From IMG/VR virus record IMGVR_UViG_2740892444_000003, positions 1-45,219 of that record: 45,219 bases of DNA, one strand, 5' to 3'. The position numbers and the translations under genes were made by a program. This document shows, one piece after another, positions 1 to 45,219 of this stretch. The notes under the pieces were generated by a model, which was not told the origin of the DNA, searched no databases, and saw nothing but the letters and a program-made list of their open reading frames with translations. The stretch is from a virus (taxonomy: Duplodnaviria; Heunggongvirae; Uroviricota; Caudoviricetes). How positions within the stretch are numbered: position 1 is the first letter of the stretch; each line of letters begins with the position of its first letter.

Positions 1-933
1 ATGGACAACGACAAAATTGATCAACACAGCGACGAAATTGAAGTTGAGAGCGAAGAAAAAGAGCGCGGCAAAAAAATAGAAATAGATGAAGACCGACTCC
101 CCTCCCGGGCGATGGCAATTCATGAGCATATCCGCCAGGATGGTGAAAAAGAGCTGGAACGCGACGCAATGGCGCTACTGTGGTCAGCCATTGCGGCGGG
201 TCTGTCGATGGGCGCTTCGTTACTGGCAAAAGGGATATTTCATGTCGAACTGGAAGGTGTGCCGGGCAGCTTCTTACTGGAGAATCTCGGTTATACCTTT
301 GGTTTTATTATCGTCATTATGGCCCGCCAGCAATTATTTACCGAAAACACCGTGACTGCGGTACTACCCGTCATGCAAAAACCGACAATGAGCAACGTCG
401 GCTTACTTATGCGATTATGGGGCGTCGTGCTGCTGGGTAATATTCTCGGGACAGGTATTGCTGCATGGGCATTTGAATATATGCCTATCTTCAATGAAGA
501 AACTCGCGATGCATTTGTCAAAATCGGCATGGATGTGATGAAGAACACCCCCAGCGAGATGTTTGCCAACGCGATCATTTCCGGCTGGCTGATCGCCACT
601 ATGGTATGGATGTTTCCTGCAGCAGGTGCGGCAAAGATTGTGGTGATTATATTGATGACCTGGCTTATTGCCCTGGGTGACACCACCCATATCGTGGTCG
701 GTTCTGTTGAAATCCTCTATCTGGTGTTTAACGGTACGCTGCACTGGAGCGATTTCATCTGGCCCTTCGCACTACCTACTTTAGCGGGGAACATCTGCGG
801 CGGCACCTTTATCTTCGCGTTAATGAGTCATGCACAGATTCGTAACGACATGAGCAACAAGCGTAAAGCAGAAGCACGCCAAAAAGCAGAACGTGCGGAA
901 AACATTAAGAAAAATGATAAAAACCCGGCATAA
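1..933 (+). CDS. yfdC: Inner-membrane formate/nitrite-transporter-family protein YfdC
   Basis: Complete 310-aa ORF starting at base 1. The sequence is recognised from memory as E. coli YfdC. It has multiple hydrophobic segments and lies directly upstream of argW, as in K-12. Confidence 0.9.
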   Translation: MDNDKIDQHSDEIEVESEEKERGKKIEIDEDRLPSRAMAIHEHIRQDGEKELERDAMALLWSAIAAGLSMGASLLAKGIFHVELEGVPGSFLLENLGYTFGFIIVIMARQQLFTENTVTAVLPVMQKPTMSNVGLLMRLWGVVLLGNILGTGIAAWAFEYMPIFNEETRDAFVKIGMDVMKNTPSEMFANAIISGWLIATMVWMFPAAGAAKIVVIILMTWLIALGDTTHIVVGSVEILYLVFNGTLHWSDFIWPFALPTLAGNICGGTFIFALMSHAQIRNDMSNKRKAEARQKAERAENIKKNDKNPA

Positions 934-1008
934 ATGGCGAGGGTTTAAGCAATCGAGCGGCAGCGTACTTACCCCGCACTCCATTAGCGGGTATACTCAT
1001 GCCGCATT

Positions 1009-1083
1009 GTCCTCTTAGTTAAATGGATATAACGAGCCCCTCCTAAGGGCTAATTGCAGGTTCGATTCCTGCAGGGGACACCA
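1009..1083 (+). tRNA. argW: tRNA-Arg (anticodon CCU)
   Basis: A 75-nt cloverleaf read by eye. Acceptor GTCCTCT/AGGGGAC, D stem GTTA/TAAC, anticodon stem AGCCC/GGGCT with loop CTCCTAA (anticodon CCT), T arm GCAGG-TTCGATT-CCTGC, and an encoded CCA. Confidence 0.95.
1069..1083. repeat. attL core (3' end of argW)
   Basis: CTGCAGGGGACACCA is repeated exactly at 43894-43908. Confidence 0.8.
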
Positions 1084-1199
1084 TTTATCAGTTCGCTCCC
1101 ATCCGTACCAGTCCGCAAAATTCCCTGAATATCAAGCCTTCCGTAGATTCACAGTTCGTCATGGTTCGCGTCAGATCGTTGACAGCCGCACTCCATGAC

Positions 1200-1244
1200 G
1201 GGTAAAAAGTGGATAAAATAATTTTACCCACCGGATTTTTACCC
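1200..1244. promoter_or_regulatory. Cluster of TTTT(T)ACCC/GGGTAAAA(A) motifs just upstream of intS; candidate Int arm-type or Xis (TorI) binding sites overlapping the int promoter
   Basis: GGGTAAAAA at 1200-1208, TTTTACCC at 1222-1229 and TTTTTACCC at 1236-1244. The same octamer occurs twice at the attR arm (43815-43834). Confidence 0.45.
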
Positions 1245-2402
1245 ATGCTCACCGTTAAGCAGATTGAAGCAGCAAAGCCGAAAGAAAAACCATACCGCCT
1301 ACTCGATGGTAATGGACTGTACCTTTATGTCCCTGTATCCGGGAAAAAGGTATGGCAGCTTCGCTACAAGATTGACGGTAAGGAGAAAGTCCTAACCGTA
1401 GGAAAATATCCGCTAATGACTTTGCAGGAGGCAAGGGATAAGGCATGGACTGCGAGGAAAGACATCTCGGTTGGCATCGATCCGGTAAAAGCGAAAAAGG
1501 CTTCGTCTAACAACAATTCCTTTAGCGCCATTTACAAGGAATGGTACGAGCACAAGAAGCAAGTCTGGTCAGTAGGCTATGCAAATGAACTTGCCAAAAT
1601 GTTTGATGACGACATTTTACCCATCATCGGCGGCCTTGAGATTCAGGATATTGAGCCGATGCAACTGCTGGAAGTAATCCGCAGATTCGAAGATCGCGGT
1701 GCAATGGAGCGAGCCAACAAAGCCCGCAGAAGATGTGGCGAGGTTTTCCGTTACGCTATTGTCACCGGAAGGGCTAAATATAACCCAGCACCTGACCTTG
1801 CTGACGCCATGAAGGGATACCGCAAGAAGAACTTCCCGTTTCTTCCTGCAGACCAGATCCCGGCATTCAACAAAGCACTGGCAACATTTTCAGGAAGTAT
1901 CGTATCGCTCATTGCCACCAAGGTTTTGCGCTATACAGCCCTAAGAACGAAAGAGCTTCGTTCCATGCAATGGAAGAACGTCGATTTTGAAAACAGGATT
2001 ATCACCATCGACGCCAATGTGATGAAGGGACGCAAAATTCATGTGGTTCCTATGTCAGACCAGGTGGTTGAACTTCTCACTACGCTAAGCTCAATCACCA
2101 AACCAGTATCAGAGTTTGTTTTTGCCGGGCGCAACGATAAGAAGAAGCCAATCTGCGAGAATGCGGTATTGCTTGTGATCAAACAAATCGGCTATGAGGG
2201 TCTGGAAAGCGGTCACGGATTCAGGCATGAATTCAGCACGATTATGAACGAGCACGAATGGCCTGCTGATGCTATTGAAGTGCAACTGGCACATGCCAAC
2301 GGCGGATCTGTGCGCGGTATTTACAACCATGCTCAGTATCTAGATAAGCGCAGAGAAATGATGCAGTGGTGGGCGGACTGGATTGATGAAAAGGTGGAGT
2401 GA
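1245..2402 (+). CDS. intS: Tyrosine integrase (P4/CP4-57-type), IntS
   Basis: The ORF is open from a GTG at 1209. The ATG at 1245 gives MLTVKQIEAAKPKEKPYRL..., recognised as K-12 IntS. The C-terminal HGFRHxxS and GIYNH Tyr-recombinase motifs are present, and the gene is adjacent to the tRNA att site. Confidence 0.9.
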   Translation: MLTVKQIEAAKPKEKPYRLLDGNGLYLYVPVSGKKVWQLRYKIDGKEKVLTVGKYPLMTLQEARDKAWTARKDISVGIDPVKAKKASSNNNSFSAIYKEWYEHKKQVWSVGYANELAKMFDDDILPIIGGLEIQDIEPMQLLEVIRRFEDRGAMERANKARRRCGEVFRYAIVTGRAKYNPAPDLADAMKGYRKKNFPFLPADQIPAFNKALATFSGSIVSLIATKVLRYTALRTKELRSMQWKNVDFENRIITIDANVMKGRKIHVVPMSDQVVELLTTLSSITKPVSEFVFAGRNDKKKPICENAVLLVIKQIGYEGLESGHGFRHEFSTIMNEHEWPADAIEVQLAHANGGSVRGIYNHAQYLDKRREMMQWWADWIDEKVE

Positions 2403-2551
2403 TCCACCTTAACTATCGAAGAGCACAAAGTCTTGCAATCCAGTGCAAAGCTTTGCGTACCAGAGTTTTTCCTCATCAACTACCGCAAGTATCGATCGAT
2501 TGAGACTTGGATGATAGACTTCATGTCTTTCAGAACTCATTGATTAAATAA

Positions 2552-2914
2552 ATGTTAAAGCTATTTGCAAAGTACACCTCGATTGGTGTGCTGAACACAC
2601 TTATACACTGGGTGGTTTTTGGTGTATGTATCTATGCCGCGCATACCAATCAGGCTCTGGCAAACTTCGCAGGTTTCGTTGTGGCTGTGAGCTTTAGCTT
2701 CTTCGCGAATGCAAAATTCACATTCAAAGCATCGACTACAACGATGCGCTACATGTTATATGTCGGGTTCATGGGAACACTGAGTGCTACTGTTGGATGG
2801 GCTGCTGATAAGTGCTCGCTTCCTCCAATTATCACTCTTATCACCTTCTCCGCCATCAGCCTGGTGTGCGGTTTCGTCTATTCAAAGTTCATTGTCTTTA
2901 GGGATGCGAAATGA
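2552..2914 (+). CDS. gtrA: GtrA bactoprenol-linked glucose flippase
   Basis: A 120-aa protein with four hydrophobic segments, typical GtrA size and sequence (YfdG-like), and a 4-nt overlap with gtrB. Confidence 0.85.
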
Positions 2915-3840
2915 AAATTTCTTTAGTCGTTCCGGTCTTTAACGAAGAGGCCACGATACCTATTTTTTATAAAGCCGTGCGCGAATTTGAAGGGCTTCAG
3001 CAGCATGAAGTCGAGATAGTCTTCATAAACGATGGCAGCAAAGACGCTACAGAATCAATTATCAACGAGCTTGCTGTTGCCGACCCGCTTGTGGTTTCGC
3101 TGTCGTTCACACGTAACTTCGGCAAAGAACCTGCCCTGTTCGCAGGTCTGGACCATGCTACCGGGGAGGCAATTATCCCGATTGACGTTGATCTGCAAGA
3201 CCCTATCGAAGTTATTCCTCACTTGATAGAGAAATGGCAGGCCGGTGCAGATATGGTTCTGGCTAAACGCTCTGACCGCTCCACTGACAGCAGGCTGAAG
3301 CGTAAATCTGCTGAGTGGTTCTATAAACTTCATAACAAAATCAGCAACCCTCAGATAGAAGAGAATGTTGGCGACTTCCGGCTCATGTCTCGCGAAGTAG
3401 TAGAAAACATTAAGCTCATGCCAGAACGAAACCTGTTTATGAAGGGGATACTATCCTGGGTAGGTGGTAAGACAGATGTGGTTGAATACGTAAGAGCCGA
3501 AAGAGCCGCAGGAAAAAGTAAGTTTAATGGCTGGAAGCTTTGGAATCTGGCGCTTGAAGGGATAACGAGTTTTTCTACCTTCCCGCTGAGAATGTGGACG
3601 TATATCGGTCTCTTCGTAGCCGGTTGCTCATTTTTTTATGGGGCATACATGATTGTGGATACCCTTTGTTTTGGCAATCCGGTGAAGGGATATACATCGA
3701 TAATGGTATCGATGCTATTCCTTGGCGGCGTTCAGCTGATAGGTATTGGAGTGCTCGGCGAATACATTGGCCGCATTTACATCGAAACAAAGAACAGACC
3801 AAGATACATTACGAAAAGGGATAATGTTGAACATGAGTGA
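2911..3840 (+). CDS. gtrB: GtrB bactoprenol glucosyltransferase (GT2)
   Basis: N-terminal [12 protein letters not shown]...INDGSKD...DVDLQDP GT2 motifs and two C-terminal TM helices; YfdH-like. Confidence 0.9.
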
Positions 3841-5317
3841 TTCAGCGTTAAAAAACGATAAATTCCAGCGAATTTTTAGAATTGTTTTGCCATTGTCCAT
3901 TTTATACATATCTTGGATTGTTTTTACTGGCAGACTTTACATTGATGACTTAGGCCGTTCTCTTTACGGTTATACATCGTGGGGACAGGACGGCAGGCCA
4001 GCCTCTGATCTATTAATGTCAGCCTTGAGTTTTGGCACGCCAATCCTAGACATTACACCCCTTCCCCAGATTTTATCTGTCATTGCCTTAAGTGCAGTTC
4101 TGTCACTTTGGGGGGTAAAGTATCTGCCAAGAAAAGGCACAACCTCTTCTGCTGTATGTGTTTTATATTTTATTCTATCACCATTTTTCCTTGAGAATAT
4201 CTCATATCGTTATGACTCACTACCTATGTCTTTGAGTCTTGTTGCACTATTATTGCCATATGCATTGAAGAAAAAACCTTGGTCTCCTTTTCTACATTTC
4301 ATTTCTGTTATCGCTTCCCTGTCTTTTTATCAGGCATCAATATCGTTATTCATATTACTTATGATTATTGATGTAATTCATCTTTATTTTTCTAAAAAAG
4401 ATGATTTAAGACATCTAGAAATAATCAAGTCAATTGCAATTAACACGCTTGCCTTTGCTGCTGGATTTGTTTTTTATAAGGTATTAATTGCTAGCTCCTT
4501 TGCGTCAGGCTCTTATTCTGATGAGCACTCAAAAATTATAAACGTTGACCACACCTTTTTTGATGTACTGTATAATAATACAGTTGTCATATTTACGTGG
4601 CTTTTAAACCCGCTTTATAAGTGCTCACCTTTTCTCTTTAAGGGGTGCGCATTGATCTTGCTAGTTAGCATCATAAAGATATCAATGACATCCAAAGATG
4701 TGAAATCCAGAGTTATTAACTTATTTTTACTTTCCGCCTTGATTACTGCGGGCTTTTTCTCTTGCTTTGCACACATTGCACTTCTTAAAACCCCTGTGCT
4801 AGCGCCTAGAGTATTAATATCTTTCACAGGATTCTTCCTGCTTTTTGCATACCTAGTAGTCCAAGCCTTTGAAAGTAAAAAAATTCAGCTGATACTTTTG
4901 GCCCCTGTTGTTTTTTTTAGTTTCATACTTTCATTTTCTTATGCAAACGCATCAAGCTCCCAAAAGGAGCTAGATAAATTAATTTCCACCTCAATTTATA
5001 ACGACATTTCTCATCAAGATTTGAGTTTTAAAAATGTTTTCATTCATGGCGTTATGCCAACATCGAAGCAGAGGGCATTGATAGTCGAGAGACTTCCGAT
5101 AATGAATTCTCTGATACCTATTTATTTAAATAACAATTGGTCTTGGGGGGCTATGATTCTTAAGCATTACCTTCTCGACTACAATGTGGACGCAACAATT
5201 ACAGATCCAAAAAAGGAAATCTGCTCCTTAACACCATTCTCCAGGTCTAAGGATTATTCACTATACAGCAAAGGTGATACCTTAATAGTATCATTTGATA
5301 AGACTGGATGCCGCTGA
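3824..5317 (+). CDS. GtrC-type serotype-specific O-antigen glucosyltransferase (polytopic membrane protein)
   Basis: It is the third gene of the gtr operon, visibly AT-rich and highly hydrophobic. The start is ATG 3824 or 3833, the latter overlapping the gtrB stop. The 3746 start in the ORF track lies inside gtrB. Confidence 0.7.
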
Positions 5318-5325
5318 TTAAAGTC

Positions 5326-5344
5326 TAGGCCGCCATGCGGCCTA
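5326..5344. terminator. Bidirectional hairpin between the convergent gtr and tail-fibre operons
   Basis: TAGGCCG-CCATG-CGGCCTA, followed by a T-rich tract. Confidence 0.6.
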
Positions 5345-5346
5345 CT

Positions 5347-5748
5347 TTATTTTGGCCAGTCAATATCAGGTGCCTTGGAAGTATCAACCCGGCTTAAAAG
5401 CACGCGATATTTTTTCAGTGTAGTTAACTGTGTTCTTTCTTCATCTGTCGCCATGTCTAGGTCGACCGCATCCTGTAGCACGTCGATGCGCTGGCTGGCG
5501 TCATCCATTAGCATCTTCTTCATTGCTACGTTTGACTGGATTTTTGCCTGGGTTAGATCTTCCTGCTGCTGCTCGGTCAAAGGTGGGCGCGAAAAATTAG
5601 CGCCGTCATACAGATAGCCAGGCCCGGCAATGTTGCTTTCATCGTATTCAACAACAATCGTCCCAGCATCATGCTGGTATTCTCCTTCCCCATCCCAAAG
5701 GAAAGTATTTTCCACTACTCCATCACGAACTAATGCCCATGTTTTCAT
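5347..5748 (-). CDS. Tail fibre assembly chaperone (Tfa)
   Basis: [14 protein letters not shown]... is a typical Tfa N-terminus. The start overlaps the fibre gene stop (TAATG), and it is the last gene of the tail operon. Confidence 0.7.
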
Positions 5749-6758
5749 TACGCATACTCCCAAATAATAACCAGCCCAGGTGCGCCATCACCACCAGCCA
5801 CAGCAGCATTGCCCGCTGTAACGGATGATGGGCCGCCGCCAGAACCGTAACCCGAACCATTGATGCCATGAGCATTGTTGGCTGTAATGTATCCTCCTGC
5901 GCCGAAGCGAGACGATCCACCAGGGGCGTCGACAATTATTGAAGAACTGATAACGACGGAGGAGCTGGCGCCTTCACCTGGAGTGCTAATTATGTTCGCC
6001 CCGGTAGCACCGCCTGAAACTACCGCCGCCACGGTAGAAAAAGGGAAATTGTTAGTTGGCCCTGCTGGTTCCCCTGAACTGCCACCTGCCGCCGTCATCA
6101 GGCTGCCGAAAGATGATGTGCCGCCGACAGAAGGATATACATCGGAAACCGTTCCACCCAAACCCTTGCCGCCAACAGTAACCTGAACCCCACTAAATCC
6201 AGAAGTGAACTGCCCTTTAGCGTAAGATCCAGCGCCACCGGCACCACCAACGGATACCTGGCCAGGTCCTGCGGCGCGCGCTCCAGCGCCCCCCCCTCCC
6301 CCGCCAACCATTTCAACAATTACTTTTTTCGTGCCGGGAGTAGCATTATAAATACCGGAACTGTAGAAAACCCGCACGTTCAGCAGGCGACCAACGTATC
6401 CGCTCTCATCTCCCAAACCGAGGTTTTCGAGAGCCGTTTTCACCGTGCCATCCGATTTGATATCGCCAAACGGATTCTTGCGGCTCAGGTATTCAACAGC
6501 AAATCCCGATCCCAGCAATTCAACAAAACCGGGCAGATCACCATTATCAAGCACATCCCGTTGCGTTTTGTCACTTACAAACTGGGCCAGAGCTGCAGCA
6601 ATAAAGCTGGCCTGCCGAATAACCTTATTGACTTGCGCACTGGATGCTTTCCCTGCTGTAAATCCGGATAAAAGCGCAGGCAACGCTTCCCATTCCTCCT
6701 GCGACATAACATTGGCATTCCGATCAGTTGCAAACGCTTTAAAGTCATTTTTCGCCAT
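5748..6758 (-). CDS. Tail fibre protein with a glycine-rich C-terminal domain
   Basis: It lies between the baseplate genes and tfa. The start MAKNDFKAF overlaps the upstream stop. The C-terminal half is a long Gly/Ser/Ala-rich region. Confidence 0.7.
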
Positions 6759-7438
6759 CAGAGTAATACTCCCCATGCCCCTACATCAAAACCACTGATG
6801 AATTCGTTATCCATATCAAAACCAAAAAATTTTGAGCCTTCCGATGGAGTTTCCACCGAAGGTGTTTCAATGCCCCCCGCCCATACCCCGGCGGCTTTTA
6901 CTGTTAGATACCCCTGTTTAATTGCCGCAATTAACTCACGCGATACATCTGAAATATCAGTATCAGGAAAGACCCAGACCGATATCGTCATGTCCTGGTT
7001 ATCGACTATCTGCATTCGCAGCCCGGATCCTGCTGTTGCAGCGTCAAGAATTGCTGGAAGCGAATCATTCCGTCCGTCCCAGTTATTAATCGCAATCTTC
7101 GCTTTAAGGATGACACGATAAGTTTCATCGCTGAGGTACATGTATCCGGAATCAGGATCGTATGGCCCCTGCCATACACCCTGATCATATCCAAGCCCGT
7201 CGGTATCCCAGCTGAAATAGACACCTGAGATAGGCTGGCTGACAACACGGCTACGCCCGATCCACAATCCCAGAATGTCAAGTTGCACACCAACGGCAGA
7301 GTCAATATCAAATGCAGTAATCAGCCCTCTGGTGGCAGCCGCAACATCAATAAGCGGCCGGGTCATCAGATCAACATGTGCAAGAAATTTAGGTTTGGTG
7401 GCGTGGTAGTTCGTGATTAGTTCGGTGTATTTGCTCAT
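6758..7438 (-). CDS. Baseplate / fibre-attachment protein (Mu gp48 / P2 gpI position)
   Basis: Assigned by synteny after the J-like gene; 226 aa, with start and stop overlapping the neighbouring genes. Confidence 0.55.
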   Translation of the reverse strand: MSKYTELITNYHATKPKFLAHVDLMTRPLIDVAAATRGLITAFDIDSAVGVQLDILGLWIGRSRVVSQPISGVYFSWDTDGLGYDQGVWQGPYDPDSGYMYLSDETYRVILKAKIAINNWDGRNDSLPAILDAATAGSGLRMQIVDNQDMTISVWVFPDTDISDVSRELIAAIKQGYLTVKAAGVWAGGIETPSVETPSEGSKFFGFDMDNEFISGFDVGAWGVLL

Positions 7439-8634
7439 GACTCCACCGTTATAACGATATTTTCCGGGGTACAGGACGCAGATTCGTTGTATCTGATATC
7501 AATGTTTGATGACGACAAAGCCCCCGGGGATTTCCCAATCGTCAGTTCCTGAATATCGTAATAGCGTGCATTCCCGCCACTCACCACGCCAAGATTCGCC
7601 GGTGAGTAAATGCGACTTAAAAGGACCGAATCACCGATCGTCAGACTATTGATATAGTCGGAAATAGCCTGCTGGATCTGCTGCCCTATCTGTGAGGTAT
7701 AACCCGTAAAAACTTTTAATTTAATCCGGGCATAAACAGGCACATCACTGGAACGCGAGAATTTGATTACATGGGGATTGCCGTATTTATCCGGAACCGT
7801 AACGGATGTTGTACCGTGAGTGGCTGTACCCTGGCCTTTATTCCCTCTGATAGCCTGAGCAATATCCGTCACATCACCGCCATCCACAATTACAGCAACA
7901 GAGTGTGGCGGTAACCCGTTACCGTCCTCCGAACCAGTATCGTTTTCATAGAGTTTGTGGCGGGTTACACCGGTAACATTAGAAACAGCACCATCCAGTG
8001 CTTCAAATGGGGTTATTGATGGCAACGCAACACTTTGCGACTGGCGGATACGTAACTCAGCATCATTTTCTGCCGGAGAGCCAACAGTAGCCGCAGCAGG
8101 ATTAGTTACCGAAACCCAGCCACGGGTTGGCGTATTAATTTCAGTGATAGTTCCAGCCAGCGCCGCCACTGCACCACTGACGGAACATGTTGCGGTCACC
8201 ATCACTGTACCATCCACGCCGACCACCACTGAAGCAGGCAAACGCCATATCACATTATTACTGTCTTTCACGCTGCCATTAATGATGGTTGTTCCGGCAG
8301 TTCCTGTAAGAAGCAAATCAACCGTAGAGTTCGTCGCGCCTTTACGTGAAATACCATTTATTTTCACGTTACTGGTCAGTGCAGCCCCATAGCCGGTTGC
8401 CGGTGAAAAACAGTTGTAGACAGTTATCGCCATATTATTGGTATCATGAATCGCCAGCGCCATCAGAGCCACCATCTGGCCGTCTTTGCTGTCCGGTTCG
8501 AGGTAGGCATCACTGCCATAAATCTGCTGAAAATAGCTAATCAGGGTGCTGAGTATCGTCTGATAATCAGGCGCACTGATCCCCTCCGCGGTTACCTTTG
8601 CAGATAAACCGAGAGAATCAAGGTTCAGAGCCAT
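7435..8634 (-). CDS. Baseplate J-like protein (Mu gp47 position)
   Basis: A 399-aa protein whose N-terminus resembles the Baseplate_J family (...DYQTILSTLISYFQQIYG...), in the expected synteny. Confidence 0.75.
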   Translation of the reverse strand: MALNLDSLGLSAKVTAEGISAPDYQTILSTLISYFQQIYGSDAYLEPDSKDGQMVALMALAIHDTNNMAITVYNCFSPATGYGAALTSNVKINGISRKGATNSTVDLLLTGTAGTTIINGSVKDSNNVIWRLPASVVVGVDGTVMVTATCSVSGAVAALAGTITEINTPTRGWVSVTNPAAATVGSPAENDAELRIRQSQSVALPSITPFEALDGAVSNVTGVTRHKLYENDTGSEDGNGLPPHSVAVIVDGGDVTDIAQAIRGNKGQGTATHGTTSVTVPDKYGNPHVIKFSRSSDVPVYARIKLKVFTGYTSQIGQQIQQAISDYINSLTIGDSVLLSRIYSPANLGVVSGGNARYYDIQELTIGKSPGALSSSNIDIRYNESASCTPENIVITVES

Positions 8635-8987
8635 TACGCCTCCGATGTAACAGTCGTTATTCCATAAAGAGTGTCGATTTCAGCGGAAAACATGACACGT
8701 CGGGTCGTGGTATCCACCGTCGTATTGAAAGAGAGGATTGATTTAACGCCCCGCGTTTCGAGGATGCGCTTACGGATCGCCAGGTTGTAGGTTTCCGGCT
8801 TCTGCTTACCGAGTACGGACTGGATCCACGGAGTCCCCTCGGTGGTGTCGAGAAACCATTGCCCATACCACAATTCGAATCGCGTTTTTACCGCCTGCGC
8901 CACGGCCTCCGGTGAGTTAATCAGCCAGGTATCATCGCCGCTGCCAAAGGTGTAATCGCCATCGGCGTCTTCACGTCTGTATCGCAT
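8634..8987 (-). CDS. Small baseplate wedge protein (Mu gp46 / gpW position)
   Basis: A 117-aa protein, translationally coupled between the spike and J-like genes. Confidence 0.55.
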   Translation of the reverse strand: MRYRREDADGDYTFGSGDDTWLINSPEAVAQAVKTRFELWYGQWFLDTTEGTPWIQSVLGKQKPETYNLAIRKRILETRGVKSILSFNTTVDTTTRRVMFSAEIDTLYGITTVTSEA

Positions 8988-9742
8988 CAGTTAGGCGCTC
9001 CTGTGTTACCGCCGCCGGTCTGTACTCCGCCGTGCGTGTGCGTCATCAGGCTCTTACCACCAGCTTTTACATCGTTAGTCACCGTGACAGGGCCAAGCAT
9101 CGTCGCGGTGCCGCCGCTTTCGCCCATCCCCTGAGAGAGATTCCCGTTTATTGTCACGTTGCCGTTTAGCGTGATGGTGGGTGATGTGATCGTGGTTCCT
9201 CCTTCTGCTGTCGCCGTCAGCGCGCCGGGGGTTTTAACCGTGATGTTATGGCCTGCGGCCACTTCCACAAACGCAGCGCCATCATCAGTACGCAGTTGCG
9301 CGGCGCTGGTGCTGATTCCGCTGATTTTCTGCGCCTGAGACTGCGGACCGACGATACAGAACGCATCCGATAAATCATGCATTCTGTCATCAACCGTCTC
9401 CTGTATCCCGCCGCTCTGCCACCAGAAATCAATACAACGATCGGCAAAAACGACAAGACACTCATCCCCAGCCTTTACCGGAAAAGTCAACGTACAGCCT
9501 CCGCCGCGTGGGAATACCACCGGCACATCCACCAGCAGCGGGTAATTTTTGGTAACGCGATTGCCGTCGTTATCCGTTTCAACCGAACGGATAGAAGGCT
9601 GCACAACCGCCGTCACAGCGTCAGGATCGAATGACTGGACGATGCCAGGCAAAGCGACTCGGATCTGGTTCTTTGTTGTTTCCCGTTCAGATTTGAATGT
9701 TTCAGCAAGGTCGCCGCTGCGGGTCTGGTCAGATACTGCCAT
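8987..9742 (-). CDS. Baseplate spike / assembly protein V (Mu gp45-like)
   Basis: A 251-aa protein with a C-terminal MTHTHGGVQTGGGNTGAP motif typical of gpV-type spikes. Confidence 0.75.
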   Translation of the reverse strand: MAVSDQTRSGDLAETFKSERETTKNQIRVALPGIVQSFDPDAVTAVVQPSIRSVETDNDGNRVTKNYPLLVDVPVVFPRGGGCTLTFPVKAGDECLVVFADRCIDFWWQSGGIQETVDDRMHDLSDAFCIVGPQSQAQKISGISTSAAQLRTDDGAAFVEVAAGHNITVKTPGALTATAEGGTTITSPTITLNGNVTINGNLSQGMGESGGTATMLGPVTVTNDVKAGGKSLMTHTHGGVQTGGGNTGAPN

Positions 9743-9760
9743 TTAGTAGGCTCCAGAAAG

Positions 9761-9786
9761 CAAAAAACCCGCCGGGTGGCGGGTTT
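9761..9786 (-). terminator. Rho-independent terminator ending the toxin cassette
   Basis: On the minus strand, AAACCCGCC-ACCC-GGCGGGTTT is followed by a T6 run. It begins at the stop codon of ORF 9785-10201. Confidence 0.7.
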
Positions 9787-10201
9787 ATGAATCGTAGGTT
9801 TTCAATTTTTCGAGTTCATCAGGAGGAAGTTCTATGAAGGTTTCCTCTGCTAATTTTATCAGCCGGGGAAGCATCGAATCAGCTTGCTGATGAGCGTTTG
9901 GGCTGATGATTGCCAATATCTGATAGTGTTCATCGATATAAAGATGCTGAGCATATACCAAAAAATTATCACATGTCCGTTCACTCAGAGATGCTTCTGG
10001 AGGCCAGGGTTTATCGCCAGGTAGCTTTAAGTGAATTTTCCTGATGTTGGCAGCCATCGCATCATAGTTACGTTCAAAACCGCCTAACGAACCAAAACAC
10101 CAGAACTGGGAACCCTTTGAAATATAATCGGCAAGCATTTGAGCATACTTATGTGCTGCAGCTAAATGACGCAATTCTCCCGTGATACTGACTTTTGCCA
10201 T
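9785..10201 (-). CDS. YafO-family-like toxin (putative ribosome-dependent mRNA interferase)
   Basis: The 138-aa segment IRKIHLKLPGDKPWPPEASLSERTCDNFLVYAQHLYIDEHYQILAIISPNAHQQADSMLPRLIKLAEETF lines up with E. coli YafO VAHIHLANENHPFPPQLRQFSRTNDEAHLVYCQGAFDEQAWLLIAILKPEPHKLARDNNQMHKIGKMAEAF. The YafO sequence is recalled from memory and not searched. Confidence 0.55.
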   Translation of the reverse strand: MAKVSITGELRHLAAAHKYAQMLADYISKGSQFWCFGSLGGFERNYDAMAANIRKIHLKLPGDKPWPPEASLSERTCDNFLVYAQHLYIDEHYQILAIISPNAHQQADSMLPRLIKLAEETFIELPPDELEKLKTYDS

Positions 10202-10202
10202 G

Positions 10203-10775
10203 TCACATCCATTTAGGGGCGTTGGCTCCCAGCATCTTATGCGATGTTGAGATCAGTTCAATAGCCTCTTCACGGGTAACATTATCTGACAAGAGTTCAG
10301 CCTGGAAAGGCTGCGATTGCCTAACTTCAGCGGCCAACTGAGTTGCAGTGTTCTCGACGGCGGTCAACGCACGAACATATTTGCGTTTTAATGGGCGCAA
10401 CATTTGCAGATGGCCTTGCCACATAGGGGACCTTTCCGCTTCAGAGAACATATCCACTAAATGTCCTTTAGCATTTCGGCATGCCTTGGCAAGACCTTCG
10501 AGATGGGATAAAAACCCTTCCGGAAGCTCATCAACAATGATTCTCCCATTTCGAAAAGCTTCGAGATGAGACATGCCTTCCTTCGCGGTATTTTCGATTT
10601 CTTGAGCGCGTGCAGCAATCGCGGTACAACGACGAAATGCCTCTTCAGCATCTAATCGTTGTGGCAGTTCACAAGCATTAGAGATCAGGGGTTTGAAAGC
10701 ACCGTTAACAGCTTCCTGAACCTGATTCATTTGTTGTGTAATTGTTGCCAGCGCAAATGCGTAGCTAATCGCCAT
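10203..10775 (-). CDS. Uncharacterised 190-aa helical protein, upstream partner of the YafO-like gene (candidate antitoxin or sensor)
   Basis: The stop lies 1 nt from the toxin ATG (TGAcATG). A GAGGG RBS sits 7 nt before ATG 10775, and the track start at 10781 is a TTG. It shows no resemblance to the ~97-aa Phd/YefM-type YafN. Confidence 0.55.
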   Translation of the reverse strand: MAISYAFALATITQQMNQVQEAVNGAFKPLISNACELPQRLDAEEAFRRCTAIAARAQEIENTAKEGMSHLEAFRNGRIIVDELPEGFLSHLEGLAKACRNAKGHLVDMFSEAERSPMWQGHLQMLRPLKRKYVRALTAVENTATQLAAEVRQSQPFQAELLSDNVTREEAIELISTSHKMLGANAPKWM

Positions 10776-10788
10776 ACCCAATCCCTCT

Positions 10789-10803
10789 GTCGTTTTAAAC
10801 GAC
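10789..10803. promoter_or_regulatory. Perfect palindrome GTCGTTT-T-AAACGAC between the putative cassette promoter and the RBS (candidate operator)
   Basis: Read directly from the sequence. An upstream minus-strand sigma70-like candidate is TTGAGT-N17-ATAATG in the AT-rich 10782-10943 gap. Confidence 0.35.
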
Positions 10804-10943
10804 TATACACCACTTATTCAAAGTTAGCTGAGCGCTAAAAGTTCGCAAAGTTTAGTGATCATGCAACCACCTAGCAAGCGATAAAAAATCATTATTTAGT
10901 GAATGTGAACAAACTCAACACTATGCAGAAATGTAACTTTTGG

Positions 10944-11276
10944 TTAACCAGAAACCTTTTTGCATGGAAAGGAACCGATGATTTTCGGCGCATCCATGCT
11001 GTTCTGCAGCAGTTGGACATTCAGGAAAGCTTTTCCGTTACGTTTCACAAACTCAAAGCCGTAATTGTTACCATCACGGGAAGGCATCAGGCCCATGTCC
11101 ATTTTTATGTTTGAATAGTCACCATCTTTTCCCAGAAATTTTATCTTCTGTGATGTGACAGTTTCACCGTTAATAACAGTCATTCCGTCACCGGTCATCG
11201 TGTAGTTGCCGCACTGAATTGCAGCCATCGCCGGAGCAGTAACCATCATAACTAACGCCAAACATAACCGTTTCAT
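10944..11276 (-). CDS. Small secreted/periplasmic protein of unknown function (moron)
   Basis: The ATG at 11276 overlaps the hub-gene stop (TAATG). There is an N-terminal signal peptide MKRLCLALVMMVTAPAMA/A and two Cys residues. The longer track ORF start lies inside the hub gene. Confidence 0.65.
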   Translation of the reverse strand: MKRLCLALVMMVTAPAMAAIQCGNYTMTGDGMTVINGETVTSQKIKFLGKDGDYSNIKMDMGLMPSRDGNNYGFEFVKRNGKAFLNVQLLQNSMDAPKIIGSFPCKKVSG

Positions 11277-12340
11277 TAAAGCCCTCTTTCCCTCGCTGAT
11301 GAGGAAACAAGATCCGCCGCGCCACGCGCTTCGCACATCATATCCATGTACCACGCCTGGCCCCTTGTATCGCCAGTGTACATAATCCCGCGCACAATAT
11401 AAACGCCATCCGTTGCGATGCTGGCAGGCTGCGATGTGGTGCCGCTTAGCGTGATATTTCCATCCGTGTTCTGGTCGGTGATCTGACCACCAGCCATCGC
11501 AATATCGTTGTTCGACAAGGCGGTACGATACACGGAAGCCTGATCCAGCTGAATAAGTCCGTTAACCCGGATGTTCGGATTAATAAGCGCGCGGACGTTT
11601 ACGCCGTTACCGATAGTCTGCTGCGGCATGCCAATAAGCCCGGTAGCGCTGTTGAGCACAATCGCTTCATGAACATATTCGTTATTCGCCACCATCTGGC
11701 GCTGACCGTCCACGAATTGCCATGTTGCGCCACATTGCCCGGCTACGTTATCCATTAGATGCCGCGTCATGCCAAAGAGTACCCGCCCCCGGGGGAATAC
11801 AGTAGCAGGCATTTCAGGCGTCAGGCCTTCGGTCGCGCCTTTGGCTTCGAAGTCTTTCATCAGCGCACGGTTTACATCAGCGACCGTGTAACCGGCAGCC
11901 AGCGTCTGTGAGGTTATACTGGTGGCAAAAGCCAGATCAGTATCTGCTGCCTGAATCAGGACGTAGGAATCAACCGGACTGTCTTTTCCTGTGACCGAGT
12001 AGCGAATTTCACCGCTGAAAATCAGTCCGTAGTTGCGGCCATCACTCTGACCCACGTCCGCCGCGTCAACTTCCCGCACGGTCCCGACGTCGCTTGCCGA
12101 CACCTCCGGCGCGATACCGTCGTAACCGGCAATCAGACGCACTTTCGAAAACTCCTGCCCGGTGATTCGGTTCACAGTATCTGCCGAGAGGTTATAAATT
12201 TTGATAGTCCCTACCCGGGACGCGCTGCTGATGTTGAACCAGTCGATCGTAAAGGTGACTTTAAAATCACTTAGCTCAATTCCCTGACCGTTCCCGTCCA
12301 CAAGCTGCAGCTCGAAATGTCTCATCCAGTTCTGTGACAT
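11276..12340 (-). CDS. Baseplate hub protein (Mu gp44 / P2 gpD position)
   Basis: A 354-aa protein, placed by synteny between the tape measure-proximal genes and the spike. Confidence 0.6.
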   Translation of the reverse strand: MSQNWMRHFELQLVDGNGQGIELSDFKVTFTIDWFNISSASRVGTIKIYNLSADTVNRITGQEFSKVRLIAGYDGIAPEVSASDVGTVREVDAADVGQSDGRNYGLIFSGEIRYSVTGKDSPVDSYVLIQAADTDLAFATSITSQTLAAGYTVADVNRALMKDFEAKGATEGLTPEMPATVFPRGRVLFGMTRHLMDNVAGQCGATWQFVDGQRQMVANNEYVHEAIVLNSATGLIGMPQQTIGNGVNVRALINPNIRVNGLIQLDQASVYRTALSNNDIAMAGGQITDQNTDGNITLSGTTSQPASIATDGVYIVRGIMYTGDTRGQAWYMDMMCEARGAADLVSSSARERGL

Positions 12341-12342
12341 GC

Positions 12343-12645
12343 TTACTCCGTTGATACCAGTAAATGGCTGCGACCGCCTAGGTCAGTTTTTGTGGGGTAA
12401 TCCTGTGTGTTGTCATCACAGACCACCACCAGCTTAAAACCAAGCCCCATACAGGCGTACTGCGCCAGCAGGTCAGCACCGGTGACGAGAGGAATACCGG
12501 AGATTACCGGCTCCCCTCTGTCGTTCTGCAGGTCCATAATCCAGTAAAGATCGCGCCATATGATGTTAATCCGCCAGGTGACACCACCCAGGACGATACT
12601 GAACTGCTGGTTATCCGCTGTCAGCGGAATTTCCTGAATTGTCAT
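12343..12645 (-). CDS. Small tail/baseplate protein
   Basis: A 100-aa ORF tightly packed in the tail operon. Confidence 0.5.
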   Translation of the reverse strand: MTIQEIPLTADNQQFSIVLGGVTWRINIIWRDLYWIMDLQNDRGEPVISGIPLVTGADLLAQYACMGLGFKLVVVCDDNTQDYPTKTDLGGRSHLLVSTE

Positions 12646-13232
12646 TATCCGCCTCCCAGTAATGACGCCACGTTACCCGTGATGCTTTTCAGCAGTGAAG
12701 TATCTGGAGGCTTTGTGGTTTTGTTGCCGCTATTCTGTACCGCCGACGTGCTGGCCCCTTCCTTCATGTTGGTTTTATCCGCGACGGTAATCTGCTGTGT
12801 CCGGGAGATAATGACCTCCCTCAGGGTGAGGACGGCGGACAGGACGTTTTCGGTTGTCTTGTCCGTCGTCACTTCCAGCGCCCGGATCAACATGTTGCTG
12901 TACAGCCGTTTACCGGTTACCACATCGAAGGGGATACGGCTTTCCTGCAGATCCAGTAGCTCCTGATACGTCTGCTGAGGACTCAGGCCGAGCAGGCTGG
13001 TAGCCGTCAGATTACTGGCAAAATCCAGCAATGCGCCGCCACCGGCGAAACCAACCTCCATCACCACTTCTGACGGTTTTTTATAGGCATGATCAGCGAC
13101 AGCGGCCCCAACCTCTACCGGATGCTCTGTTATTTCAAGCATATCTGTATGCTTCTCTGAAATAACAACACTGGGAACAATCATTCCTATTTTTCTGCTC
13201 TGCTGATGAAAAAGTGTAGAGAGAATATCCAC
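12645..13232 (-). CDS. Tail/baseplate protein (Mu gp43 position)
   Basis: A 195-aa ORF immediately after the tape measure gene, with overlapping stop and start codons. Confidence 0.5.
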   Translation of the reverse strand: MDILSTLFHQQSRKIGMIVPSVVISEKHTDMLEITEHPVEVGAAVADHAYKKPSEVVMEVGFAGGGALLDFASNLTATSLLGLSPQQTYQELLDLQESRIPFDVVTGKRLYSNMLIRALEVTTDKTTENVLSAVLTLREVIISRTQQITVADKTNMKEGASTSAVQNSGNKTTKPPDTSLLKSITGNVASLLGGG

Positions 13233-15220
13233 TAACCCACCCTCACCTGATTACTTCGCATGACCTGAGCATTTGCAGACTGTTGCCGACGTGCAACCTC
13301 ATTACCGACAGCGTGCGGATCTCCGCCACCGTAAATGTGGTAAGTATTTTGCTGGTTAACCTCTGTCATTTTGCCACTAATTCCCGCCACGGCAGCCTTA
13401 TTAATCAGCTCTCGAGAATAGATATTTCTTCCATTTTCATGCTGGATAATGCTGCTCATCAATGCTGACATGGTTTGCGGATCGCTCATATTCAGGGCAG
13501 CCCGGGGATCCACTCCCAGTCGTTGCGATACAGCCCTGATATACGCAGTTGTGTTGTTATTATCAGACGCAGGTGCCCAGGTAGAGATAATTTTCTCCAC
13601 GCTGTTTATTCCCCGTCCGGCGTACAACATTAACTGACGAGCAAGAGCCCGTAATCCATCAAAAGCAGTTTCAAATCTGGCAAATCGCCCGCCCGGGCGT
13701 TCAAGAGAAGCCCCTGCCTGACCAGCAAAATTAAGGTTTCCCGGATTGTTATTCCGTTCTCCTCGTTTCGTAGCCTGTGCATATTGTTCCGGCTCATCAT
13801 CACCAAACCAGCCGCGTACCGTCCGGCCCACACTGCGGGGATCGAATCCCCAGTGCTCTTTAATCCAGTCGGCAGTACTGTTAGCGCTGTCTGTAACCAT
13901 CGGCATCGCTGACGGATTTTCGCTGCCCTGATTAAGTATCTGTTTGCCGATGCTGACGGCATCAGCCCAGCGGCCATCTTTGATAGCGTTGAGCAGGTCG
14001 GCGATCATGTTCAGCATTTTGCTGAATTCGCCCATCTGGTCGATGAAGTTGCTGAAATCCCACTTCAGGGACCATGATTTGGGGTCAATATTGAGCAGTT
14101 TCGCCAGCGCTTTCGCCAGTTCATTAACAGACCCTTTCAGGTCACGAACCATCTTCAGCGCGGCATCGACCTCCGGCTTCCACTTGCCCCAGTCAATCAG
14201 GCTGTCGCCGCCTTCCTTCCAGGTCTGATAGTCCTCCCACAGAAGGGCAATCCCCGCCGCCAGCGCGGTAATGAGGCCAATCGGCGACATCCAGAACGTA
14301 CTGTTCAGAATGCGCAGCGCAATCGTCAGCGCGCCAAACAGCGAGATGAGCTCCCGCGTTTGCTTATCCAGCGATTGCCACCAGGTGATGAGGCCTGATG
14401 TTCCTTCAATCAGTCTGAAGAACAGCCGCCCGATAATATCCCCGAGCGCCAGAATGCCTTTTATGGCTTTCGTCAGGGTCTGCTCGATACGCGGGAGGTT
14501 GTCCAGGATATGGCGGCGCAGAGTGTCCAGCGAACCCGCAAGCCCACCCGCAAGATTAGAGCCGATTTTGTCACGGGCCATGCCTGCCATCGCGCCAAAC
14601 TCACGCAGGGAGGTCATAAATTTGTTGGAGCTTCTGGCCGCCTCGTCAGCATTGAAGCCGATAGCTTTCGCCATTGCGCTGTACTGCCCGGAGAAATCAC
14701 CCACACCCCGGCGCATCGCCATGAGGGTATTTTCGTCAATGCCCAGCATCTGCGCATACTGGTTAGCCCGGTAATACGGCATGCTGCTGAGCTTCTGTCC
14801 GACACCCGTAAAGATAGCGGCCATGTCACGCATGTTACCGCTGGCATCACGGGTCTGTACGCCCAGGCGATTCAGAAAGCCTTCTGCACCGGGATTGTTG
14901 CGAATAAACCGGGAGAGGCTTTCCAGAGAAGAGCGCGCAGCGTCCACGCTGCCGCCAACCTGCGAAACCGCATAGCCAATAGACTGAATCCCCTGAACCG
15001 TCGCGCCGGTGCGCTGTGACGCCCAGTAGAGATTATCCAGACCGGAGGCGATCTTAGCCGTGAAGGCCACCACGGACAGCGCAGCTCCTTCAACAGCCAG
15101 CCCCATTTTGATGACATTTGCAGTTGTACCGGCGAGGACAGAACCGAACTTTTTCGCTCCTGCATCATCCACACTGAAGCCAAGCGAGACGAGGAAATCT
15201 TTAATAGTTTCAGCGTTCAT
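13232..15220 (-). CDS. Tail tape measure protein
   Basis: A 662-aa protein from the MNAETIKDF start. It has long helical and hydrophobic central segments and follows the chaperone pair. Confidence 0.8.
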   Translation of the reverse strand: MNAETIKDFLVSLGFSVDDAGAKKFGSVLAGTTANVIKMGLAVEGAALSVVAFTAKIASGLDNLYWASQRTGATVQGIQSIGYAVSQVGGSVDAARSSLESLSRFIRNNPGAEGFLNRLGVQTRDASGNMRDMAAIFTGVGQKLSSMPYYRANQYAQMLGIDENTLMAMRRGVGDFSGQYSAMAKAIGFNADEAARSSNKFMTSLREFGAMAGMARDKIGSNLAGGLAGSLDTLRRHILDNLPRIEQTLTKAIKGILALGDIIGRLFFRLIEGTSGLITWWQSLDKQTRELISLFGALTIALRILNSTFWMSPIGLITALAAGIALLWEDYQTWKEGGDSLIDWGKWKPEVDAALKMVRDLKGSVNELAKALAKLLNIDPKSWSLKWDFSNFIDQMGEFSKMLNMIADLLNAIKDGRWADAVSIGKQILNQGSENPSAMPMVTDSANSTADWIKEHWGFDPRSVGRTVRGWFGDDEPEQYAQATKRGERNNNPGNLNFAGQAGASLERPGGRFARFETAFDGLRALARQLMLYAGRGINSVEKIISTWAPASDNNNTTAYIRAVSQRLGVDPRAALNMSDPQTMSALMSSIIQHENGRNIYSRELINKAAVAGISGKMTEVNQQNTYHIYGGGDPHAVGNEVARRQQSANAQVMRSNQVRVG

Positions 15221-15850
15221 TATCCTCTCTCCATTTCTCAATGCGCCGCTGGTTATCCGCTTTTACCGCCAGATGGTCATTCAAGAGAGCAATGTCGTAC
15301 AAATCGACAGAGCCATCTTTAAGTGCTGTATAAGGAATTAACCCGGCGTCAACCGGATTGAGAAGGTAAGACAGCCCGTCCGGCAGGCTGTTAAACGTCA
15401 GCCCTGTTGCAGGCTCTGCGTCGTGCTGGTAAGGGGTGTAGGCAAAAAATTTCCCAGCGAATCGGCGACCACCCGCGCCACCAGATGCAGCATGACCAGC
15501 AAGTCAATATCATCAAACATCAGTTCGCCCTGGGTAAATACCGGAACCCATCCGTCCATATGACGCCGCGATACCACCGCAAGACAGGGATGAATAATCG
15601 CACTGGTGTCATCTTCGGTCAGGGAAGACAGTTCCTCAGCGATACGCGGGAGCATGGTTTCAAACACCGGTTTTAACTGCTCGAATTTCACGGTGTCGAT
15701 TTTGCCATCAGCAGGCAAACGGGAGCGAATGCTCCCGAAATCTGACATCATTCCTGCCAGCACCGGCAGAAGTTTGCGGGTCACTTTCAGCTGATCAAAA
15801 ACGCTGAGTTTTGCCGCGCGATATTTCACGCCTTTGATTTCGAATTCCAT
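15210..15850 (-). CDS. Tail assembly chaperone, -1 frameshifted long form (G-T-like)
   Basis: The -1 frame stays open from the slippery site to a TGA at 15212-15210. The extension FFAYTPYQHDAEPATGLTFNSLPDGLSYLLNPVDAGLIPYTALKDGSVDLYDIALLNDHLAVKADNQRRIEKWREDNER has no start codon of its own. Confidence 0.55.
15398..15850 (-). CDS. Tail assembly chaperone (short form)
   Basis: A 150-aa protein between the tube and tape measure genes, containing a slippery heptamer near its 3' end. Confidence 0.7.
   Translation of the reverse strand: MEFEIKGVKYRAAKLSVFDQLKVTRKLLPVLAGMMSDFGSIRSRLPADGKIDTVKFEQLKPVFETMLPRIAEELSSLTEDDTSAIIHPCLAVVSRRHMDGWVPVFTQGELMFDDIDLLVMLHLVARVVADSLGNFLPTPLTSTTQSLQQG
15443..15449 (-). 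other. Slippery heptamer T TTT TTG (programmed -1 frameshift site)
   Basis: The zero-frame reading is AAT TTT TTG, an X XXY YYZ pattern in frame with the chaperone ORF. Confidence 0.55.
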
Positions 15851-15853
15851 GTA

Positions 15854-16294
15854 TTAAAACTCCCCGAGAACCTGGTCAATCTTGCCGCAGTCAAACACCC
15901 ACGGCATCGTATTACCGGTTTTAGCGTTGGCATTATCCGGTTGTTTCTGGAACGCAACACTACGTGCCGTGATGATGTCGCCGCTGACCTTGTTTCGGAT
16001 CACAATAACGTTATTCCCCCATGTGGCAGAAGACTGGCTCTGTGCGTTATACGCCAGCGACAATTTTTTATTTGTCGGTGATGTCTTCAGAAGGTTAACG
16101 GTAATCGTCCCGCTTTTATCTGCATGGAGACTGTGCATCACTTCGCCATCAGCACCGATGGTCATGGTGTTTTTAGGACCGCCCATCGCAACCACAATCC
16201 CCTCTTCAGAACTTGCAGAACCGTACCCGAGGTCAATCGAACCGGTCGGGCCGGTCAGCGTCGCAGTGACATCCATAAAAGAATAGGTAGACAT
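15854..16294 (-). CDS. Tail tube protein
   Basis: A 146-aa protein directly after the sheath gene. Its sequence resembles DUF3277-type tube proteins (from memory). Confidence 0.7.
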   Translation of the reverse strand: MSTYSFMDVTATLTGPTGSIDLGYGSASSEEGIVVAMGGPKNTMTIGADGEVMHSLHADKSGTITVNLLKTSPTNKKLSLAYNAQSQSSATWGNNVIVIRNKVSGDIITARSVAFQKQPDNANAKTGNTMPWVFDCGKIDQVLGEF

Positions 16295-16304
16295 TCACTT
16301 CCCC

Positions 16305-17450
16305 TTAGCGAACAACGTTAATCTGTACGTCAGCGTAATGAACCGCGCCTGCAAGTTTTATTGCAGCCTGAATCACCGGAGCCTTACGGGCTTCACGTTC
16401 TGATTGTGCCTGTTCATCCAGCGGCTGGGCGTATACGTAATAACCTTTGGGCAGCGTGTCACCTGATGACAACTGACCAAGGTCGCCACCGTTCCATACG
16501 CCCGGAGCAATCAGTCCATTCTGAACGGCCTGATCCAGTGATTTTTCAACATTTGATAACAGTCGGGTAATACCGGCTTCAGTCTGGGGAACTTTCGTGG
16601 TGCTGGTATAAAGCAGGTTATAGAGGTTGGTCTGCACATAATTCTGTAACCAGTCCAGGCCGTGGCGTTCATCAAAGAAATCGCCGTTAGCCATCACTCC
16701 CTGCTGGAGGATAGCTGTATCATTCTGGTAGTACACGAACACATTGCAGTTTTTTGCATCAAGTGCCGATGCCTGGCTGACTGTCAGTGTTTCATACCCG
16801 ACACCAGGCTCCTGCTTAAACTTGAGCGTAATCGCGGTATTACTGCCATTGAAATTAACCGTGAATGCCCGGCCAAATGCAGATAACGCAGCGTATTTAT
16901 TACCAGATGAATACTGAATAAAACTGCGTGAATATCCGGCGGTTTTCAGTTTTGATGCCAAATCATCGCTGGATGCAGTCTGCAGGCATTTTTCATCGCT
17001 TGTCGTAATCGCCAGAATACGGCTTACAGAAGAGGATTCGATCGCCGCAGCCACTTTCAGCCAGTCTGCATCCGGAATATCTGCATCGTCTGCAATCCCC
17101 AGCCCATACCATGAAGTATAATCGAGCATGGCATTCACAGCCTGCTCCAGCGTCTCAGGCGTGGCCTGTTCGCTGTCTCCCTTCGTTTTCACCCAACGAC
17201 CAACAAAAACCTCCTGAGGTTTCGGTGATTGTGAGAAAAACACCTGCGCAGCCTTATATTCTGGTGATTCCACGCCAAAATCTTTTCCAATATCTTCCGC
17301 GGCAGAATAACGACGAATGCGCTCACTTACCGGAATGATTGTGGACGGGCCGAGAATGAGTAATGCACCAAAATTTCGCCCTGATGCTGCACGCGGCGAC
17401 ATGATCACATCAACATTAACAACGTTTGATACAGGCAAGCCCTGTGCCAT
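16305..17450 (-). CDS. Contractile tail sheath protein
   Basis: A 381-aa protein upstream of the tube gene, resembling DUF3383-type sheaths (from memory). Confidence 0.75.
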
Positions 17451-17453
17451 AGC

Positions 17454-18020
17454 TTAATCTCCGAAAAAGATGACTGGTGCTTCCACCAGCGATTTAATAC
17501 CGTACTCGCGCACAACCTTCCGGCGCAGACGCACCGTCATATCGTAGCGGCGGACCCATTGCTGATTAATAAGTTCAGGGAAGGGAGTCAGACCTGTGTA
17601 ATCGCCAAGAGACAGCCCCAGCGCATTCAGTGCTGCGTTGTTCTGTGGTACAGATATACCGTCACGAAACCGGGACGCATACACCATCCCCGCCGGACCA
17701 TAAAACGAAGCCATACACTCAATCGTTTCATGCCGCCAGAGCTGAGAGCCATCATCGGTCTGTCTGGTGAATGCCGGACTGTCATCACCTGACCATCCGA
17801 TAACCCCAAACGCACACCAGTTCGTTTCAACCGGTAGCAGTGGCGGCTGCTCTTTCTGCCAGCGCGGACGAACCATCCCGGCAGACAGACCGGAAACGTT
17901 ACGCATCCACTGGCTTAACAGCCTGTCGAGCGCTTCGTCATAATCCGGATCGCCACTGGTTGGTATTAACCATCCGCGCTCTGTACTGGTGTTATTGCTC
18001 AACCGGAGTTCCCCCATCAA
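17454..18020 (-). CDS. Neck / tail terminator-type protein
   Basis: A 188-aa ORF between the connector genes and the sheath gene. Confidence 0.45.
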   Translation of the reverse strand: MMGELRLSNNTSTERGWLIPTSGDPDYDEALDRLLSQWMRNVSGLSAGMVRPRWQKEQPPLLPVETNWCAFGVIGWSGDDSPAFTRQTDDGSQLWRHETIECMASFYGPAGMVYASRFRDGISVPQNNAALNALGLSLGDYTGLTPFPELINQQWVRRYDMTVRLRRKVVREYGIKSLVEAPVIFFGD

Positions 18021-18381
18021 ACGGCATCAACTCACAATGCGCCTGAACGAATCCGGCCCCATAAGCTGTATACGGGTCGACGAAGGTCACACGATAATCA
18101 CGGCCCTGATACGTCACGATATCGGCATCACGGCCAGTCTGCCCCTGTGTCAGCCGCTCATTTGTCACGATAAGAATCGCGCCACTGATAACTTGCCCGG
18201 ACTGCATACGGCGGTTCTCCAGGGAGCGGTCAACGGTAACAACTCCGGCAAACTGCGTTTTAACTTCGCTGTCGCTGCCGATCCCGTCATCGTCCACCGT
18301 TTGCACGCGACGCGTTACCCACAGGTTGAAGTCGCAAAAATCGGGGTCAAAAAGCACGTCTGTTACATCAAGAGTCGGCAT
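17992..18381 (-). CDS. Head-tail joining protein
   Basis: A 129-aa ORF in the connector block. Confidence 0.45.
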   Translation of the reverse strand: MPTLDVTDVLFDPDFCDFNLWVTRRVQTVDDDGIGSDSEVKTQFAGVVTVDRSLENRRMQSGQVISGAILIVTNERLTQGQTGRDADIVTYQGRDYRVTFVDPYTAYGAGFVQAHCELMPFDGGTPVEQ

Positions 18382-18922
18382 CTTTATCCCTCACTACATG
18401 GGTAATAGCTCTGCGGTACTGTCCGGTGTCAATTAGCGGTTTCACCAGATCGGTTCCGGGTGACTCGCCAGCAGCGCGTCGGGCAAGCTCAGCTTTCGCC
18501 CCTTTGCGCCCTCGACGTGCACGGGCTTCAACAGTGCTGTCAGCAAGCGGCGTAAAGCCGGTAATAGTCATGTAACGCCTGACGCCATTAGCGGCCAGCG
18601 TTCCGGCGCGGTTGAGCGCTCTTTCCGCCCCCGCCGCATTTCCATCAAGCGCAGCCTGCGCCGCTGCTTTGAGCTGCGGCACTGTCTGTCCCTCTACCGA
18701 TTTAACGCCGGGGGTCAGGTGCGGGCGTGGGGGGATGTTTTGCGCTGGTGAGCCGTATTCGTTGACATAGCCGATCCCGGCATTACCAAACGGAACATCT
18801 TCACGCTCGCTGTCTTCCGAAGGGATGCCGACCAGCACATCCTTTTTGGTTAGCGACCTGAGCGCATCCAGAATGGCCTGAGCGTTATCCACCCTCGTTG
18901 TTACACCGCTTTTGAAGCTCAT
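18368..18922 (-). CDS. Head-tail joining protein
   Basis: A 184-aa ORF in the connector block. Confidence 0.45.
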
Positions 18923-19326
18923 AGCTGGCGACCGCCCGCACCGAACATCGTGATCAGCTGATAAAATTCAGCGCCATATCGGGTGTTATTCCAGAAACCT
19001 GCATCAGGATTCAGCGTCGCGCTGGTGTCATAACTGACGCTTACCTTATCCACGGACTTTGAGGACTGAACACCATTGGTTGAACCGCCAGGGCCGCCAA
19101 CCAGCATCGCCCGGCTGTCTGCCGCCCAGAGCGTCATGTAGTGTGCAACGAACAATCCGGCAAAGTACGGAAACAACTTTTTGCCGGTGACGTTTTCGCT
19201 CAGCAGTTCATCGGCCAGATTCAGACGAAACTGGATTTGCGCTTCGGGATATTTGGCAGGGTCAGCAAACTGCGGGAAGTCGCGGCGAAAATCACTTACC
19301 GCTGGCAGACTTTGATTCTTTGGCAT
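18919..19326 (-). CDS. Head-tail adaptor (DUF4054-like)
   Basis: A 135-aa ORF, the first gene after the capsid block. Confidence 0.5.
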
Positions 19327-19513
19327 TTTTTACCTCGTTACGCGCGTCTGTAGCTTTGCCAACGGATACTTCCGCGTGCGCACGAGTGAACCAGTGCGTG
19401 GCAACGTCTTCCTCCACTGCATGACGGCCTTTAACAAACTCGCGCCGAGAACCGTCGGGAAGCGTGAGCACAAACGGGGTATGTACGTGTATTACTGCAT
19501 TATTTTTTGCCAT
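19292..19513 (-). CDS. Small head-associated protein
   Basis: A 73-aa protein from [10 protein letters not shown], with an AAGGA RBS. It is the C-terminal part of the 150-aa track ORF, whose 5' part overlaps the capsid gene. Confidence 0.45.
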
Positions 19514-19553
19514 CGGGTCATCCTTAATGGCCCCGCCAGGGGCCATGTGGCTG

Positions 19554-20495
19554 TTAAATGCCATCAACGTACGAAATGGTTTCTTTGTACACTGGCTCGA
19601 CTGCACCCAGCTTGCCGTAGTAGGTCGCAATCTGATACAGACCACGATACTGGATAGGAACGCTCTGCAACGGCACCAGCGGATAGCGCACGTATTTCTT
19701 GTCGTTGGTGTACGCAACCATGCGATCCTTATCCCCCACACCACGGCCTTTCAGCCATTTAACCGCGCGGATATTCAGCGGAACACCGTTCTGGTGATAG
19801 CTGATGGTGTTGGTCTGAAGATACGTCAACAGGGACTGGTTACCCGCAGATGAAACGATGATGCTGGACAACAGAGCAAACTGCTCAGGCGGGATCAGCA
19901 AATCACGCGGAACCACAGAGTAACCGGAAGCGGCCCACGCATCAGACAGCACCTGGTTAATGCTTGCGCGGATTTCGTCCGGTGTTGAGGTTGCCCACGT
20001 TTTGGCAGCGTTGTTGACAGGAACACCGTTCAGGGTAACAAGGCCTTTCAGGTTTAATGCGGAATCGCCAACATACACCTGTTCATCGTTATCCATCTGC
20101 CATTTCAGTTGCATCCCGTCATACTTCTGCGTATCAATCGGGCGTCCGACCTGCTGAGCAGCCTGCAATTCTATGACCGTCCAGCCAAGTTCCATCCCCC
20201 ACAGGTTCAGCGGGTTACCGGATTTGCCGATATCCACGTTTACGCCAGCAATAGCGGTTGAGTCTTTGCCTACCCAGTTTTTGCCATTCGGATTTGCGCC
20301 AGTACCCGCAGCGGCGAAGCTGGTATTCGTCCAGCTGGAAATGTCATCTGCGATAGAGACATCTTCACGCAACTGAATATCGCGGGTCCATGTGTACCCC
20401 ACCAGTGGCAGGTTCAGAGTCTGGTCGAGTCGCTCCAGCTCTCCGATGAGAAAGGCACCAGAGCTGTCAACGGTTGCCTGATCAAAAGTAATCAT
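19554..20495 (-). CDS. Major capsid protein
   Basis: A 313-aa protein positioned after the scaffold and decoration genes, resembling DUF2184-type capsid proteins (from memory). Confidence 0.8.
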   Translation of the reverse strand: MITFDQATVDSSGAFLIGELERLDQTLNLPLVGYTWTRDIQLREDVSIADDISSWTNTSFAAAGTGANPNGKNWVGKDSTAIAGVNVDIGKSGNPLNLWGMELGWTVIELQAAQQVGRPIDTQKYDGMQLKWQMDNDEQVYVGDSALNLKGLVTLNGVPVNNAAKTWATSTPDEIRASINQVLSDAWAASGYSVVPRDLLIPPEQFALLSSIIVSSAGNQSLLTYLQTNTISYHQNGVPLNIRAVKWLKGRGVGDKDRMVAYTNDKKYVRYPLVPLQSVPIQYRGLYQIATYYGKLGAVEPVYKETISYVDGI

Positions 20496-20506
20496 TCGTC
20501 TGTTCC

Positions 20507-21010
20507 TTAAATCTTCCAGGAAATTTCTGCATTGCCGTTAGCATCACCGGCACCTGTGAATTCAGCGTTGGTCAGCACCACGTTTTTGCCACTGACTGAC
20601 GTGGCCATGAATCCACCCAGCGGCACTTTGATGGATCCATCAGTGGAGACGACAACGTATACCGGGTCGCCTTTTTTGATGGTGCTGGCATCAAAATCAG
20701 AACCGAGATTAACGGTCACGTAGCCACGCTTCATTGCGTCGCCCGGGAAGTTCTTGCCACTCCCCACCTGGCGAACCATGTCCGGCTGCGACGTGGTCGG
20801 ATAAGGGCGCACATAGATCCCCTTCACCTTGTCTGCGGTATCACCATCTGCCAGCGGTACGAAAAAACCGTCAGCATCGTATTTACCAGCCAGCCCATAG
20901 GCAGCAAAGGCGTTATCGGATTTAAGGACCACCGGTTCGACGGTTAAGTCCTGCGGGCGAGAGATAGCCCCGGCAATGCCAACAGGCATCCGGTACAGAT
21001 ATGCAGTCAT
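20507..21010 (-). CDS. Head decoration / cement-type protein
   Basis: A 167-aa ORF between the scaffold and capsid genes. Confidence 0.45.
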   Translation of the reverse strand: MTAYLYRMPVGIAGAISRPQDLTVEPVVLKSDNAFAAYGLAGKYDADGFFVPLADGDTADKVKGIYVRPYPTTSQPDMVRQVGSGKNFPGDAMKRGYVTVNLGSDFDASTIKKGDPVYVVVSTDGSIKVPLGGFMATSVSGKNVVLTNAEFTGAGDANGNAEISWKI

Positions 21011-21014
21011 TGTA

Positions 21015-22235
21015 TTATCCTTTGCGGTTAGACCAGAATTCGGCGTTTTGTTTGTTCAGGGAAGCGATGCTGGTCATGCCCATGTTTGGGCGCTGTGCAT
21101 CGCCGGTGGTGGCGCGGGTGTTTCGCCCTTTGGCAATCTCAGACACGGCATTAAACGCCATGTTGACCGATTGTTTCGGTAATTTGCGGATATCCGCATC
21201 ACCGACTATCTGGCGAACCAGCGTTTTATCTGCGGAAGCCAGAACCTCGCGTTTGAACGCGGTCGGTTTCATCTTACGGCTCAGATCGATACCCGGAACG
21301 ATAACTTCGGCACGCCAGGCTGAGTCACCAGTAATCGTGGTTTCCTCTTCATCGTCCTCGCCGTCACCGGTCGGATTATCGTCAGGCTTATTGTCGTTAT
21401 CGCCCGTCGCATTTCCTTCCAGCTTAGCCAGCAGGGCTTTCAGTAATGTTTTGAGGTCATCATCACTGTCGCCGGTTGGACCTCCACCCATCTCTGGTGC
21501 TTTGTCCGGTAGTGGTTGCTGCGGGGACAGGTTGATGTTGAGATTAACGCCCTGCGGCAAATCCCCCTCATCTCCTGTAACCGATGCGGGAGCCGACTCC
21601 ACCAGTTCGTTCATGGTGTCGGCATCTCCTGTCTTGATGGCTGCACGCATGCGGTTCCACCAGTTTTTCTTTTGATTTGCCATTGTGTCTCTGTCTCCAA
21701 TTGCACAACGATTTCCGGCTCTGCCTTTGGGGACAAGAGCCACATGGTTTCCGGTAATATCGACCTGCTCGGCTTTACCTGGCTCGGTCTGCTCGTACTC
21801 CGCGTCATAACCGCACGACACTTCACGCAGGCCATCTTCGATAAGCTGAATGGCGTTTTCGTCTTTGACGATAAGGTCAGCCAGCATCAAATCAGACTGC
21901 TCACCCGTCCCGCGCCGGACATTCTGGAGGTGCCCGACAGCAAGCTCTTTCCAGTTCTCGGGATTTACCAGCCGCACATTCCCGTTTTCATCTTCAGGAT
22001 GCAGGATCGTGATGCTCATCCCTTCGAATGATGCGAGCGTGGCCGGATGGAATACCTGCTCAGGAGAACGCGTTACGACTATCTCACCGAGCTTGTCGGG
22101 TTTGAGGTTTGGCAGATCGGCAGCGCCGTAGAGCTGCTTACCCGTTCGACCTATCGGCACGTCTTTGCACAGCAGCGAGCCGTCAGCCAGCTGATAGCGG
22201 GTTTCCCCCAGCCGGGTATTGAAAAAATATTTCAT
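21015..22235 (-). CDS. Prohead protease/scaffold protein (DUF2213-like) with an acidic low-complexity centre
   Basis: A 406-aa protein with a D/E/G-rich central linker, positioned between the Mu-F-like and capsid genes. Confidence 0.6.
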   Translation of the reverse strand: MKYFFNTRLGETRYQLADGSLLCKDVPIGRTGKQLYGAADLPNLKPDKLGEIVVTRSPEQVFHPATLASFEGMSITILHPEDENGNVRLVNPENWKELAVGHLQNVRRGTGEQSDLMLADLIVKDENAIQLIEDGLREVSCGYDAEYEQTEPGKAEQVDITGNHVALVPKGRAGNRCAIGDRDTMANQKKNWWNRMRAAIKTGDADTMNELVESAPASVTGDEGDLPQGVNLNINLSPQQPLPDKAPEMGGGPTGDSDDDLKTLLKALLAKLEGNATGDNDNKPDDNPTGDGEDDEEETTITGDSAWRAEVIVPGIDLSRKMKPTAFKREVLASADKTLVRQIVGDADIRKLPKQSVNMAFNAVSEIAKGRNTRATTGDAQRPNMGMTSIASLNKQNAEFWSNRKG

Positions 22236-22249
22236 GGTTTACCTGCGAT

Positions 22250-23023
22250 TCAGGCGAGATAAGAATGAGGGTTGGGGAAGACGATTTCTTTGTAACAGCG
22301 GCAGTTCGGGAGTTCGCCAGCGTGACCGGTCATGCCATCAAGCGTTGGAGGTTTGCCCCATTCGACAAACTTACCTTCCATCTCCCGATGAGAATGCCGG
22401 ACGTCGCCATCTTCGGCTGTACGCCAGATATAACCATTCGAGCCGATTGACAGCGCACGCGCCTGATCGAGCGCGCCGGTTGCGCGTCCAAGCTCGGTAC
22501 GGGCGATAAGGTTCGCTCGTGAGCGTGACACGTCACCGGACGCAGCTATCTCTTTCGCGAATGGCTCAGCGCGGCCACCAGACACAACGGCCTCGATGGC
22601 CTTGTTCTGAATGTCATACACCCGATCGGCGGCCTCAAGAGGCAGTGACTTGATGTACTTAATTTGCTCGGCGACGATGGATTTCATCACCTGGCCTACC
22701 GGGGCGCGGTCGACCATGTTGCGCAGCTCTGCGCTGATGTTCCGGCTGTGCTGACGCCACTGCTTTTCATTCTGGCGTGCAATGTCGGCGGTAAAGTTCT
22801 CAGCAACCTTCGTCGCCCAGGGGGTGATGATTTCGCTGTAGCGCTCCAGCGCATCCATTATTTCGGTGACACTGTCATTTGAACCATCGTAGCGACCATT
22901 TACGATATCCCCGACCGCCCGCGCTATCTGCCGTAGGCTCGTTCGATATCGGATCTCCGCCTGGCGACTCTGGCGGTTTGTCGCCAAGTTCGCCGATGCC
23001 TGGCGGCGCTTCGTCTTCGGCAT
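22250..23023 (-). CDS. Head morphogenesis protein (Mu F / SPP1 gp7 family)
   Basis: It has the C-terminal ...ELPNCRCY motif typical of the family. The start is uncertain: ATG 23023 overlaps the portal gene by 149 nt, and the alternative is ATG 22858. Confidence 0.7.
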   Translation of the reverse strand: MPKTKRRQASANLATNRQSRQAEIRYRTSLRQIARAVGDIVNGRYDGSNDSVTEIMDALERYSEIITPWATKVAENFTADIARQNEKQWRQHSRNISAELRNMVDRAPVGQVMKSIVAEQIKYIKSLPLEAADRVYDIQNKAIEAVVSGGRAEPFAKEIAASGDVSRSRANLIARTELGRATGALDQARALSIGSNGYIWRTAEDGDVRHSHREMEGKFVEWGKPPTLDGMTGHAGELPNCRCYKEIVFPNPHSYLA

Positions 23024-24341
23024 TCTCTATGTCCTCGTCGGTAATTGACGCCCCGATGCCGGTTACGTCAGAATTTTCGCGCAAATCGGTCATAGCGGCT
23101 TTCAGTGTCATCAGACCATCACCCAGCGCCGTACTGATTGCGTTGGTAGTGTTTAACGCCACCGTTGAGCGATCGACATCAGACATTTGCCAGAGCGGGT
23201 TAAACTCAAACGTGAAATCGTCCGGCAGCGGCTTACCGAGTTCCGAGCGGTGCATAATGTCCAGTATCCGGCGCATCGGCATCCGTAAGCGGCGCTCCTG
23301 CAATGAGCTCACCCGGTCGTAATAGTTGGCAAGATCTGCATCACCGGTAGAAAATCCTTTCGGGGACTGTCCGAACAACCGCACCAGTGGGATACCAACA
23401 GCGCCACTAATCTGTTCTGCAAACTGTGAAAGGATGTCATCCAGACCACTGAAGCTGTACTGATGGGTTTCGAACTTATCCCGCGAGTCCATGAGCGTCA
23501 TGCCTTCATTGCTCTGGAACTGTCGAATCAGGTCGATATTCTTCAGCAACGCTTCATACGCAGGACCACCAAGTGCGATAAGCTCACGTAGCTTCTCCAC
23601 GCTGTAGGTACGCAGATGCGCCTTGTAGACCAGCTGCGCCGCACCGACAGTAGCGCTGTCGAACGCGGTAAGACGATCCCAGATACGCTCTACAACCGAC
23701 ATTCCCCATTCGTTCTCGGTCATCTTCTGCTGGAATGGCAGCGTCACCCCGTCGAAGCGAATCAGGCGACTGTGATGGATGCGCCAGGCCGGAATGCCCG
23801 TTGCGGTGGTCACCACGTCGTAAAACTCAGGCTTGCCGAGGTCCGGCCCCATCTCTTTAATGCGGCGTGTCAGCACCGGGTTAATCATCCAGCGGTCGAG
23901 CGGGAGAATGCCCTTAAACTTGCCCTCGCCAATGGTTTCGAGTCGCAGCGGGGTCATTGGTGCCTGCCCCTCGATCATGATGAAGCCAACCGCACCGCCA
24001 TAGAGACGAGACCATTTCAGCACGTCATTCAGCGCATCCCAGATTTGCAACTCATCCAGTTGTGATTCGAGAATGCCGCGATCTTTTGCATCAATTTCCG
24101 AAGTGATGCGAATGCCTTTGCGGGTCATATCATCCGGGATAGCATCGACCGCTTCGCCGATAACCCAGGATGAACGATAGGACCATTCCACCAGCATGCG
24201 GTTACGACTGGTGAAATTAGCCCGGTAGGTGGATGCTGAGTGCTGGTTAGGTGTCTGCATTCCCACGCGGGCGACAAAGTTCTCATAGCCATCAGCGGTG
24301 GCCTGTGCCGTTCGCCGCGTGGCTTGTTTGTTTCGTGCCAT
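22875..24341 (-). CDS. Portal protein
   Basis: A 488-aa protein immediately downstream of terL with an ATGA-type overlap. Confidence 0.8.
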   Translation of the reverse strand: MARNKQATRRTAQATADGYENFVARVGMQTPNQHSASTYRANFTSRNRMLVEWSYRSSWVIGEAVDAIPDDMTRKGIRITSEIDAKDRGILESQLDELQIWDALNDVLKWSRLYGGAVGFIMIEGQAPMTPLRLETIGEGKFKGILPLDRWMINPVLTRRIKEMGPDLGKPEFYDVVTTATGIPAWRIHHSRLIRFDGVTLPFQQKMTENEWGMSVVERIWDRLTAFDSATVGAAQLVYKAHLRTYSVEKLRELIALGGPAYEALLKNIDLIRQFQSNEGMTLMDSRDKFETHQYSFSGLDDILSQFAEQISGAVGIPLVRLFGQSPKGFSTGDADLANYYDRVSSLQERRLRMPMRRILDIMHRSELGKPLPDDFTFEFNPLWQMSDVDRSTVALNTTNAISTALGDGLMTLKAAMTDLRENSDVTGIGASITDEDIENAEDEAPPGIGELGDKPPESPGGDPISNEPTADSAGGRGYRKWSLRWFK

Positions 24342-25963
24342 CAGGCCTGTCTCCCTAGCAGCTCCCAGATATTCAGGGCTGAATTCATTGGCGCATAGTT
24401 GATCATCACCGAGTCGGCAAGGTTTGGCGACCGGGTTCCATCAGGCTGTTTATCAATAACGATTTTTCCCACACCATTAATGGAATAGGTCGGCTGCGAA
24501 AGCTCGATGATGAGTTTATCTTTGAGTGCCATGCTACTGCTGATTGAGATGATTTCGTCCGGGTTGTAAGCCATACCTTCAACCACGGCACGCCAGGTGT
24601 TCTGAAAAAGTTTACGTAACCGCCACCAGCTCTGGGCTTTGGCGTTAGCGAAGAAGTCCTTGTTCAGGCGTGCGGCCTGTCCGTTGTCCCCGCGCACCGC
24701 TTCATCGTCCGGATCAAATACCGCGCCGCTACCACGAAACGGTGTGGCGAGTATTGACGGTCGGCGCGCTGCGTAACGCAGTTCGTTGATGGCGCGCGCA
24801 TCGCCGCGAACGCCAGCACCCAGGCCGTCCTCGTCGAAGCGAAACTCTTCGAGGTTGTCCTGTTCGCAAAAGCCGAAGACCTTCTCAACAGACTGGTAAA
24901 TGTCGCTGCCAACGCCGGACCATTCACGCACGTTCTCCAGAAGGAAGCCGTGACGGGTCGAAAAGGCATTTTTGTCCCGGCCTTCGTCGGCGACGTCCAT
25001 CGCGCCCAGTCGCTTGCCCGTTGGCTGAATACCAAGTTTGATATGCGCGTCGACGGCAGCCTGTACCCAGTCGGACGGGATCAGGACGCCTTCCGCAGAT
25101 GCGCTGTAGTTCAGGTCAAGTTCCTGCGCCACCACCACCGGATTGTCGATTTTCTCGCACTCCCTGCGATACCACTCTTCATCCTTGCGCGGGTCATCTC
25201 GCCAGTGGAACGTGAATACTGGTATTTTTCCGCCGTGGCGCTTCTGAGCGAACGGGTTCGCCATGCCGTTAACTGAACTCAGGTCAATACGGCAACGCGT
25301 CGTTTGTGACAACGCCGCATCAATCAGCAGAGGACGCTGAAGGAATGCAGCCTCATCCACCAGATAAAGCGTGGTACGGTCACCACGTCCGATATTGTCG
25401 CCAGCCTCGCCTTTGATAACCGCGCCAGTATCTGGAAACTCAACGCGCATATACGGCGCATGCTTCTTCTCGTCCCACGAACCACGAAACTCGATGGGCA
25501 GTGTTTCCACGAACTTTCGCGCCTTCCAGAACAGCGCCTTCGGGTCACCGGTGCTGTCGACGTATTCCTCTTTACGGGAGCCGAAACCGATAACCATTTC
25601 TTTGTTGAAGAGACAAAGCGAGCAGGCCAGCCCGATCGCGGTCCAACTGAGCCCCATTTCACGGGATTTTTCGGTAATACCATTCTCCCGATTACCCCAG
25701 CGTTCCATAATCCAGTGGATCCACTCCTCCTGCTTAGGGAAGAGTAAAAACGGAATGGTCACCGGCAGGCCATAATCAATATTACGCGGGTCCGTTGTCA
25801 TGCCCCAGTCGATGATGAACTGAGCCGGATTGGTTCGGTAAAACTGTTTTAGTGCAGGCAATATTTCAGGATTCTGGCGAATGCGCTGTAGGCGTTCCAT
25901 CCGCCATTCAAAAACCATCTGGTAATCAGGATGTTTAAAATCGAAGGGGAATGGTAACGGCAT
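24341..25963 (-). CDS. Terminase large subunit
   Basis: A 540-aa protein with a Walker-type ATPase region (FGSRKEEYV.. / LYLVDEAAF) and a C-terminal nuclease-like region. Confidence 0.9.
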
Positions 25964-25965
25964 AC

Positions 25966-26517
25966 TTAGCCCATCATTTTTTTATACGCTTCTGCAGCCT
26001 GCTCCGGCGTTAAGTTGGTAATTTCTGTTCTGACTGGTCCTCCGTCAGCACCAGTCACTTCATTTTTGACGTTGTCTTTAAACGCCTGAACAGAAACATG
26101 ACGCCCGAGCAACTCAAGGTTTTTAACCTTATCAGGCCATTTGATTTTCTTCAGGAGAGCAGCACTATCTGCTGATGCCATCTCGACGACATCCATTCCT
26201 GATAGCGTTGTACGCCACACCTTAGGCCAGTCTTTAATGGGCTTCAGTTCGCCATTGGCAAGCAGAATGTCAAGCACGTCCATCTGATCGATTTCAATAA
26301 GGCGATTAAGTACATATTCTGCATTAATACTAACAAGATCATTGCGTTGCGCTTTCAGTTCGGCGATTCTTAACTTGATGTCAGGTTTTGACAGGTTTTC
26401 GGATGCGGTACGGTTAGCTGTCTTTGCGCTGTACCCCGCCCGAATAGCCGCTTGCGTGGCGTTTAAATCGATGAGGTACTCGCGACAGAACATTTCTTGC
26501 TTGTCGGTGAGTGCCAT
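25966..26517 (-). CDS. Terminase small subunit (Terminase_2 / P27 type)
   Basis: [30 protein letters not shown]... is the characteristic N-terminal HTH of this family. Confidence 0.8.
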
Positions 26518-26541
26518 AGTTTTCTCTAGAGGATTTCTTTA

Positions 26542-26778
26542 ATGAACTCAAAGCAAATTTTTTACCGAAATACAGGTCATGATAATGAAACTTATATATT
26601 CCTGGACAAATTGGACAATGGCTCCTACCAAGTCAGGGCTGGTCATTCGTCACCTGTGAGCCATTTTGAATGGAAGGGTGATGAAACCATTCAGACAGTG
26701 GAAGAGTTTCTAGGTTCTAACCCATCATATACTGAACGTGTTCATCAACTAATTTCTGAGTTTGAAGCAGAATCGTAA
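26542..26778 (+). CDS. Hypothetical 78-aa protein on the opposite strand to all neighbouring genes
   Basis: It has a GAGGA RBS, is AT-rich, and is divergent from terS with only 24 bp between the start codons. Confidence 0.4.
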   Translation: MNSKQIFYRNTGHDNETYIFLDKLDNGSYQVRAGHSSPVSHFEWKGDETIQTVEEFLGSNPSYTERVHQLISEFEAES

Positions 26779-27199
26779 TCACCACCCAAGCGACTCAACT
26801 GATATCTAGTTCATCATTACTAGGACTAAAAGTAGATTCCTGACATTGAGAACCTCTTTATCCGCTTGTGGGGATATCAGTTAAGTTATCCCGTGTAGGG
26901 TATAAGCCATTGTCGAGACCACTCATTGAATGGCCTCTGCAATAACCGATGTCTTTCCATCAGTCCGCCACCACAAAGAATCTTTTTTGCCATAAGGCAG
27001 GAGGTTCATCTTTCAGTGGCTGCCAGTGTTATTTCCCCACTTACTGGCTTGGGTTGTTTCGCTGTACTGCCGTTAACTGGTGGCGCACAGATTTAGTTAA
27101 ATCCGTTCTCGCATGATCCAGCTTTTACATACCTGGATTGTGAGGGATGTAAATCACGGTTTCATTATCAAGCCCACCAGTAGATGGGCTTTGTAATGG

Positions 27200-27457
27200 C
27201 TACTTCGCTTTTGCTTCCGCTCGCTTACGCCGGCGCTCTTCTTTCCTCTCGGCTTTTGCCATGTCCATGAATGCCTGCATGATCGAGTTACGCATCATGT
27301 AGCTAACAAAGTGATGATTGACACAGCCGTTGAGGCGCAGCTGCTCGCCAAACTCATCCACCGAGGCCAATGCTTCCATCATGCCCTTCTCGCCTTTCAT
27401 GAACTCTGAGAAGTCGCGCCCCGCTCTGGAGGCGCATTCAATAACACGATCACTCAT
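27200..27457 (-). CDS. Hypothetical 85-aa protein with a basic C-terminal tail
   Basis: It overlaps the KilA-N gene stop (ATGA), and its C-terminus is KEERRRKRAEAKAK. Confidence 0.5.
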   Translation of the reverse strand: MSDRVIECASRAGRDFSEFMKGEKGMMEALASVDEFGEQLRLNGCVNHHFVSYMMRNSIMQAFMDMAKAERKEERRRKRAEAKAK

Positions 27458-27951
27458 CCCGGAAGCCCGGGGATCGTAATCTGCAGCTGGTTAGCCAGGG
27501 AGTTAATCTCAGCGACCAACACTGGCTTCGTATAGCGCCATGCTGCCAGCCCTTGTCCGCAGAAGCTCGCCATGTCTTTCTTCTGGTCAAACTCATGACA
27601 TTTCATGTTGAGCTGCGCACTTAAGCTGTTGCGATGCTGAAGTTCTCCGGTGAAGTAGTCATCGAGGACTTTATAGGCCGCGTACTTGAACCCGGGGTTT
27701 AACCAAGCCGCATAATCGTAAGCAACAAACTTCCCGCCATATGTTCCACCGTGTACACCGCGCTCAGTAAAAACCACAGATTCGTGGTTTTTCTCCAGCT
27801 CGGCTAAGAACTCTTTGGTCTGCTTGTTTCGCAGGTAGTGGTACGGAGATTCAGATTCACTTTTACCACTGGCTTTCCACATATCAGTGAGGCAGATCAT
27901 TCCTGATTCATCAACACGGATCGGTGTATTAAAAAGCGTGATTGCTTTCAT
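27454..27951 (-). CDS. KilA-N domain DNA-binding protein
   Basis: From MKAITLFNTPIRVDESGMICLTDMWKASGK..., a pattern typical of the KilA-N domain. Confidence 0.65.
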   Translation of the reverse strand: MKAITLFNTPIRVDESGMICLTDMWKASGKSESESPYHYLRNKQTKEFLAELEKNHESVVFTERGVHGGTYGGKFVAYDYAAWLNPGFKYAAYKVLDDYFTGELQHRNSLSAQLNMKCHEFDQKKDMASFCGQGLAAWRYTKPVLVAEINSLANQLQITIPGLPG

Positions 27952-28094
27952 AGCGTCTTTACCTTTTAGAAAGTGAGCCTGTCTCACAGAAAAGCCGCCC
28001 GAGAGAGGTCGCCACCTATAACGGCATTTCTCAGGCTCGCTTACTGAAAGGCTCTCGTTAATATGCGCGTGAGATGCGCGTTTACTGCGGACAT

Positions 28095-28120
28095 AAAAAA
28101 GCCCCGCTTTTCGCGAGGCT
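28095..28120 (-). terminator. Rho-independent terminator after Rz
   Basis: On the minus strand, GCCTCGCGAAAAGCGGGGC is followed by T6. Confidence 0.6.
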
Positions 28121-28151
28121 CATTAAATTGACTTTGTGATTTGCAAAAAAA

Positions 28152-28589
28152 TTATTTCAGGCACTGAGTCCTGATGTACTCCTGCAGGTAGTTAACCTGC
28201 GCGGTTATCCTGTCGATTCCACTTCGGAGACGGTAATAATTGAGTTCAGCATCTGCTGTAAGTCTTGGGCTTTCTCCATCGCCCATGCTGCTGGCTCCGG
28301 CCGTTGACTTTGCACAGGTGGCGGCGACTTGCAGGCGCTTACGACCAGCAGAAACATCAGCACGGAGACTTTCGATAGTAGCGTTAGCATCAGCAAGCTC
28401 CTTTGTGTATCTGGCGTCAAGTTCTGCTACATCACGTTGACGCTTCTGCATATCAGCGATGATGGACGTGGCTTTATCGCGCTGTTCTTTATAGGCGATG
28501 GCGTTATCACGGTAATGATTAACAGCCCATGACAGGCAGACGATGATGCAAATAACCAGAGCGGAGATAATCGCGGTTACTCTGCTCAT
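28152..28589 (-). CDS. Rz: Spanin inner-membrane subunit Rz
   Basis: The N-terminus [31 protein letters not shown] matches lambda Rz as I recall it; the central part differs. Confidence 0.85.
28205..28390 (-). CDS. Rz1: Spanin outer-membrane lipoprotein Rz1 (embedded in Rz, +1 frame)
   Basis: It has the lipobox LLVVSAC followed by a Pro-rich mature part, and is fully nested in Rz as in lambda. Confidence 0.7.
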
Positions 28590-29062
28590 ACCTCAATCTC
28601 TCTGACCGTTCCGCCAGCCTCTTTGAATTTTGCAATCAGGCTGTCAGCCTTATGCTCGAACTGACCATAACCAGCGCCCGGAAGTGAAGCCCAGATATTG
28701 CTGCAACGGTCAATTGCCTGACGAATATCACCGCGATCAATCATTGGTAAAGCGCCACGCTCTTTAATCTGTTGCAGTGCCACAGCGTCCTGGCTTTTGG
28801 GGGAGAAGTCTTTCAGGCCAAGCTGCTTACGGTAGGCATCCCACCAACGTGAAAGAAGCTGATAGCGACCGGCGGCTGTTGATTTGAGTTTGGGGTTTAG
28901 CGTGACAAGTTTGCGAGGGTGATCTGAGTAATCAGTGAATAGCTCTCCGCCTACAATGACGTCATAACCATGATTTCTGGTTTTCTGACGTCCGTTATCA
29001 GTTCCCTCTGACCATGCCAGCATATCGAGGAACGCCTTACGTTGATTATTGATTCCCACCAT
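28586..29062 (-). CDS. R: Endolysin, lambda R-type lytic transglycosylase
   Basis: A 158-aa protein, [42 protein letters not shown]..., near-identical to lambda R as I recall it. Confidence 0.9.
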
Positions 29063-29369
29063 CTTCTACTCCGGCTTTTTTAGCAGCGAAGCGTTTGATA
29101 AGCGAACCAATCGAGTCAGTACCGATGTAGCCGATGAACACGCTCGTTATATAAGCGAGATTGCTACTTAGTCCGGCGAAGCCGAGAAGGTCACGAATGA
29201 ACCAGGCGATAATGGCGCACATCGTTGCGTCGATTACTGTTTTTGTAAACGCACCACCATTATATCTGCCGCGAAGGTACGCCATTGCAAACGCAAGGAT
29301 TGCCCCGATGCCTTGTTCCTTTGCCGCGAGAATGGCGGCTAACAGGTCATTTTTTTCTGGCATCTTCAT
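29046..29369 (-). CDS. S: Holin/antiholin, lambda S-type (dual start MKM)
   Basis: A 107-aa protein, [39 protein letters not shown]..., near-identical to lambda S107. Confidence 0.9.
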
Positions 29370-29616
29370 GTCTTACCCCCAATAAGGGGATTTGCTCTAT
29401 TTAATTAGGAATATGGTCGGTTACTGATAGAACAAATCCAGGCTACTGTGTTTAGTAATCAGATTTGTTCGTGACCGATATGCACGGGCAAAACGGCAGG
29501 AGGTTGTTAGCGCAACCTCTTGCCACCCGCTTTCACGAAGGTCATGTGTAGAAGGCCGCAGCGTAACTATCACTGATGAATTCAGGATAGCCAGTGGCTA
29601 CGGCTCAGTTTGGGTT

Positions 29617-29690
29617 GTGGCGGCCGGAATCGAACCGGCTTCCATCGGTGCGCTGCCGATTGCAGTACGCGCGGCGGTCAGCTACATGAC
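29617..29690 (-). pseudogene. Degenerate tRNA-like remnant downstream of PR'
   Basis: The minus strand has an intact T arm GCCGG-TTCGATT-CCGGC followed by CGCCACA-A. The 5' acceptor pairs at only 5 of 7 positions, the D arm is truncated and the anticodon loop is too short. Confidence 0.3.
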
Positions 29691-29818
29691 TAGTATTTCA
29701 CTGTCGCCTATCTGCTAGCTCGCCATTGAGCTTCACCACAACGATAAGAGCACTGCGCGGCACCTTTCACCAATTCCGCGAGGTCTGCGGGTTCAATGCT
29801 CTTACCTGTTGTGCAAAC

Positions 29819-29860
29819 AAAAAAAGCCACCGTTGCAACTTAAGAGTCACTAACGGCAGC
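29819..29860 (-). terminator. tR'-like terminator just downstream of the late promoter
   Basis: On the minus strand, GCTGCCGTT...AACGGTGGC (an imperfect stem) is followed by T7. Confidence 0.5.
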
Positions 29861-29870
29861 TTACCTTCTA

Positions 29871-29900
29871 ATTATGGCTAAATGGATAATTGCATGTCAA
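29871..29900 (-). promoter_or_regulatory. Late promoter PR' (Q-dependent), overlapping the 3' end of Q
   Basis: On the minus strand: TTGACA, an 18-nt spacer, then CATAAT. Confidence 0.55.
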
Positions 29901-30396
29901 GGCTTTTAACAGCAACATGCTTAACTTTCTCAACACGTTTACGCATTTTGAAAGCATTTTGCATTGGCTGGTACAAAACAAATAACGACGCTTTCAGGAT
30001 GTCGTCAATTTCGTTTCTACAGGTTGCCAGTGAAGGTTTTCTCCATCCCTCGCCACCACGTCCACACATCTTGCGTGGCTTTGCAGTCGCGTGATAGTAG
30101 GATGCAATTGCTCGCTTAGATGAACCATGAGCGTAGTAGCTGAGGAGGATGCCAAAGGCTTTCTTGTCAATGTACATGACGGAATCGACGACCTGAGAAA
30201 TCAACATTCCATCATCATCATTGCACATTGGCCTTGTCATAACTCTTCCCGGCTCTACGCTCTCCATGAACTTCGCTATTACGCTGCTCATGCGCTTTTC
30301 CAGACGACCTGAATAAACCCATGCGCCCCACAGTTCAAGCCAGCAATTCAGCCAATCGTGCTGTTCTTTGGTGAGGTTTAGCTCTCTTATGCTCAT
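29878..30396 (-). CDS. Late antiterminator Q (non-lambda, phage-82/QuuD-like family)
   Basis: The pattern LELWGAWVYSG...RPMCNDDDGMLISQVVD resembles QuuD ERWGAWA...RPQCCDDDAMII (from memory). It lies immediately upstream of the lysis genes. Confidence 0.7.
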   Translation of the reverse strand: MSIRELNLTKEQHDWLNCWLELWGAWVYSGRLEKRMSSVIAKFMESVEPGRVMTRPMCNDDDGMLISQVVDSVMYIDKKAFGILLSYYAHGSSKRAIASYYHATAKPRKMCGRGGEGWRKPSLATCRNEIDDILKASLFVLYQPMQNAFKMRKRVEKVKHVAVKSLDMQLSI

Positions 30397-30581
30397 CGTC
30401 TTCCCCTTTTGCCCTGTTTGACCATCAGGACGCCGTTAACTATTACGTGACGCTCGCCTTTTCTGTCTCGGTTGTACTTGAGCACTGTTCCTCTTGCGCA
30501 GGAAAGCATCCTCGCCACTTCGGTCTGATTGCCTCGCGTCTGGATAAGAAGCTCTGGTATCGTTTGAATTGTGGCATTCAT
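30393..30581 (-). CDS. ninH: NinH
   Basis: ...GNQTEVARMLSCARGTVLKYNRD...VIVNGVLMV closely resembles lambda NinH. Confidence 0.75.
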   Translation of the reverse strand: MNATIQTIPELLIQTRGNQTEVARMLSCARGTVLKYNRDRKGERHVIVNGVLMVKQGKRGRR

Positions 30582-30940
30582 ACGTTCTCCAGTTCGGTGA
30601 TTTTTATTCCAAGCCTTCCGCCTGGTACTTTCACGCCACGAATTACGCGAATGTCATCGAATTGCTCGTCGTCTTCCGCAAATCCGGCGTGGATAAGGGA
30701 GTCGAGTAAACCTTTCAGGATGTTGTCGAGGTCGCGGCGGCGGGAGTCTGGAACGTCTGCGATGACTTTGATGCGGAGTCGTGATTTGGTGAAAATGTCT
30801 AACTTAAGTTGGCGGATGATTTGCTGAACGTCTTTTCGGTATTTCTGGCCTTTATCGCTTATGTAATATTGGCTTCCCCGTCTTCGCCAGTAGGTGTTCA
30901 CCGACGGCGGGTATGGAAGCACAAACTGATATTCGTTCAT
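30578..30940 (-). CDS. rusA: Holliday junction resolvase RusA
   Basis: A 120-aa protein with the motifs PPSVNTYW and RRRDLDN typical of RusA. Confidence 0.9.
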   Translation of the reverse strand: MNEYQFVLPYPPSVNTYWRRRGSQYYISDKGQKYRKDVQQIIRQLKLDIFTKSRLRIKVIADVPDSRRRDLDNILKGLLDSLIHAGFAEDDEQFDDIRVIRGVKVPGGRLGIKITELENV

Positions 30941-31227
30941 GACTTAATCTTCCCCTCCTTCAGCAGTATCGCCTGCGTCCTGATTACGCCTTCGAGGTGG
31001 TAAAGTCTGGCGTCTTTGTTGTCGAGATTATGGGTGCGTCGGTCGATCTCCGCGTGGCAGTCACTACAAGCCCATGCGCCGATCAGGTCGTCAGGCTTCA
31101 TTCCCGTTCCGCAAATTCCAGCCATCCGGTAATGTGCCAGAACTGTAGTTTCAGGGTTGCCATTGCATACGCCGTAAATACGTACCTGGCATTCTCTGCC
31201 GCGCGCTTCTTTGCGTAGGTTAGCCAT
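30937..31227 (-). CDS. DUF1364 / YbcO-like putative nuclease
   Basis: A 96-aa protein; ...RGRECQVRIYGVCNGNPETTVLAH...CSDCHAEIDRR parallels DLP12 YbcO. Confidence 0.7.
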   Translation of the reverse strand: MANLRKEARGRECQVRIYGVCNGNPETTVLAHYRMAGICGTGMKPDDLIGAWACSDCHAEIDRRTHNLDNKDARLYHLEGVIRTQAILLKEGKIKS

Positions 31228-31949
31228 TAAGCAGCCTCCCCTGTTACTTTCAGCATTCCGTTATCGAGCAGCTTTCTGGTCAGCCACTGTTGACCACGCC
31301 CGGTGATTTTTGTGGTGAACGATATCTGTATTCCGTGATTTGTGTTGACCGCTGTTTCTTTCACTGTGAAATAGCCGCGATCCATATATTCCTGCATTGG
31401 CACATTTCGCCGGGAACCTGAAGCAATAAGGATTTTGTGATCGCGCATCCATGCAAACAGTTTGTTTTGACCAATACCGACAACCTTTGCAAAGTTTCCA
31501 ATCAAAATTCCGCTGGCCTCGCCAACGCGATCGGCAAACTCAACTTTAGGTGCGGCAATTGCGAGCTGGTTTTCCAGTTGCATTTTCTGCTCAGCAAGAT
31601 CAGCAGCAAGGCGCAACGCTTCTGGTAGCGTTTTGGGGATATTAACCGCAGCTTCTTCAAGCTCTCGCCAACGGTCAACAAGACGAGCGGTGAATTCCGG
31701 CGACAACTGAGCGACGACAATAATGCTGTCTCGCTTACCTTGTTCGCCCTCAAAAACGTAAGCCTCTACGCCACGAAGTAATCCTAAGTTATTGATTTTT
31801 TCGAAAACCACCATTGGGGGATTTCGGATCACACCTCGAGCCGCCAGTCGTTCAATAGATTGTTTCACCTTGTCATGACGACTTCCCACCAACTCAGCGA
31901 TTTCAATGCTTGTCATTTTGATGGCATTGCCATTTATTAACTCATTCAT
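31227..31949 (-). CDS. Rha-family / antirepressor-type regulatory protein
   Basis: A 240-aa protein with an N-terminal Rha-like HTH (MTSIEIAELVGSRHDKVKQSIERL) and a C-terminal KilAC/ANT-like region. Confidence 0.65.
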   Translation of the reverse strand: MNELINGNAIKMTSIEIAELVGSRHDKVKQSIERLAARGVIRNPPMVVFEKINNLGLLRGVEAYVFEGEQGKRDSIIVVAQLSPEFTARLVDRWRELEEAAVNIPKTLPEALRLAADLAEQKMQLENQLAIAAPKVEFADRVGEASGILIGNFAKVVGIGQNKLFAWMRDHKILIASGSRRNVPMQEYMDRGYFTVKETAVNTNHGIQISFTTKITGRGQQWLTRKLLDNGMLKVTGEAA

Positions 31950-32118
31950 CGTCTTCTTCCTCGTACATTGAGCTATTCGGATCGCTCATCAGTTCTGCGC
32001 AGCAATCTGAGCACACGTGAACTTCCAGCACATGCAGCTTCTGACCGCATTTAGCGCACGTTAAAGCTCGCTCGACGCTTTCTTTCTGGTATTGAAGGGA
32101 TTGGGATGGGCTAAGCAT
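31942..32118 (-). CDS. ninF: NinF
   Basis: A hand-translated 58-aa ORF below the track cutoff: MLSPSQSLQYQKESVERALTCAKCGQKLHVLEVHVCSDCCAELMSDPNSSMYEEEDDE. It closely resembles lambda NinF. Confidence 0.7.
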   Translation of the reverse strand: MLSPSQSLQYQKESVERALTCAKCGQKLHVLEVHVCSDCCAELMSDPNSSMYEEEDDE

Positions 32119-32494
32119 TATTGGCGTCCTGCATCATGAGAAAGACAATCATGGCGGCACGGAGTGGATTGTCATATGCGACACCAACATTCGGTCCGGC
32201 ATCATCAAACAAGTCCCTTGCGTTGTCTGTAGCGCACGGCATTGAGGGATTGTCTAAAATTATGCTGATGTTGTTTTCAGTGATAATCGGCCATGCGTCT
32301 GCTGGGTTTGCGCATGGGTTAAAGGATCCGCGCTCAACCTCTACTTCAACTGCGTCTCCGTTTACAATGTCTCCCTCAAATGAGATAAACACCATCGCGC
32401 CATTCTCACCTTCTTTGTAATCCGGTGATCCGTTATGAATGGCTTCGAATACCGCCACGTTAATTTCAAAATCACTTAACTGTGAATAATCCAT
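32111..32494 (-). CDS. NinX-like protein (DUF2591-like)
   Basis: From the MDYSQLSDFEINVAV start; located in the nin region. Confidence 0.55.
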   Translation of the reverse strand: MDYSQLSDFEINVAVFEAIHNGSPDYKEGENGAMVFISFEGDIVNGDAVEVEVERGSFNPCANPADAWPIITENNISIILDNPSMPCATDNARDLFDDAGPNVGVAYDNPLRAAMIVFLMMQDANNA

Positions 32495-32496
32495 TG

Positions 32497-32673
32497 TCAC
32501 TTCCTCGCACGATGTCTTAGCCACCGGATATCCCACAGGTGAGCCGTGTAATTGAAGGTTTTTACGTCAGATTCTTTTGGGATTGGCTTGCGTTTATTTC
32601 TGGAGCGTTTCGTTGGAAGGTATTTGCAGTTTTCGCAGATGATGTCAGTGATGCTTCGTCGCTGTCGTCTCAT
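32497..32673 (-). CDS. ninE: NinE
   Basis: [58 protein letters not shown] is near-identical to lambda NinE as I recall it. Confidence 0.75.
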
Positions 32674-33197
32674 GCAGCCCTCCTGACGCCCTGCCCGATC
32701 GCCATCAATGCCGCTTTGGATACGGTAGTAAACATCCGTCGAGGACTGATGAACGGTCGCCAAATCAGCAGCATGGAGCCTTTGCTGTTTCCCTTCTTCT
32801 CCAGCCCTGTCGATGGTTCGATAAAATTAATCCGTCCATCAGTGATGATGCGAACTTCGTCAACACTCTCCAGAGCCTTGCTGAACCATCCGACTGACAT
32901 ATCCTCTGGCACAAGCATAACTACCGTCTGTCGCTGTTGTATGCACTGCTCAGCGGCTTTTTCCACCCACGGCCTGATATTGCTGTACGGTGGGTTATTC
33001 CAGATTGCACCGTGGCTTATCCACTCAGAATTTAGCGCGTCGTCGGCCTCAGTTAACCAGTGAGCGCACAGAGCATTTTTGTCGCTCGCTGCCGAATCCA
33101 GCCAGAATCCAAACTCAATATCCAGTGCATCAAAAAGCCAAAGCGGCGTTTGCCAGCAGTCCTTGTCGTGTGCTGGCGTATTTGATTTGATAGTCAT
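32670..33197 (-). CDS. Phage orphan N6-adenine DNA methyltransferase (Dam-type)
   Basis: It carries the NPPY catalytic motif (WNNPPYSN), and its start MTIKSNTPA overlaps the ninB stop. Confidence 0.8.
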
Positions 33198-33634
33198 GCA
33201 GCCCGATCTCCCCATCTCGCTTTCCATTCCAGAGCCAGTCGCGCTTCGTCTGACCACTTAACGCCACGCTCTGTACCGAATGCCTGTATAAGCTCTAATA
33301 GCTCCGCAAATTCGCCTACACGCATCCTGCTGGTTGACTGGCCTATTACCACAAAGCCATTCCCGGCAAGGTTAGGAACAACATCCTGCTGCTTTAATGC
33401 TGCGGTAAACACACACTTCCAGCTTTCTGCATCCAGCCAGCGACCATGCCATTCAACCTGACGAGAGACGTCACCAAGGCAAGCCCAAAGCTTTCGATTC
33501 TGGTCTAAGCTGCGGTTGCGTTCCTGAATGGTTACTACGATTGGTTTGGTTGGGTCTGGAAGAATTTGCTGTACCGCGTGAATAGCGTTTTGCTGATGTG
33601 CCGGAGATCGAATTTCAAAGGTTAGTTTTTTCAT
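33194..33634 (-). CDS. ninB: NinB (Orf-family recombination mediator)
   Basis: MKKLTFEIRSPAHQQNAIHAV...SLDQNRKLWACLGDVS closely resembles lambda NinB. Confidence 0.8.
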   Translation of the reverse strand: MKKLTFEIRSPAHQQNAIHAVQQILPDPTKPIVVTIQERNRSLDQNRKLWACLGDVSRQVEWHGRWLDAESWKCVFTAALKQQDVVPNLAGNGFVVIGQSTSRMRVGEFAELLELIQAFGTERGVKWSDEARLALEWKARWGDRAA

Positions 33635-33650
33635 GACTTCCCTCTCCCCC

Positions 33651-33682
33651 AAATAAAAAGGCCTGCGATTACCAGCAGGCCT
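33651..33682 (-). terminator. tR2-like terminator between the helicase and nin genes
   Basis: On the minus strand, AGGCCTGC-N8-GCAGGCCT is followed by TTTTTATTT. Confidence 0.6.
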
Positions 33683-33710
33683 GTTATTAGCTCAGTGATG
33701 TAGATGGTCA

Positions 33711-35147
33711 TCAGAATCCTCCTTTCTTCTTGGACTGCGGCTCCTCGCGTTCACGGCGGCGCATTTCAGCAGACTGTTGGTCTGTGTCATAAATAGCGCC
33801 ATTTGCCTGAATGCAATACACCGTGCCGGTATTGCCATGACGATTGAGACGAAGGATTAGTTCAGTTTCACCAGGTGGAACACTGTCATCAAAAGCGCCT
33901 TCACGATGGATCCCGACCCAATAATCGCAATCCTGTTCAATCTGCCCTGTATCCCGTGAGTCACTTGGTAATGGGCGTTTATTGGTTCGGCTTTCCAGTG
34001 CGCGGTTAAGCTGCGTCAGAAGCACAACAACGCAATCAAGCTCTTTGGCAAGGTTCTTCAGTCCTTTGGTGATCATGCCGTAGGCAAGGTCGTTGCGATC
34101 GGCCTTCTCAGCGGTCATTAGTGTCAGGTAATCGACCAGAATCATGCCAACGCATCCTTTTTCTCGCTTGATTCGACGGCTTTCGCTGACGATTTGAGCC
34201 AGAGATAATCCCGGCGTGTCGTCGATGTAAAGCAGGTCGATTTCACTCAAACGATTAGCTGTTTCGATCGCCCTGTTGAAGTCACCATCGTAATCACCCT
34301 GATAGCCGTCATCAGCGTCATTTGTCGCCGGAAGGTAAAAAATATTCGGGTTAACACCTGACTTCTGTCCCACCAGTTTTTCCAGTATCTGGTCACCTGG
34401 CATTTCAAGGCTGAACATCAGAGCGGGCTTTTTCTCATGCACTGCGCAGTTGATTGCCATCTGGCTGTATAGCGTCGTTTTCCCCATCTTAGGGCGAGCG
34501 CCAATGACAAACAGAGAGCCTTTCACCAGACCTTTCGGTGACAGCATCCTGTCCAGCGATGGGATCCCCGTGCTCATTCCTCGTTGTTCGCCTGACGGGT
34601 CAAATCGCTTCTCAAGGTCGCTAACCCAGTCTTCCATGACCTCACCAAATGAGCGAAGGCCGCGACGCGATCCGGTTTTTGCATGGTCTGTCAGTTGCGT
34701 GAAAATCGCCTGAATAGCTTCGTACTTCTGCGTTGCAGTCATTCCGTTGCGGGAATAGAGCAATTCCGTCGCTTCAGTCATGCGGTTTATGGCGTAGCGT
34801 TCCATTGCGGTTTCACGAACCTGCATTGCATAGGCAACGATGTTTGCTGCGCTTGGCGTGTTTTTTGCGATCTCAGCGATATAAGCAAAACCGCCAACAG
34901 ACGCCGTTAACGATTTACGCTCCAGTTCATCGAAAAGCGTCAGGCCATCTACTGGCTTTTGCTCCCGGTGCATTCTGGTTATTTCTTCGAAAAGGATTTT
35001 GTGTGGTCGGCCGTAAAATGAATCAGGCTTCAGCATCGCCAGAACTTTCTGGACGCGCTCACTGCTGTCATCATCCAGAAGCAATCCACCAATCACCGCC
35101 TGCTCTGCCTCGATGCTATGGGGCGGCGCATAAAAATTATCGGTCAT
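33711..35147 (-). CDS. Replicative DnaB-type helicase (P22 gp12-like)
   Basis: It begins PPHSIEAEQAVIGGLLLD, has a Walker A motif GARPKMGKT, and a RecA-like C-terminal domain. Confidence 0.9.
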   Translation of the reverse strand: MTDNFYAPPHSIEAEQAVIGGLLLDDDSSERVQKVLAMLKPDSFYGRPHKILFEEITRMHREQKPVDGLTLFDELERKSLTASVGGFAYIAEIAKNTPSAANIVAYAMQVRETAMERYAINRMTEATELLYSRNGMTATQKYEAIQAIFTQLTDHAKTGSRRGLRSFGEVMEDWVSDLEKRFDPSGEQRGMSTGIPSLDRMLSPKGLVKGSLFVIGARPKMGKTTLYSQMAINCAVHEKKPALMFSLEMPGDQILEKLVGQKSGVNPNIFYLPATNDADDGYQGDYDGDFNRAIETANRLSEIDLLYIDDTPGLSLAQIVSESRRIKREKGCVGMILVDYLTLMTAEKADRNDLAYGMITKGLKNLAKELDCVVVLLTQLNRALESRTNKRPLPSDSRDTGQIEQDCDYWVGIHREGAFDDSVPPGETELILRLNRHGNTGTVYCIQANGAIYDTDQQSAEMRRREREEPQSKKKGGF

Positions 35148-36036
35148 CGTGTTCACCCTCACGAACTTTCAGGTAGGTATTGTCGTTAAGCAGGAAATCA
35201 AATCCCTTTTTGTGCCAGACGGTTCCGCGTTGATGGTTTGGACGCTCTTCGAACATCCATCGGCAATTTTCGCCTACGTAGCTCAAATAATTTCTCCAGT
35301 CCTGCATCGTGAACCCATGCCCGTCAAGCTGGCGGGTTATCACTCCGGCTTTGCGCCAGAACGTTCGGATCTGGTTTTTACGCTTGTCATTCAGTGCGCG
35401 GATTCTTGGCGCTTCAGGAAGGATTTCGTGGTAAGCATCAACAACATCCTGACAGCTAACGGAAGGTTTTTTCTTGTCAGACTTTTTGTCTGCTGCGGTA
35501 CTCTCTAATACGTCAGTATTAGAGATAATATTATTATATTCTTTATCTGTGGTAATTTGCTGGTAATCTGCTGGTACAGTATTGCTTGCAGGCATTGGTA
35601 TTGCTGGCTTTGAGGTGGTAATTTGCTGGTAATCTGCTGGTACAAAATTTGACTGATAATCGTCATATTTCTCTACCGAGAAAACTGAGAATTTACCGTG
35701 TGAAACCCAGTCAATCATGCCGAGTTTTTTGAACTTTCTAAGCAGGTACTGAACGCGATCTGGTTTGAGTCCTGTTTCAAACGCCAGAGAGTTTCTACCG
35801 CCAAGTAGCTTCCCTCTGCCTACCAGAATTTCTCCTGCGTCAGTCATTACATACTCAGGCGTATGCTTTGCTTTGAGGATTAAGTGAACCCACAGATGCG
35901 CAGCTTCTGCGTCCTTGTAAAACGGCACATCCATAATTTTACGGTGCAGCAAGGCATACCCCTTACCGCTGCTTTGATGCGGTTGTTGTAGCCTTCTGGC
36001 CTCTCTGGCTTCGGCTAGATTAGATATGTTACTCAT
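35137..36036 (-). CDS. Replication initiator (lambda O-like), containing the origin
   Basis: It is the gene before the helicase, with an N-terminal winged-helix-like region and an internal duplicated peptide [10 protein letters not shown] encoded by iterons. Confidence 0.7.
35549..35644. repeat. Origin iterons inside the initiator gene
   Basis: An exact 30-bp repeat GTGGTAATTTGCTGGTAATCTGCTGGTACA occurs at 35549-35578 and 35615-35644. Each copy contains TGGTAAT(T/C)TGC sub-repeats, and an AT-rich tract lies at 35521-35547. Confidence 0.65.
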
Positions 36037-36175
36037 GACCTTTCTCCTTCTGCATCAGCTTCACTTTTTCCAACTCAGCCCGGAATCGACCAGGCTGCTT
36101 GAAGCTGGACAGGAAGCGATCACGTAGTATGTGTTTGTGAATTTTGTCCTGGTAAGGACTGAGTTGTTTTGTCAT
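36029..36175 (-). CDS. Hypothetical 48-aa protein between cII and the initiator
   Basis: Hand-translated: [48 protein letters not shown]. It has an AGGAG RBS and its 3' end overlaps the initiator start. Confidence 0.35.
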
Positions 36176-36207
36176 AATGACTCCTGTGGATTGATCCAGT
36201 AATTCCC

Positions 36208-36504
36208 TCAGAATTGCATATCAATTTGCTTAAAATCCTCGGTGGCGGCCGGGGATTTTTTCTTTGTGATTTCATCAAGCGCATACTTAAAAGCCCTGCT
36301 AATCGGACTGATGTCTGATGCCATTCCGAAAGCACACAAGACCGAAGCAATAAATCTCCAGTCCGTTCTGCTTATCTTCGATTCATGACAGCCAATCATC
36401 TTTGCCAGACCGCGCTGGGTAATAGCTGACAGATTGATAAGTAAATCTGTTTCTGCGCGATCAACGTCACGCTGTGATAGTTTGCTGTAACTTGTTCTTT
36501 CCAT
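36208..36504 (-). CDS. cII: CII-type transcriptional activator
   Basis: It has an HTH plus a C-terminus [18 protein letters not shown], comparable to lambda CII KKRPAATERSEQIQMEF. Confidence 0.8.
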
Positions 36505-36589
36505 TTCTTAAGATTTCCAATAGTGAATAGTTAGTTGAAAGGTATGCGTGGAAACGCATATGGCCTTAGTTGGTCAGATATCTTGGGGC

Positions 36590-36635
36590 TCGCTTTTCAG
36601 CGACGTAGGACGAATGTCCATTGTTACAAAGAGCG
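36590..36635 (-). promoter_or_regulatory. nutR-like site (boxA CGCTCTTTG, boxB TCGC-TGAAAA-GCGA)
   Basis: Read on the minus strand between cro and cII. The boxB loop is the same as in the nutL candidate. Confidence 0.45.
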
Positions 36636-36642
36636 GGGTTAC

Positions 36643-36876
36643 TTATGCTGCTGATGCTCTACGCGATACGAACACCAGATTTTCCTTTTTCACAGGTTTA
36701 TAACCCGTGAAATTACGAGTGGCTTCTTCGATTGCATTCGCTTTATCTGGGGAAGCTCTTCGAAACCCATATGCAATCTGATCAAGATAGCCAACTGAAG
36801 TATTCGCTAATGCGGCGAGTCGCTTCCATTCCTCACTAGAAGCCTCTTTTCGCCAGCGTAGTAGTTCATTACTCAT
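36643..36876 (-). CDS. cro: Cro-type repressor
   Basis: A 77-aa protein with a GGAGG RBS, divergent from cI. Confidence 0.7.
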   Translation of the reverse strand: MSNELLRWRKEASSEEWKRLAALANTSVGYLDQIAYGFRRASPDKANAIEEATRNFTGYKPVKKENLVFVSRRASAA

Positions 36877-36903
36877 TAGTGCCTCCGTTTATCACACAGA
36901 GCA

Positions 36904-36932
36904 ACTTTACCATTTTGATAAATAAACTGCAA
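36904..36932 (-). promoter_or_regulatory. PR promoter with overlapping operator
   Basis: On the minus strand: TTGCAG, a 17-nt spacer, then TAAAGT. The 17-bp operator TTTATCAAAATGGTAAA (36906-36922) overlaps the spacer and the -10 element. A further operator-like site, TTTATCCATTTGCTAAA, lies at 36955-36971. Confidence 0.5.
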
Positions 36933-36989
36933 TGGAGATTTATCAAAATGCGTATTTATCCATTTGCTAAATAGAGGGAGAATCGTGGG

Positions 36990-37694
36990 ATGGAAAACAA
37001 AGATATTCGCAAATCGAATCTGGCGTTTTTGCTAGATGAGCATAAAAAAATCGCTGGTAACACTAATGCAAGCTTTGCCGATAAGCTTGGAGTTAGCCCT
37101 TCTCAACTCACGCAAGTCTCCGGTGAAAAAAGCACTCGAAACATAGGGGATAAACTAGCAAGAAAATTCGAAGCCGCACTTGGGTTACCTAATGGGTGGC
37201 TTGATTTGGTACATGATGTAACACCAATTGCATCATGCTCAGATTCTTTAACTTTTGTCGGTCAGGTAAGAAAAGGGTTAGTGCGCGTGGTTGGTGAGGC
37301 AATTCTTGGTGTTGATGGTGCCATCGAGATGACCGAAGAGCGCGATGGGTGGCTCAAGATTTATAGCGATGATCCAGATGCCTTTGGTCTTCGTGTGAAA
37401 GGAGACAGCATGTGGCCTAGAATAAAATCAGGAGAATATGTACTCATTGAGCCTAACACCAAAGTATTCCCGGGTGATGAGGTGTTTGTCAGAACCGTTG
37501 AAGGACACAACATGATCAAAGTTCTTGGCTATGACAGAGACGGAGAATACCAGTTTACAAGCATCAACCAGGACCATAGGCCAATAACGTTGCCTTATCA
37601 TCAAGTAGCAAAGGTGGAGTATGTGGCTGGTATTCTGAAGCAATCTCGCCATCTGGATGACATCGAGGCAAGGGAGTGGCTGAAAAGTTCGTGA
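36990..37694 (+). CDS. cI: CI-type repressor with a LexA-like S24 autopeptidase domain
   Basis: It has an N-terminal HTH (FADKLGVSPSQLTQV) and a C-terminal GDSMWPRIKSGEYVLIEP...KVLG motif set. Confidence 0.9.
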   Translation: MENKDIRKSNLAFLLDEHKKIAGNTNASFADKLGVSPSQLTQVSGEKSTRNIGDKLARKFEAALGLPNGWLDLVHDVTPIASCSDSLTFVGQVRKGLVRVVGEAILGVDGAIEMTEERDGWLKIYSDDPDAFGLRVKGDSMWPRIKSGEYVLIEPNTKVFPGDEVFVRTVEGHNMIKVLGYDRDGEYQFTSINQDHRPITLPYHQVAKVEYVAGILKQSRHLDDIEAREWLKSS

Positions 37695-37860
37695 CTTCAT
37701 CGTCACATAGCTGATAGCCAGTGGCCTGAAGAGACGTTTGGGTAATTCCAATTGTTATTTATGAACAGTCAATTCCGCCAGATTGGTGATGATGACAAGC
37801 CGCTATGGCTTAGCTTCAACATGAATACATTCATCGTAACCACAGCAGGGAGTTTAACGA

Positions 37861-38865
37861 ATGAATTCTATTGAAAATCATGATGTTTATGTGTATACAG
37901 GCGATATTCATCGTGATGGTTATCTTGATCTCACCAATGAAATCAAGAAACGTAAGTCACAACATGGATTAAAAGAAAATGTTATCTTCTGTGTTGCTAC
38001 TTATGGCGGTGATCCAAATGCAGGTTATCGTATAGGTAGAGCTCTACAGCACCATTATGAAACGGTAACACTTTTAGTTGTTGGACCATGCAAAAGTGCT
38101 GGTACACTAATAGCTATAGCAGCCAATAAACTTGTTATTGGCGACATGGGGGAGCTTGGACCATTAGATATCCAACTGAAAAAAAACGATGAAATAGGTG
38201 AAATGAGTTCTGGTTTAGCTATCATGACAGCTCTTGATGCTCTAAAGGAACGCTCTATTTCAGCGTTTAACTCACACCTTGTTAAGATAAGGTACGAAAA
38301 TCAGATCAGTACTAAAATGTCTGCTGATATCGCAACCAGACTTACAGAAGCGTTGATAGCACCTATGGCCGCACAGATAGATCCTATAAAGCTTGGTGAA
38401 CATCAGCGCGCAATGAGTATAGCTATCACTTATGGTCAACGATTAGCAGACAAACCAAGCAGCCTAAAAGAAGGGGCGTTAGGCAAACTAATAGCCTCAT
38501 ATCCTTCACATGGATTTGTTATCGACAGAAAAGAAGCCAAGGAACTTTTCAAGTGTGTTGAACATCCTGAAGGCATAACAGAAATACTCTATAATCTTTT
38601 CTGTGACAAAATTCATAGTGGTGAAATTCCAACATTTGGAAAGCCAAGAGTAATGGATTTCACTGTTTCCCAACAAGATAAAGAGGAATACACTAATGCC
38701 GAAGAATCTGCAACCGGAGATGGAAGTTCTCAACAGGATGCTGGAAAGCCAGATCCAGGAAGGTCGCGATCTGGCAAGAAAAGCGGAACAACACCTGAAC
38801 GAGATCAAGAAGGAATTGGAGCCGTATCAATTCAACCACCAGATGAACAGCAACCTAATGCGTGA
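37861..38865 (+). CDS. ClpP/crotonase-fold serine peptidase (SDH / S49-like), in the rex-slot position
   Basis: The segment ...FCVATYGGDPNAGYRIGRAL...LLVVGPCKSAGTLIAIAANKLVIGDMGELGPLD matches a Clp-fold pattern, with the putative nucleophile Ser at codon 38095-38097. The gene is AT-rich and has an AGGGAG RBS. The last ~56 codons look non-coding by codon choice. Confidence 0.65.
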   Translation: MNSIENHDVYVYTGDIHRDGYLDLTNEIKKRKSQHGLKENVIFCVATYGGDPNAGYRIGRALQHHYETVTLLVVGPCKSAGTLIAIAANKLVIGDMGELGPLDIQLKKNDEIGEMSSGLAIMTALDALKERSISAFNSHLVKIRYENQISTKMSADIATRLTEALIAPMAAQIDPIKLGEHQRAMSIAITYGQRLADKPSSLKEGALGKLIASYPSHGFVIDRKEAKELFKCVEHPEGITEILYNLFCDKIHSGEIPTFGKPRVMDFTVSQQDKEEYTNAEESATGDGSSQQDAGKPDPGRSRSGKKSGTTPERDQEGIGAVSIQPPDEQQPNA

Positions 38866-38881
38866 TCTCTTTGCTCTGTAA
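38696..38881 (+). CDS. Hypothetical 61-aa helical protein overlapping the 3' end of the protease ORF in another frame
   Basis: It has a GAGGA RBS and host-typical codons (CTG, CCG, GAA, CAG). It ends 15 nt before the terminator. Confidence 0.5.
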   Translation: MPKNLQPEMEVLNRMLESQIQEGRDLARKAEQHLNEIKKELEPYQFNHQMNSNLMRDLFAL

Positions 38882-38895
38882 TTAATTCCTCACAT

Positions 38896-38920
38896 CCCGG
38901 CCTCAGCGCCGGGTTTTCTT
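38896..38920 (+). terminator. Terminator closing the cI/rex-slot transcription unit
   Basis: CCCGGC-CTCAGC-GCCGGG followed by TTTTCTTT. Confidence 0.7.
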
Positions 38921-39111
38921 TGCCTCACGTTCGCCCCAAAACACATAACCAATTGTATTTATTTGAAAATTAACAGATACAACTCACTAAAACGCGCAAT
39001 TCTGATCCCCCTCAAGTCTCTTTATTCCTTCTGATAAATTCCTGCAATCAAATAAAAAACCATAATAATCAACAGGATATTTGAAAACAAAAACAATTTA
39101 TCATTTTGCTA

Positions 39112-39140
39112 TTGCCATTAATTTATCATTTCGATAAAGT
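39112..39140 (+). promoter_or_regulatory. PL promoter with overlapping operator
   Basis: TTGCCA, a 17-nt spacer, then TAAAGT. The perfect operator TTTATC-ATTTC-GATAAA lies at 39122-39138, and a weaker half-matching site lies at 39097-39113. Confidence 0.55.
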
Positions 39141-39186
39141 TAACTCATCAGCAGGACGCTGGAAGCCAAACGGAACAGACTGGCAG

Positions 39187-39232
39187 GCTCTTTAAACAAC
39201 GTCGAACACTCGACTACGTGGCTGAAAAGCCA
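39187..39232 (+). promoter_or_regulatory. nutL-like site (boxA GCTCTTTAA, boxB TGGC-TGAAAA-GCCA)
   Basis: It lies between PL and N and parallels the nutR candidate. Confidence 0.4.
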
Positions 39233-39330
39233 GATCACCCAACCACATAAGCTGTGGGATGCAATGCCGAAGCAACCGTCTCAGGAGGGGCTTCGAGATT
39301 GCATCGCCAAAGTTTATTCGGGAGGAATCT

Positions 39331-39603
39331 ATGTCCAGAAAAACAGAATTTAAAGGCACCTCAGCTTCTCGCCGTAGAGCTCGTCGCGCAAACCTGCAAA
39401 GTCAGGAGGCGATCAGCTCCGACAAGCTACACAGGCCAACCCCTTCACGAGTGGTCTTGCAATGCAAGCGCAAACCAGCAATGAGAGCAGAAGTGATAAC
39501 TCTGACAACGTTGACCAGAAAATATGAAGGTTCAACTTGTCTTCCGAACGTAGCCATTTACGCGGCAGGCTACAGGAAATCAAAACAACTGACAGCAAGG
39601 TGA
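39331..39603 (+). CDS. N-type antiterminator (P22 gp24-like)
   Basis: It has a GGAGG RBS, an Arg-rich motif SASRRRARRANL, and a C-terminus LPNVAIYAAGYRKSKQLTAR comparable to P22 gp24 LPGVALYAAGHRKSKQITAR (from memory). Confidence 0.75.
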   Translation: MSRKTEFKGTSASRRRARRANLQSQEAISSDKLHRPTPSRVVLQCKRKPAMRAEVITLTTLTRKYEGSTCLPNVAIYAAGYRKSKQLTAR

Positions 39604-39666
39604 CTTGTGTTGGTCGCCAGAAACAACGCGGAAAATCAATTCCAGCTTATTACGATTGAGGTAGTC

Positions 39667-39831
39667 ATGCTCAAGAAAGTCAAACGCCGACTTTACAAAG
39701 AAGGTAGATATTCATGTCAATTGCCAAAATGCGACACAACAAAATGGAGTGTCGATGATTGGTGTAACTGGATAGATAGATACGGAACTTGGTGGGAGCG
39801 TATTTATTTTCGCAGCAAACCACTTATTTGA
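39667..39831 (+). CDS. Hypothetical early protein (54 aa, Cys/Trp-rich)
   Basis: An internal ATG preceded by a GAGG RBS. The upstream part of the track ORF abuts the N stop. Confidence 0.4.
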   Translation: MLKKVKRRLYKEGRYSCQLPKCDTTKWSVDDWCNWIDRYGTWWERIYFRSKPLI

Positions 39832-39839
39832 GGTGAGAT

Positions 39840-40091
39840 ATGGAGTTTCATGAAAGTGCGATTTGTGATTTTCGCGCTAACGCAAATTCAGTAAAACCAC
39901 AGCCAATTGCAGTTCTTTTTAAAACAATGGGTGCGTGGGCTGTTTTATGCTTCGCCTCTGATGACACTGACGCAAGAATGGCAATAGGCCAAGAGATGGA
40001 GATGGACCCGACAAACGATGAATTCATAATTTATGGCGCTCCATCTAATTACTTACTTGATACCTGCAACATTTACAACAAGGCTGCCTGA
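39840..40091 (+). CDS. Hypothetical early protein (83 aa)
   Basis: It has a GAGGTGAG RBS and lies in the PL operon. Confidence 0.5.
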   Translation: MEFHESAICDFRANANSVKPQPIAVLFKTMGAWAVLCFASDDTDARMAIGQEMEMDPTNDEFIIYGAPSNYLLDTCNIYNKAA

Positions 40092-40227
40092 TGGTGGCCT
40101 TCATTTTTGGCATAAACAACAGAATAAACACTGCACTGTGTATTCATTCCAACGAGTGAATACACGGAGCAATGTCGCTCGTAACTAAACAGGAGCCGAC
40201 TTGTTCTGATTATTGGAAATCTTCTTT

Positions 40228-40251
40228 GCCCTCCAATGTGAGGGCTTTTTT
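40228..40251 (+). terminator. Strong rho-independent terminator within the PL operon (tL-like)
   Basis: GCCCTC-CAATGT-GAGGGC followed by T6. It is preceded by a 9-bp-stem hairpin, GTGTATTCA...TGAATACAC, at 40138-40165. Confidence 0.7.
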
Positions 40252-40317
40252 ATATGCATACCAATAACGCTTCAATTGAGGCGTTTTCGTTATGCAATCA
40301 AACAGAAGGAGTTACCC

Positions 40318-40452
40318 ATGATGCACTTTCAGTTCGCGGGTAGCGGCGTCATGTCCGCTTTCTACCCGCACGAATCTGAATTATCACGCCGAGTTAAACA
40401 ATTAATCAGAGCAGCAAAGAAACAACTGGAGGCGTTATGCGCAATGAAATAG
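40318..40452 (+). CDS. Hypothetical 44-aa early protein
   Basis: It has a GAAGGAG RBS. The longer track ORF start would read through the terminator hairpin. Confidence 0.35.
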   Translation: MMHFQFAGSGVMSAFYPHESELSRRVKQLIRAAKKQLEALCAMK

Positions 40453-40589
40453 CCATCAATCACCAGGTGCTTCGTGCAGCACAAAACAAAGCAGTAATAG
40501 CCAGATTTATTGGTGATTCCAAAATGTGGCTTGAAGCAAATAAAGCGATGAAATCAGCTATCAACCTTCCATGGTATCGCAGGAAATGA
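40437..40589 (+). CDS. Hypothetical 50-aa early protein
   Basis: Hand-translated as MRNEIAINHQVLRAAQNKAVIARFIGDSKMWLEANKAMKSAINLPWYRRK, with a GGAGG RBS. Confidence 0.3.
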   Translation: MRNEIAINHQVLRAAQNKAVIARFIGDSKMWLEANKAMKSAINLPWYRRK

Positions 40590-40664
40590 GTTTTACAGAT
40601 AACTGGTCAGACGAAGAATTCATTCGTCAGATGAAAGAATTAATCGGTAACGAAGGAGATATTC

Positions 40665-40835
40665 ATGTTACTTGCAACCACAGTGAAGGAGAGCAAGTTA
40701 CAGAGGCGCATGTACACGCAGCAGGCGTTAATGTATCGCCAGAAGGGAGATCGTGAAGGTGTTCGCGTATTTTTAAATGCGGCAAAGACTGAAGTATTAA
40801 ATCAGCGTTATTTACTTGGGCCGTGTCCATTCTGA
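40665..40835 (+). CDS. Hypothetical 56-aa early protein just upstream of erf (the position of P22 arf/kil)
   Basis: It has a GAAGGAG RBS and translates as MLLATTVKESKLQRRMYTQQALMYRQKGDREGVRVFLNAAKTEVLNQRYLLGPCPF. It conflicts with the overlapping ORF at 40586-40756. Confidence 0.35.
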   Translation: MLLATTVKESKLQRRMYTQQALMYRQKGDREGVRVFLNAAKTEVLNQRYLLGPCPF

Positions 40836-40845
40836 GAACAATCAT

Positions 40846-41451
40846 ATGAGCAAAGAATTTTACGCAAGACTGGCAGCTATTCAGGAGAATCTGAACGCGC
40901 CAAAGAATCAGTACAACTCATTCGGTAAATATAAATACAGAAGCTGCGAAGACATTCTTGAAGGCGTTAAGCCGTTACTGAATGGCCTGTTTTTATCAAT
41001 CAGCGATGAAGTTGTGTTGATTGGTGATCGGTATTACGTGAAAGCCACGGCAACTATTACCGATGGCGAAAACAGTCATACAGCAACCGCTCTTGCACGA
41101 GAGGAAGAAAGCAAGAAAGGAATGGATTCTGCACAAGTTACGGGCGCTACAAGCTCTTATGCACGCAAGTATTGCCTCAATGGTTTGTTCGGCATTGATG
41201 ATGCGAAAGATGCAGATACCGACGAGCATAAACATCAGCAGAACGCAGCAGCAAAGCAATCAAAACCATCACCTACACCTGAACAGGTTCTAAAAGCATT
41301 CACTGACGCAGCAATGCAGAAAAACACCGTAGAAGAGCTTAAACAGGCGTTCGCCAAAGCGTGGAAGATGCTCGAAGGCACACCGGAGCAGCACAAAGCG
41401 CAGGACGTTTACAACATCAGACGAGACGAATTAGAAGGGGCAACTGCTTAA
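40846..41451 (+). CDS. erf: Erf single-strand annealing recombinase
   Basis: MSKEFYARLAAIQENLNAPKNQYNSFGKYKYRSCEDILEGVKPLL... is near-identical to P22 Erf as I recall it. Confidence 0.9.
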   Translation: MSKEFYARLAAIQENLNAPKNQYNSFGKYKYRSCEDILEGVKPLLNGLFLSISDEVVLIGDRYYVKATATITDGENSHTATALAREEESKKGMDSAQVTGATSSYARKYCLNGLFGIDDAKDADTDEHKHQQNAAAKQSKPSPTPEQVLKAFTDAAMQKNTVEELKQAFAKAWKMLEGTPEQHKAQDVYNIRRDELEGATA

Positions 41452-41834
41452 TGGCACATTCGATTACAGTAAGACTAAACAAACCCGCAAGAGAGTTTCA
41501 GGCCGGGGAAAATATCGGATTCAACATCCGTGCTGGCGTTCAGTATTACGATCGCCAGACAAAAAAGAAAGAATGGACAAACTACAGCGCCGTTGTATTT
41601 GCCAAGCCGGGAGCGCGAGCGGATTACTACCGTAGTGTTCTTGTTGAAGGTGGCATTGTGGAAATTACCGGAGAAAACATCAGGGTTGATGTTTATCAGG
41701 GGCAAAATGGTCAATCAATCACTCTTGAATTACTGAATGCAAAGATTGGATTTGCAACTTCAGGAAACAGCCAACAGCAGCAAAGTAGCAATCATCAAAA
41801 TCATCCTGTATACGACGATTCCATCCCATTCTGA
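41452..41834 (+). CDS. Phage SSB-like protein
   Basis: The start overlaps the erf stop (TAATG). There is an OB-fold-like N-terminal part, a Gln-rich linker, and an acidic C-terminal tip DDSIPF typical of SSB tails. Confidence 0.65.
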
Positions 41835-41857
41835 TTTAGAAAAATAAGGATTTAATT

Positions 41858-42151
41858 ATGCCAGCGCCTCTGTATGGTGCGGATGACGCGCGCCGCTGTT
41901 CCGGCAATTCCGTATCGGAGGTGCTGGATAAATTCAGAAAAAACTACGATCGGATAATGTCGCTACCGCAGGAAACGAAAGAGGAAAAGGAATTTCGCCA
42001 TTGTATATGGCTTGCAGAGAAAGAAGAACTCGAGCGAATTTACCAGACATCAATCCGACCATTCCGCAAAGCCACATATACCCACTTCCCTGAAATTGAC
42101 CCGCGCCTGCGTAATTACCGCTCACGCTATGGCGCTATCAGTAATGACTGA
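41858..42151 (+). CDS. Hypothetical 97-aa early protein (in the slot where P22 carries abc2/abc1; unverified)
   Basis: It has an AAGGA RBS. The assignment rests on position and size only. Confidence 0.45.
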
Positions 42152-42161
42152 GGAATTTACC

Positions 42162-42329
42162 ATGAGAGGACTTGCATACAATCCCGGCATTCTTCCGGCA
42201 GAAATGATTATTCGCCAACGCGTAAAGCCAATGCCATCGAGAGAGGAATTGCTTAAAAGAAATAGTTTCGGTTCTGTTAATGACAACAAATATCTGAATG
42301 CGATGTTGCGCAAAGGAGGCAACCGGTGA
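42162..42329 (+). CDS. Hypothetical 55-aa protein
   Basis: An internal ATG with a GAGGAA RBS; the longer track ORF overlaps the previous gene. Confidence 0.4.
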
Positions 42330-42409
42330 CTGGACATGCAGCGATCCTCGACATGTGCTGTGGCAGCCGCATGTTCTGGTTAGATAAGAATGACGAACGG
42401 GCGAGATAA
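42326..42409 (+). pseudogene. Truncated N-terminal fragment of a DNA methyltransferase
   Basis: It has an AAGGAGG RBS and a GTG start, and translates as [27 protein letters not shown]-stop. The DMCCGS...FW segment resembles a SAM-binding motif I. K-12 has a methyltransferase fragment (yfdM) in the related remnant. Confidence 0.4.
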
Positions 42410-42459
42410 GCGATCGGTTAAGTGCTATAGTAATGCGCTTTTGTATTTATGGAGTGAAT

Positions 42460-43158
42460 ATGAAAAATATCATACTGGCATCATTGTTAGTGGCATCGCC
42501 GGGTGCATTTGCAGCCAGCTTTGACTGCCAAAAGGCTTCGACAGCAATCGAACATAAGATCTGCGATAACGAACGGCTGTCAAAATTAGACGAACAGCTT
42601 AGCTCTGCCTATTCTAGTGCCCTCAAAGAAAACCCAGAGAACGCAGACACCCTAAAAATGGTTCAACGTCAGTGGGTAAATATGCGTGGAAAACTCACTG
42701 ATAATAAGGCTCTGGAGCTGGCTTATCTTATCCAAATTAATGGCCTCAAAGGTTTGGGGAGTTCAGTCAGCGTAACAGCGGCCAATGAGATACCCACGTC
42801 GACGCAGAAACATTCTGAAGAGCAGGAAGAAACAAGTAAGGCAGAAGTTAAGTCGGTCAAGAACGGCAATAAGCTAACCTTAGAGTCATTCCGAGCTAAA
42901 TATGTAGAAGTAGATGGTGAGTATTACAGCACGACATCCATTCCTAGAGGCAGTTCGTTCTTGTTCACTTGCGCCAGTCGTATTGCTGATGACCAAGTGA
43001 ATGTTTGGAAGAAACATGCAGCCAAAGAGGGCAAAATCGACCTATTCTTTGAGGTTGAGAATCACTTACACACTGCTATGTTGAACGCCAATTTCCAGAA
43101 GTTGAATTCAGACCCTGCCAAAAGAGGTATTTGTAATCTGATTAACGCAGTGCCGTAA
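42460..43158 (+). CDS. Secreted protein with an N-terminal DUF1311 / LprI-like domain and an uncharacterised C-terminal domain (moron)
   Basis: It has a signal peptide MKNIILASLLVASPGAFA/A, followed by FDCQKASTAIEHKICDNERLSKLDEQLSSAYS...QRQWVNMR, the DUF1311 pattern. Confidence 0.65.
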   Translation: MKNIILASLLVASPGAFAASFDCQKASTAIEHKICDNERLSKLDEQLSSAYSSALKENPENADTLKMVQRQWVNMRGKLTDNKALELAYLIQINGLKGLGSSVSVTAANEIPTSTQKHSEEQEETSKAEVKSVKNGNKLTLESFRAKYVEVDGEYYSTTSIPRGSSFLFTCASRIADDQVNVWKKHAAKEGKIDLFFEVENHLHTAMLNANFQKLNSDPAKRGICNLINAVP

Positions 43159-43166
43159 GTAAATTT

Positions 43167-43186
43167 AGGGCCACAGTTGTGGCCTT
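43167..43186 (+). terminator. Hairpin after the DUF1311 gene
   Basis: AGGGCCAC-AGTT-GTGGCCTT, followed by AAATATTTTTT. Confidence 0.45.
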
Positions 43187-43326
43187 AAATATTTTTTCAG
43201 CCTTTTCTTATTTGTAATAAGCAGTACTTAGTAGTGCTTATAAAACAGAATAAAAAACATATGACTTTGGCGATTACCCAGTAAAGATATTCGAAATAAA
43301 TGTAAATATCGGCAATGAATAACAAT

Positions 43327-43380
43327 CCTCGCACTCGCGGGGATTTCTTTTATCTGAACTCGCTACGGCGAGTTTTGTTT
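43327..43380 (+). terminator. Two tandem terminator-like hairpins
   Basis: CCTCGC-ACTC-GCGGGG followed by ATTTCTTTT (43327-43350), and AACTCGC-TACG-GCGAGTT followed by TTGTTT (43357-43380). Confidence 0.45.
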
Positions 43381-43394
43381 TATGGAGATGATAA

Positions 43395-43562
43395 ATGCAC
43401 TTCCGAGTCACAGGTGAATGGAATGGAGAACCATTCAACAGAGTTATCGAAGCAGAGGACATCAACGACTGCTATGACCACTGGATGATATGGGCGCAGA
43501 TAGCACATGCAGACGTAACCAATATTCGAATTGAAGAACTGAAAGAACACCAAGCCGCCTGA
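43395..43562 (+). CDS. Hypothetical 55-aa protein upstream of torI
   Basis: Hand-translated as MHFRVTGEWNGEPFNRVIEAEDINDCYDHWMIWAQIAHADVTNIRIEELKEHQAA, with a GGAG RBS. A terminator follows directly. Confidence 0.5.
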   Translation: MHFRVTGEWNGEPFNRVIEAEDINDCYDHWMIWAQIAHADVTNIRIEELKEHQAA

Positions 43563-43574
43563 TGGCGGTTTTTT
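43553..43574 (+). terminator. Rho-independent terminator
   Basis: AGCCGCC-TGAT-GGCGGTT running into a T-run. Confidence 0.6.
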
Positions 43575-43584
43575 ATTGCCTGAT

Positions 43585-43600
43585 TTGCAGGTTCGATTCC
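43585..43600. repeat. 16-nt copy of the argW variable-loop/T-arm segment (TTGCAGGTTCGATTCC)
   Basis: It is identical to tRNA positions 1054-1069, the segment that directly abuts the att core in the tRNA. Confidence 0.6.
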
Positions 43601-43619
43601 CTATTCGGAGATAGCACTC

Positions 43620-43820
43620 ATGCAACACGAACTACAACCTGATTCACTGGTTGATTTGAAATTCATCATGGCTGATACTGGCTTCGGTAAAACCTTCATT
43701 TATGACCGGATTAAGTCCGGCGACCTGCCAAAAGCCAAAGTTATCCACGGGCGAGCAAGATGGTTATATCGTGACCATTGTGAATTCAAAAATAAGCTCT
43801 TAAGCCGCGCCAATGGGTAA
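43620..43820 (+). CDS. torI: Excisionase / Tor response-regulator inhibitor TorI
   Basis: A 66-aa protein, MQHELQPDSLVDLKFIMADTGFGKTFIYDRIKSGDLPKAKVIHGRARWLYRDHCEFKNKLLSRANG, recognised as K-12 TorI. Confidence 0.9.
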   Translation: MQHELQPDSLVDLKFIMADTGFGKTFIYDRIKSGDLPKAKVIHGRARWLYRDHCEFKNKLLSRANG

Positions 43821-43834
43821 AATAGCGGGTAAAA
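43815..43834. promoter_or_regulatory. Two direct GGGTAAAA motifs at the attR arm
   Basis: They lie at 43815-43822 and 43827-43834, and carry the same octamer as the attL-arm cluster. Confidence 0.4.
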
Positions 43835-43893
43835 TATTTCTCACATCTAAAAAATACCATTCCAATCAATCCCCTGCTGCCTCAAGTAGATGT

Positions 43894-43908
43894 CTGCAGG
43901 GGACACCA
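43894..43908. repeat. attR core
   Basis: CTGCAGGGGACACCA, identical to 1069-1083. Confidence 0.8.
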
Positions 43909-44296
43909 GATACCCTTCAAACGAAATCTACCTTCACCCCGTAAAAGATGGGTTTGGCAGCACACTTGCCTTATATCTACTCATTTTTACTGCAACAGGT
44001 TGAAATCTCAGCACTGTCAGAAAGCGCTGATGACTAAACAGCCCTGGGCCGGGCGATGTAACCATCACACAGAATCCTGATAGCGAAATATGGCGTGACT
44101 CGATACTTCACTCCGCAATGCATTCCTTGATGAATTCGCAGGACCGTGATACACGGGACAGGTCACTGAATGACGACAATGTCCTGGAAATCAGCGAACC
44201 GCGCATCTGAAGTACATTTGAGCGACTGTACCAGAACATGAATGAGGCGTTTGGATTAGGCGATTATTAGCAGGGCTAAGCATTTTACTATTATTA

Positions 44297-44340
44297 TTTT
44301 CCGGTTGAGGGATATAGAGCTATCGACAACAACCGGAAAA
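44297..44340 (-). terminator. 11-bp inverted repeat downstream of cscB (possible terminator)
   Basis: TTTTCCGGTTG ... CAACCGGAAAA, with a 22-nt loop (44308-44329). Confidence 0.35.
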
Positions 44341-44349
44341 AGTTTACGT

Positions 44350-45219
44350 CTATATTGCTGAAGGTACAGGCGTTTCCATAACTATTTGCTCGCGTTTTTT
44401 ACTCAAGAAGAAAATGCCAAATAGCAACATCAGGCAGACAATACCCGAAATTGCGAAGAAAACTGTCTGGTAGCCTGCGTGGTCAAAGAGTATCCCAGTC
44501 GGCGTTGAAAGCAGCACAATCCCAAGCGAACTGGCAATTTGAAAACCAATCAGAAAGATCGTCGACGACAGGCGCTTATCAAAATTTGCCACGCTGTATT
44601 TGAAGACGGATATGACACAAAGTGGAACCTCAATAGCATGTAACAGCTTCACTAATGAAATAATCCAGGGGTTAACGAACAGCGCGCAGGAAAGGATACG
44701 CAACGCCATAATCACAACACCGATAAGTAATGCATTTTTTGGCCCTACCCGATTCACAAAGAAAGGAATAATCGCCATGCATAGCGCTTCGAGTACCACC
44801 TGGAATGAGTTGAGATAACCATACAGGCGCGTTCCTACATCGTGTGATTCGAATAAACCTGCATAAAAGACAGGAAAAAGTTGTTGATCAAAAATGTTAT
44901 AGAAAGACCACGTCCCCACAATAAATATGACGAAAACCCAGAAGTTTCGATCCTTGAAAACTGCGATAAAATCCTCTTTTTTTACCCCTCCCGCATCCGC
45001 CGCTACGCACTGGTGATCCTTATCTTTAAAACACATGTTGATCATCATAAATACAGCGCCAAATAGCGAGACCAACCAGAAGTTGATATGGGGACTGATA
45101 CTAAAAAATATGCCGGCAAAGAACGCGCCAATAGCATAGCCAAAAGATCCCCAGGCGCGCGCTGTTCCATATTCGAAATGAAAATTTCGCGCCATTTTTT
45201 CGGTGAAGCTGTCAAGCAA
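44350..45219 (-). CDS. cscB: Sucrose:H+ symporter CscB (LacY family), with the 5' end outside the window
   Basis: The 289-aa C-terminal part, ...FHFEYGTARAWGSFGYAIGAFFAGIFF...KKREQIVMETPVPSAI, is recognised as CscB. The ORF runs to the window edge. Confidence 0.9.
   Translation of the reverse strand: MLDSFTEKMARNFHFEYGTARAWGSFGYAIGAFFAGIFFSISPHINFWLVSLFGAVFMMINMCFKDKDHQCVAADAGGVKKEDFIAVFKDRNFWVFVIFIVGTWSFYNIFDQQLFPVFYAGLFESHDVGTRLYGYLNSFQVVLEALCMAIIPFFVNRVGPKNALLIGVVIMALRILSCALFVNPWIISLVKLLHAIEVPLCVISVFKYSVANFDKRLSSTIFLIGFQIASSLGIVLLSTPTGILFDHAGYQTVFFAISGIVCLMLLFGIFFLSKKREQIVMETPVPSAI

What the first reader, a model, noticed from the sequence alone, without database searches (positions are those of the whole stretch)
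37695..38920. ClpP/SDH-fold serine protease cassette in the cI-downstream (rex) slot
**Seen in the sequence**
- Directly downstream of the CI repressor gene and upstream of PL/N lies a 334-codon, visibly AT-rich ORF. This is the slot where lambda carries rexAB and 933W carries stk.
- Its N-terminal ~130 aa show a Clp/crotonase-fold peptidase pattern (GGDPNAGYRIGRAL ... VVGPCKSAGTLIAIAANKLVIGDMGELGPLD). The putative nucleophile is Ser79, at codon 38095-38097.
- The unit ends at a good terminator (38896-38920), so it is probably co-transcribed with cI in the lysogen.
- A 14-bp palindrome, ATGAATACATTCAT, sits 27 bp upstream of the start.

**Established knowledge**
- Genes in this slot of lambdoid prophages are typically lysogen-expressed exclusion or defence functions.

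**Inference**
- This is a protease-based superinfection-exclusion or defence function. I do not know of a characterised one of this type in this position.
- It is not the prohead protease, because the head module has its own scaffold/protease candidate at 21015-22235.
Basis: partly seen in the sequence, partly recalled or inferred. Interest (0 to 1): 0.75.

Follow-up and report, generated by a model that had tools for sequence, protein, structure and literature searches.

The report
Prophage protease cassette in rex slot
A temperate E. coli phage carries, exactly where phage lambda carries its rexAB exclusion genes, an uncharacterised ClpP-like serine protease gene that also hides a second small gene in another reading frame; it is a good untested candidate for a new prophage-encoded defence function.

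Summary

It does not meet the thresholds for ClpP, S49, the SDH NCBIfam model or head-maturation proteases. It belongs to a large uncharacterised SDH-like family of about 1,400 clusters at 50% identity.

The "rex slot" reading is directly supported: an E. coli prophage with lambda cI and lambda OL/PL carries this gene where rexAB sits. In viral contigs, 19 of 42 dereplicated family clusters lie immediately downstream of an S24 repressor. Homologues are also cargo in a P2-like phage and a filamentous phage.

Three corrections and one addition:
- The "14-bp palindrome" is an imperfect 6+2+6 repeat of no significance.
- The terminator belongs to the phage backbone, not the cassette.
- The cassette's left edge abuts a relic of the lambda cI 3' end.
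- The protease's "disordered tail" overlaps a conserved 61-codon ORF in another frame (38696-38881). That ORF has its own Shine-Dalgarno site and is under purifying selection; the protease frame there is not.

A defence function is plausible from position alone. It is untested, and no known defence model matches.

The parts
36990..37694 (+). cI repressor gene of H-19B/BP-4795 immunity type. It is context for the cassette and the presumed source of its transcription (PRM/PRE).
   Evidence: Peptidase_S24 E 3.8e-16. 94% nucleotide identity to the cI genes of H-19B and BP-4795.
37716..37746 (+). Left junction of the cargo slot. This 30-nt stretch is identical to the 3' end of a lambda-type cI gene (encoding SQWPEETFG, then stop), but here it lies downstream of the unrelated H-19B-type cI stop codon.
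   Evidence: Alignment A6 and the translation of the L003 cI. The sequence is shared by loci with different repressors and different cargo.
37761..37874 (+). 37-codon upstream ORF overlapping the protease start by 14 nt. It is probably a truncated remnant of a 56-71-aa ORF that precedes the protease in the Klebsiella-type cassettes. Its status as a gene is uncertain.
   Evidence: It is found only in near-identical E. coli cassettes. Similarity to the C-terminal half of the L002 71-aa ORF is weak and was judged by eye.
37821..37834 (.). No evidence of function.
37861..38865 (+). Gene for a ClpP/crotonase-fold, SDH-like serine peptidase of 334 aa. The folded core is about residues 1-270. The last 56 or so codons overlap orf61 and are not under purifying selection in this frame.
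38095..38097 (+). Codon for Ser79, the predicted nucleophile in the motif CKSAGT.
   Evidence: It aligns with the active-site AASAGT of the 1510-N protease. It is Ser in 91 of 92 homologues.
38683..38687 (+). GAGGA Shine-Dalgarno-like motif 8 nt upstream of the orf61 ATG. A purine-rich GAGGA-like motif (exact GAGGA in most) recurs at this position in most cassettes sharing 58-100% protease identity.
38696..38881 (+). orf61, a conserved 61-codon ORF in the +1 frame relative to the protease. It overlaps the protease's last 170 nt and ends 16 nt after the protease stop codon. It is predicted to be a single long alpha-helix. It is not annotated in RefSeq records of this cassette.
   Evidence: dN/dS is 0.10-0.25 in this frame against 0.7-3.25 in the protease frame over roughly the same tail region, for 10 of 12 comparisons with the window; the closest allele (L003) reverses, and two distant pairs have saturated dS. 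Substitutions by protease codon position are 124:49:542 in the core and 74:38:35 in the tail, chi-square 151. Searches show its conservation. AF2 model with pLDDT 86.
38896..38920 (+). Intrinsic terminator closing the cI-cargo transcription unit. It is part of the conserved phage backbone.
   Evidence: It is conserved behind different cargo in BP-4795, L003 and L004.
39095..39140 (+). OL operator repeats (AATTTATCATTTYGMTA, two copies) and a PL-like promoter (TTGCCA-17-TAAAGT). These mark the right-hand limit of the slot.
   Evidence: The sequence is shared with BP-4795.
39331..39603 (+). N antiterminator gene (context).
   Evidence: PF25694 E 1.7e-31, matching residues 23-114 of the longer ORF 39259-39603. 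GGAGG precedes the ATG at 39331.

Best explanation
Window 37747-38890 is a mobile accessory ("moron") cassette sitting in the cI-to-OL/PL slot of a lambdoid prophage, the slot that holds rexAB in lambda.

It is read through from the repressor promoters and ends at the backbone terminator, so it should be made in the lysogen together with cI (inferred).

It encodes two products:
- A soluble ClpP-fold serine peptidase. Ser79 is the likely nucleophile, G49-G50 the likely oxyanion-hole glycines, and D103 plus H181 or H217 the most likely catalytic partners (Ser-Asp-His order, as in SDH-type peptidases).
- A 61-residue all-helical protein, translated from its own start in an overlapping frame.

The most likely role is protection of the lysogen against other phages (exclusion or abortive infection) through proteolysis of a phage or host protein. 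The helical partner would act as inhibitor, substrate or adaptor of the peptidase.

Shown here: the fold, the conserved residues, the position, cassette mobility, and selection on both reading frames. Inferred: transcription, catalytic activity, any interaction between the two products, and the anti-phage role.
For: **Fold and active site**
- The profile alignment places CKS79AGT on the active-site AASAGT of 1510-N.
- G49, G50, K78, D103, H181 and H217 are invariant, and S79 is conserved in 91 of 92 homologues sharing 42-93% identity with the query.
- Core dN/dS is 0.07-0.08.

**Slot**
- The same gene at 96% identity follows lambda cI and precedes lambda OL/PL in E. coli 13C1065T.
- The same lambda-immunity backbone carries rexAB in SfI, two hypothetical genes in HK544 and HK542, and a NYN-domain gene in ev099.
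- The H-19B-type backbone carries a HigB-like module in BP-4795.
- BstA, a proven abortive-infection protein, occupies the same position, and the cI-N region is a recognised hotspot (PMC8585504).

**Recurrence**
- 34 of 65 upstream neighbours in IMG/VR contigs are Peptidase_S24 proteins.
- After dereplication, 19 of 42 clusters have such a neighbour. These repressors fall into 13 clusters at 40% identity.
- Homologues are also cargo next to the integrase of a P2-like Burkholderia phage and after zot in an inovirus-like replicon. The function therefore does not depend on one virion type or one repressor.

**Second gene**
-.

**Transcription**
- No terminator lies between cI and the cassette.
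Against: - There is no experimental or transcript evidence.
- No PADLOC model matches, and I found no paper on the family.
- The defence reading rests on position only. The same slot also holds toxin-antitoxin-like and unknown genes.
- In species-representative genomes only 5 of 72 homologues follow an S24 repressor. Their neighbours are integrases, XRE/M78 pairs and methylases mixed with housekeeping genes, not clear defence islands.
- ClpP-fold peptidases without an unfoldase usually cut only peptides or unfolded tails.
- An interaction between orf61 and the peptidase is pure inference.
Confidence: 0.45

Rival explanations
1. It is an addiction or toxin-antitoxin-like module. The peptidase (or the helical peptide) is harmful unless balanced by the other product, and the pair stabilises the prophage. 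Any phage resistance would be secondary.
For: - It has a two-gene architecture with a small partner encoded in an overlapping frame.
- The same slot holds a HigB-type toxin module in BP-4795.
- In Klebsiella sp. WP3-W18-ESBL-02 the protease ORF is truncated to 189 aa while orf61 stays intact.
Against: - There is no similarity to any known toxin or antitoxin family.
- The partner has no DNA-binding domain typical of type II antitoxins.
- The small ORFs are not demonstrably homologous across clades.
Confidence: 0.15
2. It is a lysogenic-conversion factor unrelated to phages. A cytoplasmic peptidase would change host physiology, for example by degrading peptides or regulators or by improving stress tolerance or colonisation.
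For: - The family is large and spans many phyla: 1,385 clusters at E<=1e-30.
- Many members are chromosomal with no phage genes nearby, for example Neisseria dumasiana between a fimbrial operon and catabolic genes.
- Morons often encode fitness factors.
Against: - There is a strong preference for the repressor-proximal slot in phage contigs.
- It is sporadic within species, present in 28 of 5,426 complete E. coli genomes. That pattern is more typical of conflict genes than of physiology genes.
Confidence: 0.2
3. It is a regulator of the prophage's own lysis-lysogeny decision. For example, it might clear cleaved repressor fragments or leaky lytic regulators.
For: It lies next to stress-cleavable repressor modules: S24 repressors or XRE plus M78/ImmA pairs within 900 bp in 16 loci.
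Against: - Nearly identical protease alleles (96-100%) sit behind unrelated repressors. Lambda cI and H-19B cI share 18% identity.
- Homologues occur in P2-like and filamentous phages and in chromosomal sites without a repressor.
- Most phages with the same immunity regions lack the gene.
Confidence: 0.12
4. It is a catalytically dead ClpP-fold protein acting as a scaffold or decoy, or a decaying gene of no current function.
For: - It falls below the curated thresholds of every peptidase model.
- No His is present at the ClpP His position.
Against: - The core is under strong purifying selection, with dN/dS about 0.07.
- Ser, the GG motif, Asp and two His residues are invariant or nearly so across 92 diverse homologues.
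Confidence: 0.06

Closest known systems
SDH-type ClpP-fold serine proteinases (Pfam PF01972; NCBIfam NF047768)
   Same: - Best sequence-family match: E 4.6e-7, and most homologues carry a precomputed PF01972 hit.
- Best structural matches among viral proteins are giant-virus "serine dehydrogenase proteinases" aligned over 230-280 columns.
- The invariant residues occur in Ser...Asp...His order.
- RefSeq names the protein this way.
   Different: - The score is below the Pfam gathering threshold (29.6 against 31.3 bits) and far below the NCBIfam cutoff (36.7 against 250).
- Only 65 residues around the nucleophile align.
- The C-terminal half carries its own conserved motifs: IDPxKxGEHQRA and YPSHGFVIDRKEA.
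- It is cytoplasmic and phage-borne, and it has an overlapping partner ORF.
NfeD/1510-N (STOPP) protease with its stomatin substrate
   Same: - As a loose analogy only: a ClpP-fold peptidase encoded next to a coiled-coil protein with a hydrophobic C-terminus.
   Different: - It has no membrane anchor, no OB-fold domain and no stomatin/SPFH gene.
- The Lys of the Ser-Lys dyad is not conserved at the expected distance.
- The Pfam NfeD1b_N score is 18.9 bits against a cutoff of 40.
Lambda rexAB, BTP1 BstA and 933W stk: lysogen-expressed exclusion genes in the cI-N slot
   Same: - Same position and orientation relative to cI, the terminator and OL/PL.
- It physically replaces rexAB behind lambda cI.
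- Like BstA, it has a conserved association with diverse prophage repressors (PMC8585504).
   Different: - There is no sequence or fold relationship.
- The predicted biochemical activity (peptidase) differs from the RexB ion channel, the DNA-associated BstA and a protein kinase.
- No phenotype is known.
Lit protease of the defective prophage e14
   Same: It shares the concept only: a prophage-encoded protease that could abort infection.
   Different: Lit is a zinc metalloprotease that cleaves EF-Tu when triggered by the T4 Gol peptide (from my own knowledge). It is unrelated in fold and locus.
ClpP-related and S49 phage head-maturation proteases (NF045542; lambda gpC)
   Same: Weak profile hits over the ClpP-fold domain: NF045542 E 2e-8 and phrog_1684 E 3.9e-7.
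   Different: - The score is 34.4 bits against a cutoff of 120.
- It lies outside the head module, which has its own protease.
- Homologues occur in a filamentous phage that has no prohead.

Membership tests
ClpP/crotonase fold superfamily | Beta-beta-alpha superhelical fold, with the nucleophile at a strand-helix elbow and a GG oxyanion motif. | tested here: met
   [not shown]
ClpP (MEROPS S14, PF00574) | Profile score above threshold, and a Ser-His-Asp triad with the His about 25 residues after the Ser. | tested here: not met
   PF00574 scores 19.1 bits against a cutoff of 20.2 and matches only residues 38-90. Positions 101-105 are P-L-D-I-Q with no His. The positional comparison with E. coli ClpP was made by hand from memory of its sequence.
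SppA/S49 peptidases | A Peptidase_S49 profile match, a Ser-Lys dyad with the Lys 40-50 residues after the Ser, and membrane anchoring. | tested here: not met
   No Peptidase_S49 hit at E<=1. K128 is not conserved and the only conserved Lys after the Ser is K108. No hydrophobic segment lies outside the catalytic elbow. The name "SppA protein" given in some records is not supported.
SDH family (PF01972; NF047768) | Profile score above the curated threshold. | tested here: not met
   PF01972 scores 29.6 bits against 31.3. NF047768 scores 36.7 bits against 250. About 100 of the 120 listed homologues do carry a precomputed PF01972 hit, so this is a divergent sister group rather than a stranger.
SDH family (PF01972; NF047768) | Catalytic triad in the order Ser, Asp, His. 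| tested here: inconclusive
   S79, D103 (or D174) and H181 or H217 are invariant or nearly so and occur in that order. Their proximity in space could not be checked, because no model coordinates were available.
ClpP-related head-maturation protease (NF045542) | Profile score above the cutoff, and location in the head-morphogenesis module. | tested here: not met
   It scores 34.4 bits against 120. It lies in the immunity region. The head module has its own protease at 21015-22235 with no similarity, BLASTP E 0.37.
Cargo of the lambdoid cI-N (rex) slot | Lies between the cI stop codon and the terminator that precedes OL/PL, on the cI strand, and is interchangeable with other cargo on the same backbone. 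| tested here: met
Cargo of the lambdoid cI-N (rex) slot | Expressed in the lysogen from PRM. | not testable with these tools
   The only available support is the absence of an intervening terminator-like site.
Known anti-phage defence systems (PADLOC-DB 2.0) | A match to a model of a known or candidate defence protein. | tested here: not met
   0 families at E<=1.
Overlapping (overprinted) protein-coding gene | The alternative frame is open, has a conserved start codon and ribosome-binding site, and is under stronger purifying selection than the annotated frame over the same region. | tested here: met
   Met for the clade with >=58% protease identity. Similar dN/dS asymmetry appears in some other clades, but homology across clades was not shown. 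Open-frame length alone is largely explained by composition.

The most novel reading that the evidence does not exclude
The cassette is a previously unrecognised two-component anti-phage system found in several types of temperate phage (lambdoid, P2-like and filamentous). A self-standing ClpP-fold Ser-Asp-His peptidase would be held in check, or directed, by a small helical protein overprinted on its own 3' end. Infection would release proteolysis of a phage or host target. This would be the first ClpP-fold effector in phage defence, and a case in which the partner gene has been invisible to annotation across a family of more than a thousand clusters.
Probability: 0.25. Interest if true: 0.85.

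Novelty: new variant of a known kind. Interest (0 to 1): 0.6.

Why it matters
- The cI-N slot of lambdoid phages has repeatedly yielded exclusion and abortive-infection systems (rexAB, BstA, stk).
- This family is large and completely uncharacterised, and it shows the same repressor-linked habit over deep divergence. That makes it a concrete, cheaply testable candidate for a new class of prophage defence with a protease effector.
- Independently of function, the cassette contains a conserved overlapping gene that RefSeq and phage annotations miss. Any deletion or cloning experiment on "the protease" would unknowingly also remove or truncate a second protein.
- The "disordered C-terminal tail" of this family is at least partly a by-product of that overlap.

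Tried and rejected
- **Prohead protease.** Rejected. The head module has its own protease, with no similarity, and homologues occur in an inovirus-like replicon.
- **SppA/S49 membership, as some records name it.** Rejected. There is no S49 hit, no conserved dyad Lys and no membrane segment.
- **The palindrome as an operator.** Rejected. It is imperfect, at chance level and not conserved.
- **A family-wide upstream partner ORF.** Rejected. The upstream small ORFs are clade-specific or absent.
- **Defence-island enrichment around chromosomal homologues.** Not seen. PADLOC hits among 150 neighbours were HTH proteins, CapH/CapP-like XRE/M78 pairs and methylases only.
- **Open-frame length as proof of the overlapping gene.** Mostly explained by codon composition: observed median 63 codons against 48.5 in shuffles, with only 13 of 141 loci at p<=0.05. 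I therefore relied on frame-specific substitution patterns instead.
- **My test of whether the protease frame is kept open across the overlap.** It is circular as designed and is not used.
- **Cross-clade homology of the small ORFs by hhalign.** None beyond overlapping clusters.
- **Rfam scan of 36500-39700.** No hits.
- **Literature searches.** I searched for the family, for PF01972 and for ClpP-like defence, and looked in the DefensePredictor paper and its supplements. Nothing was found. The supplement files were truncated when stored, so absence there is weak evidence.
- **AFDB fold search.** Unavailable.
Full report
**1. What is at the coordinates**

The window holds a lambdoid immunity region in the order cro/cII (minus strand), cI (36990-37694, +), a 166-nt spacer, a 334-codon ORF (37861-38865, +), an intrinsic terminator (38896-38913 plus T tract), two operator repeats with a PL-like promoter (39095-39140), and an N antiterminator gene (ATG at 39331).

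- The cI product has a Peptidase_S24 domain (E 3.8e-16). The N product matches PF25694 (E 1.7e-31).
- The ORF has 40.3% GC against 48.9% for the window, the 3.5th percentile of 1-kb windows.
- The "14-bp palindrome" is really ATGAAT-AC-ATTCAT. Its centre is not self-complementary. Perfect 14-mers already occur about 2.6 times per shuffled window, and the Klebsiella version of the cassette lacks it. I give it no weight.

**2. What the protein is**

Profile searches give only sub-threshold matches, all centred on residues 38-110:

| Model | Score (bits) | Cutoff (bits) |
|---|---|---|
| PF01972 SDH_protease | 29.6 | 31.3 |
| PF00574 CLP_protease | 19.1 | 20.2 |
| NfeD1b_N | 18.9 | 40 |
| NF047768 Clp_like_SDH | 36.7 | 250 |
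| NF045542 head-maturation protease | 34.4 | 120 |

PHROGs has a full-length family for it, phrog_21683, of unknown function. PADLOC has nothing.

An AlphaFold2 model built on 92 homologues is confident for residues 1-270 (mean pLDDT 83, pTM 0.74) and disordered after that.
- Against viral models, the best and longest matches are giant-virus "serine dehydrogenase proteinases".
- A profile search of PDB sequences aligns CKS79AGT with the active-site AASAGT of 1510-N.

Across 92 homologues sharing 42-93% identity with the query:
- Invariant: G49, G50, K78, E98, D103, Q105, E111, S117, D174, H181, R183, H217, D222 and R223.
- In 91 of 92: S79, H64 and K108.

By hand alignment with E. coli ClpP (from my memory of its sequence), the ClpP histidine position, about 25 residues after the serine, is P101-L102-D103 here. 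No lysine is conserved at the SppA or NfeD dyad distance. The conserved residues instead follow the order Ser...Asp...His that defines SDH-type enzymes.

The protein has no signal peptide or membrane segment. Its core evolves under strong purifying selection, with dN/dS 0.07-0.08.

The family is large. A profile search of 1.84 billion representatives found 1,385 clusters at E<=1e-30 and 3,105 at E<=1e-10. They come from many phyla. RefSeq names the protein "SDH family Clp fold serine proteinase". I found no paper on it.

**3. The slot**

The repressor and operators are of the H-19B/BP-4795 immunity type (94% identity). In those phages the space between cI and the terminator holds a HigB-like toxin gene, a regulator and a hypothetical gene instead.

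In E. coli 13C1065T a 96%-identical copy of the protease gene follows a 237-aa repressor that is lambda cI (ending ...VIASQWPEETFG). It precedes the lambda OL/PL sequence. That same lambda-immunity backbone carries:
- rexA-rexB in phage SfI
- two hypothetical genes in HK544, HK542 and CL707
- a NYN-domain gene in ev099

So the gene literally replaces rexAB, and the slot is hypervariable. The BstA paper says the same of this region, citing Degnan et al. 2007 (PMC8585504).

The cassette limits can be read from the alignments.
- On the left, all contexts share AGCCAGTGGCCTGAAGAGACGTTTGGGTAA (window 37716-37746). This is the 3' end of lambda-type cI. In the window it lies 22 nt downstream of the unrelated H-19B-type cI stop codon, so it is a recombination relic.
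- On the right, similarity resumes at the terminator stem (38896), which therefore belongs to the backbone.
- The cargo is about 37747-38890.

Of 5,426 complete E. coli genomes, 28 carry the cassette, while about 250 share the junction.

**4. How general the association is**

- *Viral contigs.* IMG/VR holds at least 86 viral contigs with a family member. Of 65 immediate upstream neighbours, 34 are Peptidase_S24 proteins. After dereplication at 90% identity, 19 of the 42 clusters that have an upstream ORF in the locus have a cI-like ORF of at least 180 aa directly upstream on the same strand. The median gap is 92 nt. These repressors fall into 13 clusters at 40% identity, and the proteases involved span 40-100% identity to the query. 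Bartonella prophages show the same arrangement.
- *XRE plus M78 pairs.* A second recurrent neighbour is an XRE plus M78/ImmA pair within 900 bp, seen in 16 loci including Klebsiella phage ST13-OXA48phi12.4.
- *Other phage types.* Homologues are cargo next to the integrase of a P2-like Burkholderia phage, and between zot and the integrase of an inovirus-like Methylovorus replicon.
- *Isolated phages and plasmids.* Only 2 of 50,697 isolated phage records and one true plasmid carry a homologue.
- *Species-representative genomes.* Only 5 of 72 homologues follow an S24 repressor. Nearby genes include integrases, resolvases, methylases, GmrSD and XRE/M78 pairs mixed with housekeeping genes. Some members sit in plain chromosomal contexts.

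The picture is a horizontally mobile single-locus cargo. It favours the lysogeny-control region of temperate elements and does not depend on any particular repressor or virion type.

**5. A hidden second gene**

The last 60 or so codons of the protease behave oddly. Their dN/dS is 0.5-1.6, and their synonymous divergence is unusually low.

A 61-codon ORF in the +1 frame (38696-38881) overlaps them and ends 16 nt after the protease stop, 15 nt before the terminator stem. Its sequence is MPKNLQPEMEVLNRMLESQIQEGRDLARKAEQHLNEIKKELEPYQFNHQMNSNLMRDLFAL.

The evidence that it is a real gene:
- The ORF, its ATG and (in most members) a GAGGA-like motif 8-9 nt upstream (GAGGA at 38683-38687 in the window) recur in cassettes with 58-100% protease identity, from Enterobacterales to Aeromonadaceae.
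- Over roughly the same tail region, dN/dS is 0.10-0.25 in the new frame and 0.7-3.25 in the protease frame for 10 of 12 comparisons with the window. The closest allele (L003) reverses the pattern (0.54 against 0.23), and dS is saturated in the new frame for two distant pairs.
- In five non-overlapping sequence pairs, substitutions by protease codon position are 124:49:542 in the core but 74:38:35 in the tail (chi-square 151, P about 2e-33). Variation falls on the wobble position of the new frame.
- Alternative-frame peptides remain recognisably similar where the protease tails do not. There are 89 against 0 significant pairs at 50-60% core identity.

Other clades show the same asymmetry in dN/dS: 0.20 against 0.74 in a Rahnella/Proteus group, and 0.13 against 1.03 in a Marinobacter-containing group. 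Their small ORFs are not demonstrably homologous to this one. Open-frame length alone is largely a composition effect. I therefore claim the gene firmly only for the query's clade.

The product has no Pfam match. It is predicted to be one long helix (pLDDT 86) and ends in a hydrophobic motif. Databases hold only nine "hypothetical protein" clusters for it. At least one comes from a strain where the protease ORF is truncated, so gene callers could see the small ORF. RefSeq does not annotate it in the record identical to the window.

**6. Mechanism**

*Shown:* a ClpP-fold, SDH-like protein with conserved catalytic-type residues; a conserved overlapping small helical protein gene; a mobile cassette in the rex slot with no terminator between it and cI.

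*Inferred:* transcription from PRM/PRE in the lysogen; peptidase activity with Ser79 as nucleophile; a functional link between the two products.

My preferred reading (0.45) is a lysogen-expressed exclusion or abortive-infection function acting by proteolysis, with the helical protein as inhibitor, substrate or adaptor. I prefer it for these reasons:
- characterised occupants of this slot are mostly of that kind;
- the family keeps this position over deep divergence, as BstA does;
- it is sporadic within species;
- it rides on three unrelated kinds of temperate phage.

Rivals are a TA-like addiction module (0.15), a phage-unrelated conversion factor (0.2), a regulator of the prophage's own switch (0.12) and an inactive protein (0.06). 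The regulator rival is weakened because near-identical alleles sit behind unrelated repressors. The inactive-protein rival is weakened by the purifying selection on the core.

**7. Novelty and verdict**

The protein family already has a database name, and the slot's significance is known. The following appear to be new:
- the family's systematic link to prophage repressors;
- its direct substitution for rexAB;
- its presence in P2-like and filamentous phages;
- the overlapping gene.

None of the functional claims is tested. I rate it a new variant of a known kind (prophage moron or defence candidate) with moderate-to-high interest (0.6).

Noticed in passing
window 37716-37746: A 30-nt stretch identical to the 3' end of lambda-type cI (encoding SQWPEETFG, then stop) lies downstream of the unrelated H-19B-type cI stop codon. 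It is also present in BP-4795. It looks like a recombination relic that marks the left edge of the cargo slot in different immunity types.
   Followed up: partly
window 37761-37874: A 37-codon ORF overlaps the protease start by 14 nt. It weakly resembles the C-terminal half of a 56-71-aa ORF that precedes the protease in the Klebsiella-type cassettes (L002 5799-6014, L101-L105). It may be a truncated remnant of a third cassette gene.
   Followed up: partly
window 39258-39305: A 16-nt inverted repeat (88% complementary, 16-nt loop) lies in the leader just upstream of the N start codon. It might be a nutL/boxB-type or RNase III-type hairpin. It gave no Rfam hit.
   Followed up: no
L001 7440-7909 (equals window 39134-39603): RefSeq annotates the N region of the identical prophage as a frameshifted hypothetical protein plus a second hypothetical protein. 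The ORF nevertheless matches the N antitermination peptide family at E 1.7e-31.
   Followed up: no
L174 (NC_012972.1, Methylovorus pMsip02): This 9.8-kb "plasmid" carries zot, DUF2523, a small major capsid protein gene and an integrase, so it looks like the replicative form of a filamentous phage. The protease homologue sits directly after zot, which (from memory) is where CTXphi carries ctxAB.
   Followed up: partly
L175 3175-4186 (Klebsiella sp. WP3-W18-ESBL-02): The protease ORF is called at only 189 aa (truncated), while the downstream 61-aa ORF is intact and called as a separate gene.
   Followed up: no
L033, L040, L049, L053, L066, L071, L109, L143 and the L002 group: XRE-family HTH plus M78 (ImmA/IrrE, CapH/CapP-like) gene pairs lie within 500-900 bp of the protease gene, in varied orientations. 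This is a second kind of stress-cleavable repressor module associated with the family.
   Followed up: partly
window 14000-29000: The morphogenesis genes are of the SEN34 / vB_EcoM-606R2 type: myovirus-like, with a DUF2213-type head maturation protease at 21015-22235 (-). They are joined to a lambdoid regulatory region with P22-like recombination genes, so the prophage is a mosaic.
   Followed up: partly

Follow-up and report, generated by a model that had tools for sequence, protein, structure and literature searches.

A prophage cassette in which a ClpP-fold protease gene very probably overlaps, out of frame, a gene for a 61-residue helix

Organization of the locus

The window analysed here is a 45,219-nt stretch of DNA from a virus of the Caudoviricetes (IMG/VR record IMGVR_UViG_2740892444_000003). 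On its + strand, the gene for a cI-like prophage repressor, whose PGAP product is a LexA-family or HTH regulator, is followed by a protease gene and by a small ORF that starts within the 3' part of the protease gene and ends 16 nt past the protease stop (Table 1). Genes resembling cro, cII and O are divergent from the repressor gene and lie on the - strand. The initial annotation had described two overlapping frames at the 3' end of the protease gene, a GAGGA ribosome-binding site for the 61-aa frame and an end of that frame just 5' of a terminator, and all three are found in the sequence. A pattern scan located a terminator of six G-C pairs followed by TTTTCTTT directly 3' of the small ORF and no terminator-like site between cI and the protease gene. 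The terminator segment is common to many lambdoid and Stx phages, where it carries the annotations 'immunity region' and 'terminator'. A hairpin with a T-run lies at most ~60 nt past the small-ORF stop in nearly all of the homologues for which the region was printed, and is not obvious in the Klebsiella phage locus L090.

Table 1. Features of the interval from the repressor gene to the terminator (positions in the window)
Feature	Position	Strand	Details
cI-like prophage repressor (HTH + S24 peptidase)	36990-37694	+	Pfam Peptidase_S24, E = 3.8e-16
Exchangeable cargo cassette (protease + small ORF)	37747-38882	+	Slot between repressor and terminator; from comparison with L009
Shine-Dalgarno-like GGGAG	37848-37852	+	8 nt 5' of the protease ATG; direct sequence reading
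Protease ORF	37861-38865	+	334 aa; stop TGA at 38863-38865; from the ORF list
Shine-Dalgarno GAGGA of the small ORF	38683-38687	+	Within the protease coding sequence, 8 nt 5' of the ATG
Small ORF	38696-38881	+	61 aa; +1 frame relative to the protease; stop TAA; without annotation
Dual-coding segment, 170 nt	38696-38865	+	Protease codons 279-334 and stop (frame 0); small-ORF codons 1-57 (+1 frame)
Intrinsic terminator (tIMM-like)	38896-38923	+	Hairpin 38896-38913 and T-run; 15 nt past the small-ORF stop

The protease is a divergent subfamily of the SDH-type ClpP-fold serine proteinases (MEROPS clan SK, S49-like), and PGAP names it 'SDH family Clp fold serine proteinase'. Its matches to PF01972 (29.6 bits) and NF047768 (36.7 bits) fall under the respective cut-offs of 31.3 and 250, and the profile match to the SDH-type family is confined to residues 43-109; most of its homologues have precomputed PF01972 hits. 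The protein matches PHROG 21683 (E = 1.4e-179), which is labelled 'unknown function', and gives weak matches to PF25145 NfeD1b_N, to the head-maturation protease family NF045542 (E = 2e-8) and to phrog_1684. Its ClpP/crotonase fold is indicated by top PDB matches to SppA (3RST/4KWB), 1510-N and ClpP, with a probability of 1.00 and E values of 2.6e-5 to 1e-3. Ser79 lies in an invariant C77-K78-S79-x-G81-T82 (C-K-S-A-G-T) motif at the position that matches the family profile, and the invariant residues K108, H181, H217 and D222 are candidate catalytic partners. In the AlphaFold2 model, residues ~1-271 are folded and include a three-helix insertion at 118-196; pLDDT is about 70-95 through residue ~270 and exceeds 90 in 10-residue blocks at roughly residues 11-90 and 221-250. 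Residues 272-334 form a hydrophilic tail with a pLDDT of about 30, which we read as disordered.

AlphaFold2 predicts a single long helix for the small protein (residues 3-60, pLDDT 86), in agreement with the coherent helical product foreseen in the initial annotation; the helix is amphipathic and apparently heptad-patterned. PGAP never annotates the small ORF, and some other pipelines call it (nine clusters, for example a Klebsiella 'hypothetical protein'). An HMM search of 1.8 billion representative proteins returned only four called homologues of the small protein, all from one narrow clade, and neither it nor any of ten candidate partners from other lineages had a meaningful match in Pfam, NCBIfam, PADLOC or PHROGs. 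This conserved gene for 61 residues almost always escapes annotation pipelines. Standard annotation thereby passes over a partner gene beside a protease family of which more than 1,500 homologues were detected in many phyla, and in a functional study that cloned only the annotated 'SDH family' protease, the partner would be included, truncated or mutated unnoticed.

Cassette boundaries and the sliding protease stop

The unit at this locus is a two-gene cassette, not a lone protease. The L009 prophage agrees with the window in cI and in the region downstream, with different cargo between them, and its homology to the window covers only 36900-37746 and 38883-39400; the segment that is swapped relative to L009 ends at the small-ORF stop. 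In the Klebsiella phage L090, from an unrelated context, homology to the window covers 37870-38877. The 193-nt segment that holds the small ORF occurs in exactly 28 of 5,426 E. coli genomes, where it invariably falls under the protease annotation and is never found by itself. The locus of E. coli HZDC01 is 100% identical to the window over 37700-39000. The initial annotation had asked whether the 61-aa ORF is also carried without the protease, of which these genomes gave no example, and its inference of a two-gene unit, a protease with a small partner, is supported. The ~170-nt overlap is conserved in Klebsiella, Leclercia, Serratia, Salmonella, Yersinia, Pantoea, Brenneria and others, and is found across Enterobacterales and in an Aeromonadaceae MAG.

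In more distant lineages, the two genes are arranged in other ways. Tail-less proteases (L030, L033, L037, L040 and L089) are adjacent to an ORF of about 56-66 codons that overlaps them by only 0-14 nt. A motif of beta-proteobacterial and xanthomonad homologues, QxQMDKAxxFARM, lies at +62 to +100 past the protease stop in L047, straddles the stop in L032, and is inside the tail in L031, L036, L042 and L055. A profile built from the enterobacterial small proteins of a comparative set, 15 diverse homologues whose protease cores (residues 1-240) are 68-99% identical to that of the window, was compared with open stretches of at least 35 codons at 98 loci (L010 and up) and matched only the enterobacterial and Aeromonad set. 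Sequence homology to the distant partners is thus not detectable by this profile, and the claim of a single ancient partner accordingly rests on position, size and motifs within each lineage. Cyanobacterial and Cellvibrio-type clusters outside Enterobacterales gave an underpowered selection signal in the same direction as the one described below (dNN/dNS of 0.4-0.6, p = 0.05-0.10). The arrangements in the distant lineages support the view that, over deep evolutionary time, the small gene is an entity in its own right and the protease tail extends over it. A partner of about 60 codons would be the constant element of the wider family, with the protease stop sliding over it to give an overlap of 0 to ~200 nt, and the best reading of the tail is accordingly that the protease was extended at its C-terminus and overprinted there on the partner gene. 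The series from separate through partly to mostly overlapped partners in related lineages provides a clean case for the study of tail overprinting.

The initial annotation had placed a mosaic junction at the start of the small ORF, with the protease reading through into a pre-existing small gene. The second half of this proposal holds over deep time, in that tail-less proteases are followed by a separate partner; the first half does not, since the cassette boundaries are at 37747 and 38882 and no recombination boundary was seen at 38696. In its strict form, the proposal is that a recent junction near 38696 fused the protease to a foreign small gene and that the tail is an accidental, functionless read-through product. 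The amino acid sequence of the tail does drift near-neutrally (dNN/dSN = 0.83, p = 0.17, not significant), the confidence of the model is very low there, a shorter protease gene precedes a separate small gene in distant lineages, and GC content rises at the overlap, from 0.386 in the protease core to 0.488, as the initial annotation had noted. All 15 homologues show the GC rise, however, which is therefore a property of the dual-coded segment itself and not the trace of a recombination event. The overlap is shared across Enterobacterales and by the Aeromonadaceae MAG, the small ORF never occurs without the protease in the E. coli genomes, and no close relative (core more than 90% identical) was found that ends near residue 278 with a different or absent downstream gene.

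Two properties of the tail itself also argue against a recent accident. Given the amino acids of the small protein, the probability that the protease frame would be open by chance is 4e-4 in the window under gene-family codon usage and 9e-3 under E. coli usage, and it is at most 0.13 in all 15 homologues; this avoidance of stops indicates that the reference frame of the pair is maintained. Protease tails of similar length and composition are, moreover, found across phyla. Conservation of the tail had been put forward in the initial annotation as a test of its junction, and the outcome is divided: the presence, length and composition of the tail are kept, but its sequence is not significantly so. 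A recent mosaic junction is, on this evidence, very improbable.

Selection on the two frames of the overlap

The preferred reading, that of a genuine gene inside the protease tail, draws on the comparison of the 15 homologues. All of them have a small ORF of 60-61 codons with an ATG, and in 11 of the 15 the sequence GAGGA or AAGGA stands exactly 8 nt 5' of this ATG, the others having GGAG or GAGGA at other spacings. The ORF thus appears to have initiation signals of its own, and these are kept within a linker that is highly variable among the homologues. Interruption of the 61-aa frame in close relatives, which the initial annotation had named as evidence against its proposal, was never seen: each of the 28 E. 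coli matches covers the full length without a break, all four haplotypes were translated, and the frame is intact in each of the 15 homologues.

The pattern of variation changes frame within the protease gene. The core has entropies of 0.41/0.19/1.28 at protease codon positions 1/2/3 and the linker has 0.81/0.69/1.39, as compared with 1.10/0.73/0.59 in the tail, and the switch falls at protease residue ~279. When the overlap is read by small-frame codon positions, variability follows the order position 3 > position 1 > position 2, with the difference between positions 3 and 2 significant at p = 1e-6 (Mann-Whitney). An OLGenie-style count over seven independent pairs gave a dNN/dNS of 0.26 for the small frame (binomial p = 6e-20), which points to purifying selection on the alternative frame. 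The small proteins are more alike in amino acid sequence than the tails in 101 of 105 homologue pairs, and six closer pairs involving the window, with measurable dS, gave dN/dS values of about 0.1-0.2 in the small frame and about 0.8-3 in the tail frame. The last five residues of the small protein, which are encoded past the protease stop, retain an acidic-then-hydrophobic pattern. To judge from these alignments, the comparative signals in the overlap are far beyond chance, and the claim of the initial annotation that the 61-codon frame is a real gene is upheld by the conserved ATG, length, codon periodicity and dNN/dNS ratio. The same comparisons show purifying selection at the amino acid level acting on the small protein, the protease frame apparently being kept only open and hydrophilic. 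Long same-strand overlaps in which two different frames are both well supported are rare and disputed in bacteria, and the comparative statistics in the present case are strong.

Two types of evidence that might seem to favour the small ORF were set aside. Codon usage had been taken to favour the small frame, and a CAI-like index is indeed higher for this frame (0.66) than for the tail frame (0.52) or the protease core (0.545); the count of five CTG codons in the small frame was correct, and GGA occurs seven times in the protease-frame tail where six had been reported. The contrast is confounded, however, because the two frames constrain each other, with position 3 of the small frame being the G-rich position 1 of the protease frame, and codon usage was dropped as deciding evidence for that reason. 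An open +1 frame in distant homologues was likewise dropped as evidence of a gene. An exact calculation given the amino acids of the tail yields a probability of openness of 0.44-1.0 across the 15 homologues (0.56-0.72 for the window), and openness is uninformative by itself because a hydrophilic tail makes it likely.

The latter point is the basis for an alternative explanation, according to which the small ORF is no gene but a mere by-product. Without T at codon position 2, as in a hydrophilic and disordered tail, the +1 frame is automatically free of stops, and its translation would give a peptide that looks plausible, with many K, E, Q, N, L and M residues. Such a by-product would account for the +1 frame being open over the tail in almost all distant homologues when the +2 frame is not, for the contrast in CAI and GC3, which follows from the G-rich first positions of the protease frame, and for the lack of a PGAP call. 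It does not account for the flip in periodicity and the dNN/dNS ratio, which mark selection on amino acids in the +1 frame, nor for an ATG, Shine-Dalgarno spacing and length that are kept while the linker and tail diverge. The small ORF also runs past the protease stop with its C-terminal pattern conserved, the boundary of the cassette coincides with the small-ORF stop, and other lineages have partner genes that barely overlap the protease. We therefore find the by-product explanation hardly tenable.

Programmed frameshifting or transcriptional slippage, as known from dnaX and the phage tail chaperone G/GT, would instead give a protease with alternative C-termini (tail or helix) and no separate small protein. 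In its favour, 14 codons of open +1 frame precede the ATG in the window, and more do so in some relatives. An A7 run is present in the overlap of one E. coli haplotype, and it is at this run that P0009, a metagenomic protein, passes from the small frame into the protease frame. This mechanism is scarcely credible in view of the absence of a conserved slippery site, the location of the most variable part of the gene just 5' of the ATG, the conserved Shine-Dalgarno sequence and ATG with their constant distance of 8 nt, and the plainly separate partner genes with their own Shine-Dalgarno sequences in short-overlap lineages; P0009 is most simply a homopolymer sequencing error. RNA folding around the small-ORF start revealed no unusual structure (z = -0.31).

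Possible roles of the cassette and comparison with known systems

The locus is thus very probably a prophage cargo cassette of two genes that truly overlap, on the same strand and in different frames. Its first gene would encode a ClpP-fold (S49/SDH-type) serine protease whose last ~56 residues form the hydrophilic tail modelled as disordered, and its second gene would be translated from the Shine-Dalgarno sequence and ATG inside that tail to give a single-helix product. The cassette directly follows a CI-type repressor gene in prophages of at least six genera (E. coli, Serratia, Yersinia, Brenneria, Kluyvera and Klebsiella); the repressor has an S24 peptidase domain or, in Klebsiella, is a CI-like HTH protein. 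The same slot holds other cargo in L008 as well as L009, and its location is that of an accessory-gene hotspot, a position from which expression in lysogens may be inferred.

What might such a pair do? As with rexAB in phage lambda, its genes would be transcribed in lysogens together with that of the cI-like repressor. The helix would be the binding partner of the protease (an inhibitor, adaptor or trigger), and the overlap would couple the synthesis of the two products. The pair would be a lysogen-expressed accessory module, most plausibly one for phage exclusion or abortive infection. Neither protein had a match in PADLOC-DB v2.0 at E <= 1, and the literature that we consulted held nothing relevant on SDH-, SppA- or ClpP-like proteases in phage defence or prophage immunity regions. 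The position in the rexAB slot, together with the absence of a match to a known defence family, makes the cassette a candidate for a new lysogen-expressed module.

A bolder reading, which we regard as rather unlikely, is that the cassette represents an undescribed and widely distributed two-component conflict module. The protease and helix would then form a lysogen-expressed abortive-infection or exclusion system in which the helix holds the protease in an inactive state or serves as its sensor. The tail in the dual-coded segment would be functional as a built-in pseudo-substrate or plug of the SppA type, and its translation across the start site of the partner would determine how much protease is made relative to partner. 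In this event, the shifting position of the protease stop across phyla would be a record of repeated overprinting of tails onto the partner gene.

Regarding location, the closest parallel to the proposed two-gene cassette is the cI-rexA-rexB arrangement of phage lambda. Both two-gene units occupy the slot directly after the repressor gene and 5' of a tIMM-type terminator and pL/N, both are presumably expressed in the lysogen, and the present cassette is exchangeable between prophages with different immunities. Other cargo known from the position after cI includes stk of 933W and bstA of BTP1. There is no sequence or family relationship to RexAB, as is consistent with the PADLOC result, and RexAB mediates exclusion by way of a membrane channel, whereas the cassette encodes a soluble-looking ClpP-fold protease and a helix.

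In terms of gene architecture, the cassette resembles the Rz/Rz1 spanin genes of phage lambda and their equivalents, reportedly treated by Summer et al. in 2007 (J Mol Biol). Rz and Rz1 are likewise a same-strand pair of lambdoid phages in which Rz1 is read in the +1 frame relative to Rz, and the second gene is embedded, overlapped or separated depending on the lineage, much as the overlap of the cassette ranges from none to ~200 nt. The products of Rz and Rz1 act together, as those of the cassette may do. Rz1 is fully embedded in lambda, whereas the small ORF overlaps only the 3' end of the protease gene and passes its stop. Spanins are late lysis proteins and are unrelated in sequence to the products of the cassette, which lies in the immunity region, and one of the overlapping products of the cassette is a tail that is modelled as disordered and almost unconstrained in sequence.

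Among proteases of solved structure, the core of the phage enzyme comes closest to SppA of Bacillus subtilis (MEROPS S49; 3RST/4KWB; Foldseek E = 2.6e-5), although identity is only 12-16% and TM-scores are 0.34-0.55. The phage protein has no apparent membrane anchor and, unlike SppA, has the three-helix insertion. The SppA structure 4KWB has its own C-termini, which are self-processed, in the active sites, a precedent for the tail as a built-in substrate or inhibitor. To our knowledge, no small overlapping partner gene has been described for SppA. The NfeD/1510-N (STOPP) proteases (PDB 3BPP, 3VIV and 6M4B among the matches) are similar to the present one in being ClpP-fold Ser-Lys proteases encoded beside a partner-protein gene. 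The 1510-N protease binds and cleaves its own partner, a membrane stomatin of ~250 aa, as opposed to a 61-aa helix, and the NfeD and stomatin genes are cellular, not prophage-borne, and do not overlap out of frame. The C and Nu3 genes of phage lambda (S49.003) likewise consist of a phage gene for an S49-family protease whose 3' part also encodes a smaller protein. Nu3 is nested in the same frame as C, whereas the small ORF is in the +1 frame, and C/Nu3 belong to a head-gene cluster and function in capsid maturation, whereas the cassette lies in the immunity region, away from the structural genes.

Layout of the immunity region

The 35-40 kb portion of the window is a lambdoid prophage immunity region whose orientation is opposite to the usual lambda map. 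In lambda, the rexAB slot lies at the position held here by the protease, and the gene order repressor, protease, terminator and pL/N thus places the protease in that slot. A pattern scan found no terminator-like site between cI and the cassette, i.e., the protease gene and the small ORF overlapping its 3' end.

Features of the immunity region
Feature	Coordinates	Strand	Position
O-, cII- and cro-like genes		-	immunity region
cI-like HTH/S24 repressor	36990-37694	+	first in + strand order
Protease ORF, 334 aa	37861-38865	+	after repressor
61-codon ORF	38696-38881	+	+1 frame, after/over protease 3' end
Terminator (hairpin + T-run)	38896-38923	+	after small ORF
pL/N region	N peptide at about 39331-39603	+	after terminator

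The terminator and the segment downstream of it are common to >100 lambdoid and Stx phage records, in which homology begins at ~38884-38889, just past the small-ORF stop. Over 38884-39000, the window shares 84-93% identity with mEp234, HK106, H-19B, BP-4795 and many Stx1/Stx2 phages; this segment, found also in about 900 E. coli genomes, forms a conserved module boundary immediately 3' of the cargo slot. Further downstream, at ~39134-39353 (4435-4654 of L001, a locus 100% identical to 37700-39000), PGAP annotates a 'frameshifted hypothetical protein' pseudogene, alike in several genomes, that lies just upstream of and overlaps the N antitermination peptide gene and is possibly an artefact of annotation across the pL/nutL leader.

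Evidence for a gene in the 61-codon frame

The initial annotation proposed that the 61-codon frame is a small gene forming a two-gene unit with the protease, at a mosaic junction. The features on which it drew are all present (two frames, a GAGGA located 8 nt 5' of the ATG, a rise in GC from 0.386 to 0.488, and the codon counts), and two of its lines of evidence carry no weight. The 'host-typical' CTG, CCG, CAG and GAG codons (small-frame GC3 0.66) are automatic, because the third position of the small frame is the first position of the protease frame, which is G-rich (GGN, GAN and GCN codons). The openness of the +1 frame is likewise expected, since a +1-frame stop requires T at protease-frame codon position 2, i.e., a hydrophobic residue. 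Given the tail amino acids, the exact probability of an open +1 frame over synonymous codons is 0.44-1.0 across 15 homologues; the same requirement for T explains why nearly all distant homologues have it open over the tail.

What argues for the gene is comparison of the DNA of 15 distinct homologues with protease cores 68-99% identical to that of the window over residues 1-240 (three E. coli haplotypes, a Klebsiella phage, Leclercia, Serratia, Salmonella, Yersinia, Pantoea, Xenorhabdus, Brenneria, Kluyvera, Klebsiella, Edwardsiella and an Aeromonadaceae MAG). All 15 have a +1-frame ORF of 60-61 codons with an ATG start, preceded by GAGGA or AAGGA at exactly 8 nt in 11 and ending 7-40 nt past the protease stop (16 nt in 10). 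In nearly all, a hairpin and T-run resembling an intrinsic terminator follow within about 60 nt; in the Klebsiella phage locus, L090, they are not obvious. Variability at protease-frame codon positions 1, 2 and 3 was 0.41, 0.19 and 1.28 in the core, 0.81, 0.69 and 1.39 in the pre-overlap linker, and 1.10, 0.73 and 0.59 in the tail. In the tail, the least variable position is the protease-frame third and the most variable is the small-frame third (Mann-Whitney p = 1e-6); in a sliding-window scan the flip falls at protease residue ~279, the position of the small-ORF ATG. In 101 of 105 pairs the small frame surpasses the tail frame in amino-acid identity. Of the closer pairs formed with the window, the six whose dS could be measured give dN/dS of about 0.1-0.2 for the small frame versus about 0.8-3 for the tail frame. 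An OLGenie-style classification of seven independent pairs gave dNN/dNS = 0.26 (p = 6e-20) for the small frame and dNN/dSN = 0.83 (p = 0.17) for the protease frame.

The 193-nt small-ORF segment occurs in 28 of 5,426 complete E. coli genomes, the same number as the full cassette; every match is full-length, in one piece and under the protease annotation, and no segment stands alone without the protease in these 5,426 genomes. Both frames are open in all four E. coli haplotypes translated, and the 61-aa frame is uninterrupted throughout the 28 matches and the 15 homologues. The periodicity flip, the dNN/dNS ratio and the kept ORF architecture bear out the proposed gene and, with it, the two-gene unit; the overlapping small gene, which is unannotated, is very probably real.

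Sequence variants fall within the overlap. The 96%-identity E. coli haplotype (L003, ~2575-2590) has an A7 run (GGCAAAAAAAGCGG), and a 55-aa metagenomic protein, P0009, follows the small frame up to that run and the protease frame from there on. This switch is probably a homopolymer sequencing error; slippage at the run is conceivable. E. coli strain 30EVA2 (L107, NZ_CP138419.1, 304-489) has a single extra substitution that is synonymous in the protease (annotated protein identical, WP_001084325.1) and changes Gln49 to Pro within the conserved FNHQM stretch of the small protein.

The protease tail and the possible function of the pair

Given the small-protein amino acids, the probability that the protease frame is stop-free to its observed end is 4e-4 in the window under the codon usage of the gene family itself and 9e-3 under that of E. 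coli, and <= 0.13 in all 15 homologues. In the window, a codon beginning with C follows each of the five T-ending small-frame codons that precede the protease stop, and the sixth, CGT followed by GAT, creates the protease TGA. Hydrophilic tails of similar length are found in homologues as far out as 42-48% identity (Bartonella, Neisseria, Malonomonas); these tails start acidic and tend to turn more basic further on. Stop avoidance, the kept tails and small-frame selection therefore indicate that the overlap is truly dual-coding, with sequence-level selection on the helix and selection for openness and composition in the tail. Conservation of the tail, which the initial annotation had set against its own proposal, thus holds for presence, length and composition but not significantly, on the dNN/dSN ratio, for sequence.

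AlphaFold2 modelled the protease with a confident ClpP-type core and a tail (residues 272-334) of pLDDT about 30, and the small protein as one helix (residues 3-60, pLDDT 86) whose hydrophobic residues appear, by eye, to follow heptad (coiled-coil) spacing. The core resembles SppA (3RST, 4KWB), the 1510-N/NfeD protease and ClpP, with profile matches below curated cut-offs, and Ser79 lies in an invariant CKSAGT motif. In SppA 4KWB the protein's own C-termini occupy the active sites, which is a precedent for a tail acting as a plug or pseudo-substrate. The cassette matches no PADLOC family, the protease's PHROG is of unknown function, and we found no relevant literature on such proteases in phage defence or prophage immunity regions. 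The pair is best interpreted as a lysogen-expressed module of protease and partner, where the helix would regulate or target the protease; a role in phage exclusion or abortive infection is a tentative suggestion, on the unlikely side.

Cassette boundaries and history of the partner gene

In locus L009 (NZ_CP134370.1), cI and the downstream region are as in the window and the cargo differs; homology ends at 37746 and restarts at 38883. The exchangeable cassette is therefore 37747-38882, ending at the small-ORF stop and not the protease stop. The Klebsiella phage copy is homologous over 37870-38877 in an unrelated context beside an XRE/ImmA pair. With these edges, and with a GC rise at the overlap in 15 of 15 homologues, the proposed mosaic junction at the frame boundary does not hold. 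In at least six genera the cassette lies 3' of the prophage repressor; elsewhere it occupies other accessory-gene positions.

The L009 cargo is a 126-aa hypothetical gene (1613-1993) behind the same cI protein as in L001 (WP_000428098.1), and the slot is therefore an exchange hotspot. In an E. coli prophage (L008, NZ_CM129869.1, 1604-2677), the cI-terminator slot equivalent to 37747-38882 carries a distantly related SDH-type protease of 300 aa (24% identity over 70 residues around the active-site serine), with an annotated 56-aa gene immediately 3' of its stop (TAAATG). The two make a second protease-plus-small-gene pair, non-overlapping, at the same hotspot. A gene for a 32-aa YoaK-like membrane peptide (PF28021) sits between repressor and cassette in Serratia (L093, 1756-1854) and Kluyvera (L103, 1522-1620) prophages; this gene is missing from the window, which has only a 37-40 codon ORF (37752-37874) that overlaps the protease start. 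In L090 (ST13-OXA48phi12.4), an annotated 71-aa gene (2302-2517) 5' of the protease overlaps its start by 14 nt; this gene, of XRE/ImmA-type prophage context and absent from the window, may be an additional module component in that lineage.

Among the matches listed for 80 distant loci from a wide range of phyla (best tblastn segment 36-58% identical), the majority carry an ORF of about 50-70 codons at the protease-gene 3' end; its frame is usually +1, a Shine-Dalgarno-like sequence accompanies it in many, and the overlap varies. Proteases with only 34-55 residues past core position 240 have an adjacent partner with 0-14 nt of overlap (L030, L033, L037, L040, L089), and long-tail proteases overlap theirs by 100-200 nt. 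One cluster, beta-proteobacterial and xanthomonad, has the partner motif QxQMDKAxxFARM 62-100 nt past the protease stop (L047), across it (L032) or within the tail (L031, L036, L042, L055); a cyanobacterial cluster retains KELRKxQLxQTxER with 71 or about 125 nt of overlap. Profile/HMM searches detected no sequence homology between partners of different clades, and selection tests outside Enterobacterales were underpowered. These arrangements support a conserved module of two genes, with a protease stop that slides along the partner gene. The idea of a pre-existing small gene is thus valid on a deep timescale, and not as a recent fusion.

The overlapping gene is well supported. With it, the 'lone protease' becomes a two-gene cassette, which matters in practice for annotation and whenever this protease family is studied experimentally. 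The cassette is comparable to Rz/Rz1-style gene pairs, in which the two genes are embedded, overlapped or separated.
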